Part shown: piece by piece, positions 1 through 64,000 of the stretch
Position numbering within the stretch: position 1 is the stretch's first letter
Layout of the letters: each line of letters begins with the position of its first letter
DNA from: an uncultured bacterium
Lineage (GTDB): Bacteria; Actinomycetota; Actinomycetes; JAVEEB01
NCBI GenBank assembly: GCA_964236265.1
Contig: CAXSDE010000004.1
Span: forward strand, 32,331-96,330
Direction of reading: 5' to 3'
DNA length: 64,000 nucleotides
Notes under the pieces: model-generated
The model's database searches: none
What the model was told of the DNA's origin: nothing
The model's input: the letters and a program-made list of their open reading frames with translations, nothing else
Position numbers and translations under genes: made by a program

Positions 1-309
1 GGTGTCCAGCGGTCGTTCCCCAACCCGGCGGGCCCGGAGTCCCAGCACGGTCACTTCATCACCGAGCGGGATGTCGTCGAGTTCACGGCCCGCGTGCCGG
101 CCGAGATGCTGACGCCGGAGACGATCGGCCGCGTGCGGGTGACGCTGCACCGGGTCAGTGAAGAGGCGCAGGCGCAGCGACTGGGCACCGAGCCACTGGC
201 CCGCCAGTTCGAGCGGCAGGTCCGGCCGCTGGCGACCCTCGAGGGGCTGCCGGAAACCGTGCTGCCACAGGCGATCGAGGCCCGCGGCGGGACCACGCCG
301 AGCGTCTAG
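1..309 (+). CDS. 3' end of a gene that starts upstream of the window (hypothetical protein)
   Basis: The frame is open from base 1 and is the same frame as ORF 94..309, ending at the stop at 307-309. Composition is coding-like. No family recognised. Confidence 0.3.
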   Translation, partial: GVQRSFPNPAGPESQHGHFITERDVVEFTARVPAEMLTPETIGRVRVTLHRVSEEAQAQRLGTEPLARQFERQVRPLATLEGLPETVLPQAIEARGGTTPSV

Positions 310-392
310 GTGGCGTACGGCAACCGGCCCGATCGTGGCACCCACGGTCGGGCCGGTTGCCGCTGTGCGCAGGTGCCTGCGAGGCTGCAGCC

Positions 393-626
393 ATGGCACC
401 TGAGGACGACGATGCCGGGCGGTTCGGTGCGCTGTTCCGTCAGCTCCTGGAACAGGTCGTGCACGGGCCTGGCTCGTTCACAGCAAATCGGCCGGGCCGG
501 GTCGACCAGGCGGTCGAGATCCCGCTGTCCGACGACGCCGAGCGGCGGGGGCTGTTCCAGCTCTACTCGCGCGAGGTGCCGTTCGCGGACGACGACGACC
601 GCGACGACACGCAGCCCGGCGGCTGA
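393..626 (+). CDS. small acidic hypothetical protein
   Basis: ORF 357..626 carries an internal Met (MAPEDDD...) and has non-repetitive composition. No homology recognised. Confidence 0.2.
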   Translation: MAPEDDDAGRFGALFRQLLEQVVHGPGSFTANRPGRVDQAVEIPLSDDAERRGLFQLYSREVPFADDDDRDDTQPGG

Positions 627-747
627 CAGGGTGCTGCCGGCATCGTGAAGCGGACTGCGCCATGTGCCGGACGTCGGCATGCTGAAGGGACGAGCCGGGT
701 GGGCTCGTCTCCTTCGTGCGGTACTGCGGCCGAGATGGCCACGTGTT

Positions 748-811
748 GTCAGAAGCGGCGGGAGTCAGAAGCGGCGGGGGTCAGAAGGGGCAGGGGTCAG
801 AAGGGGCAGGG
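748..811. repeat. tandem repeat, 4 x 16 bp (GTCAGAAGSGGCRGGG)
   Basis: Four adjacent copies are seen directly in the sequence at the 3' end of the DUF222/HNH gene. Confidence 0.7.
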
Positions 812-2446
812 GATCTCGACCACTGGCCGCGGTGTCGACGGTGGCGGCGGGTCGTCGGGGACAGGTTGCCGCGGGAGGGCGCGTGGGGGTGGCAGGGAGC
901 GTTCGTGGATCGCGCACCCTGTCGGGCAGATGAACCGGGGTGACGGGATCTCGGTGGGGGCGGCGGGGTGCGCCACGACGTGGTACTCGTGCCCGGTCCG
1001 CGTGATCCAGGTCAGGCGCCCGTCGCGGCGGAGGAGTTGCCACCCGCCGGCGTCTTTCATCCGGTGATGCCGGCGGCAGAGCGGCGCGAGGTTGCACGGG
1101 CACGTGTCGCCGCCCTCACGGAACTTCACGGTGTGGTCGAGGTCGCAGAGTTCGGCGGACCGGTTGCACCCGCGCATCCGGCACGTGCCGTCGCGGGTGA
1201 TGACCGTGTCGGAGCAGAACTGCGATGCCCGGTAGATCGTGGGGTCCATCGCGATGAGCGAGCCGGTGAACGGGTCGGTCAGCAACCGGCGGACCCGGGC
1301 GTCGGCGGTGATCAGGTCGCGGGCGAGTTGCGCGTGGATCGGCCCGTAGCCTTTCAGGATCGCCGGTTGATCGGTGATCCCGAGGAACGCGCCTGCGGTC
1401 ATCGTGACGTGGATCTCCGTCAGCGGACGGCCGTGCGCGGTCACCGTTGTCGGTGCGGCGGCGAGCTGGTCGCGGGCCCACGCAACGAGCGCGTCCGCGC
1501 GGAGCTGCTCGACCGTGCGGCCGGAACCGACGTGCCGGCGTGCGTATTCATCGACGGCGGCGCGGACCTCGCCCGCCTCGTCCGCCGTGACCCGGAACGC
1601 GAGGTCGGTCATCGCGTCGGGCTGATTGACAACGCACATCCCGCGGCCCTGCTTCGCGTCCTCATGCCGTTGCGCCGCCGCGTCCGGGTCGACGGCGAGG
1701 ACCGCGGTCCGGGTCGCTGTCACCAGCTCCCCGCGCGTCATCTCCCCCGCCACCGGCAGGACTCGGTCACACACCTCATCGACCCCGACCCCGTCGAGGT
1801 CCCGCAACTCCCGGACCAGGTCATCCGCCTGCGTCGCCAATAAGGACCCGCCGGCCAGGGCCGCCCCGACGCGCGCGAGAGGACCACACCGTTCGCGGGC
1901 CGAATGCAACCGGCCCGCCGCGGTCACCGGCGCCAACCGCATCGCCATGGCGACCTCTTCCCGCCCGAAATCGTCCAAGCTCCGCTTCGACCGCCCGGCC
2001 AGTGCCACGACCGCCGCGTCCGTGCGCGCGGTCACCCATCCGGTGACCCGGACCCACACCGACAGCAGGTCAGCCGCGGCCCACGCCGGCCATCCCGCCG
2101 CCCGCCGCTCCAGCTCCGGGACCCGGGTCAGGGCATGCGCGAGCTCCACCACCCGCGGCGACGGCGGCTCGGTCGACAGCCAGCGCAGCAGGTCACCGAC
2201 CGGGACCAATCCCAGGACCTGCTCGACGTCCCATTCCCCGATGAACGCGGGCACATCGAGCTCCCCGCGCTCCAACAAGTGCGCCGGGCACTCACACTCC
2301 ACCAGCTCCTCGACACCATCCCCGGACGGCCCGTCCCACCGGTCGAGCACCCACTGCGGGATCCGCGCCTCCGCTGACGGCGGCACCGACTGACGCACCA
2401 CCGACGGCAGCACCGGGTCAGTGATCACCGAAACATATTCGAACAT
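797..2446 (-). CDS. DUF222 / HNH endonuclease protein (REP13E12-type element ORF)
   Basis: C-terminal HNH motif CRMRGC...DLDHTVKFREGGDTCPCNLAPLCRRHHRMKDAGGW. The N-terminus MFEYVSVITDPV is typical of actinobacterial DUF222 proteins. The six-frame ORF extends to 2650 only because it reads into shifted gpgS remnant sequence; the internal ATG at 2446 is the likely start. Confidence 0.8.
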   Translation of the reverse strand: MFEYVSVITDPVLPSVVRQSVPPSAEARIPQWVLDRWDGPSGDGVEELVECECPAHLLERGELDVPAFIGEWDVEQVLGLVPVGDLLRWLSTEPPSPRVVELAHALTRVPELERRAAGWPAWAAADLLSVWVRVTGWVTARTDAAVVALAGRSKRSLDDFGREEVAMAMRLAPVTAAGRLHSARERCGPLARVGAALAGGSLLATQADDLVRELRDLDGVGVDEVCDRVLPVAGEMTRGELVTATRTAVLAVDPDAAAQRHEDAKQGRGMCVVNQPDAMTDLAFRVTADEAGEVRAAVDEYARRHVGSGRTVEQLRADALVAWARDQLAAAPTTVTAHGRPLTEIHVTMTAGAFLGITDQPAILKGYGPIHAQLARDLITADARVRRLLTDPFTGSLIAMDPTIYRASQFCSDTVITRDGTCRMRGCNRSAELCDLDHTVKFREGGDTCPCNLAPLCRRHHRMKDAGGWQLLRRDGRLTWITRTGHEYHVVAHPAAPTEIPSPRFICPTGCAIHERSLPPPRALPRQPVPDDPPPPSTPRPVVEIPCPF

Positions 2447-2576
2447 GTGTTCGATCCTACGCCTCGCCGGGGGGTGTTGCAAGAAGACTGGCGGGGGAGT
2501 GTTGCAAGAAGAATCGAGCGATGTGACGACTGTTTTCAGGCCGGGCTGTCCACAGCTGGAGTTGGCGCCAGCCCCG

Positions 2577-3155
2577 TCACCATCCCTGAGCAGGCGGACA
2601 GCAGGGGCCGACGACCCCCCGGTCGCACCGCTCTTCGCGTCGAGGAACACGACGAGGTCGCCGGAGGACGCGAGCAGACCCTTCCACAGCGCCTCGCCCC
2701 TTGCCGGGGCGCTCGCCCAGATCCGGCCGGATGTCCGTAGCGGCCAGCACGCGCGCGCCGGCCGCCCCGGCGACGGCGGCCGTGTCGTGCGTCGACCCCG
2801 AGTCGATCACCAGGACCTCGTCGATCAGGCCTCCCGCACCCATGAGATGCCGCCGGATCGTCGCCGCGATCGCCCCGATGGTCGCCGCTTCATTGTGGGC
2901 CGGCAGCACCACCGAGGTCGTCGTACCGGATGCAAGGGCAGCAAGATCGACCGCGTCGTACGAGCCGACCGTCCGCAGCACCTGGCCGCCTCCCGCCAGG
3001 GGCGAGGAATGCACCCGATATTCTTTCGGTTTGACGCCTCGTGGGCAGTTGCCCACACTGAGGTCAACTCCTCGGATCGTGCAACTCCCGGGGATGACAA
3101 CTCCATACCGCTCATCCAGAGGGGCAGAGGGACCGGCCCGGTGAAGCCCCGGCAA
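2577..3155 (-). pseudogene. glucosyl-3-phosphoglycerate synthase-like GT2 gene (gpgS-like), 3'-truncated by an element insertion
   Basis: VVLPAHNEAATIGAIAATIRRH...IDSGSTHDTA...PGKG matches the GpgS N-terminal half. After GKG the reading frame shifts. The shifted frame still reads EALWKGLLASSGDLVVFLDA (GpgS-like) and then diverges into the HNH element sequence. Confidence 0.55.
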
Positions 3156-3249
3156 CCATCACCGTCATGCGCGAAAGCGCTCGGCGGCGACAGGTGCCAA
3201 TTCCGGCTCAACGTCGAAAGGCGCTGGGGAAGATGAGGAAAGGCTCACT

Positions 3250-4509
3250 GTGACCATCTCTGTCGAAGCGCCCGCGGGCGCCTTCGGTCCTGCCACCGCA
3301 CTCGTCTGTCGCGAATGTGGCACGACGTATCCCCTCGGCCCGCAGCACGTCTGCATCGAGTGCTTCGCACCCGTCGAGATGGGCTACGACGACGACCGGC
3401 TCGCAGCCGTCACCCGCGCGAGCATCGAGGCCGGCCCGCAGAACATCTGGCGGTACGCCGGGCTGCTCCCCGCCCCCGCCGAGGAGTTCCGCATCGGCGA
3501 CGGCGTCGGCATGACGAAGCTCATCCGCGCCGACAACCTCGCCCGCGCGCTCGGCATGAAATCCCTGTGGGTGAAGGACGATTCCGGCAACCCGACCCAC
3601 TCGTTCAAGGACCGCGTCGCCGCCGTCGCCCTGTCCGCAGCCAAAGCGCTCGGCTTCGAAACCGTGGCCTGCGCATCAACGGGCAACCTCGCGAACGCGG
3701 TCGCCGCCGCGGCGGCGCGGGCCAACCTCAAGTCGGTCGTGTTCATCCCCTCGGACCTCGAGCCGGCGAAGATCGTGACGACGGCCGTGTACGGCGGCCA
3801 GCTCGTCGCCATCGAGGGCACGTACGACGACGTCAACCGGTTGTGCAGCGAGGTGGCCGGTGAGTTGCCGTGGGCGTTCGTGAACGTCAACATCCGGCCG
3901 TTCTACGCGGAGGGTTCCAAGACGATGGGCTACGAGATCGCCGAGCAACTGGGTTGGCGCCTCCCGGAGCAGGTCATCAGCCCCATCGCGTCGGGCTCGC
4001 TGCTGACGAAGGTCGACAAGGCGTGGCGTGAATTCTCCAAGCTGGGCTTGGTGGACGGCACTCCGTACAAGGTGTTCGGCGCGCAGGCCGAAGGCTGCAA
4101 TCCGGTCGCCGCCGCCTACGAGGCGGGCCGTGACTTCATGATCCCCGTCAAGCCCGACACCATCGCCAAGTCGCTCGCGATCGGCAACCCGGCCGACGGC
4201 CCGTACGCCATCGACATCGCCCGCCGCACCGGCGGCGCCATCGGCCAGGTCACCGACGAGGAGATCGTCGACGGCATCCGGCTGCTGGCGTCGACCGAGG
4301 GCATCTTCGCGGAGACGGCCGGCGGCGTGACCGTCGCGACGCTGCGCAAACTGCTGCGCGAGGGCAAGGTCGACCCGGACGCCGAGACCGTGCTGCTCAA
4401 CACCGGCGACGGCCTCAAGACGATCGACGCGATCGACCACGCCGTCGGCCCGACGGTCACGATCAAGCCGTCCCTCGACGCCTTCCTGCAGACGGGCGTC
4501 GGCCAGTAG
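3250..4509 (+). CDS. thrC: threonine synthase
   Basis: GTG start preceded by GAGGAAAGG. N-terminal Cys4 zinc ribbon (CRECG...CIEC). PLP motif SFKDRVA. 419 aa, typical for actinobacterial ThrC. Confidence 0.9.
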   Translation: MTISVEAPAGAFGPATALVCRECGTTYPLGPQHVCIECFAPVEMGYDDDRLAAVTRASIEAGPQNIWRYAGLLPAPAEEFRIGDGVGMTKLIRADNLARALGMKSLWVKDDSGNPTHSFKDRVAAVALSAAKALGFETVACASTGNLANAVAAAAARANLKSVVFIPSDLEPAKIVTTAVYGGQLVAIEGTYDDVNRLCSEVAGELPWAFVNVNIRPFYAEGSKTMGYEIAEQLGWRLPEQVISPIASGSLLTKVDKAWREFSKLGLVDGTPYKVFGAQAEGCNPVAAAYEAGRDFMIPVKPDTIAKSLAIGNPADGPYAIDIARRTGGAIGQVTDEEIVDGIRLLASTEGIFAETAGGVTVATLRKLLREGKVDPDAETVLLNTGDGLKTIDAIDHAVGPTVTIKPSLDAFLQTGVGQ

Positions 4510-4546
4510 CTCGCCGGTCGGCACGCAGCGCCGCTAGATTGGCGCC

Positions 4547-6958
4547 ATGAGTCGACGGGTGGGGCGCGTCGAGAAAGACACGTGCCGCGATTTCGTGCTG
4601 CCCGCACTCGCGGCGGCAGGGTGGGGCCCGGACATGATTCGCGCGGAGTTCCCGGTTGCTGCGGATCGAGTGATGAGCCGGGGAGGCTTGAGCAGAGACA
4701 TCGGTGACGGCCGTGTCGACTACCTGCTCGAAGCCGTGCCTGGGGTGGCTGTGGCGCTTGTGGAGGCGAAACGTGAGTACCGGCAGCCGAAGCACGGGCT
4801 GCAGCAGGCGATCCGCTACGGGATGCAGCTCGACGTCCCGGTCGTCTATGCCACGAACGGGCGGGGGATCGTCGAACACAATTTCGTGACCGGAGCCGAA
4901 CGGGCTGTCGAGTCCGTGGCCACTCCGGCTGAGCTGTGGAGCCTGTACGCCGAATTCCGCGGTCTCGACGACGATGGGATGCAACTGGTCTGTCAGCCCT
5001 TCAACCGCCGGCGGACGACCGCCGCCGGTGACGTCGTGAGCCCGCGCTGGTACCAGGCAGTGGCTGTCCACCGGGTGCTTCAGGCGATCGCCACCGGCCG
5101 CGACCGGGTGCTGCTCTTGATGGCTACAGGGACAGGCAAGACCTTCACCGCGATGCAGATCGTGGCGAAACTCCGGGGTTTCGAGGCCATCAAGCATCCC
5201 GAACGGAACTATCGAGTCCTCTACCTCGCGGACCTCGACGTCCTTCTCTCCAGCCCGATGAAAAAGGACTTCATGCCGGCGTTCGGATCGGAGCCCCTCC
5301 ATCGCGTGAAGGGGGGCGCCTCCTTCAGTCGTGAGATCTACTTCGCGAGCTATCAGGCGATGACTGGACAAGGAGACGCCGACGCTCTCTTCGGCGACTA
5401 TCCACGTGATTTCTTCGACTTGGTCATCGTCGACGAGTGCCACCGGGGCAGCGCGTCGGCGGATTCCTCGTGGCGCCGGGTGCTCGACCATTTCGCGACC
5501 GCCGTGCAGCTGGGCCTCACGGCGACTCCGAAGCAGGACGCAGAGGTCGACAGCTACGAATACTTCGGTGACCCCGTTTTCACGTATTCACTGCGCCAGG
5601 GCATCGAGGAGGGGTATCTCGCGCCGTACCGGGTGCGCCGAGTCGTTCTGAGCCCGGACGCGGACGGCTGGTCGCCGTCGCCCGGCGAGCTCGACAGGTT
5701 CGGCCGAGACATCCCGGAGGGTAAGTACTCGACCAAAGATTTCGAGCGTGCCGTGTCATTGGTCGCGCGGACCAGGCTGGCCGCGCGTCACCTCTCGGCG
5801 ACCCTTCGGCAGGACCCTTCGGCTCGAACGATGGTGTTCTGCGTCGACATGGAGCACGCGCAGGATATGCGAACTGCCTTGGTCGAGGCCAACCCCGATC
5901 TCGTACGTGATGACCCGGAATGGGTGGTGCGCATCGTCGGTGACGAGCCCGAGAAGGTGCGGCTACTCGAAGCCTTCATGGACCCAGAGGCAAGCACGCC
6001 TGTCGTCGCGACGACCTCGAAGATGCTCTCGACCGGGGTCGACGTCGAGGACCTCAAGTTGGTCGTCCTCTTTCGCCCCGTGGGCTCGATGGTCGAGTTC
6101 AAGCAGATCATCGGCCGTGGCACTCGGCTCTATCCGGAGAAGGGCAAGACTTCCTTCGAGATCATCGACTACGTCGGAGCGAGCGCGAAGTTCAGCGATC
6201 CCGACTTCGACGGTGTGCCGATCCGCGTACGCATCGAGTCGGTCGACGCCGACGGCGACGTGACCACCTCCACGGAGGTGCCGACTGGCGTCGACACGCC
6301 GGAGTCTCCACAAGTGATGCTCGCCGAGCCGGTGCCGCCCTTCCTGGCACACAACCCGGACGAAGAGCTGATGCCGGGGACGGGGGACTCTCTTCGCGGG
6401 AAGCTCTACGTCGATGACGGCGAGTTCGAGGTCGTTGCGGAAGCGAGGCTGGTCCCGGACCTCTCGACCGGCCGGACGGTCTTGGTCGAATACCGCCAGT
6501 ATGTGGCCGGGGCCGTGCGGGCGATCTCCGTGTCCGCGGAAGAGTTCACCGAACGGTGGTCCAGCTCGACGACGCGCGAGGCAGTCCTGGCGGAGCTCGC
6601 ATCGCGGGGAGTGGTGCTGTCCGAGCTCGGGGGCGACGACGCGTCGGACCCGCTGGACCTTCTGCTGCAGGCAGCGTGGAACGTCCCCGGTCTCACGAGA
6701 TCCGAACGGGTCCGTCGCGTGCGGACGGCGCATGCAGGTGAGCTTGCCGCCCTGTCGGCCACCGCGCGCAACGTCCTCAGTGCGCTACTCGACCGCTACG
6801 CAACGCATGGCGTCGAAGAGATCATGTCGGGAGAGCTCCTCGTCGTCGAGCCCTTCCGCACCCTCGGGTCGCCGACCGAGCTGGCCGGCGCGTTCGGCGG
6901 AGCGGCAGCCTGGCATGAGTCAGTCGAAAGACTCCAGGCCTGGCTGTACTCAGCGTAA
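4547..6958 (+). CDS. hsdR: type I restriction enzyme R subunit (EcoEI-like HsdR)
   Basis: HSDR_N-like N-terminus. Helicase motif I LLMATGTGKTFTA and motif II VIVDECHRG. C-terminal EcoEI_R_C-like region. 803 aa. Confidence 0.9.
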   Translation: MSRRVGRVEKDTCRDFVLPALAAAGWGPDMIRAEFPVAADRVMSRGGLSRDIGDGRVDYLLEAVPGVAVALVEAKREYRQPKHGLQQAIRYGMQLDVPVVYATNGRGIVEHNFVTGAERAVESVATPAELWSLYAEFRGLDDDGMQLVCQPFNRRRTTAAGDVVSPRWYQAVAVHRVLQAIATGRDRVLLLMATGTGKTFTAMQIVAKLRGFEAIKHPERNYRVLYLADLDVLLSSPMKKDFMPAFGSEPLHRVKGGASFSREIYFASYQAMTGQGDADALFGDYPRDFFDLVIVDECHRGSASADSSWRRVLDHFATAVQLGLTATPKQDAEVDSYEYFGDPVFTYSLRQGIEEGYLAPYRVRRVVLSPDADGWSPSPGELDRFGRDIPEGKYSTKDFERAVSLVARTRLAARHLSATLRQDPSARTMVFCVDMEHAQDMRTALVEANPDLVRDDPEWVVRIVGDEPEKVRLLEAFMDPEASTPVVATTSKMLSTGVDVEDLKLVVLFRPVGSMVEFKQIIGRGTRLYPEKGKTSFEIIDYVGASAKFSDPDFDGVPIRVRIESVDADGDVTTSTEVPTGVDTPESPQVMLAEPVPPFLAHNPDEELMPGTGDSLRGKLYVDDGEFEVVAEARLVPDLSTGRTVLVEYRQYVAGAVRAISVSAEEFTERWSSSTTREAVLAELASRGVVLSELGGDDASDPLDLLLQAAWNVPGLTRSERVRRVRTAHAGELAALSATARNVLSALLDRYATHGVEEIMSGELLVVEPFRTLGSPTELAGAFGGAAAWHESVERLQAWLYSA

Positions 6959-6999
6959 ATTTTAGTTACAGGTCGTGAGACTCAGATGAAACTAAAAAT

Positions 7000-7623
7000 A
7001 TGGATGAGTGCTACGGTCGCTCAGTGCCCGGTCCCCGACAGGAGCTCCGTCAGAAACTGACGGCACTCGCCTTCTCGCAGTCTGGCTACTTCACGGCGTC
7101 TCAGGCTCTGTCGGTGGGCTACACCTACCAGGCGCAGAAATATCACGTCGACCACGGAAACTGGCTTCGGGTGGACCGCGCGCTTTTTCGCCTCCCCCAC
7201 TGGCCCGCCGATCGTGCCGACTCCTTCGTGCGGTGGTCGCTCTGGAGCGGCGGGCGGGGCGTCGTCTCCCACGAGTCCGCCCTGGCTGTGCACGAGTTGT
7301 CGGACATCGACCCCTCGCGCGTCCATCTCACCGTCGACCCCACTTTCCATACGCGAGACGACGCGGTGGTGCTTCACGTCGCACAACTCCGAGATGACGA
7401 GATCGACAGGCGTGGGGCGTGGGGCGTGACCACGCCTATGCGCACCCTTCTCGACGCCGCCGCCTCGGCCCTTTCCCAAGAGCATGTCGACGGCGCCGTC
7501 TCTGACGCCCTCCGGCTCGGACTCATCACGAGACGCGGTCTCCTCGCAGTGACGGATGGCAGCGACCTCATGGCTGCGCTGCGGCTCGAGCGCGCGTTGG
7601 CGAGTGCGGAGGCGCACCAGTGA
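7000..7623 (+). CDS. abiEi: AbiEi-family antitoxin / transcriptional regulator (type IV TA)
   Basis: 207 aa with the COG5340/AbiEi architecture (N-terminal wHTH, C-terminal domain). Its stop overlaps the GTG start of the downstream nucleotidyltransferase toxin gene (GTGA). It sits directly after an AT-rich spacer. Confidence 0.7.
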   Translation: MDECYGRSVPGPRQELRQKLTALAFSQSGYFTASQALSVGYTYQAQKYHVDHGNWLRVDRALFRLPHWPADRADSFVRWSLWSGGRGVVSHESALAVHELSDIDPSRVHLTVDPTFHTRDDAVVLHVAQLRDDEIDRRGAWGVTTPMRTLLDAAASALSQEHVDGAVSDALRLGLITRRGLLAVTDGSDLMAALRLERALASAEAHQ

Positions 7624-8490
7624 CGGGGTCCGACGCCGCACGCAATCTCGGCCATCGTGTGCGGGAAAGCGCTGCAGCGAGGGGGATCGACGCCGCGCGT
7701 CTGAGGCGTCAATTGGTATTTCAACGGATCCTGGCCCGTCTCGCCCCGACTGGCCTGTGGGTGCTCAAGGGCGGCTATTGCCTCGAAGTCCGGCTCGACA
7801 CGCAGGCGAGGGCGACTCGCGACCTTGACCTCGCTTTGCTGTCGTCCGTCGTTTCCACCGTGCTCGACGTCCAGGATCTCCTGGGCGCAGCCCTGGAAAC
7901 CGACGTCGACGGGGACGGGTTCCGCTTCGACGTGGAACTGCCCGTCGCGCTGGCAACGGATGAGGCGGGCAATCGAGGCTGGCGCGCCACCGTGCACGCG
8001 GCGCTCGGCGGCGAGAGATTCGCGTCCATCAAGCTCGACGTCGTCGCGCGCGCTGCGGAGATCGAGGGAGGGACGGAGACGCTCGACGTTCCCTGCCCGT
8101 TGCCCAGCTTGACGTACGACGCGGTCTCGATGCCGGCAGTGGACGTCGCGCAGCATGCGGCGGAGAAGGTGCATGCCTATTCGCGGGTCTATGCGAACGA
8201 CCGGCCGTCGACTCGGGTCAAGGATCTCGTCGACCTCGCCCTGCTTCTTGATGCCGAGCTCCTGGACGACGCGCGCTGGGCGGCGCGGCTGCGACATGTC
8301 TTCTCCGTCCGGGACTCATCGCCCCCTCCGCCTGCGCTTCCACCACCACCCGTCAGTTGGACCGGTCCGTACAAGGGCCATGGCCGCCGAGCTGTCGCTG
8401 ACAGGGACCGACGTGGTCGCAGCGTGGCAGCGGGTCAATGCGAAGTACGAAGGCGCGATCGACCCCACCATCCAGGAAGGCGCATCATGA
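7620..8490 (+). CDS. abiEii: AbiEii/AbiGii-family nucleotidyltransferase toxin (DUF1814), apparently frameshifted near 8375
   Basis: N-terminal NTase motif (KGGYCLEV...RATRDLDLAL) typical of DUF1814. The C-terminal about 40 aa (MAAELSLTGTDVVAAWQRVNAKYEGAIDP, stop 8488-8490) lie in the +1 frame. Frame 0 instead runs on, with no stop, into hsdM. Confidence 0.65.
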
Positions 8491-9989
8491 CCAGCCGCGG
8501 GCATAAGAACGCAGAGCCGATGACGACGCAGGCCCGGCTCTCGTCCGTCATCAAGGAGTCGCGAAACATCATGCGTAAGGACGCCGGCCTCAACGGCGAG
8601 CTCGATCGGCTGCCGCAGATGGCTTGGTTGTTGTTCCTCAAGGCTTTCGATGACTTGGAGGAGCAACGTGCCGTGAAGGAGCGCGGCTATCAGCCGGCCG
8701 TCGCGACGGAGTTTCGGTGGTCGTCGTGGGGCAGTGACAGTTCGCTGACAGGCGACCCGTTGCTCGTCTTCGTCAACAACCGCCTGCTGCCGCACCTGCG
8801 CGGCCTGCAGGGGTCGGGCAAGGCCACCGACCCTAAGGACACGCTCGCTCGCGTCTTCCAGGACACGCGCAACCGCATGCTGTCGGGCTACTTGCTGCGT
8901 GACCTGATCAACCAGCTCGACAAGGTGCAGTTCACCAACCGCGACGACATCCACACCATGGCTCACCTCTATGAGTCGATGCTGCGCGAGATGCGTGATG
9001 CCGCTGGTGACTCGGGAGAGTTCTACACCCCGCGGCCACTGGTGCGCTTCATGGTCGACATGATCGATCCGCGGCCTGGCGAGAAGGTGCTCGATCCGGC
9101 CGCCGGCACGGGTGGCTTCCTGGTGGAGGCATTCGAGCACATGACGGCCGACGCGACCCTGACGCCCACGGCCATGCGGAAAGTCAAGGACGGCATCCGT
9201 GGCATCGAGAAGAAGCCGATGCCCTACTTGCTCTGTCAGATGAACCTCCTCCTGCACGGCATCGAGGAGCCGAACGTCGATGAGGCGAACGCGCTCAACT
9301 TCGGTCTCGCCGAGATGCGCAAGGACGGCGTGGACGTCGTCCTGACCAACCCCCCGTTCGGCGGGGAGGAAGAGACCTTGATCCAGACGCACTTCCCGAC
9401 GAAGTACCGCACCGCTGAGACCGTGTGGCTGTTTTTGCAAGCGGTCATGGCTCGCCTGGAACGGAGTAAGTCGGGTCGCTGCGCGATCGTCGTACCCAAC
9501 AGCGTGCTCTTCGACCAGGGTGTGGGCGGACGTATCAAGGCTGACTTGATGGCGCGCTTCAACCTGCACACGGTGCTCCGGCTGCCGAACGGCGTCTTCG
9601 CGCCCTACACCCTCATCCCGAGCAATGTGCTGTTCTTCGAGAAGGGCAAGCAGGAGCCGCACATCTGGTTCTACGAGCATCCGATGCCGGAGGGTCGCAA
9701 GAACTACACGAAGACCAAGCCGTTGCGGTACGAGGAGTTCGAGGAGTGCGCGACGTGGTGGGGTGGATCGACGCGGAGCGGTCGTGTCGAGAACGAGCAC
9801 GCGTGGAAGGTTGAAGCAGCGTCCGTTAGGGCCGCTGGCTGCAACCTCGACCTGCGTAGCCCAAACCGCGCCGACGACCTCGTGCACCGAGCGCCTGCCG
9901 GTCTAGTCGCTGAGCTGATTGAGGTCGAGCAACAGATCCTCGACCTCCTCCGTCAGCTTCAGGTCGACGTGGAAGCCTTCACGATATGA
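8487..9989 (+). CDS. hsdM: type I R-M N6-adenine DNA methyltransferase subunit
   Basis: HsdM_N-like start (LWLLFLKAFDD). SAM-binding motif DPAAGTGGFLVEA. Catalytic NPPFGG. ATG overlaps the abiEii stop (ATGA). 501 aa. Confidence 0.9.
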   Translation: MTSRGHKNAEPMTTQARLSSVIKESRNIMRKDAGLNGELDRLPQMAWLLFLKAFDDLEEQRAVKERGYQPAVATEFRWSSWGSDSSLTGDPLLVFVNNRLLPHLRGLQGSGKATDPKDTLARVFQDTRNRMLSGYLLRDLINQLDKVQFTNRDDIHTMAHLYESMLREMRDAAGDSGEFYTPRPLVRFMVDMIDPRPGEKVLDPAAGTGGFLVEAFEHMTADATLTPTAMRKVKDGIRGIEKKPMPYLLCQMNLLLHGIEEPNVDEANALNFGLAEMRKDGVDVVLTNPPFGGEEETLIQTHFPTKYRTAETVWLFLQAVMARLERSKSGRCAIVVPNSVLFDQGVGGRIKADLMARFNLHTVLRLPNGVFAPYTLIPSNVLFFEKGKQEPHIWFYEHPMPEGRKNYTKTKPLRYEEFEECATWWGGSTRSGRVENEHAWKVEAASVRAAGCNLDLRSPNRADDLVHRAPAGLVAELIEVEQQILDLLRQLQVDVEAFTI

Positions 9990-11125
9990 CCGTCTCGTGG
10001 TCGCCGGCGGGGCGAGTCCTTGAGTTGCAACGGCGTTCGGTCGAAGTTCTGACCGACCAGGAATATCATGAAATCGGTGTCAGATCGTTTGGCAAGGGCC
10101 TGTTTCAGAAGGAGCCGACGAGCGGTGCTAGCCTCGGTGACAAGCGGGTCTTCTGTGTCCGTACGGGTGACCTAGTCATCAGCAACGTGTTCGCATGGGA
10201 GGGAGCCGTTGCAGTCGCTGGGCCGGAACACGACGGCATGATTGGCTCTCATCGCTTCATGACATGGACATCGCGCGGCGACGTTGATGTCAGCTACCTC
10301 CGTCACTATTTTCTGTCCGATCCAGGGCTGGGCAATCTGCGTCGGGCCTCGCCGGGATCAGCCGGCCGAAACAGAACGTTGTCGATCGCGGCGTTCGAGG
10401 CCATTAAGGTGCCTCTGCCGAGCCTGACCGAACAGCGTCGGATTGCAGATCATTTAACGGACCTGGGCGCGATGTCCGACGTCGCTCGCACAGCGACGGA
10501 TCGACTCAAGGCCACTAGTCACAGCATCTTCGATCGATTGGTGCTAGTCCCCGACCACAGCAAGTACCCACTTGGAGACGTCGTACAGCTAGCTCGCGAG
10601 TCGGTCGATGTTGTTCCTGACAGGTCTTACAAGACCCTCGGTCTGAAGAATCGTGGGCGGGGATTGTTCGAGCGCGCGGAGTTTACGGGGGGCGAAACGA
10701 AGTATCCGCGGCTCTTCGCGGTGAGGTCCGGTCAGCTGGTCTACAGCAAGTTGTTCGGATGGGAGGGTTCGGTTGCCATAGTTCCAGATCGATTCGATGG
10801 GCGGTTCGTGTCGCCGGAGTTCCCAACGTTTGACGTCGACGCGGAGCACATTCTGCCCGACTACCTGGAGCACTTGGCCCAACACCAAGCATTTACCAGT
10901 CAGCTGGCGTCCTCAACGACGGGCATGGGGCAGCGTCGTCAGCGCGTGAACATCGACGATTTTCTTAACATCGACGTTCCTGTGCCGAGCGTTTTGGAAC
11001 AGCAGTCCATCGTCCGGCAGCTGGATCAAGTCAGGCACCTCGATCTCCTCATGCGCAACCGAGCTCGCCTTGCCGACGCGCTTCTCCCGGCCGCTCGGAA
11101 CGAGATTTTCAACGCGATGCGCTGA
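9986..11125 (+). CDS. hsdS: type I R-M specificity subunit
   Basis: Two target-recognition-domain halves with conserved HsdS spacer/coiled regions. Start overlaps the hsdM stop. GC content is visibly lower than the flanks. Confidence 0.85.
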   Translation: MTVSWSPAGRVLELQRRSVEVLTDQEYHEIGVRSFGKGLFQKEPTSGASLGDKRVFCVRTGDLVISNVFAWEGAVAVAGPEHDGMIGSHRFMTWTSRGDVDVSYLRHYFLSDPGLGNLRRASPGSAGRNRTLSIAAFEAIKVPLPSLTEQRRIADHLTDLGAMSDVARTATDRLKATSHSIFDRLVLVPDHSKYPLGDVVQLARESVDVVPDRSYKTLGLKNRGRGLFERAEFTGGETKYPRLFAVRSGQLVYSKLFGWEGSVAIVPDRFDGRFVSPEFPTFDVDAEHILPDYLEHLAQHQAFTSQLASSTTGMGQRRQRVNIDDFLNIDVPVPSVLEQQSIVRQLDQVRHLDLLMRNRARLADALLPAARNEIFNAMR

Positions 11126-11783
11126 CACTCGACCATTGGTCGCCGGCGACTATCACGTGATCGAGGAGCCGCAAACCTACGTCTGCACTGGAGCCTTGCA
11201 GTCGCTGGGTCGCTGCCACGTCGTCCGCGCTCGGGGCAACAGTCCCGCCGGGATGGTTGTGGGCAAGCGCGAACGACAACCCGTCATGGCGAAGCACGAG
11301 TGACAGGATTTCGCGGATCGGAACGGCGCAGTGACTTGCCGACCCCCGTGCGACGAGCACCGTCCGTCGTACACGATGTTGGTTGTCGGCGACCAGTAGC
11401 AGCAACTCTTCCACGGCGGTGTGGCCGATCAGGGGAACTGCAATGGCTGCAATGTCAGCCGACGACGCCAACGACCGGCCCTCGGGTGCCCCGATCGCCC
11501 GCCGCGCCAACGCGAACGCCGAGACCAGCCGGGCAGCCTTCGCGGGACCGATGCCGTGGCGGCGTGCGAGCTCGTCGGTGTCCGCCCGCGCGAGCCCGGC
11601 TACACCGCCCCACTCGGCGAGAAGCGCCTGCGCAAGGTCGAGGGCGCTTTCGCCGGGCCGACCAGACCCCAGCTGAATCGCGACGAGTTCCGCGTCGGAG
11701 AGCGATCGTGCGCCGTGCCGCTGCATTCGCTCCCGAGGCCGCTCATGGTTTGCCATGTCTCTGAGCGGTGTGCTGGGACTCAT
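11109..11783 (-). CDS. radC: RadC-like JAB/MPN-domain protein
   Basis: Helix-hairpin-helix N-terminus (ERPRERL...LSDAELVAIQLG) and JAMM motif HNHPGG. Convergent with hsdS, with a 17 bp overlap. The internal Met at 11756 is a possible start. Confidence 0.8.
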   Translation of the reverse strand: MSPSTPLRDMANHERPRERMQRHGARSLSDAELVAIQLGSGRPGESALDLAQALLAEWGGVAGLARADTDELARRHGIGPAKAARLVSAFALARRAIGAPEGRSLASSADIAAIAVPLIGHTAVEELLLLVADNQHRVRRTVLVARGSASHCAVPIREILSLVLRHDGLSFALAHNHPGGTVAPSADDVAATQRLQGSSADVGLRLLDHVIVAGDQWSSVSASR

Positions 11784-11840
11784 CCCGGCAGCGTACGGCC
11801 GGTCACTGCCTTCCGCCGCCGTCGTCCACAGGCGAGGAAC

Positions 11841-12308
11841 TCACGACAGGCGCTGCCCGGCGCGCAGCATGTTGATCGCCTTCGCTGCGCGCCGGTCACG
11901 CGTCGCGGCCTGCTTGGCCTCACCCACCCACACCGCGTACTCCTTGCGGTGCGTGAAGGCCAGCGCGTCGTAGCGCGCCGCGGCGTCCGGACTGGCGTCG
12001 AGCGCCCTCCGTAGTTCATCCGACACGACGATCTCGACCGGCTGGCTGTCCAGGGACAGGGTGATGTCGAGCACCGAGCCGTCCGTGATGCCCGCCTCCT
12101 CGCGGACCGCCTTGACGAAGCCGAGAACGGTGCTGCCGCCGGACACCATGAGCCTGGTGCGGAACGCATGACCGTTGACGGTGCCGACCACCGGCGCCCG
12201 CGCGGAGCCGAAGACCGCCTTGCCGTCGAACGGGCACTCGACCCAGCGGCCGCCGACGCCGTTCGCCTCGGTCAGCCGGCCCCGGAAGCGCACGGGCTCC
12301 GCGCTCAT
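11841..12308 (-). CDS. DUF1905 / YdeI-OmpD-associated family protein
   Basis: 156 aa from the internal Met (MSAEPVRFRG...). Domain order is DUF1905 then a bacteriocin-protection-like C-terminus. The upstream part of the 295-aa ORF is an Arg-rich artefact. Confidence 0.55.
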   Translation of the reverse strand: MSAEPVRFRGRLTEANGVGGRWVECPFDGKAVFGSARAPVVGTVNGHAFRTRLMVSGGSTVLGFVKAVREEAGITDGSVLDITLSLDSQPVEIVVSDELRRALDASPDAAARYDALAFTHRKEYAVWVGEAKQAATRDRRAAKAINMLRAGQRLS

Positions 12309-12829
12309 CGACCCGGTGCGGCAGCGTGGACACGACCCGCGGAGTCGCGCAGCGTCGACCGCACCTGCTCGGTGATGCGTTGTGCGTCGACGGCGAACAC
12401 GCGGCTCCGCAGCCGGACGAAGGACCAGGCGAAGCCGCCGAACGCGATCGCTGCCGGTCCCAGCACATACGCGCCCGGCGTGGGATCGCCGTTGACGATG
12501 GGGACGACGGTCATGACGGCGCAGAACGTGGCGACGACGGCGTACATCCACGGGACGACGACCTCCGCGAACGACTCCACGATCGTCGCCGTGAGTGTCA
12601 GCACGCCGCCGTCCGTCGTCAGCCGGCCCCTGAGGTGGGGGTAGGCGTGATAGCGCGACGGGAGCACGGTCCGCGCACGGACGGCTCCGTCCGCGCCCAC
12701 GCGCAGTGCCAGGTGGTGCGATGCCCACTCCCTGCGCAGCGAGTCGGCCCGCGCGGCGAGGGCCGCGAGGCCCCCGGCGCCGCTCGAGGGCCCCAGGTCC
12801 ATCGCCACGTCGCGCTGCTGCCGTCCCAT
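12305..12829 (-). CDS. hypothetical membrane protein (2 predicted C-terminal TM helices)
   Basis: Internal Met MGRQQRDV. Hydrophobic stretches WMYAVVATFCAVMTVVPIV and LGPAAIAFGGFAWSFV. The stop is coupled to the DUF1905 start (ATGA). Confidence 0.35.
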   Translation of the reverse strand: MGRQQRDVAMDLGPSSGAGGLAALAARADSLRREWASHHLALRVGADGAVRARTVLPSRYHAYPHLRGRLTTDGGVLTLTATIVESFAEVVVPWMYAVVATFCAVMTVVPIVNGDPTPGAYVLGPAAIAFGGFAWSFVRLRSRVFAVDAQRITEQVRSTLRDSAGRVHAAAPGR

Positions 12830-12917
12830 GCGGCGATTGTCGCGCCCCGGGGAGGGCACGTCGATCGCGGACCGGGAGAAGGTGGGCAGAGGTCTAGACC
12901 TGTTGTACGGTCGCGAG

Positions 12918-14627
12918 ATGCGGCGCAGAGCGGGCACACGCGCGGGCGTCCTGGTGATCGTGGCCGCCGTGGCCGCCGGCTGCTCGCGTCCGACGACCAC
13001 CCCGAACGCGCCGATCACCACGAACGCGACGACAGTGACAACGCCAGCCAGCCCCGCACCGAGCAGCAGCAGCCCGCTTCCGATCCCCTCCCCGAAGGAC
13101 GGCGACACCGCCATGACAGTTGCGACGCCCGACGCGGCCCTCACGCTGGTGCCCGCCCCGGCGCAGGTCACCGCGACGCCAGGCGGCCCGTTCGTCCTGA
13201 CCGAGGCGACCGCCGTGATCGCCGGGGACGGTGCGACGGCCGTCGCCGAGCAGCTCGCCGCGCTGCTGCGCCCGGCCACCGGCTATCCGGTGCCCGTGAC
13301 GCGCGTGACGACGGGCGCGACCCCCGCCCACGGCACGATCCGCCTCGCCCTCGAGGCCGCCGCCACCGACCTCGGCGACGAAGGTTACGAGCTGTCGGTC
13401 ACGGCGAGGGCCATCACGGTCAAGGCGCAAGCTCCGGCCGGCCTGTTCTACGGCGTGCAGACCCTCCGGCAACTCCTGCCGGTGACCATCGAGTCGCGGA
13501 CCTCGCAAGCGGGCCCGTGGTCGATCGGGGCGACGCACATCGTCGACACCCCGCGTTACCCGTGGCGGGGCGCCATGCTCGATGTCTCGCGGCACTTCTT
13601 CGCCCCGGCCGACGTGCAGAGGTACATCGACGAGATCGCCCTCTACAAGCTCAACGTCCTGCACCTGCACCTGTCGGACGACCAGGGCTGGCGCATCGCG
13701 ATCGCGGGCCGCCCGCGGCTGACCGAGATCGGCGCGCTCACCGCGGTCGGGGGTGGCGCCGGCGGCTACTACACCAAGCAGGACTACACGAACATCGTCG
13801 AGTACGCGGCCGCGCGGTTCGTGACGGTCATCCCCGAGATCGACATGCCGGGGCACACGAATGCCGCGCTGTCGTCGTACGAGGAACTCAACTGCAACGG
13901 CAAGGCGACCGAGCCCTACACGGGGATCGAGGTCGGCTTCAGTTCTCTCTGCATCGACGCCGACGCCACCTACGAGTTCCTCGACATCGTGCTCGGTGAG
14001 CTCGCCGCGATGACACCGGGGCCGTACCTGCACATCGGCGGCGATGAGGTGCAGACCCTCAGTGACGAGCAATACACGTCATTCATCGAGCGGGTGCAGG
14101 CGATCGTGACGAAGCACGGCAAGACGCTCGTCGGCTGGGAGGAGACGGCGCAGGCCACGCTCCGCGCCGGCTCGGTCGTGCAGTACTGGAACACCACCAG
14201 CAAGTTCGCGGCACTGCTGGCGAAGTCGTCGGCGCGCGGGGTGAAGCTCGTCCTGTCGCCGGCGGACCGCTCGTACCTCGACATGAGGTACGACGACGAC
14301 CACCCGCTCGGCCTCGAGTGGGCCGGCCGGGTCAGCGTGCTGCAGAGCTACGACTGGGACCCCGGCTCCGTGATCCGCGATGCGGCCCCCGGCAGTGTGC
14401 TCGGCGTCGAAGCGCCGCTGTGGTCCGAGACCCTGGAGACGTTGGCCGACGTCGAATCGATGGCATTTCCGCGGCTCCCGGCGATTGCGGAGGCGGGCTG
14501 GTCATCCGCCGGGCGCGACTGGGCGGCGTTCCGCGCGCGCCTGGCCGCGCAGGCGCTGCGGTGGGAGGCGATGGGCGTCAACTACCACCGCGCCCCGGGC
14601 GTCGACTGGCCGGCAGCGCGCGCGTGA
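12918..14627 (+). CDS. beta-N-acetylhexosaminidase (GH20) lipoprotein
   Basis: Lipoprotein signal LVIVAAVAAGCS. GH20 catalytic region HIVDTPRYPWRGAMLDVSRHF...LHLHLSDDQGWR...HIGGDEV. Confidence 0.85.
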   Translation: MRRRAGTRAGVLVIVAAVAAGCSRPTTTPNAPITTNATTVTTPASPAPSSSSPLPIPSPKDGDTAMTVATPDAALTLVPAPAQVTATPGGPFVLTEATAVIAGDGATAVAEQLAALLRPATGYPVPVTRVTTGATPAHGTIRLALEAAATDLGDEGYELSVTARAITVKAQAPAGLFYGVQTLRQLLPVTIESRTSQAGPWSIGATHIVDTPRYPWRGAMLDVSRHFFAPADVQRYIDEIALYKLNVLHLHLSDDQGWRIAIAGRPRLTEIGALTAVGGGAGGYYTKQDYTNIVEYAAARFVTVIPEIDMPGHTNAALSSYEELNCNGKATEPYTGIEVGFSSLCIDADATYEFLDIVLGELAAMTPGPYLHIGGDEVQTLSDEQYTSFIERVQAIVTKHGKTLVGWEETAQATLRAGSVVQYWNTTSKFAALLAKSSARGVKLVLSPADRSYLDMRYDDDHPLGLEWAGRVSVLQSYDWDPGSVIRDAAPGSVLGVEAPLWSETLETLADVESMAFPRLPAIAEAGWSSAGRDWAAFRARLAAQALRWEAMGVNYHRAPGVDWPAARA

Positions 14628-14780
14628 GCGGTGACCCACAGTGATCGTGGCCGAACCCCTGTCGACCGGCGCTCTTCACGTGTAGCGTGCCGTCAGGTCG
14701 CAACGCGGTCCCCAGCCGCCCGACCGCGTCGGCCCGTGCACTGCGGGTCGCACGACCATCGAACGACACCGGGAGCAACA

Positions 14781-14981
14781 GTGGCACAGGGCAGCGTCAA
14801 GTGGTTCAACTCCGAGAAGGGCTACGGTTTCATCGCCGTCGACCAGGGCCCGGACGTGTTCGTCCACTACAGCTCCATCGAGACCGAGGGATACAAGTCC
14901 CTCGATGAAGGCCAGCGGGTGGAGTTCGAGGTCACGCAGGGACAGAAAGGTCCGCAGGCCGACAAGGTCCGCACGATTTGA
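14781..14981 (+). CDS. cspA: cold-shock protein CspA family
   Basis: GTG start after GGGAG. The 66 aa [33 protein letters not shown]... sequence is canonical CspA. Long 5' leader. Confidence 0.9.
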
Positions 14982-15006
14982 TTCGTCGTACGAGTCGTAC
15001 GACAAG

Positions 15007-15035
15007 AGGCCGGTGACCCGCGGGGTCGCCGGCCT
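15007..15035 (+). terminator. GC-rich hairpin downstream of cspA (putative intrinsic / bidirectional terminator)
   Basis: AGGCCGGTGACCC-GCG-GGGTCGCCGGCCT forms a 12 bp stem with 1 mismatch. It lies between convergent genes. Confidence 0.4.
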
Positions 15036-15120
15036 CTGCCGTCCCGCCGGCCTCTGCCGTCCCGCCGGCCTCTGACGTCCCGCCGGCCTCTGACGTCCCG
15101 CCGGCCTCTGACGTCCCGCC
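15027..15120. repeat. tandem repeat, 5.2 x 18 bp (CGCCGGCCTCTGMCGTCC)
   Basis: Perfect head-to-tail copies with a single C/A variant, in the convergent intergenic region between cspA and the VOC gene. Confidence 0.75.
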
Positions 15121-15126
15121 TCAGGA

Positions 15127-15558
15127 TCAACTGACGCAGAACTCATTGCCCTCCGGGTCGCGCATCGTGGTGGTGACGGGCCCGCGGTCGGCCGTCGTCC
15201 AGGCGACCGTCGCGCCCAGGGCACGCAGGCGCTCGACCTCGGCAGGGGCCAGCACGGGACCCACCTGGACGTCGAGATGCACGCGGTTCTTGGTCGACTT
15301 CCGCTCCGGAACGCGTTGGAAGAACAGCCGCGGCCCCGCGCCAGCGGGGTCGGAGCAGGCAGCCACGTCGCGGAAAGCCCGCTGGCCGTCGAGCTCGATC
15401 GTCTCCTCCGCCGCGAGCAGCCCGTCGGCGACGAGCTTGTCCACGAACGGCCCGTGGTGCTCGACGTCGTAGTGCAGCGCGGCGGCCCAGAAACGGGCGA
15501 GCGCGTGCGGGTCGGCGGCATCCATGGCCACCTGCAGGCGGGGCACCATCGAGACCAT
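15127..15558 (-). CDS. VOC / glyoxalase-family protein
   Basis: The internal Met MVSMVPRLQV... has a glyoxalase-like fold signature (LHYDVEHHGPFV...RVHLDVQV). The upstream part of the 250-aa ORF is not coding-like. Confidence 0.65.
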   Translation of the reverse strand: MVSMVPRLQVAMDAADPHALARFWAAALHYDVEHHGPFVDKLVADGLLAAEETIELDGQRAFRDVAACSDPAGAGPRLFFQRVPERKSTKNRVHLDVQVGPVLAPAEVERLRALGATVAWTTADRGPVTTTMRDPEGNEFCVS

Positions 15559-15739
15559 CGAGACCTCCCGTGTCGGCGCTCGTCGCGACAAGTATCGCGA
15601 CGGGCGCCGATCCAGGACACGGGCGCCCCGTTGAGGGGCACGGGCCTCGAGGAACGACTCGCCGAACTGCTCCGCGGTCGTCAGCGGATACACCGGGTTC
15701 GCGGGCAATCGCTGGCCGCTCTCCTTGAGCTGGTAGGAC

Positions 15740-17548
15740 GTGGCTGCGTCGCTACGCGATGTCCGACGTGAGCACCCTGGGCGCGCGCGGGGAGACAAAG
15801 TTCTTGCCACCCGCACGTCGGCGGCCCGCGAAAGGGTCGAGACGGCCCAGGGCGGGGACGTTGGCCGCGTGACGATCACCTCAGGCGGCCCGCCGCTGCT
15901 CGACGCTCTGCTGCGGTTGCGCGCGGCGGTCGCCGTGACGCACCTGACCCTCGATGTCCCCGGTGCCGCTGCAGCGCGCGACGACCAGCGCCGGCTTCTC
16001 GATCAACTCGACGACTACGTCCTGCCACGCCTGCGCCGGCTGGACGCGCCGCTGCTCGCTGTCGTCGGGGGCTCGACCGGCGCGGGCAAGTCGACGCTGG
16101 TCAACTCACTCGTCGGTGAACGCGTCACCCGCTCGGGTGTGCTGCGCCCGACGACCCGGGCCCCGATGCTGATCTGCCACCCCGACGATGCGGCGTGGTT
16201 CGCCGACGAGCGGATCCTGCCCGGGATGACGCGCGCACCAGGCGGCTCCGACGCGCCGGCGACTCTCGGGCTCGTCTCCTCCGACGCCGTGCCCCGCGGC
16301 CTGGCACTGCTCGACGCCCCGGACGTCGACTCGATCGTCGTGGAAAACCGGCGGCTGGCGCGTCAGCTGCTCGACGCGGCCGACATGTGGCTGTTCGTCA
16401 CGACAGCCGCGCGCTACGCCGACGCGGTCCCGTGGGATCTCCTGCGCGAGGCCGGCGAGCGCGGGATCGCCCTCGCGATCGTCCTCGACCGCGTCCCGGC
16501 CGAGGCGCTCGGCGAGGTCGCCGCGGATCTGACCGCCAACCTCGAGGCCAACGGCCTCGGCTGGGCGCCATTGTTTTCCGTCGTCGAGACGCCCGCCGTC
16601 GACGGGCTGCTGCCGCCCGAGGCCGTCGCGCCGCTGCGCGACTGGCTGCAGGCCCTCGCCGCCGACGCCGCCTCCCGCGACGAGGTCGTGCGCCAGACCC
16701 TCGCCGGCGCGCTGCGGACCGTGGCAGAAAGGGCCCGCGCCCTGGTTGCCGCCCAGGAAGCGGAGGCCCAAGGTGCCGCCGAGTTGTCGGGCGTGGCCGG
16801 GTCGGCCTTCGCCGCGGCCTTGACCGACACCGACGACGCACTGCGCGACGGCCGCGTGCTGCGCGGCGAGGTGCTCGTGCGCTGGCAGGAGTTCGTCGGG
16901 ACCGGTGAACTGCTGCGCACGCTCGAGTCGCGTATCGGTCGGCTGCGCGACCGGATCGCGGCAGCGGTGACCGGCCGCCCGCCGGCCGGCGCCGACCTCA
17001 CCGCCGCGCTCGAGACCGGCGTGGAGGCCCTGGTCCGCGACGCCGACGCGCGCGCCGCGCAGCGCATCGCCGATGCGTGGGGGCACCGCCCGGACGGGGC
17101 GTCGCTCGTCCGCGAGCACGCCCTCGATCGCCCGTCGCCCGAGTTCGCCGGGCGCGCGAAGGACATGGTCCGCGAGTGGCAGCACGGAATCCTGGACATC
17201 GTCCGCGACACGGCTCAGGGGAAGCGGACGGTGGCGCGCATCCTCTCGTACGGCGTGAACGGAGCCGCACTCTTCGTCATGGTTGCCGTCTTCGCGCACA
17301 CCGGTGGGCTGAGCGGCGGAGAGGTCGCGGTCGCCGGCGGCGCGTCCGCCGTCGGGCAGAAGCTGCTCGAGGCGCTGCTCGGCGACCAGGCCGTGCGGGA
17401 CCTCGCGGCCCAGGCGCGCTCGGACCTCCGTCGGCGCGTCGAGGAGCTGTTCGCGACGGAGCGCGCCCGCTACGACTCGGTCCTGCCGGCGCCCGCGCCG
17501 CCGGCGCTCGCGGAGGCTGCCGCGAGCGTCGAGCGGGCGACCCGGTGA
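15740..17548 (+). CDS. dynamin-like / MMR_HSR1-type GTPase (paralog 1)
   Basis: P-loop GGSTGAGKSTLVNSL. G2/G3-like LLDAPDVDS. Long alpha-helical C-terminus. Start codon uncertain. Confidence 0.65.
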   Translation: MAASLRDVRREHPGRARGDKVLATRTSAARERVETAQGGDVGRVTITSGGPPLLDALLRLRAAVAVTHLTLDVPGAAAARDDQRRLLDQLDDYVLPRLRRLDAPLLAVVGGSTGAGKSTLVNSLVGERVTRSGVLRPTTRAPMLICHPDDAAWFADERILPGMTRAPGGSDAPATLGLVSSDAVPRGLALLDAPDVDSIVVENRRLARQLLDAADMWLFVTTAARYADAVPWDLLREAGERGIALAIVLDRVPAEALGEVAADLTANLEANGLGWAPLFSVVETPAVDGLLPPEAVAPLRDWLQALAADAASRDEVVRQTLAGALRTVAERARALVAAQEAEAQGAAELSGVAGSAFAAALTDTDDALRDGRVLRGEVLVRWQEFVGTGELLRTLESRIGRLRDRIAAAVTGRPPAGADLTAALETGVEALVRDADARAAQRIADAWGHRPDGASLVREHALDRPSPEFAGRAKDMVREWQHGILDIVRDTAQGKRTVARILSYGVNGAALFVMVAVFAHTGGLSGGEVAVAGGASAVGQKLLEALLGDQAVRDLAAQARSDLRRRVEELFATERARYDSVLPAPAPPALAEAAASVERATR

Positions 17549-19176
17549 AGGGCCGCCGCCCCGCGGCACCGGACGTCGGCGACCGGCTCACCGCCCTCGA
17601 AGCGGTGCTGTCCGACGCCGACGGACGCCTGTCGGCGGCGGACGTGGCGGATGCGCGCGCAGTGCTCTCCCGCGCCGGCGAGCGGCTGCGGATCGCGGGG
17701 CGGCACACCGTCGTGGCGCTCGCAGGAGCCACCGGCAGCGGCAAGTCCTCCCTGTTCAACGCCATCACGGGGACGCAAACCGCCCGCGTCGGGGTGACGC
17801 GACCGACCACGTCGACCCCGCACGCGGCGGTGTGGGGGGCAGACCCGGCGGCCGCCCTGCTCGAACGGCTGGGTGTCCCGGCCGGCGACATCACGGCACT
17901 GCCGCCCCGCGCCGTCGACGGCGACGGGCGTGCCGACGGGCACGGGCTCGCCGACGGGCTCGTGCTCGTCGACCTGCCCGACTTCGACTCCACCGAGCGC
18001 GGCAACCGCGCTCAGGTCGACCGGCTGCTCGATCTCGTCGACCTGTTCGTGTGGGTCGTCGACCCGCAGAAGTATGCCGACGGCGTCCTGCATGAGGACT
18101 ACCTGCGGCCGCTGTCGTCGTACGCCGAAGTCATGGTCGTCGTGTTCAACCAGATCGACCGGGTGACGGCCGCGCAGGCCGGTCAATGCCTCGCCGACCT
18201 GGGCGGTCTGCTGCGGGCCGATGGCCTGGCCGGCGTGCCGATCGTCGCCACGTCCGCACGCACCGGCGCCGGTCTGGTCGAGCTGCAGACGCTGCTGACG
18301 GGAGCCGTCGAGCGCCACGAGGCGCACGTCGCCCGCATCACGGCGGACGTCGCGCGCGTGACCGCGAGGCTCGCCGATCAGGTGGCGGGCGGCGACCCGG
18401 CGACGATCGGCCGCGGGGAGCGGGCGCAGCTCATCGCGGCGCTCGAAGTCGCCGCGGGAGCGCCGGGGTTGGCCGCGGCCGCAGGGGCGTCGTACCGGCG
18501 GGAGGCGGCGCTGCGCACCGGCTGGCCCGTGACGCGCTGGGTGGGCCGGTTGCGCCGCGACCCGCTGCGGGCGCTCGGCCGTGGTCGCGCCCCCGCGGTC
18601 GCGCCGACGGCAGCGGCCGGCGGTGCGGCGACGGTGGGACAGGCGCAGCTCGCCAACGCGGTGCGCGCCGTCGTCACCGGCGTGAGCGACAGCGTGCCGG
18701 CCGCGTGGCAGCCGTCCGTGCGCCGGGCGGTGGGCAGTGATGACCGGCGCCTGGGAATGGCCGTGCAGGAGGCGGTGGCACCGACGGCGATCCCGGTCGT
18801 GCGCCCCCGGTCGTGGTGGCGGGTGCTCGGCGCCGTGCAGCTCGTGCTGGTGCTCGCGCTGCTCGCCGGCGTCGTCTGGCTGGGCGTGCTCGCCGCCCTC
18901 CAGTATTTCCGGCTGCCGGATCCGCCCATGTATGAATGGCACCGCGTTCCGTTGCCCACCTGGCTCGTCGCCGGGGGTGCGCTCGCCGGCCTACTGGTCG
19001 CGCTCGTCGGTCGCCTGTTCGCGCGGGTCGGCGGCCGCCGCCGCAGTCGGCAGGTGCGTGCGTTGCTGCACGAACGGCTCGCCGCGGTCGCCCGCACGAC
19101 GGTGATCGACCCGCTGGTGGCGGAGCTGGCGACGCTCGAGCGCGTCCGGGCGGGGTTGCGCCGCGCGGCCGGCTGA
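17545..19176 (+). CDS. dynamin-like / MMR_HSR1-type GTPase (paralog 2, with C-terminal TM helices)
   Basis: GTG start overlaps the upstream stop (GTGA). P-loop AGATGSGKSSLFNAITG and VLVDLPDFDS. Two hydrophobic helices near the C-terminus (WWRVLGAVQLVLVLALLAGVVWLGVL, WLVAGGALAGLLVALV). Confidence 0.7.
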   Translation: MKGRRPAAPDVGDRLTALEAVLSDADGRLSAADVADARAVLSRAGERLRIAGRHTVVALAGATGSGKSSLFNAITGTQTARVGVTRPTTSTPHAAVWGADPAAALLERLGVPAGDITALPPRAVDGDGRADGHGLADGLVLVDLPDFDSTERGNRAQVDRLLDLVDLFVWVVDPQKYADGVLHEDYLRPLSSYAEVMVVVFNQIDRVTAAQAGQCLADLGGLLRADGLAGVPIVATSARTGAGLVELQTLLTGAVERHEAHVARITADVARVTARLADQVAGGDPATIGRGERAQLIAALEVAAGAPGLAAAAGASYRREAALRTGWPVTRWVGRLRRDPLRALGRGRAPAVAPTAAAGGAATVGQAQLANAVRAVVTGVSDSVPAAWQPSVRRAVGSDDRRLGMAVQEAVAPTAIPVVRPRSWWRVLGAVQLVLVLALLAGVVWLGVLAALQYFRLPDPPMYEWHRVPLPTWLVAGGALAGLLVALVGRLFARVGGRRRSRQVRALLHERLAAVARTTVIDPLVAELATLERVRAGLRRAAG

Positions 19177-19185
19177 CGCCGCGGA

Positions 19186-19951
19186 TCAGAAGCCGGGAAA
19201 GACGGCCTTCACGTCATCGAACGACACACCGGCCGCGTCGAGGACGGCGCCATCGGCGCCGTCGAGCCGTCCGTAGACCAGGCGGATGAGCTGTTCGGCC
19301 GGCAGCGTCAGCGTGCCGTCCGCCTGCTCTGGGGCCCCGGCGGTCAGCGTCGAGGACTCGCCGCCCCGCAGCGCGAACTCGCGTCCCGGGCCCGTCGTCG
19401 TGACCGCCAGCGTGAAGGTCTTGTCGCTCGGCTTGGCTGCCCAGCGCGCGGTGCGCGGTGCGCGTGTCGACGAGCAGCGCCGACGCGTCTGCGCTGAGGA
19501 CCGCGCCCGGCTCACGCATCACAGCGATGTCCCACGTGTGCACGGCGTGCTCGGCAAGGCGGATGCCGACAACCCCCGCGAGGTCGAACTCCATCCCGAG
19601 CCACGACAGGTGCGCCGACTCGCGCTCCGCCGGCGGGATGTCCAGCAGGCGCTGCACGGCGGCGGCGTCGGTCGAAATGGCGTCGGCGGCCTTCTCCTCG
19701 GGCGTCTTGGCGTTCCAGCGGTCCCAGATCGGCTGCATCTGCTGGCCGCCGGGCGCCTCGCCGCCGGTGAGGGCCGCCGTCGTCATGAGGGCGCTGTGTT
19801 CGGCGCCGCTGCCGAGGTGGGACAGGACGTCCGCGATGGTCCATTCGCGTACGACGGGCTGCGCACGTCGTCGGCGCCCAGATCCGCCGCCAGCTTCGCG
19901 AGGCGCTGGTGCGAGTTGCGCAGGGCGTCGGTCCAGGGCTGGGCGTCACTC
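19186..19951 (-). pseudogene. mycothiol-dependent maleylpyruvate-isomerase-like (DinB_2 / TIGR03083 family) gene with two frameshifts
   Basis: Three successive frames carry the N-terminal (MSDAQPWTDALRNSHQRLAKLAADL), middle (EWTIADVLSHLGSGAEH... inferred, ...MTTAALTGGEAPGG) and C-terminal (KTFTLAVTTTGPGREFAL...LIRLVYGRLD) parts of one family member. Confidence 0.55.
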
Positions 19952-20004
19952 ATGTGCGGGTCCTCCGGGTGCAGGGGGCGAAAACGTCGTACAGGAAAGG
20001 ATTG

Positions 20005-20330
20005 TCAGACGGCGCAGGCGGCGTCGATGCACGACGCGTCGTCGCCCCCGCCGGCCATGACGATGGGGTGGGCTGACGCCCAGGCTTGCCGCAACATGCC
20101 GAGTGGCACGTCCGCGGGCTGCGCCGGAGAGCCGTAGCGCCGGTCGGCGACGAAGAACGGCACGCCGCTGATGCCGAGCGCCGGCGCCTCGGCGATGCCC
20201 GCGGCGAGGTGGAGAACGCGGTGCACGTCGAGCGTGTTGCCCGAGAGTCGGACCAGATCTCGACCTGCACGGGGCGCCTCCACGAAGTTGAGCGTTAACG
20301 TCACCCAACGCGCGGCGATCGCCGATCCTT
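20005..20330 (-). pseudogene. DsbA/FrnE-like thioredoxin-fold gene fragment (C-terminal part only)
   Basis: ISGVPFFVADRRYGSPAQPADVPLGMLRQA resembles the FrnE/DsbA C-terminus. Sequence upstream in the same frame is non-coding-like. Confidence 0.3.
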
Positions 20331-20453
20331 CCGCACTCCGTCGTTGGAGGAAACCTCCAGAACCGCCGGGTGAACGCGGTGCCCTACCGGCATCGGCAGC
20401 GCCTGCCGGCGCCGACACGATGCTCCTCGGCAACGACATCCACTGGAGGAACC

Positions 20454-21044
20454 ATGACGACATTTCTGCCGCCGCTCGCTGGGCGCCGCCGGGTGCTGGC
20501 GGACGCGTGGGCGCCCCGGGTGTCCCCGGCTGCGCGTTCCGCGGCACTCGTGGTGGCCGGGGCCGCTCTGGTCGGCCTGTGCGCCCAGCTGTCGCTGCGT
20601 GTGCCGGGCACGCCCGTGCCGGTGACCGGCCAGACGTTCGCGGTGCTGCTCGTCGGGGCCGCGCTCGGCTGGCGGGACGCCGGCCTGTCGATGGCGCTCT
20701 ATGCGGTTGCCGGGAGTCTCGGGGTGCCCTGGTTCGCGCACGGCGGGTCCGGGTGGGCGGTGACCTTCGGCTACGTGCTCGGGTTCGTCGTGGCCGCCGC
20801 GGTGGTGGGGCGCCTCGCCGAGCGGGGCGGCGACCGGTCCCCGCTGCGGACGGCCACCACGATGGTGCTCGGGACGGCGCTGATCTATGCCATCGGCGTG
20901 CCGTGGCTCGCGCATGCCGTGCACGTGTCCCTGCCCCGCGCGTGGGCCCTCGGTGCGCGACCCTTCCTCGTCGGCGACGCGCTCAAGGTGCTGCTGGCGG
21001 CCGGGCTGTTGCCCGGAGCGTGGGCGGCCCTGCATCGCCGCTGA
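20454..21044 (+). CDS. bioY: biotin transporter BioY
   Basis: ATG after GGAGG. The 196 aa sequence carries BioY hallmarks (VPGTPVPVTGQTFAVLLVGAALG...GVPWFAHGGSG...GYVLGF). Confidence 0.85.
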   Translation: MTTFLPPLAGRRRVLADAWAPRVSPAARSAALVVAGAALVGLCAQLSLRVPGTPVPVTGQTFAVLLVGAALGWRDAGLSMALYAVAGSLGVPWFAHGGSGWAVTFGYVLGFVVAAAVVGRLAERGGDRSPLRTATTMVLGTALIYAIGVPWLAHAVHVSLPRAWALGARPFLVGDALKVLLAAGLLPGAWAALHRR

Positions 21045-21360
21045 CCGTGACCGGTCCCCGACACGGCGACGTGTCAGGCTGCGGAACACGACGGCAGCGT
21101 CGCGCTCGCGGTGGGAGGCGGGCCCGCCGCATCGTGGGTCGAGTCGTGGGACAGCGCAAGATCGGTACGGCGATGGCGGCCGCCGTTGCGCAAGCGGTCA
21201 CTGCCGCCGTCACGACGCGTCGGCGACGCACGCTGCGGCGAGCGGCCGACACCAGCCGGCCCACCGGGGCGTCGGGCGAGGACCCGTCGGCGGCCGCCCG
21301 CAGGAGGGTGCGGATGCGTTCGTCGTCAGCCATGGCGCGGTTCCGTTTCCTCGTGGTCGT

Positions 21361-21540
21361 CAGCCTCCGACAGGTCCTCGAAGTAGCGCAGGACGAGCAC
21401 CGCCCGCTGCTGCGGAGGAAGGGCAGCTTCTCGGTGGGGCGCTCGTCACCCCTGAGCAGGAAGCCCAGCCGCGCGAGCCCGTCGTACCGGAGCCGCACGA
21501 ACTCACTGAACTGCTCGTCGCGCGCTCCCGACGGACCCAT
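21361..21540 (-). pseudogene. remnant of an ECF (SigE-family) sigma factor, with the start of a downstream anti-sigma-like ORF
   Basis: Region-2-like FSEFVRLRYDGLARLGFLLRGDERPTE is followed, after a frameshift, by region-4-like QRAVLVLRYFEDLSEA and a stop. An adjacent MADDERIRTLLRAAADGSSPD... resembles anti-sigma N-termini but runs into non-coding sequence. Confidence 0.3.
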
Positions 21541-21630
21541 GCACCCCTCCTCCCTGGAAGAGACGCTGGAGGGCGCCGACGGTTCCGTGGACGAGGCACG
21601 GGATCCGGCGGCCGCGCCCGCCGGTGTCGC

Positions 21631-22503
21631 TCACGGCAGGGCGCGCTCCACGGGGATCCACAGTTCGGCCTCCGCGGTGCTGCCATCGGCTGAGATGCGG
21701 GTGCGGAGGATCTCCGGCCCCGGCCGGCTGCGGTAGGGGTTGGCGGGGAACCACTGCGTGAACACGTCGCGCCAGAGGTTCTGCACGGCCGCGGGGAACG
21801 GGCCGTCGCTGTCGAAGACCGCCCAGCTGCCGGCGGCGACATCAATCGAGTCGAGTGAGTCCGGCACCGGCGCAGACGTGGCGACGCCGAGGAAATAGTC
21901 GTAGTCGGTGCCTTCTTGCGTGCGGTCGACGATGTTGTCGCTCACGCTCACGACGCCGGCGGGGTCCTGGTCGCCCAGCGCCTTGATCTGCGCCAGTTGG
22001 GCGGGGTCGATGCCGCGGATGAAGTCCGTCACCGCCGGGTTGAGGCCTTCGTGGACCAACGGGACGCGCGCCCGGCGGCCCGCAATCCGGAAGCTGTCCT
22101 TCTCGACGAGGCGATATCGCATGCTGCTACTTCCTTCGACGGTGAGACGAAAGGACATGCGGGGTTGGGACGACAGCGCCGCTCCTGCGCGGCGCACCTC
22201 GCCGGGCCCGACCCCGTGCACGGCCCGGAAGGCGCGGGCGAAGGCCTCGCCCGACCCGTAGCCGTACCGGATGGCCACATCGAGCAGGGACGTGCGGTCC
22301 GCGAGAACCTCCGCGGCGGCCACTGTGAGGCGGCGGCGGCGGACGTACTCGGACAGCGGCATCCCGGAGAGCGCGGAGAACATGCGGCGAAAGTGGTATT
22401 CCGACGTCAGGGCGATGCGCGCGAGCTCGGCCACATCGATCGGCTGATCGAGGTGGCTCTCGATGTGGTCCAGGGCCTGGTTCAGTCGATCCAACACCTG
22501 CAC
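21631..22503 (-). CDS. AraC-family transcriptional regulator with GyrI-like effector domain
   Basis: AraC HTH (AELARIALTSEYHFRRMFSALSGMPLSEYVRRRRL...) plus a GyrI-like C-terminal domain. 290 aa. Confidence 0.85.
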   Translation of the reverse strand: MQVLDRLNQALDHIESHLDQPIDVAELARIALTSEYHFRRMFSALSGMPLSEYVRRRRLTVAAAEVLADRTSLLDVAIRYGYGSGEAFARAFRAVHGVGPGEVRRAGAALSSQPRMSFRLTVEGSSSMRYRLVEKDSFRIAGRRARVPLVHEGLNPAVTDFIRGIDPAQLAQIKALGDQDPAGVVSVSDNIVDRTQEGTDYDYFLGVATSAPVPDSLDSIDVAAGSWAVFDSDGPFPAAVQNLWRDVFTQWFPANPYRSRPGPEILRTRISADGSTAEAELWIPVERALP

Positions 22504-22601
22504 TCCTTCGGTGGGGCTCCTGACGCTAGGGCGCTCGCTGTCGGCTGACCCGACATCTGTGGCCCGGCGCTGTCGGGATGACCCCGTGGACGACCCTGCG
22601 C

Positions 22602-22627
22602 TTGCACTCGGCAGGGTCGAGTGCTAA
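22602..22627 (+). promoter_or_regulatory. CIRCE element (HrcA operator) 1 upstream of groEL
   Basis: TTGCACTC-N9-GAGTGCTAA is a near-perfect match to the CIRCE consensus TTAGCACTC-N9-GAGTGCTAA. Confidence 0.8.
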
Positions 22628-22637
22628 ACCTGAGAGC

Positions 22638-22663
22638 TGGCACTCGCACCAGTCGAGTGACAA
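22638..22663 (+). promoter_or_regulatory. CIRCE-like element 2 (degenerate)
   Basis: TGGCACTC-N9-GAGTGACAA. Tandem CIRCE copies are typical upstream of actinobacterial groEL2. Confidence 0.55.
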
Positions 22664-22667
22664 CTGA

Positions 22668-24398
<1,731 letters not shown>

Positions 24399-24461
24399 GT
24401 CCAGCAACAGTTTGACGGTCCGCGGTTTGCAACTGTAGGCAGTTGCAAACCGCGGACCGTG

Positions 24462-26042
24462 CTACTTGGCGCCGGCGGGAGTGATCTCCCAGGTGATGTT
24501 GTCGCCGTGCTGCTGCGTCCAGAAGATGCGCCAGCCGTTGGCGAACGGGGTCGGCACCCGCGTGCCGAGCAGCCCGCCGATCGTCGGGTCGCCGTTGGAC
24601 GTGTGGATGCCGGTGATCTCGTTGTCACCGTCGTTGTAGCCCGGCGACGTGAGCGCGTCGTACGTGGCGGAAGCGTCGCGGCCCTCGGCGAGCAACCGCA
24701 GCGTCGGAGTCGCCTCGTGCTCCTTGTGCACGTTGATGACGTACATGGAGTCGAGGGCGTTGCGCTGCTGGTGCAAGCCGTCCCCGGCGTCCTCGACGAC
24801 GATCACGTCGTCATGGCCGGCGAAGGAGATGTTGTCGAAGCCGGTGTGCTCGACGTCGCCTATCGTGACCGGCCACAGCTTGCCCGACTTCGCGCTCGGC
24901 GTGTCCTGCTGCAGCGCGAAGATCCCGCCGAACGCACCCGGAAGCGGGCTGGCGGAGTTGGTGTCGCCGGTCTCGGTGAAGTAGAACTGCCGGAAGCCGT
25001 TGCCGGGCCGGAAGACGCCGTTCTCCGGGCGCTTGAACGGAGTCGCGCCGGCCGCCGCTGCACCCTTCGTGGAGTTGAAACCGGCGGGGTCGGTGAGCGT
25101 CGTTGCGGAGTTGACCGTCACCCAGTCCGTCGCGAACGTGTTGCCGAGCGTGTGCAGCGCCGTCACGAACGGATCCGCGGGGTTGGCGGCGAGCTCGGCG
25201 GCGGTGACGGGAGCGCCACCCTCGCGGTGCACGCGCAGCGCCTCGAGCGTGCCACCGGCGGTCAGATCAGCCTTGTTGACCGGGCGGAAGCGGTAGACGT
25301 AGCTGTTGGGCGCCTTGCCCTTGCCGTTGGCGCCCGCCGCCGCGCCGCCGATGTCCTCGACGAGCCAGATGTTGCCGTCGCTGTCGTTCTGCACGCCTTC
25401 GTAACCACCGGAACCCAGGGCGGGAACGCGCGTCGCCGTCCCTGCGGTGGGGTTGCCGGCGTCGTCGAGCGTGACCGCCCAGACACCGCCGACCGGATAC
25501 TTGGCCTCGGACGTCAGGAACAGCTGGTGCGTCCACGGGTCCCACGTGATGCCGTCGAAGGACGGCAGCGGGGCGCCCGCGGCGTCGACGTCGGCGACGA
25601 GCGAGACCTTGAGCGTCGGGTCCGTCTGATCGAGGTCGACCCGCGTGACGTAACCGCGCGGGGCACCCTCGTGGCCCTGGTAGAGGTAGTGGTGGCCGCC
25701 GACCGCGAGGTAGACGTTCTTGTCGGGCTCGGTTTTGAACGCTTCCTTCGGGTCCTGCGTCAGCGGACCGCCGTTGGAGGTGTTGTAGCCGTAGTGCGTG
25801 ATGCCACCGGCCGTGTCGGCGTTGCCGAGGCGCAGGGCACCCCAGGCGACCGGGTTCTCGTCGAGGCCCGAGATGAGGCGGTTGTCCTGCACGCCGACGC
25901 GGGCGTTGGCGTCGGGCGTCACCCCGGCGGCGATGGTGCTGCGCCAATCAGCGACGGCCGGTGCCGACACTGCGGAGATGCTGGTCGCGACGGCCAGGCC
26001 GAGGCCTGCTGCCATCGCGCCGTACGTGGGAATCGAGCGCAT
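24462..26042 (-). CDS. secreted PhoX/DUF839-like protein (putative phosphatase)
   Basis: Signal peptide MRSIPTYGAMAAGLGLAVATSISAVSA. DUF839-like blocks (GITWDPWT...LFLTSE, FKRPENGVFRPG, GFDNISF). Start chosen at the second ATG because of GGAAGG spacing. Confidence 0.5.
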   Translation of the reverse strand: MRSIPTYGAMAAGLGLAVATSISAVSAPAVADWRSTIAAGVTPDANARVGVQDNRLISGLDENPVAWGALRLGNADTAGGITHYGYNTSNGGPLTQDPKEAFKTEPDKNVYLAVGGHHYLYQGHEGAPRGYVTRVDLDQTDPTLKVSLVADVDAAGAPLPSFDGITWDPWTHQLFLTSEAKYPVGGVWAVTLDDAGNPTAGTATRVPALGSGGYEGVQNDSDGNIWLVEDIGGAAAGANGKGKAPNSYVYRFRPVNKADLTAGGTLEALRVHREGGAPVTAAELAANPADPFVTALHTLGNTFATDWVTVNSATTLTDPAGFNSTKGAAAAGATPFKRPENGVFRPGNGFRQFYFTETGDTNSASPLPGAFGGIFALQQDTPSAKSGKLWPVTIGDVEHTGFDNISFAGHDDVIVVEDAGDGLHQQRNALDSMYVINVHKEHEATPTLRLLAEGRDASATYDALTSPGYNDGDNEITGIHTSNGDPTIGGLLGTRVPTPFANGWRIFWTQQHGDNITWEITPAGAK

Positions 26043-26253
26043 GCCCATCCTTCCGGAAGTGCGGCCCCGGGTGGACCGCTGCACCGCTCAAGCAACTCCG
26101 CTCAGACGTCGTGGCGGCGACGGGAAGGTGGCCTGCGGGTGGACGGTAGGCGAAAGCTGCGCATGGCTTTACCTGCTCGCACAGGAGCGGGGAGCGCCGT
26201 AGCCTAAGCTGACGCAAGTTTTCCCGCCCCCCATCGATGACGAGGTTCCCGCG

Positions 26254-26655
26254 GTGCCCACCGGCAAGGTCAAGTGGTACGACGCAGCAAAGGGTTTCGG
26301 CTTCGTCTCACGCGACGACGGCGAAGGCGATGTCTTCGTGCCCAAGGCGTCCCTGCCCGCGGGCGTCGAGGAGCTCAAGGCCGGCGCCAAGATCGAGTTC
26401 GGCGTCGTGGACAGCCGGCGAGGCCAGCAGGCGATGACCGTGCACCTGATCGACGCGCCGAAGAGCGTCGTCGCGGCGCAGGCGGAGCTCAAGCGGCGCG
26501 ACCCCGACCAGCTGCACGGCATGATCGAGGACATGGTCAAGGTGCTGGAGTCGGCGGTGCAGGAGGACCTGCGCCGCGGCAAATACCCGGACCGCAAGAC
26601 GGCACAGAAGGTCGCCGAGCTCATGCACGCGGTGGCCCGCGACCTCGAGATCTAG
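26254..26655 (+). CDS. cold-shock-domain protein with C-terminal extension (CspB-like)
   Basis: N-terminal CSD (GKVKWYDAAKGFGFVSRDDGEGDVFV) plus an about 65 aa helical extension, as in mycobacterial CspB. Confidence 0.85.
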   Translation: MPTGKVKWYDAAKGFGFVSRDDGEGDVFVPKASLPAGVEELKAGAKIEFGVVDSRRGQQAMTVHLIDAPKSVVAAQAELKRRDPDQLHGMIEDMVKVLESAVQEDLRRGKYPDRKTAQKVAELMHAVARDLEI

Positions 26656-26658
26656 CGG

Positions 26659-27369
26659 GTGACGCGGTCGGCTCTCGAGCGGGCCGCTGAGCACTGGGGT
26701 GGCTTGCTCGGCGTGGATCCGGCGTTCGTCGCCGACGACAACGTGGTCATCGTGCCGTCCGACGGTGACATCGCCGTCCTGGCTCTCGGCAGCGGGTGCG
26801 TCGTGTCGGCGCCGGTCTCACTCCACGACCGGCTGGCGGCGCTCCCGCGTGCTGTGTTCGGCGACGTCCACGCGCTCGCCGACTCCTTCGCCGACCTCGG
26901 GGCCCGCCCCTTTCGTGATGTCGGTACGGCGTCGCTCTCCTATCTCGAGGAACGCGATTTCGTGGATGTCGCGCCGTCGCGAGCGGTCAGGCCCGCGAGC
27001 CCCCAGGACATTGCCGTCGTGTTGGCTCAGTGCTCGGCGGACGACATCGACGAAGCAGCGGTCGGCCGCGACGACAGTGTCGTCGTCGCCGTCACCCCCG
27101 CGGGCGCACCGGCCGCACTGGCGACGACCGAATACTGGGGCGCGCACGTCGGGCACCTCGGCGTGCTGACGGCGCCCGGTTGCCGGGGCTCGGGATACGC
27201 CACGGCTGCCGCGGCCGGGGCGACCCGCGACGTGCTGACCCGCGGGTTGCTGCCGCAATGGCGGGCCGCCGCGGGTCACGCGGCGTCGTTGTCGATCGCA
27301 CGGCGGCTGGGCTTCGTCGCACTCGGTCAGCAGTCGCTGGTGCTTCTCACGCGCGGCCCAGCGCTCTAG
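26659..27369 (+). CDS. hypothetical protein, possibly GNAT-like acetyltransferase fold
   Basis: 236 aa ORF with coding-like composition. Weak GNAT motif-A-like RGSGYATAAAAGA. Low confidence on function. Confidence 0.4.
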   Translation: MTRSALERAAEHWGGLLGVDPAFVADDNVVIVPSDGDIAVLALGSGCVVSAPVSLHDRLAALPRAVFGDVHALADSFADLGARPFRDVGTASLSYLEERDFVDVAPSRAVRPASPQDIAVVLAQCSADDIDEAAVGRDDSVVVAVTPAGAPAALATTEYWGAHVGHLGVLTAPGCRGSGYATAAAAGATRDVLTRGLLPQWRAAAGHAASLSIARRLGFVALGQQSLVLLTRGPAL

Positions 27370-27439
27370 CGTCGGTGCGGACGTCGCCCAACGGAGTGAC
27401 GCGTGCACAAGCGATTCACCGCGCCGCCGGCAGGCAGAA

Positions 27440-28258
27440 TCAGCTGCGCAGCGCCGCGGGGTCGACGCGTGGCAGCAGCCCCGCGTCGGCGGCCCGCCCG
27501 AGCAGCGCCTCGATCGCCGCATACCCCTCGTCGCCGAGCTCGGCGCTGAACGACGTCACGTAGGTCGCGATGTGCGCCGACTCCACCTCGGGGCTCATCT
27601 CCTGCGCGTGATCGGCGACGAAGGCGGCGCTGTCAGCCGGGTGCGCCCACGCGTGCTCGACCGAGCCGCGCAGCGCCGCAACGAGCGGCGCCGGGTCCAG
27701 TGAGCGGCGGGCGATGATCGCGCCGAGCGGGATCGGCAAGCCCGTCTCGCCCTCCCACCACGCGCCGAGGTCGACCACCGCCTCGAGCCCGAACGTCGAA
27801 AAAGTGAAGCGGGCCTCGTGAATCACGAGCCCGAGATCGACCTCGCCCGCAGCGACGGCCGGCATGATCTTCTCGAACGGCAGCACCGCGATCTCGCCTG
27901 CGTCGCTCGCGGCCCACAGCCGGTAGAGCAGGTAGGCCGTCGTCCGGTCGCCCGGGATCGCGACGCGCGACCCGCTGACGGGTCGCGCCGTGTCGCCGGC
28001 CCGGGACAACACGAGCGGCCCGCACCCGCGACCGAGCGCCCCGCCGGCGGGGAGCAAGCGGTAGTTGTCGAGGACGTACGGCAAGGCGGCGTACGAAATC
28101 TTGAGCACGTCGGCCTCGCCGCGCTCGGCCATGCCGTTCGCGACGTCGACGTCATGAAAATCGAGCGTCACGGTCGGAGCGCCGGGCACGAGCCCGTGCA
28201 GCCACGCGTGCACGATGAACGTGTCGTTGGGACACGGCGATACGACCAGGCTCACCAC
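27440..28258 (-). CDS. mqnD: 1,4-dihydroxy-6-naphthoate synthase (futalosine pathway, MqnA/MqnD family)
   Basis: N-terminus VSLVVSPCPNDTFIVHAWLHG...DVLKISYAALPYVLDNYRLL is the MqnD signature. GTG start overlaps the mqnB stop (GTGGTGA). The six-frame ORF is over-extended upstream. Confidence 0.8.
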   Translation of the reverse strand: MVSLVVSPCPNDTFIVHAWLHGLVPGAPTVTLDFHDVDVANGMAERGEADVLKISYAALPYVLDNYRLLPAGGALGRGCGPLVLSRAGDTARPVSGSRVAIPGDRTTAYLLYRLWAASDAGEIAVLPFEKIMPAVAAGEVDLGLVIHEARFTFSTFGLEAVVDLGAWWEGETGLPIPLGAIIARRSLDPAPLVAALRGSVEHAWAHPADSAAFVADHAQEMSPEVESAHIATYVTSFSAELGDEGYAAIEALLGRAADAGLLPRVDPAALRS

Positions 28259-28923
28259 GGCCAAGGCTCCCCGAAGACGGCGGTCAGGACGGCGCCGATC
28301 GCCGTGAGGGCGTCGGCTGTGCGCCACGCGGCGACGTTGCGCGGGCCGACGGAGTTGGACACCGCGCGCACCTCGATGAACGGAACGTCGTGCACGGCGG
28401 CGGCTGTTGCCACGCCGAAGCCCTCCATGGCTTCGGCTGACGTCGCGTTGCGGGCGCGGTGTTCGTGGGCCCCTTCGGCGGTGCCGGTGATGGTCGAGAC
28501 GGTCCCAATAACCCCGGTCGTCACCGGCAGTCCGGTCGACTCGGCACGCGAGACGAACTCCTCGGCCCAGTCGACAGGCACGTCGTACGCATCGACCCCG
28601 AGGCCCATCTCCGACAGCGACAGGAAGCCGTCGCGCGTCTGGCAACCGAGATCGGCAGCGATCGATCGGGAGGCGACGACCACCGACCCGACCGCGACGT
28701 CGAAGCCACCGGCGATCCCCACCGACACGACGAGGTCGAAGGACTCGACCGCCAGCACGCTCGCCGTTGCGGCGGTCACGGCGGCGACCCCGACTCCGCC
28801 GGCGACGACGACCACCTCACCGGCTGCAGTGCGCATCGACAGCCCGGCAAGACGCCCCAGGATGACAGGACGGGCGTCGTGACCTGCGACGAGCGTCTCG
28901 ACCTCCATGGCGACGGCGACCAT
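28252..28923 (-). CDS. mqnB: futalosine hydrolase (MTA/SAH-nucleosidase family)
   Basis: MVAVAMEVETLVAG...VVVAGGVGVAAV...VVSVGIAGG...EGFGVATAA has a PNP_UDP_1 fold. Adjacent to and coupled with mqnD. Confidence 0.8.
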   Translation of the reverse strand: MVAVAMEVETLVAGHDARPVILGRLAGLSMRTAAGEVVVVAGGVGVAAVTAATASVLAVESFDLVVSVGIAGGFDVAVGSVVVASRSIAADLGCQTRDGFLSLSEMGLGVDAYDVPVDWAEEFVSRAESTGLPVTTGVIGTVSTITGTAEGAHEHRARNATSAEAMEGFGVATAAAVHDVPFIEVRAVSNSVGPRNVAAWRTADALTAIGAVLTAVFGEPWPW

Positions 28924-28934
28924 CACGAGAGTCC

Positions 28935-30398
28935 TCACGAGGACAGCTCGCGCGGCTGCGGATCGGGTTCGGCCGCGTGGCGACCCTCCCGGTCGGGCAA
29001 CCAGTGCAGGCCCGCCTTGATCGACACGATCAGCCCGGCCGTGACGACGACCGCGGCGAGCCCGAAGCCCCACGTGCCCACGATGGGCGCGAGGCCGAGC
29101 GCGCCGCCGACGACCCATGCCAGCTGCAGCAGCGTCTCCGTGCGGGCGAAGGCGGAGGCGCGCCCGTCATCGACCGTGTCGCGCTGGATCACAGCGTCGA
29201 GGGCGAGCTTGCCGAGGGCCTGCGAGAAGCCGGCGAGCGCCGCCATCGTCATCGCGGATGCAGCGCTGAAGAAGACCGCTGCGACTGCGCACGCGAGTGC
29301 GGTGGCCGCGACGAGGCCGGCGAGGAGCTGGTGGGGGCTGCGGGTGGGGATCCGATCACCGGCCCACGTGCCAGCCACGCCGCCGAGCAGCGCGCTCGCG
29401 ACGAGCAGGCCGAGCGCAGTCGTCTGCGAGAGCCCGCCGAGGTGGCCCGTGCGGATGAGAAAGGCGACGTACAGGGTGAGGAAGCCGACGAGGGCACGGA
29501 GCGCGGCCTGTGCGCGCAACGCCGCGATGATCGACGGCGGCAGCGGCGTCGGCCGGGGGAGCTGAAAGCGTCGCCGGGCGGGTGGCGCCGGCGGGGGCGT
29601 CGGGAGGAGCAGCTGCGTGCCGTGCGGGCCGACCTCGACGAGCGGGTTGGAATCGAGCGGCGAATCGACGGCCGCGGGCAGCCGCAGCGCGAGCACCATC
29701 GACGTGAGGTAGAGCAGCGCGCTCGCGCGCAGCAGCCAGTCGCTCCCGGCGAAATGGGAGATGCCGACGCCTATCGGGCCGAAGAAGACCGCCGCGATCG
29801 TGCCGGCGAGGGTCACCCGCGCGTTGGCCCGCACCAGGCCGAGACTGCGCGGCAACAGGCGCGGGACGGCGGCGGACCGGGCCACGCCGTAGCCCTTGCC
29901 GAGGACCAGCACCCCGAAGGCCGCCGGATACAACGCGAGGCCCTCCCCGTGCAGCGCGCCCGCCATGACCCAGACGAGGAAGGCACGGGCCAGGCAGGTC
30001 GCGGCGATCGCGTAGCGGCGACCCGAGCGGAACCGGTCCAGCAGCGGGCCGACGAACGGCGCGACGATCGCGAACGGCGCCAGCGTCATCAGCAGGTAGA
30101 GAGCGACCTTGCCGCGGGCCTGCCCGACGGGCACGTTGAAGAACAGCGTGCCGGCCAGCGCGATGGCCACCGCGGCGTCGGCGGCGCTCTGGACCGCGTG
30201 GAGCTCGATGAGCCGGTCGAGCCCGCTGGTCTGCGCGCCGTGCTTGCGGGCCGACCCGCGCAGCCACTGCCACCAGCGCCGGCTGCCCCGCCCGGCGGTC
30301 ACGGCCACGAAGGCACCTGCCCGCCCGCCGGCGCGCGCGGCGGTCCCGACCCCCCGGGCGGTTGCGCGCACAGCGCGCCGACGCGCCACGGGATCCAT
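28935..30398 (-). CDS. MFS-type membrane transporter
   Basis: 487 aa from the internal ATG (MDPVARRR...) with about 12 hydrophobic helices. The upstream 400 codons of the 890-aa ORF are an antisense artefact. Confidence 0.75.
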   Translation of the reverse strand: MDPVARRRAVRATARGVGTAARAGGRAGAFVAVTAGRGSRRWWQWLRGSARKHGAQTSGLDRLIELHAVQSAADAAVAIALAGTLFFNVPVGQARGKVALYLLMTLAPFAIVAPFVGPLLDRFRSGRRYAIAATCLARAFLVWVMAGALHGEGLALYPAAFGVLVLGKGYGVARSAAVPRLLPRSLGLVRANARVTLAGTIAAVFFGPIGVGISHFAGSDWLLRASALLYLTSMVLALRLPAAVDSPLDSNPLVEVGPHGTQLLLPTPPPAPPARRRFQLPRPTPLPPSIIAALRAQAALRALVGFLTLYVAFLIRTGHLGGLSQTTALGLLVASALLGGVAGTWAGDRIPTRSPHQLLAGLVAATALACAVAAVFFSAASAMTMAALAGFSQALGKLALDAVIQRDTVDDGRASAFARTETLLQLAWVVGGALGLAPIVGTWGFGLAAVVVTAGLIVSIKAGLHWLPDREGRHAAEPDPQPRELSS

Positions 30399-30425
30399 GC
30401 GCCCAGTGTCGCTGGTTGGGCCGAC

Positions 30426-31385
30426 ATGCGCGACACTCGACACATGCCGGATACGTCGACCCCTCTGGACCGCCTCTGCGCCGAGGCCGTCGATCTCGCG
30501 CGCGCCGTCGCGCTGGAGGCCGGCGGGGACGAGGTGGGCGAGCACGTCGAGGTGCTCCCCGATGACGAACTCGTCGCCACCCACTACTTCGCGTGCCTGT
30601 CCAACGGCTACCGCGGGTGGCGCTGGGCCGTCACCGTCGCCCGGGCACCCGGCGTCGACGAGGTCACGGTCGACGAGGTGGTGCTGCTGCCCGGCGCGAG
30701 CGCCGTCCTGTCGAAGGACTGGGTCCCGTACGACCAGCGGCTGCGTCCCGGCGACATCGGCCCCGGCGACCTGCTGCCGCACCGGCCCGACGACATCCGT
30801 CTCGTCCCTTCGTACACCGATGTCGTGGACGCTCTCGACGCGCCGGTGATCGACGAGCTCGGCTTCGGCCGCGAACGCGTCCTGTCGCGGATCGGTCGTG
30901 AGGAGGCTGCCGAACGCTGGTACGACGGCGACAACGGGCCGTTCGCCCCGATCGCCAAGCAGGCCCCCGGCCCGTGCGCCTCGTGTGGTTTCTACTACCG
31001 GCTCTCCGGTGGTCTGGGTGCCCTGTTTGGCGCCTGCACCAACGTTTTCGCGCCCGATGACGGCCGCGTCGTGTCGGTCGATCACGGCTGCGGCGCGCAC
31101 TCGGAGGCCGTGCCCGACATCCCGTTGCTGCCGGAGCCCCTGCCGGTCATCGTCGATGACCTCGCGATCGACATGGAAGGCCGCGAACCGGACGCCGACT
31201 ACGTCGAGCCCCTGGCCCTCGCGGTGGGTCCCATCGGGGACGACGTCGAGGTCGACGATCTGGACGATCTGGACGACGTGGACGGCCTGGACGATGCTGC
31301 GGCTCCCGTGGAGCTCACCGACGCCGACTACGACGCGATGTACGAGGCAGCGCTGCGCAACGGCGAGATCAGCCCCAACTACTGA
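30426..31385 (+). CDS. DUF3027-family protein
   Basis: Conserved CASCGFYYRLSGGLGALFGAC and HGCGAHSE motifs. Acidic Asp-rich C-terminus. Divergent from the MFS gene, with a 27 bp gap. Confidence 0.75.
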   Translation: MRDTRHMPDTSTPLDRLCAEAVDLARAVALEAGGDEVGEHVEVLPDDELVATHYFACLSNGYRGWRWAVTVARAPGVDEVTVDEVVLLPGASAVLSKDWVPYDQRLRPGDIGPGDLLPHRPDDIRLVPSYTDVVDALDAPVIDELGFGRERVLSRIGREEAAERWYDGDNGPFAPIAKQAPGPCASCGFYYRLSGGLGALFGACTNVFAPDDGRVVSVDHGCGAHSEAVPDIPLLPEPLPVIVDDLAIDMEGREPDADYVEPLALAVGPIGDDVEVDDLDDLDDVDGLDDAAAPVELTDADYDAMYEAALRNGEISPNY

Positions 31386-31687
31386 GGCTGCCGCCCGTCG
31401 CGCAGGTCGGGTTGCCCGCCGGGTTCTCCCAAGCCGTGCTCCTTCAAGAAGGCCCGCCGTTTCCAGATCGCGTACGGGCCCCAGGTCAGCCCGACACCGA
31501 TGCCCGTCACGGCCACCCAGGTCCACCAGAGCGCGTCGTGCTGACGGAGCCAGCCGCGGGTGAGCAACAGCACGCCGAGGGCCACGCACCAGATGGCAGT
31601 GCCCCACAGGACGACGGCCGCTTCGTTGGTCACGAGCGGCGGCGGGGACGGCAGGGACGCTTTGGGTGTCTTGGTCACGGACGGCAT
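31379..31687 (-). CDS. DUF2530-like small membrane protein
   Basis: 102 aa with two TM helices (VVLWGTAIWCVALGVLLL, WWTWVAVTGIGVGLTWGPYAIW). Confidence 0.55.
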   Translation of the reverse strand: MPSVTKTPKASLPSPPPLVTNEAAVVLWGTAIWCVALGVLLLTRGWLRQHDALWWTWVAVTGIGVGLTWGPYAIWKRRAFLKEHGLGEPGGQPDLRDGRQPQ

Positions 31688-31706
31688 GGCGCGACGGGCT
31701 CCGCTC

Positions 31707-32765
31707 TCACGTGGAGTCGCGGAGGATGAGCTCCGTGTCGAGGATCGCGTTGTCCACCTCGGCCTGGCCTGCCATCTTCTGCACGAGCAGTTCGATCATC
31801 ATGCGGCCCATGACGTCGATGGGGTGGCGCACCGTCGTCAGCCTCGGCCGGGTGTGGCTCGCGACGACGCTGTCGTCGAACCCGACGACCGACACGTCTG
31901 TCGGCACGCTGCGGCCGGCGTCGGCCAGGGCATGAAGGGCACCGGACGCCATGAGGTCGGAGCCACTGAACAGACCGTCGACCTCCGGGTGACGCTTCAG
32001 CAGCTCCTGCATGGCGTCGTAGCCGCCGTGCTCGAGGAAATGGCCCTCGACGACGAGCGATGGGACGTACGGGAGCCCGGCCGCCTCCAGGCCGGCTCGG
32101 TAACCGCGGTGGCGATCGACGGCAGCCAACATGTCGGTGGAGCCGGCGATGTGGGCGATCCGGCGGCGCCCCTTGGCGTAGAGATGTTCGACCGCGATGC
32201 GGCCGCCTCCGAAGTTGTCGGCGTCGACCCACGGCAGGCTCGGCACGTCGGTCTGGAAAGACCGGCCCATGACGACCGTGGGGAGACGGGCCTTGGCGAG
32301 GATCGCGGGGACCGGGTCGCTGTCGTGCGCGGAGACGACCAGCGCGCCGTCGACGTGTGCCTTGGCGTAGCGGCCGAGGCGTTCGTGGTCCTGCCCGGTC
32401 TGCGTCATGAGCAGCACCAGCTGCAGCGGTGTCTCGGCGAGGCCCGTCGAGATCGCCCGGATGATGCCGCCGAAGAACGGGTCGGAGAAGACGCGTTGGT
32501 CCTGTTCGGACACGATGAGGGCGATGGAGTCGGTGCGCCGCGTGACGAGCGATCGGGCCGCCCGGTTGGGGACGTAGCCGAGCTCGGTGATCGCCTTGTT
32601 CACCCGCGCGAGGGCCGTCTCGCTGACCCGCGGGGAGTCGTTGATGACGCGGGAGACAGTGGCGCGCGAGACGCCGGCGACGCTGGCGACCTGCTCGAGC
32701 GTCGGCTGGCCGAACGTCGCGAGCAAGGGGGCGTTCCTCATCGTCATGTCGACGGGGGCGCTCAT
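31707..32765 (-). CDS. LacI-family transcriptional regulator
   Basis: HTH LEQVASVAGVSRATVSRVIN plus a periplasmic-binding-fold sugar-binding domain. A start at 32747 (MTMRN) is also possible. Confidence 0.85.
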   Translation of the reverse strand: MSAPVDMTMRNAPLLATFGQPTLEQVASVAGVSRATVSRVINDSPRVSETALARVNKAITELGYVPNRAARSLVTRRTDSIALIVSEQDQRVFSDPFFGGIIRAISTGLAETPLQLVLLMTQTGQDHERLGRYAKAHVDGALVVSAHDSDPVPAILAKARLPTVVMGRSFQTDVPSLPWVDADNFGGGRIAVEHLYAKGRRRIAHIAGSTDMLAAVDRHRGYRAGLEAAGLPYVPSLVVEGHFLEHGGYDAMQELLKRHPEVDGLFSGSDLMASGALHALADAGRSVPTDVSVVGFDDSVVASHTRPRLTTVRHPIDVMGRMMIELLVQKMAGQAEVDNAILDTELILRDST

Positions 32766-32787
32766 CGCGAGCTGCCCATGGTCGCGC

Positions 32788-33033
32788 CTACGGCGACGTG
32801 ACCTGGACGGCGCCGAGCTGCGCCGCGTCCGCGCGCATCATCCAATGACGGAGGCGCCGGATGCGGACGGCGTCGCGCGGGTGCCGGCGAATCATCGCGG
32901 CGAGGATGACCTCCACGCGGCTGGCGAGTTGCAGCCGGCGGCGGAAGTAGGAACAGCGCTGGCACAGACCCTCCGCGCGTTGGGTGCTTGCGGAGTCGTA
33001 GCCACCGCAACAGTCGCAGCGTATCGCCTCCAT
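32788..33033 (-). CDS. small Cys-rich (CxxC...CxxC) hypothetical protein
   Basis: 81 aa with GC-rich third codon positions. Cys cluster CDCCGG...CQRC. Function unknown. Confidence 0.3.
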   Translation of the reverse strand: MEAIRCDCCGGYDSASTQRAEGLCQRCSYFRRRLQLASRVEVILAAMIRRHPRDAVRIRRLRHWMMRADAAQLGAVQVTSP

Positions 33034-33362
33034 GGAGCACCTCCTGCGGGTTCGTCAGAGCGAGTCGGCTGCCTACAGCGGCGAACTCTAGCGACGACCT
33101 CCGGATGTGAACAGGGAGAGGGACAACTATCGCTATCCGTGCTCGAGCGACTACGCAGCGCTTCTGTCGACCCATGGAGGAACCGACCCGTTTGCCCGGT
33201 TTGGGAAAGAGATACATGTCGTCGTACAACGACGAACTGTCGTCGGTCGTTCGAAGGGAGGCGCGCACGTGAGCAGTGTGCCGATGTCACTGCTCGTCCT
33301 GCTCTTCGTGGCGTCCGGAGCGGCGATCTGGCTCGCCGGGATGAAGCTGTCCGACAGTCGAC

Positions 33363-34337
33363 GTGCTGGACGAGCGGCTGCATCTCGGATCCGCCGTGGG
33401 TGGCGTCGTCCTGCTGGCCGTCGCGACGAACCTGCCCGAGCTCGCGATCACGGTGAGCGCCGCACTCAGCGGGTCGATCGGGGTCGCCATCGGCAACATC
33501 CTCGGTGGCATTGCGATCCAGACGGTGGTCCTGGTCATTCTCGACGCGGTCGGCATGAAGGTGCGCCGGCCGTTGACGTACCAGGCGGCAAGTCTCAACC
33601 TCGTCCTCGAAGCGACGCTGGTCCTGGCAGTCCTCGTGACGGTCGTCATGGGCACCCAGTTGCCCACGCACCTGTATTGGGCGCGGTTGAGCCCGTCGTC
33701 GGTGCTCATTGCCGTCGTCTGGGTCATCGGCGTCTTTCTGATCAACCGGGCGAGTGGCCGGCTCCCGTGGCAGGACTCCGGAGAGGCGCCCGACAATCAG
33801 GACAAGCCGAAGGGGCACGCGCAGAAGACCAAGGAGGCCAAGGCGCGAGCGGCGGGCACCTCCACCGTGCACTCCGTTGTCGTATTCGCGGTTGCTGCCG
33901 TCGTGACCCTCGTCGCGGGCGTCGTGCTGGAGCACAGTGGCGATGCGATCGCTGAGCACATCCACCTGACGGGCGTGCTGTTCGGCGCGACGGTGCTGGC
34001 CGCGGCCACTTCACTGCCCGAACTGTCGACCGGCATCACGTCCGTGCGGATGGGCGACTATCAGCTGGCGATGAGCGACATCTTCGGCGGAAACGCCTTC
34101 CTGCCCGTCCTCTTCGTCCTCGCCGACCTGCTGTCCGGGAGTGCGGTGCTGCCGCAATCGCAGAACTCGGACGTCTACCTCACCGGCCTCGGGGCTCTGC
34201 TGACGACCGTCTACGCCGCCGGGCTGCTCTTCCGGCCTCGCCGCAATGTGCTGCGCATGGGTATCGATTCGGTGGCTGTCCTCGTCCTGTACGTGCTGGG
34301 GTTCGCCGGCCTGCTCGCGCTCGCCGGGGGCGCCTGA
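33363..34337 (+). CDS. Ca2+/Na+ antiporter (CaCA/YrbG family); N-terminal TM lies in another frame (frameshift near 33359)
   Basis: GSAVGGVVLLAVATNLPELAITVSAAL...GNILGG and a second GNAFLP repeat. The upstream frame, from GTG 33269 (RBS GAAGGGAGG), encodes the missing first helix MSLLVLLFVASGAAIWLAGMKLSDS. Confidence 0.7.
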   Translation: MLDERLHLGSAVGGVVLLAVATNLPELAITVSAALSGSIGVAIGNILGGIAIQTVVLVILDAVGMKVRRPLTYQAASLNLVLEATLVLAVLVTVVMGTQLPTHLYWARLSPSSVLIAVVWVIGVFLINRASGRLPWQDSGEAPDNQDKPKGHAQKTKEAKARAAGTSTVHSVVVFAVAAVVTLVAGVVLEHSGDAIAEHIHLTGVLFGATVLAAATSLPELSTGITSVRMGDYQLAMSDIFGGNAFLPVLFVLADLLSGSAVLPQSQNSDVYLTGLGALLTTVYAAGLLFRPRRNVLRMGIDSVAVLVLYVLGFAGLLALAGGA

Positions 34338-34340
34338 CCG

Positions 34341-34982
34341 GTGACGTGCGCAGGGCCGGAGTCCGTGATCGCCCCACGGCGCTACGGTGGCCCCGTGACG
34401 ATCGAACCGGTGCCCGTGCCCCGTGGCCGGGGGCGGGTCATCCACCTCAACGGTGCGTCAAGTGCGGGCAAATCGACGCTCGCCCGCCGGCTGCAGCCGG
34501 CCCTGGACGAGCCCTACCTGTACGTGTCGTCCGACCTGTTCGTGGCGGCCGGCATGTTGCCCGCTCGCCGCGAGGAGGCGGGCGAGTTCGCGTGGTGGCC
34601 GTCGATGAGGCCCAGGTTCTTCGACGGCTTCCATCGGTGCCTGCCCGCATTGGCGTCGGCGGGCAACGACCTGATCGTGGAGGAGGTCGTCGAGTTCGTC
34701 GCGTGGCGCGCCCGGCTCGCGCAGGTGCTCGACGGCTTCGACGTCTTCCTCGTCGGCGTGCATTGCGACCTCGACGAGCTCGAGCGACGTGAACGGGTCC
34801 GCGGCGACCGGCGGATTGGTGAGGGCCGTGCCCATCTGGAGCAGAACGCGATCCACACCTTCGGTCCGTACGACGTCGAGGTGGACACGAGCGCCGGCGT
34901 TACCGACGCACTTGTCGACACGGTCCTCGGCGCTTGGCGAAACCGCGTCCCACCATCGGCGCTCTTCGCCGGCGGTGCGTGA
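34341..34982 (+). CDS. chloramphenicol-phosphotransferase-like P-loop kinase (CPT family)
   Basis: Walker A HLNGASSAGKSTLARRL. CPT-like layout. A start at 34395 is possible. Confidence 0.7.
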   Translation: MTCAGPESVIAPRRYGGPVTIEPVPVPRGRGRVIHLNGASSAGKSTLARRLQPALDEPYLYVSSDLFVAAGMLPARREEAGEFAWWPSMRPRFFDGFHRCLPALASAGNDLIVEEVVEFVAWRARLAQVLDGFDVFLVGVHCDLDELERRERVRGDRRIGEGRAHLEQNAIHTFGPYDVEVDTSAGVTDALVDTVLGAWRNRVPPSALFAGGA

Positions 34983-34997
34983 CGCGCCCGGCCGCGG

Positions 34998-37754
<2,757 letters not shown>

Positions 37755-37826
37755 CTGTCGGCTAGCTGAACGGCTAGCTGGCCAGTGCTCCGGGCAGTCG
37801 GTGGTCCGGCCCAGGTCCGCAAAAGT

Positions 37827-38966
<1,140 letters not shown>

Positions 38967-39058
38967 TCAGGCGGTGGTGCGGCGAGGGGCACGGGAAATG
39001 TTCGCGGAGGCGCGGGCGGGCGAGGCGCGGCTACGTCACACACAGCGGCGACGAGCCG

Positions 39059-40132
39059 CTACAGCGACGACAGCGAGCGGGCCCCAGGACCGGTGTAGCG
39101 GGCCGCGGGGCGGACGAGCTTGCCGAGCCGCTTCTGCTCGAGGATGTGCGCCGACCAGCCGGCGGTGCGGGCGCAGGCGAACAGCGGCGTGAACAGGTCG
39201 GACGGGATCTGGGCGAAGTCGAGCACGACGGACGCCCAGTAGTCGACGTTCGTCGGCAGCACGCGGTCGGGCTTGCGCTCGGCCAGTTCGGCCAGGGCAA
39301 CCTTCTCCAGCGCCTCCGCCACCTCGTAGCGCGGGGCGCCGAGCTCCTTCGCGGTGCGGCGCAGGACGCGGGCGCGGGGGTCCTCGGCGCGGTAGATGCG
39401 GTGGCCGAAGCCCATGAGCCGCCCACCCTCGTCGAGCGTCTTCTTCACGTACGCGTCCGGGTCGCCCGTGCGCTCGACCTCTTCGATCATGCTGATAACC
39501 CGGGTCGGGGCGCCGCCGTGGAGGGGGCCCGACAGCGCGCCCACGGCTCCGGATATGGCGGCACCTGCGTCCGCGCCGGTGGAGGCGATGACGCGTGCGG
39601 TGAAGGTTGAGGCGTTCATTCCGTGCTCGGCGGCAGAAACCCAATAGGCGTCGATAGCCGCCGCCTGCGCCGAGTCCAGCTCGCCGCGCCACCGGATCAA
39701 GAAGCGCTCGGCAAGGGTCGAGCCCTCGGCGATGGATGCCTCGTCAACGGGCGCCGCGTTGCCGCGCGCGGACTGTGCGGTGAAGGAGATGAGGGCGGCT
39801 GACACGCGAGCGAGGTCAGTGCGTGCCTGCGCCTCGTCGATGTCGTAGAACGTCTTGAGCGGCCACGACCCCGCGACGGCGGCGACGCCCGCCTGGATGT
39901 CGGCGGTGATGTTGCCGGTGCGCAAGGGGAGAGGGTCGCTCGGCCCCGGCTCGAGCCCCGGCTCGACCGCACCGTCGACCAGCAGGCCCCAGACCTGCTC
40001 GTACGGCGTCTGCCCGACGAGCTCCTCGATGTCTACGCCCCGGTAGCGCAGCGCGCCGCCTTCCTTGTCGGGCTCGGCGATCTCCGTCTCGAAAGCGACG
40101 ACGCCTTCGAGGCCTGGGATGAAGTCCGTCAT
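39059..40132 (-). CDS. citA: citrate synthase (CitA / type II-like)
   Basis: Internal ATG MTDFIPGLEGVVAFETEI. Active-site region GFGHRIYRAEDPRA. 357 aa. Confidence 0.85.
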   Translation of the reverse strand: MTDFIPGLEGVVAFETEIAEPDKEGGALRYRGVDIEELVGQTPYEQVWGLLVDGAVEPGLEPGPSDPLPLRTGNITADIQAGVAAVAGSWPLKTFYDIDEAQARTDLARVSAALISFTAQSARGNAAPVDEASIAEGSTLAERFLIRWRGELDSAQAAAIDAYWVSAAEHGMNASTFTARVIASTGADAGAAISGAVGALSGPLHGGAPTRVISMIEEVERTGDPDAYVKKTLDEGGRLMGFGHRIYRAEDPRARVLRRTAKELGAPRYEVAEALEKVALAELAERKPDRVLPTNVDYWASVVLDFAQIPSDLFTPLFACARTAGWSAHILEQKRLGKLVRPAARYTGPGARSLSSL

Positions 40133-40261
40133 ACGTGCCGTCTCCTGACCGAATGCGCTCGCGGTCCCCCATTGTTCCTCGCCAGCCACTGGCCTGCGCA
40201 CCGGGTCCCTGCCGGTCGCCTGACGATCGGCCGCGCGAGCGGCGTCGTACAAGATGGGGCA

Positions 40262-41572
40262 ATGACTGCGGGCGCGCCGGACACGGCGGACGAGACCTCG
40301 CCGCCGCGCGCCGGACGCGTCGGCGGCCGGCTCGCGAGAGTCGCCCTCGACATCACGCCGTTGCGGCGATCAGCCCCGTTCCGGCGGCTGTGGTTCGGGT
40401 CGATCGTGTCGATCGTCGGGTCGCAGATGACGGCCGTCGCGGTCCTCATCCAGATCGACGCGATGACGCACTCGCCGTTGCTCGTCGGTCTGACCGGCGT
40501 GTTCGGGTTCGTCCCGCTCGTGGTCTTCGGCTTGTACGGCGGGTCCATCGTCGATGCGTACGACCGCAGGACGCTGATGCTGATCGCCAACTCGGGGGAG
40601 GCCCTCGCGAGTGCGGGCGTCGCGCTCGCGGTCCTTGCCGGCCTGCACTCCGTGTGGCCGCTGTATGCACTCGTCGCGGTCCAGTCGGCGCTCACGGCGA
40701 TCGACAGCCCGGCGCGCAACGCCGCGCTGCCGACCCTGATCGCGCCCGAGTTGCTCCCCGCGGCCAACGCGATCGGGCAGGTCGCGTTCAACGCGGGCAC
40801 GATCGTCGGCCCGTTGTTCGGCGGTCTCCTCGCCTCGCACAGCTTCGCCGCGGTCTACGGCCTCGATGCGCTCTCGTTCACGGCCGTGCTGATCGCGGCG
40901 GCGCGCCTGCCGCGGCTGCGGCCCGCGGGTGGCGGTCGCCGGGCGGGCCACTCGTCGGTGTTGGAAGGCCTGCGGTGGTTGAAGGCCGCGCCGCTGATCG
41001 CGATGACGTTCTACGTCGACCTCATCGCGATGATCTTCGGGATGCCGCGGGCGCTGTTTCCCGTCCTCGCCCGTGAGCAGTTCCACGTCGGCCCCGCTGC
41101 CGTCGGCATCATGTATGCCGGCGTCGCGGCCGGTGCGCTCCTCGGCGGCCTGTCCGGTGGGTGGATGTCGCGGGTGCACCGCCACGGTCTGGCGATCGTC
41201 GCGGCCATCGTGGCGTGGGGGCTGGCGATCACCGCGTTCGGCCTGACGCACGTGTTCTGGGTCGGCATCCTGCTGCTCGCCGCGGCGGGTGCCGCCGACT
41301 TCGTCAGCGCCGTCTACCGCAACGCGATGCTCCAGTCGGGCACCCCGGACGAGATGCGCGGACGCACCGGCGGCGTCTTCATCGCGGTGGTCGCCGGCGG
41401 CCCGCGCCTCGGCGACCTCGAGTCGGGTGGCGTCGCGCGGCTCGTCTCGCCCGGCTTCGCGGTCGTCAGCGGCGGGTTGGCTTGCGTCGCGTGCGTGCTC
41501 GCGCTGGCGGCAGCCGTCCCGGCGTTCCTGCGTTACGACGCCAGGACCTCCGCAAGGACCACGCGCACCTAG
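40262..41572 (+). CDS. MFS transporter (EntS/YbdA-like)
   Basis: 436 aa from the internal ATG. 12 TM. Conserved LPTLIAPELLPAANAIGQVAFNAGTIVGP. Confidence 0.8.
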   Translation: MTAGAPDTADETSPPRAGRVGGRLARVALDITPLRRSAPFRRLWFGSIVSIVGSQMTAVAVLIQIDAMTHSPLLVGLTGVFGFVPLVVFGLYGGSIVDAYDRRTLMLIANSGEALASAGVALAVLAGLHSVWPLYALVAVQSALTAIDSPARNAALPTLIAPELLPAANAIGQVAFNAGTIVGPLFGGLLASHSFAAVYGLDALSFTAVLIAAARLPRLRPAGGGRRAGHSSVLEGLRWLKAAPLIAMTFYVDLIAMIFGMPRALFPVLAREQFHVGPAAVGIMYAGVAAGALLGGLSGGWMSRVHRHGLAIVAAIVAWGLAITAFGLTHVFWVGILLLAAAGAADFVSAVYRNAMLQSGTPDEMRGRTGGVFIAVVAGGPRLGDLESGGVARLVSPGFAVVSGGLACVACVLALAAAVPAFLRYDARTSARTTRT

Positions 41573-41706
41573 TCATTTCGGTGGAGCCGAAGATGGCCCG
41601 CCGTTGACTCAAGATCCATCGGAAGGCACCGATTGACACCCCAACGGCAGAGCCAGGGGAGCGAACGCTGACCGTCGCGCACGGCTGACGAACGGAAGGC
41701 ACGCAC

Positions 41707-44700
41707 ATGTCGGACACCACCTCAGGTCGGGGACCCACCACTGTTTCGCGCGGGATGCGCGCGTTGCTCAGCGCCGTGCTCGTCGCCGCCTCGATGCTGT
41801 TCGGCGCCGTCACTGCCACCAGCGCGAACGCGACAGGACCGACGCTGACGGTGACGCCGAGCTCCACCGTGCGCGTCCCGCCGAGTGGGTCGACGGGCCT
41901 GTCGGGTCTCACGGTGTCGGGGGATGCGATCGACGACCTCACGGTCACCGTTGCCACGGACTTCGCCACGTTGAGCGTCGGCACGACCACCAACGTCGTC
42001 CTCGGCTACAACAACAGCTGGACCGGCACGCAGTCGGTCACCTTCTCGGGTCTGCAGTCCGACATCGACACGGCCCTGGCTTCCGTCTCGCTCGTGACGA
42101 CCGGGACGACCGGCACGGCGCACGTGTCGCTGACCGCGTTCGTGTCGCAGGCGGGGCTGTATTACCTGGCCAGCAACCAGCACTTCTACCAGTACGTCGC
42201 GAGCCCCTCGGTGACGTGGACGACCAGCGACATCAACGCCCGCGCCTCCAGTTTCCAAGGCCAACAAGGCTATCTCGCCACGATCCCCAACGACACGGTC
42301 AACGCATTCATCTCCACGAAGATCGCCAACGCCACCAACATCTGGTTCGGCGCGCGAGCATATGAAGCCGCCGCCACGGACGGTTCCCAGTCGTATGCGG
42401 TCGTCGGCGGAACGACCTACGCGCGGGTGTGGCGCTGGGCGGTCGGCGCCAACGAGAGTCCCATCCAGGGCACGGTCATCAGCGAGTGCACCAACGCGGC
42501 CGGCGCCTGCACGTTCCAGAACGCCGGGAGTTTCTACAGCAGCTGGGCCGGCGGCGAACCCAACAACTTCAACGTGAACGGCGCCGTCGCGTACGCGGGC
42601 GAGTACGTCGCCGTCACCAACTGGAGCGGCACTCTCGGCAAGTGGAACGATTTGCCGCCGGGCAACACGGGCACCAGCGGCTACGTCGTCGAGTACGGCG
42701 GCCGGACCAACGCCGACGCCTCCTTGGGCACGGGCTTCGCCGGTGTCGTGACGGCCACGGGCACCACGACGGTCGCCAACGCACCGGCCGTCCCCGCCGC
42801 CCCCGTTCTCAACGGAGTGCGCGGCGACACCGTGATCGACCTGTCGTGGACCCCGCCGAACGACGGTGGCTCCTCGATCACGGGTTATGAGAGCTCCGTC
42901 AACGGCGGCGCGTGGGCCACCCAGCCGACGACGTCGAGCAACGCGGTCGTCAACGGCAACGTCGTCACCACGGTCGCCGCGACGCTCACCGGTCTCACGA
43001 ACGGCACGTCGTACACCGTGCAGGTCCGTGCGTTGAGCAGCGCCGGCACGGGCGCCGCGAGCAACACCGTGACGCTGACGCCCGCGGCGGTGCCCGGCGC
43101 CCCGACCATCGGCACGGCGACCGGTGGCAACGCGCAGGCGACCGTCGCCTTCACCCCGCCGGGCGCCACCGGCGGCTCGGCCATCACGTCCTACACCGTG
43201 ACCTCCGGACCCGGCACGCCGGTGACGGCGACGTGCGCGGCGAGCCCCTGCACCGTCACGGGTTTGTCGAACGGCGCCTCCTACGTGTTCACCGTGCACG
43301 CCACCAACGCGGCCGGCTCGGGAGCCGAATCGGGTGCGTCCACCTCCGTCACGCCGATGACCGTGCCGGGTGCGCCGACGGTTCTCGCCGCGACGCGCGG
43401 CAACGGTTTCGCGAGCGTCGCGTTCGCGGCGCCCGCGAGCAACGGTGGCTCGCCCATCACCGGCTACACCATGACGACCTCACCGGGCGGCGCGACGGTG
43501 GCCTGCTCCGCCAGCCCGTGCGTGAAGAGCTCGCTCACCAATGGGACGGCCTACACGTTCACCATCCACGCGACCAACGTCGTGGGCAACAGCGTCGAGT
43601 CGGCGGCGTCCAACAGCGTCACTCCGGCGACCACCCCGGGAGTCCCGACCGGCGTCTCGGCGGTGCGTGGCAATGCGTCCGCGGTCGTGACCTGGACGGC
43701 GCCCGCGTCGACGGGCGGCTCCGCGATCACCAGCTACGTCGTGTCCGTCCACCCCGGCAGCGGCACGCAGTCGTGCGGCAGCCCGTGCACGGTCAGCGGC
43801 CTGACGAACGGCACGTCCTACACGTTCTCCGTGCACGCCGTGAACGCCGTTGGCGCCGGCACGGAGTCGGCCAACTCCGCTGCCGTCACCCCGGCCGGGC
43901 CCCCGAGCGCGCCGAGCGGACTCGTCGTCACCCGCGGCGACCAGACGGCCGTGGTCTCGTTCACGGCTCCCGGCGCGAACGGGTCAGCGATCACGGGCTA
44001 CGAGGTGTCCATCAACGGCGGGACCACGTGGCAGTCGCTGGCCACCGCCGGTTCGCCCACGGTCACGGGAACCGTGACCGGCTTGACGAACGGCACCAGT
44101 TACCCGGTGACCGTGCGGGCGGTGAACGCCATCGGCGCGAGCCCGCAGGCGACGCCGCAGGCCGTCACTCCCGCGACGGTCCCCGGCGCGCCGGGCACCC
44201 CGTCGGTGCTGCGCGGCGCGTCGCAGGTCAGCGTGAGCTGGACCGCGCCGGCGAGCAACGGCGGCGACCCGCTCACCGGCTACACGGTGACCTCGAGCCC
44301 GGGTGGCAACACCTGCACGGCGGCGGCCGCCGCGACGTCGTGCACCGTGACGGGGCTGACCAACGGCACCAGCTACACCTTCACGGTCCACGCGAGCAAC
44401 ACCGTCGGCAACGGCAGCGAGTCACCGGCGTCGGCCGCGGCTGTTCCGATGACGACGCCCGGCGCGCCGACGGGCGTGTCCGGTGTGCCGGGTGACCAGT
44501 CGGTCTCCGTCAGCTTCAGTGCGCCGGCCTCGAACGGCGGCAGCGCCATCATCTCGTTCACGGTGACCGCGTCCCCGGGGGGCGCCACCGCGACCTGCAG
44601 TGCGTCGCCGTGCGTCGTGCCCGGCCTGACCAACGGCACCGCCTACACGTTCACCGTGCACGCGGCCAACAGCATCGGCAACGGGGCGGAGTCCGCACCG

Positions 44701-47283
44701 TCCCCGTCCATCACCCCGATCACGGTCGCGGGGCCGCCGACCGCGGCAGCCGCCAGTCGCGGCGACGGGCAAGCGGTCGTGACGTTCGCGCCACCCGCGG
44801 CCAACGGCGGCGGCGCCATCACCGGTTACCGCGTCACGACGCATCCCGGCGGCGCCGTCCTGCTGTGCGCGGCGAGCCCGTGCACCGTCGGCGGACTGAC
44901 GAACGGCACCGCCTACACCTTCACCATCGCCGCCATCAACGCCGCGGGCCCGGGCCCCGATTCGGCACCGACGGCTCCAGTGACGCCGGCCACGCTGCCG
45001 GACGCGCCGACGGCCGTCACCGCGACACGCGGCGACTCGTCCGCGGCGGTGACGTTCAACGCGCCGCCGTCGGACGGCGGTTCGGCGGTCACCGGCTACA
45101 CCGTCACCGCGTCACCGTCGGGGATGACGGGCTCGTGTGCGGTCAGCCCGTGCACCGTCAGCGGCCTCACGAACGGCACCTCCTACACGTTCACCGTGCA
45201 CGCCACGAACGCGATCGGCGACAGTGTGGAGTCCGTGCCGTCCACCGCTGTCACACCGGCCACCGTGCCGGGCGCCCCGACAGGGGTGGGCGCGACCGCG
45301 GGCGACTCGTCCGCCGTCGTGACGTTCACGGCGCCCGTTGCCACCGGCGGATCCGCCGTCACCGGATACCGCGTCACGGCGCAGCCGGGTGGGTCGGTCA
45401 CGCTCTGCGCCGCCAGCCCGTGCGCGGTCAGCGGTCTCACGAACGGCACCGCATACACCTTCGTGGTCGCCGCCGGCAACGCCGTCGGGACGGGACCCGA
45501 CTCCGCCGCCTCCGCCGCCGTCGCCCCCGCCGGTGCACCGGACGCCCCGACCGCCGTCGGCGCCGTCGCTGGTGACCAGTCCGCGTCGGTCAGCTTCAGT
45601 GCGCCGGCCTTCGACGGCGGCTCGCCGATCACCGGCTACACCGTCAGCGCCAGCCCCGGCTCCGCGACGGTCTCGTGCGCAGCGTCCCCGTGTGTCGTGT
45701 CCGGGTTGACCAATGGGTCCTCGTACAGCTTCACCGTGCACGCCACGAACGCCATCGGCAGCGGTCCGGAGTCCGCGGCCTCCACCCCGGTCGTGCCCGG
45801 GCCCGTGCCGGCCGCACCGACAGGAGTCACTGCCGCCGCCGGGAACGCCGGAGCCGTCGTCACATGGACGGCGCCGAGTGACGGTGGGACGCCGATCACC
45901 GGTTACTCCGTGACCGTCTCGCCGGGCGGCGGGGTCACCACGTGCACGAGTCCCTGCACGATTGCGGGGCTGACGAACGGCGTCTCGTACACGTTCACCG
46001 TCACCGCGACGAACAGCGTCGGCACCGGGGCCGCGTCCGCGCCGTCGGCCGCCGTGACCCCCGCCGCCGTGCCCGACGCTCCGACGGCCGTCGGTGCGAC
46101 GCCCGGCGACGGCCTCGTGACCGTCACCTTCACCGCGCCGGGATCCGACGGCGGGACGCCCATCACCGGTTACCGCGTCACGGTGACGCCCGGCGGTGCC
46201 GCGACGCTGTGTACGGCGAGTCCGTGCACCGTTTCCGGGTTGACCAACGGCACGCCGTACACGGTCACCGTGGCCGCGATCAATGCGGTCGGCACCGGCC
46301 CGGACTCCGCGTCGTCGGCCGCCGTGACACCGGTCGCACCCGCGCCTTCGGTCACGCCGACTCCGACGGTGTCGAGCACTCCGACGGTGTCGGCTACTCC
46401 GACGGTGTCGGCTACTCCGACGGTGTCCGCTACCCCTAGCGCATCGACTACCCCGACCGGTTCTGTCTTCCCGACCGTGTCCGCTACCCCGACCGGGTCC
46501 GCTACCCCGACCGGGTCCGCTACCCCAACCGGGTCCGCTACCCCAACCGGGTCCGCTACCCCGGCGCCCACCCCCTCGAGCCCCCCGACGTCGGTCAGCC
46601 CGGGCAGCAAGCCGCCGGTGCCGCAGGGCATCCGCGCCGTTCCCGGCAACGCCCGCGTGACGATCAGCTGGTCGACGTTCGCCGGCGCCGGCGTCTCGGC
46701 GGTGACGACCTACACGGTGACCGCGCAGCCGGGTGGCGGCACCTGCTCGACGACCGGGTCCTCGTGTGTCGTGGAGCCGCTGACGAATGGCAAGACCTAC
46801 CGCTTCTCGGTCGTCGCGGCGAACCTCGTCGGTGCAAGCGCGCCGTCCGCCGTGGTGAGCGCGATGCCCGCCGGGCCCCCGTCGGCGCCGGTGGCGCCGG
46901 CCGTCGACGGGTCGGGCACGTCGGTGACCGTCACGTGGCAGGTGCCGGCCCACCTGTTCGGGTCGACCATCACCGGCTACACGGTCACCGCGGCACCGGG
47001 CGGCGCCACGTGCACACCGACGCCGGAAACGGCGACATGGTGCGTGGTGTCCGGGCTCACCGCGGGGAGGGCCTACACCTTCCGCGTCGTCGCGCACAGC
47101 ACGGCCGGCGACTCGGACGTGAGCCTCAGCTCCCGTCCGGTGCAGATCGTCGCCGCCGGGCCGTCGCTGTCCTACACCGGCGCCCCGATCGAGCAGATCC
47201 TCGTTCTCGGCCTCGTTCTGGTCGGTCTCGGCACCGCCGCGACCACGGTCGGTCGCCGCCGCCGTCGCCCCGACGCCGCATGA
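41707..47283 (+). CDS. giant cell-surface protein: signal peptide, C-type lectin domain, about 18 fibronectin type III repeats, Pro/Thr linker, sortase-like anchor
   Basis: Signal MRALLSAVLVAASMLFGAVTATSANA. CTLD motifs (WFGA, GEPNN, WND). About 16 consecutive 88-aa FN3 units with the consensus GGS.ITGY.VT.SPGG...C.ASPC.V.GLTNGT.YTFTV, plus two more after the linker. C-terminal LSYTG followed by a hydrophobic stretch and RRRRR. Confidence 0.85.
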   Translation: MSDTTSGRGPTTVSRGMRALLSAVLVAASMLFGAVTATSANATGPTLTVTPSSTVRVPPSGSTGLSGLTVSGDAIDDLTVTVATDFATLSVGTTTNVVLGYNNSWTGTQSVTFSGLQSDIDTALASVSLVTTGTTGTAHVSLTAFVSQAGLYYLASNQHFYQYVASPSVTWTTSDINARASSFQGQQGYLATIPNDTVNAFISTKIANATNIWFGARAYEAAATDGSQSYAVVGGTTYARVWRWAVGANESPIQGTVISECTNAAGACTFQNAGSFYSSWAGGEPNNFNVNGAVAYAGEYVAVTNWSGTLGKWNDLPPGNTGTSGYVVEYGGRTNADASLGTGFAGVVTATGTTTVANAPAVPAAPVLNGVRGDTVIDLSWTPPNDGGSSITGYESSVNGGAWATQPTTSSNAVVNGNVVTTVAATLTGLTNGTSYTVQVRALSSAGTGAASNTVTLTPAAVPGAPTIGTATGGNAQATVAFTPPGATGGSAITSYTVTSGPGTPVTATCAASPCTVTGLSNGASYVFTVHATNAAGSGAESGASTSVTPMTVPGAPTVLAATRGNGFASVAFAAPASNGGSPITGYTMTTSPGGATVACSASPCVKSSLTNGTAYTFTIHATNVVGNSVESAASNSVTPATTPGVPTGVSAVRGNASAVVTWTAPASTGGSAITSYVVSVHPGSGTQSCGSPCTVSGLTNGTSYTFSVHAVNAVGAGTESANSAAVTPAGPPSAPSGLVVTRGDQTAVVSFTAPGANGSAITGYEVSINGGTTWQSLATAGSPTVTGTVTGLTNGTSYPVTVRAVNAIGASPQATPQAVTPATVPGAPGTPSVLRGASQVSVSWTAPASNGGDPLTGYTVTSSPGGNTCTAAAAATSCTVTGLTNGTSYTFTVHASNTVGNGSESPASAAAVPMTTPGAPTGVSGVPGDQSVSVSFSAPASNGGSAIISFTVTASPGGATATCSASPCVVPGLTNGTAYTFTVHAANSIGNGAESAPSPSITPITVAGPPTAAAASRGDGQAVVTFAPPAANGGGAITGYRVTTHPGGAVLLCAASPCTVGGLTNGTAYTFTIAAINAAGPGPDSAPTAPVTPATLPDAPTAVTATRGDSSAAVTFNAPPSDGGSAVTGYTVTASPSGMTGSCAVSPCTVSGLTNGTSYTFTVHATNAIGDSVESVPSTAVTPATVPGAPTGVGATAGDSSAVVTFTAPVATGGSAVTGYRVTAQPGGSVTLCAASPCAVSGLTNGTAYTFVVAAGNAVGTGPDSAASAAVAPAGAPDAPTAVGAVAGDQSASVSFSAPAFDGGSPITGYTVSASPGSATVSCAASPCVVSGLTNGSSYSFTVHATNAIGSGPESAASTPVVPGPVPAAPTGVTAAAGNAGAVVTWTAPSDGGTPITGYSVTVSPGGGVTTCTSPCTIAGLTNGVSYTFTVTATNSVGTGAASAPSAAVTPAAVPDAPTAVGATPGDGLVTVTFTAPGSDGGTPITGYRVTVTPGGAATLCTASPCTVSGLTNGTPYTVTVAAINAVGTGPDSASSAAVTPVAPAPSVTPTPTVSSTPTVSATPTVSATPTVSATPSASTTPTGSVFPTVSATPTGSATPTGSATPTGSATPTGSATPAPTPSSPPTSVSPGSKPPVPQGIRAVPGNARVTISWSTFAGAGVSAVTTYTVTAQPGGGTCSTTGSSCVVEPLTNGKTYRFSVVAANLVGASAPSAVVSAMPAGPPSAPVAPAVDGSGTSVTVTWQVPAHLFGSTITGYTVTAAPGGATCTPTPETATWCVVSGLTAGRAYTFRVVAHSTAGDSDVSLSSRPVQIVAAGPSLSYTGAPIEQILVLGLVLVGLGTAATTVGRRRRRPDAA
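46360..46562. repeat. in-frame 18 bp tandem repeats (PTVSAT x3, PTGSAT x4) in the Pro/Thr linker of the giant protein
   Basis: ACTCCGACGGTGTCGGCT and ACCCCGACCGGGTCCGCT units. Confidence 0.7.
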
Positions 47284-47336
47284 CCGTGCGGCGGGGCTGC
47301 GCACCGCGGTCGGTCTGACGGGCCGAGCTCGTCCTG

Positions 47337-47687
47337 CTACACAGGGAACAGGACGTGCGCCAGTGCGCTGAGCGCCTCGGGGATGGTCCGGTAGTAGACG
47401 TTCATTCCGACGCGCTCTTTGGTCACAAGGCCGGCTTCGAAGAGTTGCTTGAGGTGGTGGCTGGCGGTGCCCTCGCTGAGACCAACCGCGGGCGCCAGGT
47501 CACAGGTGCAGCAGCCGTCGACCGGGGCGTCGGCGAGCATCGACAGCAGCTGCACCCGGACCGGGTCGGCGACAGCCTTGAGTCGCTTGGCGACAGCGAG
47601 CGCGTCCTTGTAGGACATCACACCCGCACTGAGCGGCGCACAACACAGCGGCGCCGTCGCATCGATGACGGGAAGCTGTTTGGGCAT
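47337..47687 (-). CDS. arsR: ArsR/SmtB-family metalloregulator
   Basis: HTH VRVQLLSMLADAPVDGCCTCDL with a Cys triad in the DNA-binding helix. Divergent from arsM. Confidence 0.85.
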   Translation of the reverse strand: MPKQLPVIDATAPLCCAPLSAGVMSYKDALAVAKRLKAVADPVRVQLLSMLADAPVDGCCTCDLAPAVGLSEGTASHHLKQLFEAGLVTKERVGMNVYYRTIPEALSALAHVLFPV

Positions 47688-47707
47688 CGCGCAAGCATCC
47701 TTGATAA

Positions 47708-47747
47708 TTTGACAAACGTCAAAGATGCCATTTCGATGTGAATCGAA
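47708..47747. promoter_or_regulatory. two perfect palindromes in the arsR-arsM divergent promoter (putative ArsR operators)
   Basis: TTTGAC-AAAC-GTCAAA (47708-47723) and TTCGAT-GTGA-ATCGAA (47732-47747) in an unusually AT-rich spacer just upstream of the arsM RBS AGAGGAG. Confidence 0.5.
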
Positions 47748-47759
47748 GATCTAGAGGAG

Positions 47760-48554
47760 ATGCGGACCGTGGCAAACGAATCAGCAGTGGTGCGCGAGCA
47801 GGTGCGGGAGCGGTACGCGAGTGCCGCGCTCGCCGTGATCGGCGGCGGGCAGGCGTCAAGCGGCCCTGACTCTGTGTCCGGCTGCTGCGCCCCTGCAGCA
47901 GATGCTTTTCAGAACATGGGCGTCGACTTCGGAGCTGAGCTCTACACGGCCGCCGACGGTGCCGAACTCCCTGCCGCGGCCGTCGCCGCGAGCCTCGGTT
48001 GCGGCAACCCGCTCGCCGTGGCTGACCTCCGCGAAGGCGAGACAGTCCTTGACCTCGGATCCGGTGGCGGCATCGACGTCATCCTGTCCGCGCGCCGCGT
48101 CGGCGCGACCGGGAAGGCGTACGGGGTCGACATGACCGACGAGATGCTCACCCTCGCCCGCGCGAACGCGCAGACGGCCGGCGTGACCAATGTCGAGTTC
48201 CTCAAGGGAACGATCGAGACTCTGCCCCTGGGTGACGCGAGCATCGACGTAGTCATCAGCAACTGCGTCATCAACCTTTCGACCGACAAGCCGGCCGTGT
48301 TCGCGGAGATGAGCCGCGTCCTTCGCGCCGGCGGACGCGTCGGCGTCAGCGATGTCGTTGCCGAGGACCGCCTGCCCGTCGCCGAACGCGCGGAGCGCGG
48401 CGAACACGCTGGATGCATCGCCGGAGCGCTGTCCGTCGCCGAATACACCGATGGTCTGACCTCAGCCGGTTTCGTCGAGGTGACGGTGACGTTCACCCAC
48501 GAGGTCGCGGACGGGCTGCACGGCGCCATCGTGCGCGCCACCAAGCAGGCATGA
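47760..48554 (+). CDS. arsM: arsenite S-adenosylmethionine methyltransferase
   Basis: SAM motif [12 protein letters not shown]. Conserved Cys (GCC near the N-terminus, NCVINL, GC). 264 aa. Confidence 0.85.
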
Positions 48555-49285
48555 CGCGCAACCGGTCCGCGTTCGCCGAGTTCCTCGGCACCGCCCTGCT
48601 GATGGCGACCGTGATCGGGTCCGGCATCGCCGCGCAGCGCCTGTCGCCGAACGACGTCGGCCTCGAGCTGCTCGAGAACGCTCTCGTCACGGGGGCCGCG
48701 CTCGTCGCCTTGATTCTCGCCCTGGGCCCGGTGTCGGCTGCGTTCAACCCGGTCGTGACGCTCACGGAGCGGGTGATGGGTGCGATCAGCACGTCCGACG
48801 CGGTCGTGTTCGTCGCGGCACAGCTCGCCGGTGGGTTCGTCGGTGCCGTCGTTGCCAACCTCATGTTCGACGAGCCCGCCGTCGCCATCTCCACGCACGT
48901 GCGCTCCACGGGAGCGTTGTGGCTCAGCGAGGTCGTCGCCACCTTCGGTCTCGTCCTCGTCATCTTCGGAGTCGTCCGCTCGGGCCGGAAGTCGACGGTC
49001 GCTTTCGCGGTCGGCGGCTACATCACTGCGGCGTACTGGTTCACCAGCTCGACAAGTTTCGCCAACCCGGCGGCCGCGTTCGCGCGGATGTTCTCCAACA
49101 CGTTCGCGGGGATCGCCCCGTCGTCGGTGCCGGCGTTCATCGCCGCGCAGCTTGTCGGAGGCGCCCTCGGGCTGGCCGCCGTGCGTGTGCTCTACCCATC
49201 GGCGGCGAGCTTGGCCGGCGACGTTGCCCATCTCGACTCGTTGCCGCGCGACGCGGCTCCCAACGCCACGGAGGCAACCCGATGA
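48551..49285 (+). CDS. MIP-family aquaglyceroporin (arsenite channel AqpS-like)
   Basis: NPV (first) and NPA (second) half-helix motifs. 6 TM. Start overlaps the arsM stop (ATGA). Confidence 0.8.
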
Positions 49286-49710
49286 CCAAGCCCACCGTCC
49301 TTTTCGCGTGCATCCACAACTCCGGCCGCTCCGTCGCCGCCGCGAAACTCGCCCAGCTCTACGGCGGCGATCAGGTCACCGTGCTCTCTGCCGGCTCAGA
49401 GCCGGCAACAGACGTCAACCCCGCCGTTGCCCAGGTCCTCGCCGAGCGGGGGATCTCCACCGACGACCACGTCCCGACGCTCCTGGACTACGACCTCGTC
49501 GAGGGGTGCGACGTCGTCATCACCATGGGCTGCGGCGAGACCTGTCCCGCCTTCCCCGGCAAGCGCTACGAGGACTGGCAGCTCGACGACCCCAAGGGTC
49601 AAGGCATCGACAAGGTCCGCGGCACCGTCGCCGAGATTGACACACACGTCCGCGCACTGCTCATGGAGCTTGTGCCCGACCTGCAGATGCCTGCGACCGC
49701 GTCAGCATGA
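49282..49710 (+). CDS. arsC: arsenate reductase, LMW-PTP family
   Basis: CIHNSGRS P-loop at the N-terminus. 142 aa. Start overlaps the aqpS stop. Confidence 0.85.
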
Positions 49711-49905
49711 CCTGCGAGGACACCGGGCACGACGCGACCGTGCCACCCGAACACGGGGCTCACTGATCAAGGCGGGCTGGTAACAGAGCGACGAGTCGGC
49801 TGACGCCTCCGCCTGGATCCACGAGACCGCTCGCACCGCCGTGGCGGTCACTCGCTTGTCCCAACTCCAGCAGAAGAATTGGACGAACGGTCGAGGGCGG
49901 GTCGA

Positions 49906-51033
49906 TCAGGTGGCCAACTCGGCGCGAATGGCGGCGACGAAGCTGTCGATGTCGGCGGGGGTCGTGTCGAAGGAGCACATCCAGCGCACCTCACCCGTGT
50001 GCTCGTCCCAGACGTAGAACGGGAACCGCGCCTGCAGCCGCGACGTCACCGCCGCGGGCAGAACCGCAAACACCGCATTCGCGTGCGACGGCCGGCTGAT
50101 GCCGACGCCGGGGACGGCGGAGATACCGGGGATAGCGGCGATGCCGGCGGCCAGACGCGCCGCCATCGCGTTGGCGTGGCGTGCGCTGCGCAGCCACAGA
50201 TCCGTGCCGAGCAGCGTCTCGAACTGCACGCCGACGAAGCGCATCTTCGATGACAACTGCATCGCGGCTTTGCGCAGGAACGCAATGCCCCGCACCGCGT
50301 TCGGATCGAGGACGACCACCGCTTCGCCGTACAGGAGTCCGTTCTTCGTTCCTCCGAAGCTGACGACGTCGACGCCGACGTCCGTCGTGAACGCGTGCAA
50401 CGGAAGCTCGAGCGCGGCGGCGGCGTTGGCGATGCGCGCACCGTCGAGGTGCACGAGCATCCCGCGCTCGTGCGCGTGGCTGGAGATAGCGGCGATCTCG
50501 GCCGGTGTGTAGACAGTGCCGAGCTCGGTGGTCTGGGTAATGGACACGACCCTCGGCTGCGCCCGGTGCTGGTCACCGAATCCCCACGCGCGGGTATCGA
50601 TCAGCGACGGCGTGAGCTTGCCGTCCGGGGTCGCGAGGGGCAGCAGTTTGAGCCCCGCGACCTTCTCGGGGGCGCCGCACTCGTCCACGTTGATGTGCGC
50701 GGTGTCGGCGCACACCACGGCGTCCCAGCGTTCGGTCATCGACTGCAGGGACACGACGTTCGCGCCGGTGCCGTTGAAGACGAAGAACGTCTCCGCCTGC
50801 TCGCCGAAGTGCCGGCGGAACGTGGCGATGGCAGCCGCCGTGTATGGATCGCCCCCGTAACTGGCGACGTGGCCGCCGTTCGCGACGGCGAGCGCGGCGA
50901 GGACCTCCGGATGCACACCGGCGTAGTTGTCGCTGGCGAAACCGCGCTTGTCGGGATCGTGCAGCCGCTTGGTCGCCTCGCCCGCCGCCGGCTCGCCCCC
51001 CGCCGGCTCGGCGGTCGTCACGTCGTCAGTCAC
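49906..51033 (-). CDS. ltaE: low-specificity L-threonine aldolase
   Basis: GFASDNY... and FGGTKNG (PLP Lys). Fold-type I aminotransferase-like. Confidence 0.85.
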   Translation of the reverse strand: MTDDVTTAEPAGGEPAAGEATKRLHDPDKRGFASDNYAGVHPEVLAALAVANGGHVASYGGDPYTAAAIATFRRHFGEQAETFFVFNGTGANVVSLQSMTERWDAVVCADTAHINVDECGAPEKVAGLKLLPLATPDGKLTPSLIDTRAWGFGDQHRAQPRVVSITQTTELGTVYTPAEIAAISSHAHERGMLVHLDGARIANAAAALELPLHAFTTDVGVDVVSFGGTKNGLLYGEAVVVLDPNAVRGIAFLRKAAMQLSSKMRFVGVQFETLLGTDLWLRSARHANAMAARLAAGIAAIPGISAVPGVGISRPSHANAVFAVLPAAVTSRLQARFPFYVWDEHTGEVRWMCSFDTTPADIDSFVAAIRAELAT

Positions 51034-51123
51034 GCGCGCTCCCCTTGATCTGACCGGCAGGGCCGCCCTCGGCAGTTACCGTCACTCCCGCAACAATGCT
51101 CCGCCCCTCGATGCAGGCGAGCA

Positions 51124-51846
51124 TCAGCCCGTCCTGGCCACGAACGTCGTGACGTCCACCGCAAACCAGGTGCTGGCGGCCAGCCCCACCAGCGCGCCGT
51201 GCCCGTCGTACACGGCGGATCCGCACTGGGCGATCCGCCGGCTCGTCCGCTCGCGCACCCAGCCCACCACCACGTGTCGCTCACCCACCCGGGGTGCCCC
51301 GGTCAGCAGGGCGGTGATGCGCCCGAGGACCACCGCGCGGCCCTCGTCGTCGATCGCCCAGGCGCTGGGGCAGTCCAGGGCCGCCCAGACGGCGGGCAGG
51401 ACGGCGTGGCCGGTGCCGTCGTCGGTCCAGGCTGCGGGCCGCCACGGCGCCGCGACCACGTCAGGTGCGACGCGGCCGGGCCGCAGCCGCAGGGCGTCGG
51501 ACTCGTCACGGCCCGTCCCGCAGACGACGCAGCCGGGAAAGGGATGACGAACGTCTCCGATGTAGGACGGCGCTGCCGCGACCGCGGCGTCCCACGACAC
51601 GGGAGCGGGTGGATCGAGAGCAACGTCCCCGGGAACGGCGGTCGCCAGCTCGGCGCCGTCGAGCGTGAGGGAAGCGGAGCCGGCAGCGGTCAGCACCGTC
51701 AGTGCGGTGTCGACCGGCGTCGGGCGCCGCAGCGTGACCGTCGCGGACAGGGGATCGCCGGCCGCCGCCGCGAGCAGGCCCGCGAGCCAGCCGCCGTTGG
51801 CAATTGCGGGCGGGCCCTGGAAACGGCCGGGAATCATGAGCATCAC
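51124..51846 (-). CDS. hypothetical protein, possibly hotdog-fold thioesterase-like
   Basis: 240 aa ORF with coding-like composition. Weak PaaI-like features. Function uncertain. Confidence 0.35.
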   Translation of the reverse strand: MMLMIPGRFQGPPAIANGGWLAGLLAAAAGDPLSATVTLRRPTPVDTALTVLTAAGSASLTLDGAELATAVPGDVALDPPAPVSWDAAVAAAPSYIGDVRHPFPGCVVCGTGRDESDALRLRPGRVAPDVVAAPWRPAAWTDDGTGHAVLPAVWAALDCPSAWAIDDEGRAVVLGRITALLTGAPRVGERHVVVGWVRERTSRRIAQCGSAVYDGHGALVGLAASTWFAVDVTTFVARTG

Positions 51847-51935
51847 GCGAGACAGGCTAACCGGACCGCCGGTTTACTGGACGTCCAGTAAACGTCCAGG
51901 AACCGTCCAGGTGCAGCACAGTGGGAGTTCCGACG

Positions 51936-52670
51936 ATGAGCTTCCGAGGAACAGGAGACGTCGTGACCACGACCACCGCGGCGCTGCCGAGGCTGCTCGT
52001 CGTGGATGACGAGCCCAACATCCTCGAGTTGCTGGGCGCGAGTCTGCGCTATGAGGGGTTCGAGATCGCGACCGCGACGAACGGGCGCGAGGCGCTGGCC
52101 CTCGCGCGGACCTTCCGGCCGGACGCCCTGGTCGTGGATGTGATGATGCCGATCATGGACGGGTTCGACATGACCCGCCGGATGCGTGCGGACGGTCTGC
52201 TCGCCCCCGTGCTGTTCCTCACCGCTAGGGACGGCACCGACGACAAGGTCACCGGGCTCACGCTCGGCGGCGACGACTACGTCACCAAGCCGTTCAGCCT
52301 CGACGAGCTCGTCGCGCGGCTGCGGGCGCTGCTGCGCCGCCACGGCTCGGGGGAGCCCACCACCTCGGCGCGGTTGGCGTTCGCGGACGTCGAGCTCGAC
52401 GACGACACGCACGAGGTCATCAAAGCCGGCGAGTCGGTGACGCTGTCGCCGACCGAATTCAAGCTGCTGCGCTATTTCCTGCTCAACCCGGGCCGCGTGC
52501 TGTCGAAGGCGCAGATCCTCGACCACGTGTGGCAGTACGACTTCGGTGGCGACGCCAACATCGTCGAGTCCTACATGTCCATGCTGCGCCGGAAGGTGGA
52601 CACCGGCGATCCGCGATTGCTCCATACCTTGCGCGGAGTGGGATACGTGTTGCGCGTCCCGCGTCGATGA
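51936..52670 (+). CDS. OmpR-family two-component response regulator
   Basis: Receiver domain (LLVVDDEPNILELL...D...DVMMP...K) plus a winged-helix output domain (LSPTEFKLLRYFLLNPGRVLSKAQIL). Confidence 0.9.
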   Translation: MSFRGTGDVVTTTTAALPRLLVVDDEPNILELLGASLRYEGFEIATATNGREALALARTFRPDALVVDVMMPIMDGFDMTRRMRADGLLAPVLFLTARDGTDDKVTGLTLGGDDYVTKPFSLDELVARLRALLRRHGSGEPTTSARLAFADVELDDDTHEVIKAGESVTLSPTEFKLLRYFLLNPGRVLSKAQILDHVWQYDFGGDANIVESYMSMLRRKVDTGDPRLLHTLRGVGYVLRVPRR

Positions 52671-54292
52671 TCCGTCCCGCCGGCTCCTACCTCGCACGCG
52701 CGCCCTTGCGCGTCAAACTCGTCGCGGCTGTCCTCCTGCTCGTGACGATCGCCCTCGCGGTCGCCGGGCTCCTCGCGACGACTGCATTGCGCAGCTATCT
52801 CGTCTCCCGCGACGACCAGCAGCTGCGCGATGTGCTCGCCGAGGTCGTCCAGTGCACGCCGGCCACCGTGTCGACCACGGGCCGCGACGACCACTTCTGC
52901 GGCCGGTCGGGGCCACGGCCGGGCCGCACCGTCACCGGTAGTGCGGGTGGCGCGGGCACGGCCGCGGGAGGCGCGGGCGCGGGAGGCGCGGGCGCGGGCG
53001 CGGGCGACGGGCCAGGCCGCGCCGCTGGGCCGCCGAGCCCGTTCTTCGTGCAGTTCTCCGCGGGGGACGGGACCGTGTCGACGCAGGTTCTCAACCCGAT
53101 CCGGGTCGGGGGGGAGCACCCGGTGCTGCCCGTCCTGACCCTCGCCGCGGCCCAAACGCGCTCCCGGAAACCGTTCACCGTCGACGGCTCGGCGGGCAGG
53201 ACGCAATGGCGGGTGATGGCCGCCCCTATCGCGTCCGGCGACGGCTCGGTGATGGTCGCGCAGAGCCTGGGACCGGTCGACGCCACGGTCGGACACCTCG
53301 CGCTGCTCGAGGCCATCGTCGGTGCCGCCCTGCTGGTCGCGGTGGCAGTGGTGGGCCGGTTCGTCGTCCGCCGCAGTTTGCGCCCGCTCGAGGACGTCGA
53401 GGCCACTGCCGAGGCCATCGCCGCCGGCGACCTGTCCCAGCGCGTCCCGCACGACGCTCACCCCACGACGGAGGTCGGCCGGTTGTCGGCCGCGCTCAAC
53501 GGCATGTTGCACCAGATCGAGACCGCCTTCGCCGAACGTGCGGCGTCCGAATCGGCGGCGCGGGAGTCCGAGGAGCGCATGCGCCGCTTCGTCGCGGACG
53601 CCAGCCACGAGTTGCGTACGCCGCTCACGTCCATCCACGGCTTCGCCGACCTCGTCGGTCGCGGCGCCGTCGAGGACCTGCCCGAGATCGTGCGCTTCAT
53701 GGCGCGGATCGAGGGCGAGGCGGACAGGATGCGCGGCCTCGTCGAGGATCTCCTGCTCCTGGCCCGCCTGGACGAGCAGCGCCCGCTCGACCTTGTCGCG
53801 GTGCCACTCGTCGACGTGGCGGCGGACGTGGTGCTCGACGCCGAAGCCCTCGAGCCGGGGCGGGCGATCACGCTCGTCGTCGACGACAACGAGTTGCCGT
53901 CGGTCCTGGCGGACGAGACGCGGCTGCGTCAGGTCGTCACCAACCTCGTGCGCAACGCCATCGTCCATACGCCGTCGACGGCGTCCGTCACCGTGCGGGT
54001 CGCGACAGTGGATGCGGACGGTGAACGGTGGGGTGCGCTGGAGGTCATCGATGACGGGCCCGGCCTGAGCGCGCAGGACGCGGCCCGTGTGTTCAGCCGC
54101 TTCTACCGCGTCGACGCGTCGCGCAGCCGGGACCAGGGCGGCAGCGGACTCGGCCTGTCGATCGTGAGCGCGCTGGTCGCCGCGCACCACGGGAGGGTTC
54201 AGCTGGACACGGAGGTGGGCCGCGGCGCGACGTTCCGGGTGCTGCTGCCGCTGGTCGCATCGAGGACGACGGTCACCGGTTTGACCGGTTGA
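52667..54292 (+). CDS. sensor histidine kinase
   Basis: Two TM helices, a HAMP domain, an H-box (FVADASHELRTPLTSI), and N/G1/G2 boxes (LVRNAIVHTP, DDGPGL, GGSGLGLSIV). ATG overlaps the regulator stop. Confidence 0.85.
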   Translation: MIRPAGSYLARAPLRVKLVAAVLLLVTIALAVAGLLATTALRSYLVSRDDQQLRDVLAEVVQCTPATVSTTGRDDHFCGRSGPRPGRTVTGSAGGAGTAAGGAGAGGAGAGAGDGPGRAAGPPSPFFVQFSAGDGTVSTQVLNPIRVGGEHPVLPVLTLAAAQTRSRKPFTVDGSAGRTQWRVMAAPIASGDGSVMVAQSLGPVDATVGHLALLEAIVGAALLVAVAVVGRFVVRRSLRPLEDVEATAEAIAAGDLSQRVPHDAHPTTEVGRLSAALNGMLHQIETAFAERAASESAARESEERMRRFVADASHELRTPLTSIHGFADLVGRGAVEDLPEIVRFMARIEGEADRMRGLVEDLLLLARLDEQRPLDLVAVPLVDVAADVVLDAEALEPGRAITLVVDDNELPSVLADETRLRQVVTNLVRNAIVHTPSTASVTVRVATVDADGERWGALEVIDDGPGLSAQDAARVFSRFYRVDASRSRDQGGSGLGLSIVSALVAAHHGRVQLDTEVGRGATFRVLLPLVASRTTVTGLTG

Positions 54293-54375
54293 CCGGTTGG
54301 CGGCGCGGGCGCGTCACCCGCGTCTACGGTCATGTCCGAATGCTCCGCCCGCCGGGCTTCGCACGTGTCACGTCG

Positions 54376-55395
54376 TCAGCGACCGCGCCACAGCTCCGCG
54401 ACGAGCTCGAACGACCGTGCGCGGTCGGCCGGGTCGAACGTCGATGTGGTGACCATCAGCTCGTCGGCGCCTGTCGCATCGAGGAGCTGTTGGAGCCCCT
54501 TCCCGACGGTCGCGGCCGAGCCGACGATCTGCGTCGAGAGCCGGTCGTCCACGAAGCGGCGCTCGACGTCCGAGTAGGGGTAGGCCGCGGCTTCCTCCGG
54601 TGTCGGCAGCGTCGAGGGGCGCCCGGAACGCAGCTTGAGGAACGAGAGCAGCCCCGGCTCGGCGAGCACGCCGGCCTGCTCGTCGGTGTCGGCGCAGGTG
54701 ACGCCGGTGGCGACCATGGCGTACGGCTCGGCGAGCGTGTCCGACGGACGGAACAGGGCGCGGTACGCCGTGAGGGCTGGGATCGTGTTGGTCGGCATGA
54801 AGTGGTGGGCGAAGGCGAACGGCAACCCCAGCAGGGCAGCAACCTTGGCGCTGTAATCGCTGGAGCCCAGCAGCCACAGGGCCGGCTGGTGACCGAGCCC
54901 CGGGATCGCGGTGATGGGAGCGAAGGGATGCTCCGCGGGCCAGTCACCCGTGACATAGCCGAGCAACTCGGTCAGCTGGTCGGGGAAGTCATCTGCACCG
55001 AGTGCCTCGGCGGAGCGGCGCAGTGCATACGCGGTGCGCTGGTCGGTGCCGGGCGCACGGCCGATCCCGAGGTCGACGCGACCAGGGTGCAGTGCCTCGA
55101 GCATGCCGAACTGCTCGGCCACCACGAGCGGCGCGTGGTTGGGCAACATGACACCGCCGGAGCCGACGCGGATGCGGTGCGTGGCGGCGGCGATGTGGGC
55201 CAGGAGGACGGGCGGCGATGAGCTGGCGACACCTGGCATGCCGTGGTGCTCGGCCACCCAGAAGCGGGAGAAGCCCAGCCGCTCGACCTGCTGAGCGAGC
55301 GCGATGCTGCCGCGAAGTGCCTGCCCGACGGTCGAGCCGGTGGCGACGGGCGCGAGGTCGAGCACGGACAGCGGAACTTCGGCGAGCGTGGGCAC
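54376..55395 (-). CDS. LLM-class (luciferase-like) flavin-dependent oxidoreductase
   Basis: GTG start [16 protein letters not shown]...[11 protein letters not shown]. The six-frame ORF is over-extended across the tRNA gene. Confidence 0.8.
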
Positions 55396-55471
55396 ACGTC
55401 CCCCAACAACAGCCGCTCGCCGGCGCTTCCGCGCGCGAGGGGTCGTCCACGTCGGCCGTGCCGACTGTGCG

Positions 55472-55544
55472 TGCCCCCGGCAGGATTCGAACCTGCGACA
55501 CACGGTTTAGGAAACCGATGCTCTATCCCCTGAGCTACGGGGGC
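55472..55544 (-). tRNA. tRNA-Arg (anticodon CCT)
   Basis: 73 nt cloverleaf read by hand. Acceptor stem GCCCCCG/CGGGGGC. D-arm GCTC/GAGC. Anticodon loop TTCCTAA. T-arm GCAGG-TTCGAAT-CCTGC. Discriminator A. Confidence 0.9.
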
Positions 55545-55704
55545 GGCGGCAGCAAGATACCGTGCGGGTGCGCGCTCCGTCGCTGCCTGGAGCAGTGTAC
55601 GGGGCGTGGACGCTCGCCCTGCCACGGTCCGCGTAACCCGCCTCGGCGCTGCCGTTTCCGACAGGCCCGTTCGACGCGGCGGGGGCCGTCCGCCGCCGCG
55701 GCGT

Positions 55705-56520
55705 CTATGCCGCGCCGCCGCCGGGACCGGACGCGCCGACATCGACGTTGTCGTCTCTGCCAGCGCGGCGGTGATCGGCAGCCAGCCAGCCGACGAGCGC
55801 GGCGATCGTGACGGCGCCGACCACGGTGACCACGCCGTCGCCGTACCCCGACCCGGTCCTGTCCGTCGGCTTGCCCAGCCAGTCGGCGATCGAGGCGCCG
55901 AGGGGGCGGGTGAGCACGTACGCGCACCAGAATGCCGCGATCGGGTTGAGCCAGCGCCGCCACCACGCGACCGCGGGCACCAGGATCGCGACCCCGAACA
56001 GTGCAGCCGCGGCGAAGTAGCCGAGGTGCAGCGTCAGCGCCGCGACGTCGCCGGCAGCGGTGCCGAGGGCGAACGTCGCCAGAACTGTTGCCCAGTAGAA
56101 CATCTCGCGTCGTCGAGTGGTGATGCTGTGGATCGACAACGTGTGCTCGGCGCGGTGCCAGGTCACGAAGACGACGACAACCGCGAACGCATACAGGGTG
56201 GTCGTGACTCCGTACGGCAAACCGATGACCTTGTGCAGGCCGTCCGCGGCGATGGTCCCGAACACCGCGACCATCGACACGGCCAGCCAGTACGGGACAG
56301 GAGAATAGGCGCGCGTGCGCAGCTGCCACCACAGGGCGCCGAGGAAGCCGAGCAGACCGACGGCGCCGGCAAGGGTGATGCTCGTCGCGGCCAAGTAGTC
56401 CGAGGCGGCCTCGCCGACACCGGTGGTGAGCAGCTTCACCACCCAGAACAGGACAGTGATCTCGGGCACCTTGGTCCGCAGCGGCGTCGACGTGCCGGCA
56501 CGGTGGTCCAACTGCGGCAC
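55705..56520 (-). CDS. hypothetical polytopic membrane protein
   Basis: 271 aa with about 7 hydrophobic helices. Family not recognised. Confidence 0.5.
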   Translation of the reverse strand: MPQLDHRAGTSTPLRTKVPEITVLFWVVKLLTTGVGEAASDYLAATSITLAGAVGLLGFLGALWWQLRTRAYSPVPYWLAVSMVAVFGTIAADGLHKVIGLPYGVTTTLYAFAVVVVFVTWHRAEHTLSIHSITTRRREMFYWATVLATFALGTAAGDVAALTLHLGYFAAAALFGVAILVPAVAWWRRWLNPIAAFWCAYVLTRPLGASIADWLGKPTDRTGSGYGDGVVTVVGAVTIAALVGWLAADHRRAGRDDNVDVGASGPGGGAA

Positions 56521-56819
56521 GCGGGACTCCTGTCGGGATCGTGGGACGGGGACACGACATGTGCACCGGCCGGCCGGCCGCGCATCGGCACGACAATTAC
56601 GCTAGTGGTCGACGTGAGCTGACAGCGCAACGCGGCCACGGCTGACCAGGTTGCGCACAGGTTGCCCGACCTACGGTGCCGGACTTGATGCCTGACAGTG
56701 AGGACCTCAGCCCTGCAACGCTTTCTGGCCAGGCCGTCTGCGTTGCTCCTATGCGTTGCTCGCTGTCTGCGTTGCGCCGCTGTATGCGGCCAGGCCGGCG
56801 ACGCTCCTCGGCGTGCGCG

Positions 56820-58457
56820 TCAGAACCGGTGGGTGCGCCGGAGCCACCACGGACGACCGTCGGGGTCGAACACCGCCGAGTACGCCGGGGCGGCCCACAA
56901 CCTGTTGGCCACGCTCACCGGATCTGGCTCATGCCGGCGGACCTGCCCTCGCGGGCGGTCGTCGCGGGTGCGCGCGACATGCCACGCGTCGAGGCCTGCC
57001 GCCGTGTCGCGCCAGAGGGCGAAGCCCGCGAGAGGGTCGAGCAGCCGCTCATCATCAGCCGGCACTCCGAGATGCTCCGCCCACAGGCGCAACCGAAGGT
57101 CACGCGCCAGCGTGCGGGCCCGGTCGCCCGTGTCGCCCCAGTCGGCCGGGGACCGGTCGTCGCGTGTCTCGTCGATAACGGCGCACGTGATCTCCGAGTC
57201 GCTGGTCCAGGAGCGCCGGTTGAAGTTGTCAGAGCCGACCGTGAACCAGAGGTCATCGACGATGCAGACCTTCGCGTGCACGTAGATGGGCGTGCCGGCA
57301 GCGTTCTCGAGGTCATACACGCCGACGCGGTCACCGCCGGCGGCGCGCAGGATCCGCAGGGCGCGCAGCTGCCCGAGGCGATTCGGCGGACCGCTCAGCG
57401 GGCCATCGGCGTCGGGGTATCGCGGCACGACCACGATCACCCGCAGGTGGGGCTCCCGGCGCAAGGCTTGTGCGATGCCACGTGCGACGAGCCCGGACCA
57501 CAGATACTGGTCCTCGACGTAGATCAGGCGGCTCGCCGAGGTGAACGCCTTCTCGTAGGCCCGCGCGATGCTGCGCTCGCCCCGAGGCGCGTAGGGGTAG
57601 ATCGGGCGCCGCGCACCGTACGTCCGGAGCACTTGCACGGCGTGTGGCCCCGCGGCCGGCGGTGCCGGAAAGTCCTCGGGCAGCACAGGGGGGTGGCGCG
57701 GCAGGTGCGCCATCCGCTGCTCGAGCATGCGGATCGGCGTGCGTCGGTCCAGCGGGTGCGGATCATCCCATCGCTCGAAGAACGTACGCAGGACGTCTGC
57801 CACCGCAGGGCCGCGGACCTCGAGGGACGCGTCGTGCCAAGGGGCCTGGGCGCCGTACCTCTTGTCCATCCGCACGTGTTGCGGATCGCCGCGGTGCTGC
57901 TCGTCGTCGCGGCGCGCGTGGCAAAGGTCGATGCCGCCCACGTAGGCGACTGACTTCTCCGGCGCGTCGCGATGTCGGATGACGAACAGCTTCTGATGGT
58001 GTGAGCCGAAGAGGCGGACACGCTGGTCGAGCAGAACCTGGCCACCTGCCTCGTTGATCTCGGCGCTGAGGGCGGCGTTCTCCTTGCCGCTGAAGGCGGC
58101 GAGATCCGTGTGCGAGCGCCAGATGAGGCCGTGAACGTGGACGCCGGACCGGGCCAGCCTGCACAGCATCTGGGCGATGGTCGGGCCACCCGGGAGAAGC
58201 TGTTCGTCGCCGTCACCGCGCCAGTCGGTGAAATAGACGAAGTCGCCCGGCTGTAGCGCATCGAGCTCCTCGTGCAACCGCCGGAAGTAGGTCGCTCCGT
58301 GCACGAGCGGGTGGACGAGGTTGCCCGACGTCCATGCTTGCTCGCGGCCGTGGTCGATGCGGCTGTGCGGATTGCCCCGCTCCAGGCGCGTCAGGAACCA
58401 TCGGCCGCGCGCGTCGTCTGTCACCCGCGTGAGCTTTCCATCCTCGCCGCCGGCCAA
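56820..58457 (-). CDS. phospholipase D-family protein (two HKD motifs)
   Basis: HQKLFVI...D (first HKD) and HAKVCIVDDLWFTVGSDNFNRRS (second HKD). Confidence 0.8.
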   Translation of the reverse strand: MAGGEDGKLTRVTDDARGRWFLTRLERGNPHSRIDHGREQAWTSGNLVHPLVHGATYFRRLHEELDALQPGDFVYFTDWRGDGDEQLLPGGPTIAQMLCRLARSGVHVHGLIWRSHTDLAAFSGKENAALSAEINEAGGQVLLDQRVRLFGSHHQKLFVIRHRDAPEKSVAYVGGIDLCHARRDDEQHRGDPQHVRMDKRYGAQAPWHDASLEVRGPAVADVLRTFFERWDDPHPLDRRTPIRMLEQRMAHLPRHPPVLPEDFPAPPAAGPHAVQVLRTYGARRPIYPYAPRGERSIARAYEKAFTSASRLIYVEDQYLWSGLVARGIAQALRREPHLRVIVVVPRYPDADGPLSGPPNRLGQLRALRILRAAGGDRVGVYDLENAAGTPIYVHAKVCIVDDLWFTVGSDNFNRRSWTSDSEITCAVIDETRDDRSPADWGDTGDRARTLARDLRLRLWAEHLGVPADDERLLDPLAGFALWRDTAAGLDAWHVARTRDDRPRGQVRRHEPDPVSVANRLWAAPAYSAVFDPDGRPWWLRRTHRF

Positions 58458-58468
58458 CCACCGGCGCG

Positions 58469-59095
58469 TCAGGGGGGAGCCCGCACCGCGACCGACAGTG
58501 CACCTCCTCCGGCCGCGGCCGTCACGCGCGCGGCCGTCCGGTCGTCGGCTGCGAGCAGGAGGACGACCCCTTGGTCGTCGGCCGTGAGCACCCGCAGCAC
58601 GGTGGCCGCGCTGGCGACGGCACCGATGACGGTGCCGGCATCGGAGCGGGCATAGACGTCGATGACCGACCCTGCCTGGACGATTTGGGCAGCCGCGGGG
58701 TCGGCGATGCGGACGGGCACCGCACGCAAACCGGCGCCGAGGCGCTGCAGGAGTCCGGCATCGAGGAGGCGAACGTCGGTGACGGGCTCGAGCCGCCGCA
58801 TCGGCAGCGCGATCCGTTGTCCGACGACGGAGCCGATCAGCCCCACGGCGCCGTCGGCAGCGGTATCGGGCGGCAGCGACACGACGGCGAGATCGTCGGC
58901 GGTGAGCAGCTCGCCCGCGCGGAGGTCGTGGGCAGCCACGACGACCGGCCTGCCGGTCTGCAGCTCCCGGTAGGCGCCGAATCCGGTCAGCACCGCAAGA
59001 GCGGCGAACGCCGCGGCCAACGGACGACGGTGCCAGAGCAGCCGGCGCCGGACGGCCCGCCGAGCGGCGGTGAGTCGGGGATCCATGTCGGCCAA
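58469..59095 (-). CDS. SAF-domain / CpaB(RcpC)-like protein
   Basis: N-terminal TM followed by a SAF-like beta domain. 12 bp upstream of the PLD gene, in the same orientation. Confidence 0.55.
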   Translation of the reverse strand: MADMDPRLTAARRAVRRRLLWHRRPLAAAFAALAVLTGFGAYRELQTGRPVVVAAHDLRAGELLTADDLAVVSLPPDTAADGAVGLIGSVVGQRIALPMRRLEPVTDVRLLDAGLLQRLGAGLRAVPVRIADPAAAQIVQAGSVIDVYARSDAGTVIGAVASAATVLRVLTADDQGVVLLLAADDRTAARVTAAAGGGALSVAVRAPP

Positions 59096-59212
59096 GCTAG
59101 GGCGCCGCCACCGCCCGCGGGCCGCCCGCGGCGGCTCCTGTGGACGAACGGGCGCTGTGGACGAGCGGCTACGTGGCGGCCCCGTCGAACGGCGCCACCG
59201 GCGCCAGTCCCG

Positions 59213-59779
59213 TCAGACGGACGGGCCAGCCGCGCGGGCCCGCTGCACCGCGACGAGTGCGTCTTTCATTCCCTGCAACCAGTCGGCCTCGTGCTGGCCG
59301 ACGAGCCGCACGCACCAGGCCAGCGCGTCGGACCGCGAGCGGGCGACGCCGGCGTCGACGAGCGTGTCCAGCACCAGCCGGTCCGGTTGGCGCAGGCGTG
59401 TCATCACGGGGGCGGACAGGCTCGTGAAGACCTGCCGCGTGTCGCCGCAGGTCGCACCCCAGGCGACGGTGCGCCCGAAGTGGTGCTGCGCCTCGTCGGC
59501 GATCTGCATGCGCTTGTCGCGGGTGTCCTCACGGAAGCGCTTGATGCGCCCCGCCTCCGCCGCGCGCCGCGCCGGCTCATCGCTCCCGGTCGCCGGCTCA
59601 TCGCTCCCGGTCGCCGGTTCGTCGCTCCCGGTCGCCGGTTCGTCGCTCCCGGTCGCCGGCTCGGGCGTGCCGAGCCGTCCGACGATCACGATCTCGTCCT
59701 TGTCAACGGTCACCTCGGGGGCGCCATCGAACCAATCATCCGGCAGTCGGCCGGCCAGCCACGAGGTCAGTGTGTCCAT
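59213..59779 (-). CDS. hypothetical protein with EPATGSD x4 repeat
   Basis: 188 aa. Conserved N-terminus (MDTLTSWLAGRLPDDWFDG) and C-terminus. Internal 21 bp in-frame repeats. Confidence 0.55.
   Translation of the reverse strand: MDTLTSWLAGRLPDDWFDGAPEVTVDKDEIVIVGRLGTPEPATGSDEPATGSDEPATGSDEPATGSDEPARRAAEAGRIKRFREDTRDKRMQIADEAQHHFGRTVAWGATCGDTRQVFTSLSAPVMTRLRQPDRLVLDTLVDAGVARSRSDALAWCVRLVGQHEADWLQGMKDALVAVQRARAAGPSV
59571..59654. repeat. tandem repeat 4 x 21 bp (GCCGGYTCRTCGCTCCCGGTC), in frame
   Basis: Encodes EPATGSD heptads on the minus strand. Confidence 0.7.
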
Positions 59780-59862
59780 GTCCTGATTACATGCTTACAA
59801 ATAGTCTTTGTCAAGGCAGGTCGTGCGACGTAATCATCCCGGCGCGGCTGTGCGGGATCCGG

Positions 59863-60207
59863 TCAGGCGACCTTGTCGCCGCCGCCACTCGACGTCGCAG
59901 GCGCTGCTGGAGCAGGGGCGGGGCTGGCGGCCGGTTCACTCGTCTTCGCCGGCGCGGCCGCGCCCTCTCCCGCGCCGCCGCCGCCCGCTGGAACGGCGGA
60001 CGAGCCACCTTCGGCCGCGGAGGATGTCGACCCGCGGCTGTCGTTGCGGTAGAAGCCGGACCCCTTGAACACGACACCGACAGCTGAGAAGACCTGGCGA
60101 AGCCGGCCGTGGCAGGAGGGGCACTCGGTCAGCCGGGCATCGTTGAAGCCCTGGACGACCTCGAGGGGCTCGTCACAGGCAGTGCACAGATATTGGTACG
60201 TCGGCAC
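59863..60207 (-). CDS. FmdB-family zinc-ribbon protein
   Basis: MPTYQYLCTACDE...LTECPSCHG (CxxC-N-CxxC) followed by a low-complexity Ala/Pro/Gly tail. Confidence 0.8.
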   Translation of the reverse strand: MPTYQYLCTACDEPLEVVQGFNDARLTECPSCHGRLRQVFSAVGVVFKGSGFYRNDSRGSTSSAAEGGSSAVPAGGGGAGEGAAAPAKTSEPAASPAPAPAAPATSSGGGDKVA

Positions 60208-60379
60208 GGTCCACTCCTTGGCACTTGCGGGGTGCGAGTGCTAATGGTGCCTGGCGACGGCGGTCCGCGTCCAGTTGTCGGCGCGCGTGAACTTTGCGCG
60301 ACTTCGTGTGCACGACCGTAAAGCCCGTGTGCGCCCGATTGCCCATGTGTGCGGCCGATACGGCGACGTGTGCGCGACT

Positions 60380-60640
60380 TTGCGCTGGTGTGCGACGGGC
60401 ACCCGAGGGCGGCGGGCGAGCTGATCCATCACAGCGATGCTGGCAGCCAGTTGAATCCGCCCAGTACACGTCGATCCGGCTGACCGAGCATCTCGCGCTC
60501 GAAGAGATCCGGCCCTCGATCGGGTCCGTCGCAGACGCGTACGACAACGCCCTGATGGAGACCATCAACGGTCTCTACAAGGCCGAGTGCATCCGCACGA
60601 CCGTCTTCCACGAAGCGCCTCATCGGGCACCGCGTTCGCG
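60380..60640 (+). pseudogene. IS3-family transposase (OrfB, DDE/rve core) fragment with frameshift
   Basis: AGELIHHSDAGSQ, then after 11 extra nt QYTSIRLTEHLALEEIRPSIGSVADAYDNALMETINGLYKAECI. The N-terminal half and the C-terminal end are missing. Confidence 0.6.
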
Positions 60641-60960
60641 GGGTGATGCGCGCGTCGGAGCTGGTCTTGTTCGACGGCCGCACGCAGGTCGCCAGTCACG
60701 AACGCGCGACGGCGCGGGGCAGTGAGGTTCTGGTCCTCGATCACTACTTGGAAGTGCTGGTCCGTAAGCCGGGGCGCTACCGCGTTGGTCCAGGTGCGGG
60801 CCGCTGGGACGTTCACCAGCGCGCACGACGCGTTCTGGGCCGCGGCCCGGACGAGCCTTGGCGACGATGGCGGCACCCGTGCCCTGGTTGAAGTGTTGCT
60901 CTTGCACCGCCATCACACCCACGCTGATGTCGTCGCGAATATCACCGCAGCGCAGCGGCG
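60640..60960 (+). pseudogene. IS21-family IstA transposase C-terminal fragment (frameshifted)
   Basis: VLDHYLEVLVRKPG, then in another frame AAGTFTSAHDAFWAAARTSLGDDGGTRALVEVLLLHRHHTHADVVANITAA. Confidence 0.5.
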
Positions 60961-61329
60961 GCGCCCTCCACGCGGAGGGCGCCGTCGCTCGTGCGTGTGC
61001 CCGACGGCAATCACGACACCGGCTCCTATCCGGATTTCGGATTTCGTCATGAAAGATCAGATATTAGCGATAGCCCCGGTCGTCAGGTCCGCCGCCGGCA
61101 GCCGTTCCAGCGGCGGCGTCTCACCGGGCCGACCACTCGTTCAGCGACGGCGCCGCTTTGATCGGCGACGGCGGTACGTGAAAGCTTGGCGGCGAGGTTG
61201 TAGAAGACGGTCAGTCCCGGGCTTTCCCGGGTTTCGGCAACGAGCGTGCGCGAGGATGTTCGCTGACATGTCGCTGCGGCAGTCGGATGGGGGGAGTTGG
61301 AGGTTGCTAAGAACCCGAGGCCGACACTT

Positions 61330-61625
61330 GCCCACGACACTGGCTGGAGCGGAAGCGGCGCCGCCTCGCGGCGAAACTCGTCAACGAACTCATCGAAGCC
61401 GCCGACGAACGTCAACTTTCCCGGACCATCGCCCGCTACGGTCGCGTTGAGCTGCTCTTCCAAGTCCTCACCGAACGTGAAGAAAAGACCGCAGTCGCGA
61501 TCGCCAGCAACGACAGCTTCAGCGGCTGGACCAAACCCTTCACCGACCCCCGGCTCTGCGCCGCGATCGTCGACCGGCTCACCTTCGGCGGCAACATCAT
61601 CGAGACCGGGACCAGCAGCTACTGA
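61330..61625 (+). pseudogene. IS21-family IstB helper ATPase C-terminal fragment
   Basis: ELLFQVLTEREEKTAVAIASNDSFSGWTKPFTDPRLCAAIVDRLTFGGNIIETGTSSY* is the canonical IstB C-terminus. No Walker motifs are present upstream. Confidence 0.6.
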
Positions 61626-62058
61626 CTCGCCCACGCCCGCAGTCAACGACACCAAGGTGGGGCCACTTCAAGCCGTCCCACTGGGGCCAAGTCGGGTTGA
61701 CACGGCCAATGGTCCGAACTCGACGACGCGCATGAGCGCCTCGACTACCTCACCGCTGTGAACCGAGCGTCCACGAGGCGGAAGCGTTCATGGCCGCTCG
61801 CGTCCTGAACGCGCTCACCCACGAGTGCTTCCCCGTTGATCCGGTGCAGTTGCTCACCTTGACCTGGACGCGTTCACCGGACGCGGCCGCGCCGCCCTGT
61901 CCTATGGCGACACGAGCAGTACCGACAACGTCGGGTCATGGTGCCGGGACAGCTTCAGCGAGCACAAGGTGCTCTCGCACCTGGTTGCCGACGGCAGCCG
62001 CTGCGCGCGGGCTGGTGGTCGAGCGGCACAACGGGACCCCCGCAGGTGACCGGCGGCG

Positions 62059-64000
62059 CTACAGGTGAGTCAGCACGAGTAAAGCGATGTCGTCGTCGCC
62101 GCCGTGCGCAGCAGACAAGCTGCGCAGGATGTGGTCGGCAACCGCCTCCGGCGGCATCCGCAACTCCGCAACCGCCCGGCGCAGGCGCTCGAGCCCGACG
62201 GTGATGGATTCGCTGCGCCGTTCGATGAGCCCGTCGCTGAACAGCACCATCGTGCTCGCCCGTTCGAGCTCGACCGTGACGTCGCCATACTCGGCGGCAG
62301 CGACACCAATCGGCGGCCCCGGCTCGAGCTCGACATAGAACGGGTCGCCGGCGACTGGCGCGAGCAGCGGCGCCGGGTGACCGGCCGTCGCGGCGGTCAG
62401 CAGCCGGGTCGCCGGGTCGTACCGGCACACCAGCAACGTCGCGAGTTCCAGGTCCATCATCTGGTCGATGTCGGCGCCGAGGCGCGTCAACAACTCTGCC
62501 GGACCCAGCCCCTGCAGCGCCAGCGCCGCGACCAGGCCGTGGAGCTGGCCGGCGCGCGCAGCCGACGCGGTGCCGTGGCCCATCACGTCCCCGAGCGCGC
62601 ACACGATCGTGCCGCCGACATCGACGGTTTTGAAGAAGTCGCCGCCCGCCAGTGCGCTCGCGTTGGCGGGGAGGTAACGCGTCGCGACGAGCACGCCGGG
62701 CACCGCACGCGCCGTCCTCGGGAGCAGCGCCCGCTGCAGGGCGGTGGCCGCCCGGTGCTGGCGGGCGAAAGTCAGGGTGTTGTCGAGCGCCACGGACGCG
62801 CGGATCGCGATGTCGGCGAGCAGCACTTCGTCGAGCGGGTGGTCGCCGTCCCCTGTCACCGTGACGGTGCCCAAAGTGCGGCCGGGCGCGCGGAGCGCCA
62901 CGGTGAGTCGCGGACCGGCAACGGGCCACCCAGTGTCCGCCGCCACCGGATCGGTCGTCAGCCCCTCATTTTCCGGTACGACGTCCAGCCACTGCGGATC
63001 CCCGGTGCGCGCGACGTGCCCGAGGCCGCTCGCGCCGGTGGTGCGCAGATCCAAGGCTCGGGCGGCCTCGAGCAGGTGCTCCTCCTCGGCGGCATCGACG
63101 TGCCGCGCCCGTACGACGTGCAACTTCGTCGCGTCGTTGCCCGCGCAGATGCCGAGAAACTCCGCCACGGTGTCGGTGACCGTGACGACGGCCGAGACGG
63201 CGAGGTCCGGGACGACGAGACCGACGAGGATGTCCAGGACGTCCTGCGGCTGGACACTTGCGGCGAGGCGGGCGCCGGCGTCGGCGATGATCGCCAGGCG
63301 GGCACTGGAGCGCTCCAGGCCGAGCTGGGCCCGCTTGCTCTCGCTGATGTCGTGGAAGAACAAGGTCAGCCCGTCGCTGTCCGGCCAGATACGCACCTCG
63401 AAATGCGCGTTCATCGGCGCGAAGTAGGCCTCGATCATGTCGGGCTCGCCGGTCGCGATCGCCGCCGCGTAGTGCGTCTCGAAAGCTGTGCCGCGGCCGC
63501 CGGGAAACGCCTCCCACAGTTGCGTCCCGACGAACTGCTCCCGGGAGCCGCCCAGCAGGCCTTCGGCTATGACGTTGACGTACGTGATCGTCCAGTCGTG
63601 ACTGATCCGCACCAGCGCGACGGGCATCCGTTCCATCAACCGCAGCAACTCGTCCCGCAGGCCCCGTTCGGCCGACGCGTCGTAGGCCGCCCCGAGGATG
63701 TGCGACGCCTCGCCGAGCATGTCCGGCATGACGCGGCCGCGAAGGCGCACCCAGCGAAAGCCCCCGTCGGGCGCGGCGACCCGGTATTCGGCGACCATGT
63801 CGCCGAGGGTGTCGCGCGCGTGTGCGAACCGTTGCATGACGCCGGGCAGATCCTCCGGATGCACGGTGCGCTCGAAGTCGGCGAGCGACCCGCCGAACGT
63901 CTCCGCCGTGTGGCCGTGCAGAGCGAGCATCCGGGCGTCCCAGTCGAGCAGCCCCGTGGTGCCGAAGTGGTAGACGAACGAGCCGAGCTCCGCGGCGTCC
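62059..64000 (-). CDS. PAS/GAF-containing PP2C (SpoIIE/RsbU-type) serine phosphatase; 5' end lies beyond the window
   Basis: C-terminal PP2C block GGDFF...GDVMGHG...D...FSDGLIERR. N-terminal PAS and GAF-like regions. The frame is open to position 64000. Confidence 0.8.
   Translation of the reverse strand, partial: DAAELGSFVYHFGTTGLLDWDARMLALHGHTAETFGGSLADFERTVHPEDLPGVMQRFAHARDTLGDMVAEYRVAAPDGGFRWVRLRGRVMPDMLGEASHILGAAYDASAERGLRDELLRLMERMPVALVRISHDWTITYVNVIAEGLLGGSREQFVGTQLWEAFPGGRGTAFETHYAAAIATGEPDMIEAYFAPMNAHFEVRIWPDSDGLTLFFHDISESKRAQLGLERSSARLAIIADAGARLAASVQPQDVLDILVGLVVPDLAVSAVVTVTDTVAEFLGICAGNDATKLHVVRARHVDAAEEEHLLEAARALDLRTTGASGLGHVARTGDPQWLDVVPENEGLTTDPVAADTGWPVAGPRLTVALRAPGRTLGTVTVTGDGDHPLDEVLLADIAIRASVALDNTLTFARQHRAATALQRALLPRTARAVPGVLVATRYLPANASALAGGDFFKTVDVGGTIVCALGDVMGHGTASAARAGQLHGLVAALALQGLGPAELLTRLGADIDQMMDLELATLLVCRYDPATRLLTAATAGHPAPLLAPVAGDPFYVELEPGPPIGVAAAEYGDVTVELERASTMVLFSDGLIERRSESITVGLERLRRAVAELRMPPEAVADHILRSLSAAHGGDDDIALLVLTHL

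Follow-up and report, generated by a model that had tools for sequence, protein, structure and literature searches.

A C-type lectin head, an FN3 stalk and a sortase-like tail: a candidate fibrillar adhesin of an actinobacterium

The window, by which we mean the whole 64-kb stretch of DNA analysed, carries on its forward strand a complete gene of 1,858 codons and a stop codon (41707–47283), to which all the features described below belong. It starts with ATG, and a Shine-Dalgarno-like motif, GGAAGG, lies 8–13 nt 5' of this codon. The initial annotation had read the ORF as a single large surface protein. That this is a real gene is borne out by the ORF list, by a GC3 of 0.91 that is uniformly high along its length and by the Pfam fn3 match of the whole protein (E = 4.4e-184). 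A syntenic ortholog is present in L001, a Frankiaceae MAG. Scans for sigma-70 promoters and intrinsic terminators found nothing flanking the gene, the consensus patterns fitting actinobacteria poorly.

From the N- to the C-terminus, the protein comprises a Sec signal peptide, a beta-sandwich pre-domain, a C-type lectin domain (CTLD), 13 FN3 domains, a Pro/Thr-rich linker, two further FN3 domains and a tail made of LSYTG, a transmembrane (TM) helix and RRRRR. The overall composition is of low complexity, rich in Thr, Ser, Ala, Gly, Val, and Pro. The architecture first proposed for this protein was mostly right, but it gave a wrong number of FN3 units, took them for near-identical and overlooked the pre-domain. 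As read from the sequence, the Sec-type signal peptide (aa 1–42; 41707–41832) has a basic n-region, the hydrophobic core ALLSAVLVAASMLFGAV and a cleavage site between ANA and TG. The mature N-terminus is conserved, as homologs all begin with a T-L-T-V-T-P block after AxA. The pre-domain, a conserved region of about 110 aa (aa ~43–152; 41833–42162) forming a beta-sandwich with one helix, separates the signal peptide from the CTLD. Most relatives also have it ahead of their lectin domain.

The CTLD is of the long-loop type and spans aa ~153–332 (42163–42702). The landmarks WFGA (aa 213–216), GEPNN (aa 283–287), and WND (aa 313–315) are all found where the initial annotation had placed them. This annotation had staked the lectin reading on the Pfam profile Lectin_C (PF00059), and on that profile alone the reading falls: there was no match for the whole protein or for isolated N-terminal pieces, even at E ≤ 10. 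Similarly, no NCBIfam lectin model was matched by the protein, and a phmmer search of the N-terminal 362 aa against the PDB returned nothing. These direct searches failed for lack of sensitivity and not for lack of homology. A profile built from 17 sequences of the family matched 105 solved CTLD sequences in the PDB (best E = 2.4e-10), including aggrecan, CD23, and MBP-C at about 1e-10 and the type II antifreeze proteins 2afp and 2zib at about 1e-7. In this comparison, WxxGEPNN...GE...WND aligns residue for residue to the sugar site of MBP-C. Seven of the 17 aligned relatives pass PF00059 in a scan where the window sequence itself has no match; P0041 and P0103 pass it strongly, and P0013, which also carries PF00059, is linked to the window protein by phmmer at E = 2e-15. 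The profile is failed by the actinobacterial FN3-stalk branch, that is, by the window protein, L002, L003, P0020, P0061, and P0081. The lectin reading therefore holds despite the Pfam failure, because the family profile, the linked PF00059-positive relatives and the alignment of the calcium-site residues all sustain it. Judged by profile and transitive links, the N-terminal head is homologous to bona fide CTLDs. An AlphaFold (AF2) model of the head (pLDDT 78, pTM 0.74) predicts a CTLD double-loop fold with a long loop region and shows two helices along with the strands expected for it. Among the Foldseek matches listed for this model, the best are lithostathine, mincle, and snake lectins, with target TM scores of 0.7–0.8 (up to 0.81) and a probability of 1.00; the non-CTLD rows are a few B4GALNT1 structures, which correspond to the pre-domain.

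All five ligands of Ca2+ site 2 are in place on alignment. The EPN triplet E284-P285-N286 (42556–42564), the mannose/GlcNAc-type determinant, aligns to the EPN of MBP-C; E299 (42601–42603), the third ligand, is invariant in the family alignments A1 and A2; and the WND motif W313-N314-D315 (42643–42651) supplies the remaining two, N314 and D315. We extracted the corresponding positions from 181 complete CTLDs of the family. The three residues of EPN are conserved in 173, 181, and 170 domains, respectively, the E299 position is Glu in 167, and the three residues of WND are found in 181, 169, and 181. Conservation thus ranges from 92% to 100% at these seven positions, while the neighboring loops vary widely in length. 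EPN, which had been described as rare in bacteria, is the norm within this bacterial family, where it outnumbers QPD by 169 to 14. The auxiliary Ca2+ site 1 is probably missing, as Y300 occupies the position equivalent to D194 of MBP-A.

Both canonical CTLD disulfides are absent, the corresponding positions being held by V301 and P318; these positions are Cys in just 13 and 10 of the 181 family domains. The only cysteines of the lectin domain form a C261-x6-C268 pair located in an insert (42487–42510), and their equivalents are Cys in 84 and 82 family domains, respectively. The domain also shows three loop expansions, of 26 versus 9, 35 versus about 26–31, and 12 versus 4–5 residues. In the last of these, the loop between EPN and the Glu ligand, 4–5 residues is the mode of the family, and the 7-residue insertion might alter the shape of the site or block it.

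If it works like mannose-binding protein, the CTLD would bind, through a bound calcium ion, sugars whose neighboring 3- and 4-hydroxyls are both equatorial (Man, GlcNAc, Glc, and Fuc). CTLD folds are also used for other ligands, as in snaclecs, type II antifreeze proteins and the CLec proteins of the DGR and FGE type, and many CTLDs bind no sugar. The domain might accordingly recognize a protein, a mineral surface or ice, with EPN/WND holding a structural calcium only; the two antifreeze proteins among the PDB matches and the large loop insertions beside the site point in this direction. We regard this possibility as quite improbable, because a five-ligand calcium site of the sugar type has been kept throughout the family amid changing loops, and because, the B4GALNT1 rows aside, the Foldseek matches listed belong to the CTLD superfamily and are mostly sugar-binding lectins. 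It is further disfavored by the lack of any FGE-sulfatase match, of a reverse transcriptase motif, and of a template/variable repeat pair at the lectin region. A variable lectin targeted by a DGR was ruled out, as there is no direct repeat at 42163–42702 and no YxDD in an open frame.

The head is followed by 13 tandem, diverged FN3 domains with a period of about 270 bp (aa 362–1543; 42790–46335). Next comes a Pro/Thr/Ser-rich linker of 88 aa (aa 1544–1631; 46336–46599). As the initial annotation had noticed, it is built from an 18-bp tandem repeat (46360–46563; 11.3 copies with 83% matches according to Tandem Repeats Finder, and recovered by a second repeat search as family D6), which encodes TPTVSA and TPTGSA hexapeptides. 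Two distal FN3 domains, also noticed at the outset, lie C-terminal to the linker (aa 1632–1723 and 1724–1815; 46600–47151) and are 31–51% identical to the main array. Pfam delimits 15 fn3 stretches, which the unit partition resolves into 13 contiguous units of 88–100 aa each plus the distal pair, instead of the 16 near-identical 88-aa units plus two that had been announced. Pairwise identity between the 13 units is 36–71% at the protein level (mean 54%) and 47–71% for codon-aligned DNA (mean 61%), and exact DNA matches between FN3 units reach 23 bp at most. Tandem Repeats Finder did not detect the 270-bp period, and a repeat search recovered an FN3 spacing of 264–282 bp with 60–83% identity. 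A Cys pair had been attributed to every unit in the form C.ASPC; it is present in 11 of the 13 array units and in both distal ones, but is missing from units 1 and 5, and only seven units match the motif exactly.

Given this divergence of the FN3 units, the risk of collapse or recombination is low, and the idea that the gene is prone to expansion, contraction and assembly collapse applies only to the slippage-prone 204-bp repeat of the linker. An assembly artefact affecting the repeat number, or even the entire long ORF, could be suspected from the close database homologs, which nearly all end at contig ends within the FN3 array, and from the homologs in L008 and L009, which are split into several ORFs. 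Such an artefact is nevertheless very hard to credit here. With at most 71% DNA identity and exact matches of 23 bp or less, reads of at least 100 bp place uniquely; each FN3 unit is distinct, in frame and regularly spaced, GC3 is high throughout, and plausible variation is confined to the array of 18-mers. The 15 FN3 domains together with the linker would form a stalk projecting a two-domain head, made of the pre-domain and the CTLD. An FN3 domain is about 3.5 nm long, and from this value we estimate the length of the stalk at roughly 50–80 nm.

The tail predicted by the initial annotation was recovered at aa 1821–1854. It consists of LSYTG, a motif resembling the LAxTG and LPxTG sorting motifs (aa 1821–1825; 47167–47181), a hydrophobic helix of 24 residues (aa 1826–1849) and RRRRR (aa 1850–1854; helix and arginines, 47182–47268). 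It is the sole occurrence of an L[PAS]xTG motif followed by a hydrophobic segment within the window. This putative tripartite signal would at minimum leave the protein anchored in the membrane. Beyond this, the T-G bond of LSYTG may be cut by a housekeeping sortase of the class E type, which would join the protein to peptidoglycan. We know of no documented class E substrate of the LSxTG type. In soil actinobacteria, class E sortases recognize LAXTG through a hydrogen bond to the backbone amide of the residue replacing proline (PMC5148588). As serine has the same backbone amide, we infer that this acceptance extends to LSYTG.

The protein might instead remain tethered by its TM helix or be shed, LSYTG being a chance match. 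In favor of such a tail, all sorting-signal HMMs stay below their curated cut-offs (LAXTG_small_WW, 22 bits versus 65; Microco_LAVTG, 10 versus 27), the window contains no sortase gene and, over its 64 kb, no TLxTC sortase motif in any genuine reading frame, and several relatives (P0025, P0063, and P0090) end in a TM helix and RRRR without LxxTG. However, motif, spacing, helix, and basic tail fit the canonical tripartite signal, the best sub-threshold match is to the LAXTG model (E = 8e-5), and in at least 20 relatives the corresponding site is occupied by LAxTG, LPxTG or LSSTG (LAFTG, LASTG, LAATG, LPTTG, and LSSTG are found). We therefore consider a tail escaping sortase rather unlikely. Among full-length relatives, L002 ends in LPFTG, a TM helix and RRR, and L003 in a peptidoglycan-binding OmpA domain (PF00691, 29.2 bits versus a cut-off of 27.2). 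Judging from these sequences, the same head and stalk are carried on different anchors.

The family to which the lectin head belongs is large, with at least 1,038 clusters at 50% identity, and its members are found in many phyla: Actinomycetota, Bacteroidota, Planctomycetota, Proteobacteria, Cyanobacteria, Saccharibacteria, and one methanogenic archaeon. Their anchors are of the sortase, OmpA, PEP-CTERM, T9SS-like or TM type. Part of the family already bears NCBI names such as "lectin-like protein". An exact-sequence search of the collection gave no match for the window protein or for two of its neighbors. The name given to the closest homolog, P0001, "trimeric autotransporter adhesin", was rejected, as no domain evidence supports it. 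In the literature, we found no experimental study of any family member and no characterized bacterial EPN-type CTLD or sortase-anchored C-type lectin; the expression "bacterial C-type lectin" refers there to LecB or to host receptors.

Synteny with the window was observed for L001 only. No conserved operon partner is present in the window, and the neighbors differ in L002, L003, L008, and L009. Gene context, which is not conserved, offers no hint of the ligand, and the window gene is an ordinary, stand-alone surface-protein gene without an associated system. One context nonetheless suggests a different role for the head, which could bind the cell's own exopolysaccharide or a glycopolymer of the wall, keeping it attached to the cell or joining adjacent hyphae, on the model of CdrA and Psl in Pseudomonas. 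On the 3.16-Mb contig L008, the homolog is immediately followed downstream by an exopolysaccharide cluster encoding a UDP-glucose dehydrogenase, a GT2 chitin-synthase-like transferase, a polysaccharide deacetylase, and a Pel9A-like beta-helix protein. Moreover, EPN sites bind GlcNAc- and Glc-type sugars, and a GH20 hexosaminidase is encoded in the window, 27 kb from the gene. Of the five contexts examined, however, a single one showed this association; the neighbors are unrelated in the window, L001, L002, L003, and L009, and exopolysaccharide genes are absent from the vicinity of the window gene. We consider such a matrix-tethering role unlikely.

Several known systems share features with this protein. 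Among them are the carbohydrate recognition domains of animal collectins of the MBP type (PF00059, EPN subtype), with which the lectin domain has in common the predicted long-loop fold, the succession WIGx, WxxGEPNN, GE, and WND, with WxW between the first two, and the five Ca2+-site-2 ligands aligned to MBP-C. It differs from them by the loss of the canonical disulfides, the new Cys pair in an insert, the three loop expansions, the probable absence of Ca2+ site 1, the obligatory N-terminal beta-sandwich pre-domain, its setting on a bacterial, presumably wall-anchored stalk and the failure of the Pfam model. With the relatives recognized by Pfam, the window protein shares a homologous CTLD with EPN/E/WND and, in many cases, the pre-domain; the actinobacterial FN3-stalk branch is set apart by its failure with Pfam and by different anchors and stalk types. 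DGR variable proteins and FGE-sulfatase CLec proteins share a distant bacterial C-type lectin fold, but they have no EPN/WND calcium site, and the reverse transcriptase and template repeat on which they depend were not found in the window. Intimin and invasin are bacterial surface adhesins in which, as in the candidate adhesin described here, a C-type-lectin-like fold tips an Ig-like stalk. They are anchored in the outer membrane at their N-terminus and bind proteins (Tir and integrins). Their CTLD-like domains are compact and have neither a long loop nor a Ca2+/sugar site (PMC6468738).

As described in the survey by Monzon and Bateman, fibrillar adhesins of Actinobacteria and Firmicutes as a standard start with an adhesive domain, continue with stalk repeats, and end in a sortase motif (PMC8286594). 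The same order is found here in one polypeptide, with a head at aa 43–332, 15 FN3 domains, the linker, and the putative C-terminal signal. The likeness to the Gram-positive fibrillar adhesins treated in these authors' surveys (PMC8286594; PMC9210967) extends to the presumed binding head, the tandem stalk, the putative sortase-type signal and the T/S/A/G/V/P-rich composition, whereas the stalk is made of FN3 domains instead of SpaA, Cna-B or Big. The main text of both surveys does not mention a canonical CTLD as an adhesive domain and draws the C-type-lectin comparison for Intimin_C only.

Taken together, these data lead us to favor, with some confidence, a lectin adhesin of the fibrillar type. 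The high-GC actinobacterium that encodes it is related to Frankiaceae; the protein would be exported by the Sec pathway, retained at the cell by its C-terminus and equipped with a calcium-dependent sugar-binding head. The initial proposal of a glycan-binding surface adhesin, with a CTLD bearing an EPN/WND site, an FN3 stalk and a sortase-like signal, is probably correct. CTLD homology, calcium-site residues, stalk, and tail all speak for it, but the FN3 count, the near-identity of the units and, within this family, the rarity of EPN that accompanied it do not stand. The target could be the glycans of other organisms (fungal, plant or bacterial) or the bacterium's own exopolysaccharide.

The window protein is an uncharacterized member of a large, database-annotated bacterial lectin family and not a new kind of system; as a candidate fibrillar lectin adhesin, it is well formed but ordinary. 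According to the survey, more than 90% of the predicted Gram-positive fibrillar adhesins whose stalk domain is known lack a recognizable binding domain (PMC9210967), and by Pfam alone the window protein would likewise score as "stalk only". It provides a concrete case in which databases show FN3 domains only and in which profile and structure analysis bring to light the complete calcium site of a C-type lectin. A profile derived from the actinobacterial branch would annotate such cryptic lectin heads, and the recombinant head (aa 43–335) would be tractable for identifying the sugars recognized by Frankiaceae-related soil actinobacteria. More tentatively, the pairing of the pre-domain with a cysteine-poor EPN CTLD may be the signature of C-type lectins that truly depend on calcium and form a large prokaryotic family, ancient in origin and unexplored in function. 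If so, the FN3-stalk branch of actinobacteria, invisible to Pfam and NCBIfam, would represent a hidden class of heads among "stalk-only" fibrillar adhesins, and the EPN/WND chemistry usually associated with animal innate immunity would have a wide reservoir in bacteria instead of reflecting sporadic transfer from animals.

The lectin gene lies at 41707..47283 on the plus strand, as first annotated, and encodes, from an ATG start, a protein of 1,858 aa. GC at third codon positions reaches 0.91, against ~70% GC for the window as a whole; the ORF is clearly coding, and a GGAAGG motif precedes the start by 8–13 nt. The exact protein sequence is absent from a collection of 15 billion proteins. The motifs read from the sequence are all in place: WFGA (aa 213–216), GEPNN (283–287), and WND (313–315) in the N-terminal domain, LSYTG (1821–1825) and RRRRR (1850–1854) in the tail. 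Between them, the PT linker built from 18-bp repeats (aa 1544–1631; DNA repeat at 46360–46563, 11.3 copies, 83% matches) and the two FN3 units distal to it were also recovered.

The FN3 stalk is shorter and more divergent than the initial annotation had proposed. Instead of about 18 near-identical units, we found 15 (Pfam fn3, E=4.4e-184, 15 separate stretches), 13 of them contiguous (aa 362–1543) and two beyond the linker. Identity among the 13 is 36–71% for the protein (mean 54%) and 47–71% for codon-aligned DNA (mean 61%). No pair of units shares an exact DNA match longer than 23 bp, and Tandem Repeats Finder did not detect a 270-bp period in the array. Of the 13 array units, 11 carry the Cys pair expected in every unit, as do both distal ones; units 1 and 5, which are longer than the others, have no such pair, and the exact C.ASPC motif occurs in only seven units. 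Unlike the window gene, the L002 homolog of Acidimicrobiaceae has a truly repetitive FN3 array (270-bp period, 7.9 copies, 84% matches), located at 11243–13362 of MAG chromosome OY970234, in which several units have nearly the same protein sequence. This array is a recent expansion, indicating that repeat number in the family changes by unit duplication.

Curated models failed to recognize the lectin domain. Lectin_C, the proposed check, gave no match, not even at E≤10, whether to the whole protein or to N-terminal pieces taken alone; no NCBIfam lectin model was matched, and a phmmer search of the PDB returned nothing. We treat these misses as a failure of sensitivity, because the lectin identity is borne out by relatives carrying PF00059, by a family profile, by the predicted fold, and by conservation of the Ca2+ ligands. 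A word-indexed search with aa 43–361 gathered 19 relatives, among which the distant P0013–P0017 (E=2e-15 to 9e-8 against the window protein) have precomputed PF00059 matches. When 17 aligned lectin regions were scanned singly, seven passed Lectin_C (best E=2.4e-11); the window region and its close relatives did not reach the threshold. As a profile, this alignment (A2) matches 105 distinct solved CTLD sequences, headed by aggrecan, CD23, and mannose-binding protein C (MBP-C) at ~1e-10, and the family block WxxGEPNN...GE...WND aligns residue for residue with WNEGEPNNVGSGENC...KWNDVPC of MBP-C. The AlphaFold2 model of the head, comprising a pre-domain that the initial annotation had overlooked (aa ~43–152) and the CTLD (aa ~153–332), has a mean pLDDT of 78 and a pTM of 0.74. 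Foldseek matched it to CTLDs with probability 1.00 and target TM up to 0.81, the best matches listed being lithostathine, RegIII-alpha, rattlesnake and Bothrops lectins, mincle, and the mannose receptor. The only non-CTLD entries among the matches listed, a few B4GALNT1 rows from rank 22 on (~106 aligned columns), correspond in the predicted model to the pre-domain. Homology of the N-terminal domain to CTLDs is thus virtually certain.

All five residues that ligate Ca2+ at site 2 of MBP are present on the alignment (E284, N286, E299, N314, and D315). They are invariant across the 17 sequences and 92–100% conserved in 181 complete CTLDs from 165 family proteins, in which the loops beside the site range from 3 to 22 residues. 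Such constrained ligands amid variable loops point, at the sequence level, to a metal/sugar site under constraint rather than to a relic, and a functional calcium/sugar site is a likely prediction. The Pfam miss is accounted for by three loop expansions and the lack of canonical cysteines. Compared with the shortest relatives, the WIG-to-WxW loop has 26 residues versus 9, the WxW-to-W(EPN) loop 35 versus about 26–31, and the EPN-to-E loop 12 versus 4–5. The canonical disulfide positions are occupied by V301 and P318; Cys is found there in only 13/181 and 10/181 family domains. A C261-x6-C268 pair, common to ~45% of the family, sits in a CTLD insert. Pfam likewise gives only FN3-type or other Ig-like matches for the actinobacterial L002, L003, P0020, P0061, and P0081.

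The family is large. An exhaustive phmmer search of the head against 1.84 billion cluster representatives yielded 1,038 matches at E≤1e-3, of which 303 reach E≤1e-10 and 73 reach E≤1e-30. With a cut-off of E≤1e-5, the A2 profile retrieved 1,957 proteins; many of these are PF00059-positive, and many are ~200 aa long with a PEP-CTERM tail. By genome locus or source name, relatives occur in Frankiaceae, Acidimicrobiaceae, Friedmanniella, Mycolicibacterium, Syntrophaceae, Smithella, Rhodocyclaceae, and Methanomethylovorans. The EPN triplet, thought rare in bacteria, outnumbers QPD by 169 to 14 in the 165 family proteins and is therefore the rule for CTLDs of this family. Arrays of 5–12 tandem CTLDs were seen in P0041, P0101, P0118, P0155, and P0156 (in P0041, seven stretches above the Pfam threshold, E=8e-90, and 12 by the family HMM), and several tandem-CTLD relatives have the galactose-type QPD instead of EPN. 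The closest homolog, P0001, is named "trimeric autotransporter adhesin, partial" at NCBI, a name lacking domain support in an actinobacterial FN3/CTLD protein and probably a mis-annotation.

The sortase-like anchor held as a pattern: LSYTG, APIEQILVLGLVLVGLGTAATTVG, and RRRRR-PDAA form a textbook tripartite signal, the only one within the window. No curated model was passed, the best being of LAXTG type (E=8e-5, 22 bits, cut-off 65). The 1,343-aa L002 homolog ends in LPFTG, a TM segment, and RRR, and other relatives carry LAFTG, LASTG, LAATG, LAPTG, LPTTG, or LSSTG (P0081). An OmpA-type peptidoglycan-binding domain forms the C-terminus of L003 (PF00691, 29.2 bits, cut-off 27.2) and of ~18 others; some relatives end in a plain TM plus RRRR, and some in tails resembling, by eye, Bacteroidota T9SS sorting domains. 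That one head and stalk should occur with interchangeable anchors of the wall or surface is, from sequence comparison, a strong argument for surface display, which we consider very likely. Class E sortases of soil actinobacteria recognize LAXTG by hydrogen bonding with the main-chain amide of the residue standing in for proline (PMC5148588); by analogy, the Ser of LSYTG would present the same amide. No sortase gene lies within the 64-kb window, so we only infer sortase processing, and attachment by a sortase specifically is reasonably probable.

The lectin gene stands alone in its neighborhood. Upstream are a citrate synthase gene (minus strand) and an MFS transporter gene; downstream are genes for an ArsM-like SAM methyltransferase, an MIP/aquaglyceroporin channel, a beta-eliminating lyase, and a two-component system. 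The first two, directly downstream (47760–49285, plus strand) and preceded by a sigma-70-like promoter match (47681–47708), are probably an arsenic-related pair. No DGR features were found in the window. The closest homolog contig, L001 (Frankiaceae MAG JAVEEB010000437; head protein 88% identical), shows synteny, at 76–78% nucleotide identity, that covers the citrate synthase and MFS genes and the beginning of the lectin gene, indicating that the gene is vertically held in that lineage. This contig ends inside the first FN3 unit, an indication that such genes fragment in short-read assemblies. The neighborhoods of L002, L003, L008, and L009 are unrelated to that of the window gene. In L008 (ERZ25039594 contig_1275, 3.16 Mb; 10001–20834), three consecutive ORFs make up the homolog (head; fn3+CshA_repeat; CshA_repeat+fn3+OmpA), and the split probably reflects frameshifts from long-read assembly. 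The next genes encode a UDP-glucose dehydrogenase, a GT2 chitin-synthase-like transferase, a polysaccharide deacetylase, and a Pel9A-like beta-helix protein, an exopolysaccharide locus that is the one suggestive context among homologs.

Elsewhere in the window, a type I restriction-modification system occupies a low-GC island (4547–11783; GC 0.64–0.66 versus ~0.71 in the rest). The island comprises HsdR (4547–6958), a 207-aa ORF (7000–7623), a 789-aa HsdM with an N-terminally fused AbiEii nucleotidyltransferase toxin domain (7620–9989), HsdS (9986–11125), and a RadC-like JAB gene (11109–11783, minus strand). The AbiEii–HsdM fusion looks like a defense-island feature. A SAM riboswitch (RF00162, 74.5 bits; 3109–3239, plus strand) lies immediately 5' of the ORF at 3250–4509. 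Two overlapping plus-strand ORFs (15740–17548 and 17077–19176), both with dynamin-family GTPase domains, form a bacterial dynamin-like pair. A GH20 beta-N-acetylhexosaminidase (12828–14627, plus strand; Glyco_hydro_20, E=1e-88), a GlcNAc-processing enzyme, shares the window with the putative GlcNAc/Man-type lectin, but the two are 27 kb apart and no sign of a link between them was seen.

The family and this kind of protein, a bacterial CTLD protein and fibrillar adhesin, are already in public databases and partly named. Our literature search turned up neither an experimental study of a family member nor a report of a sortase-anchored bacterial lectin of EPN type. What is new is limited to the full-length window member, an actinobacterial FN3-stalk branch invisible to Pfam and NCBIfam, and a previously undescribed conserved pre-domain. 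The protein has the layout of the fibrillar adhesins known from Actinobacteria and Firmicutes (PMC8286594), a class in which most predicted members with a known stalk domain have no recognizable binding domain (PMC9210967). Taken as a whole, a Sec-exported, C-terminally anchored fibrillar adhesin with an FN3/PT stalk and a predicted Ca2+-dependent lectin head is on balance the probable identity of the protein. It would be exported by Sec and held at its C-terminus, the stalk keeping away from the wall a head predicted to be a Ca2+-dependent lectin of Man/GlcNAc/Glc/Fuc type, whose ligands may be foreign glycans or the cell's own exopolysaccharide.
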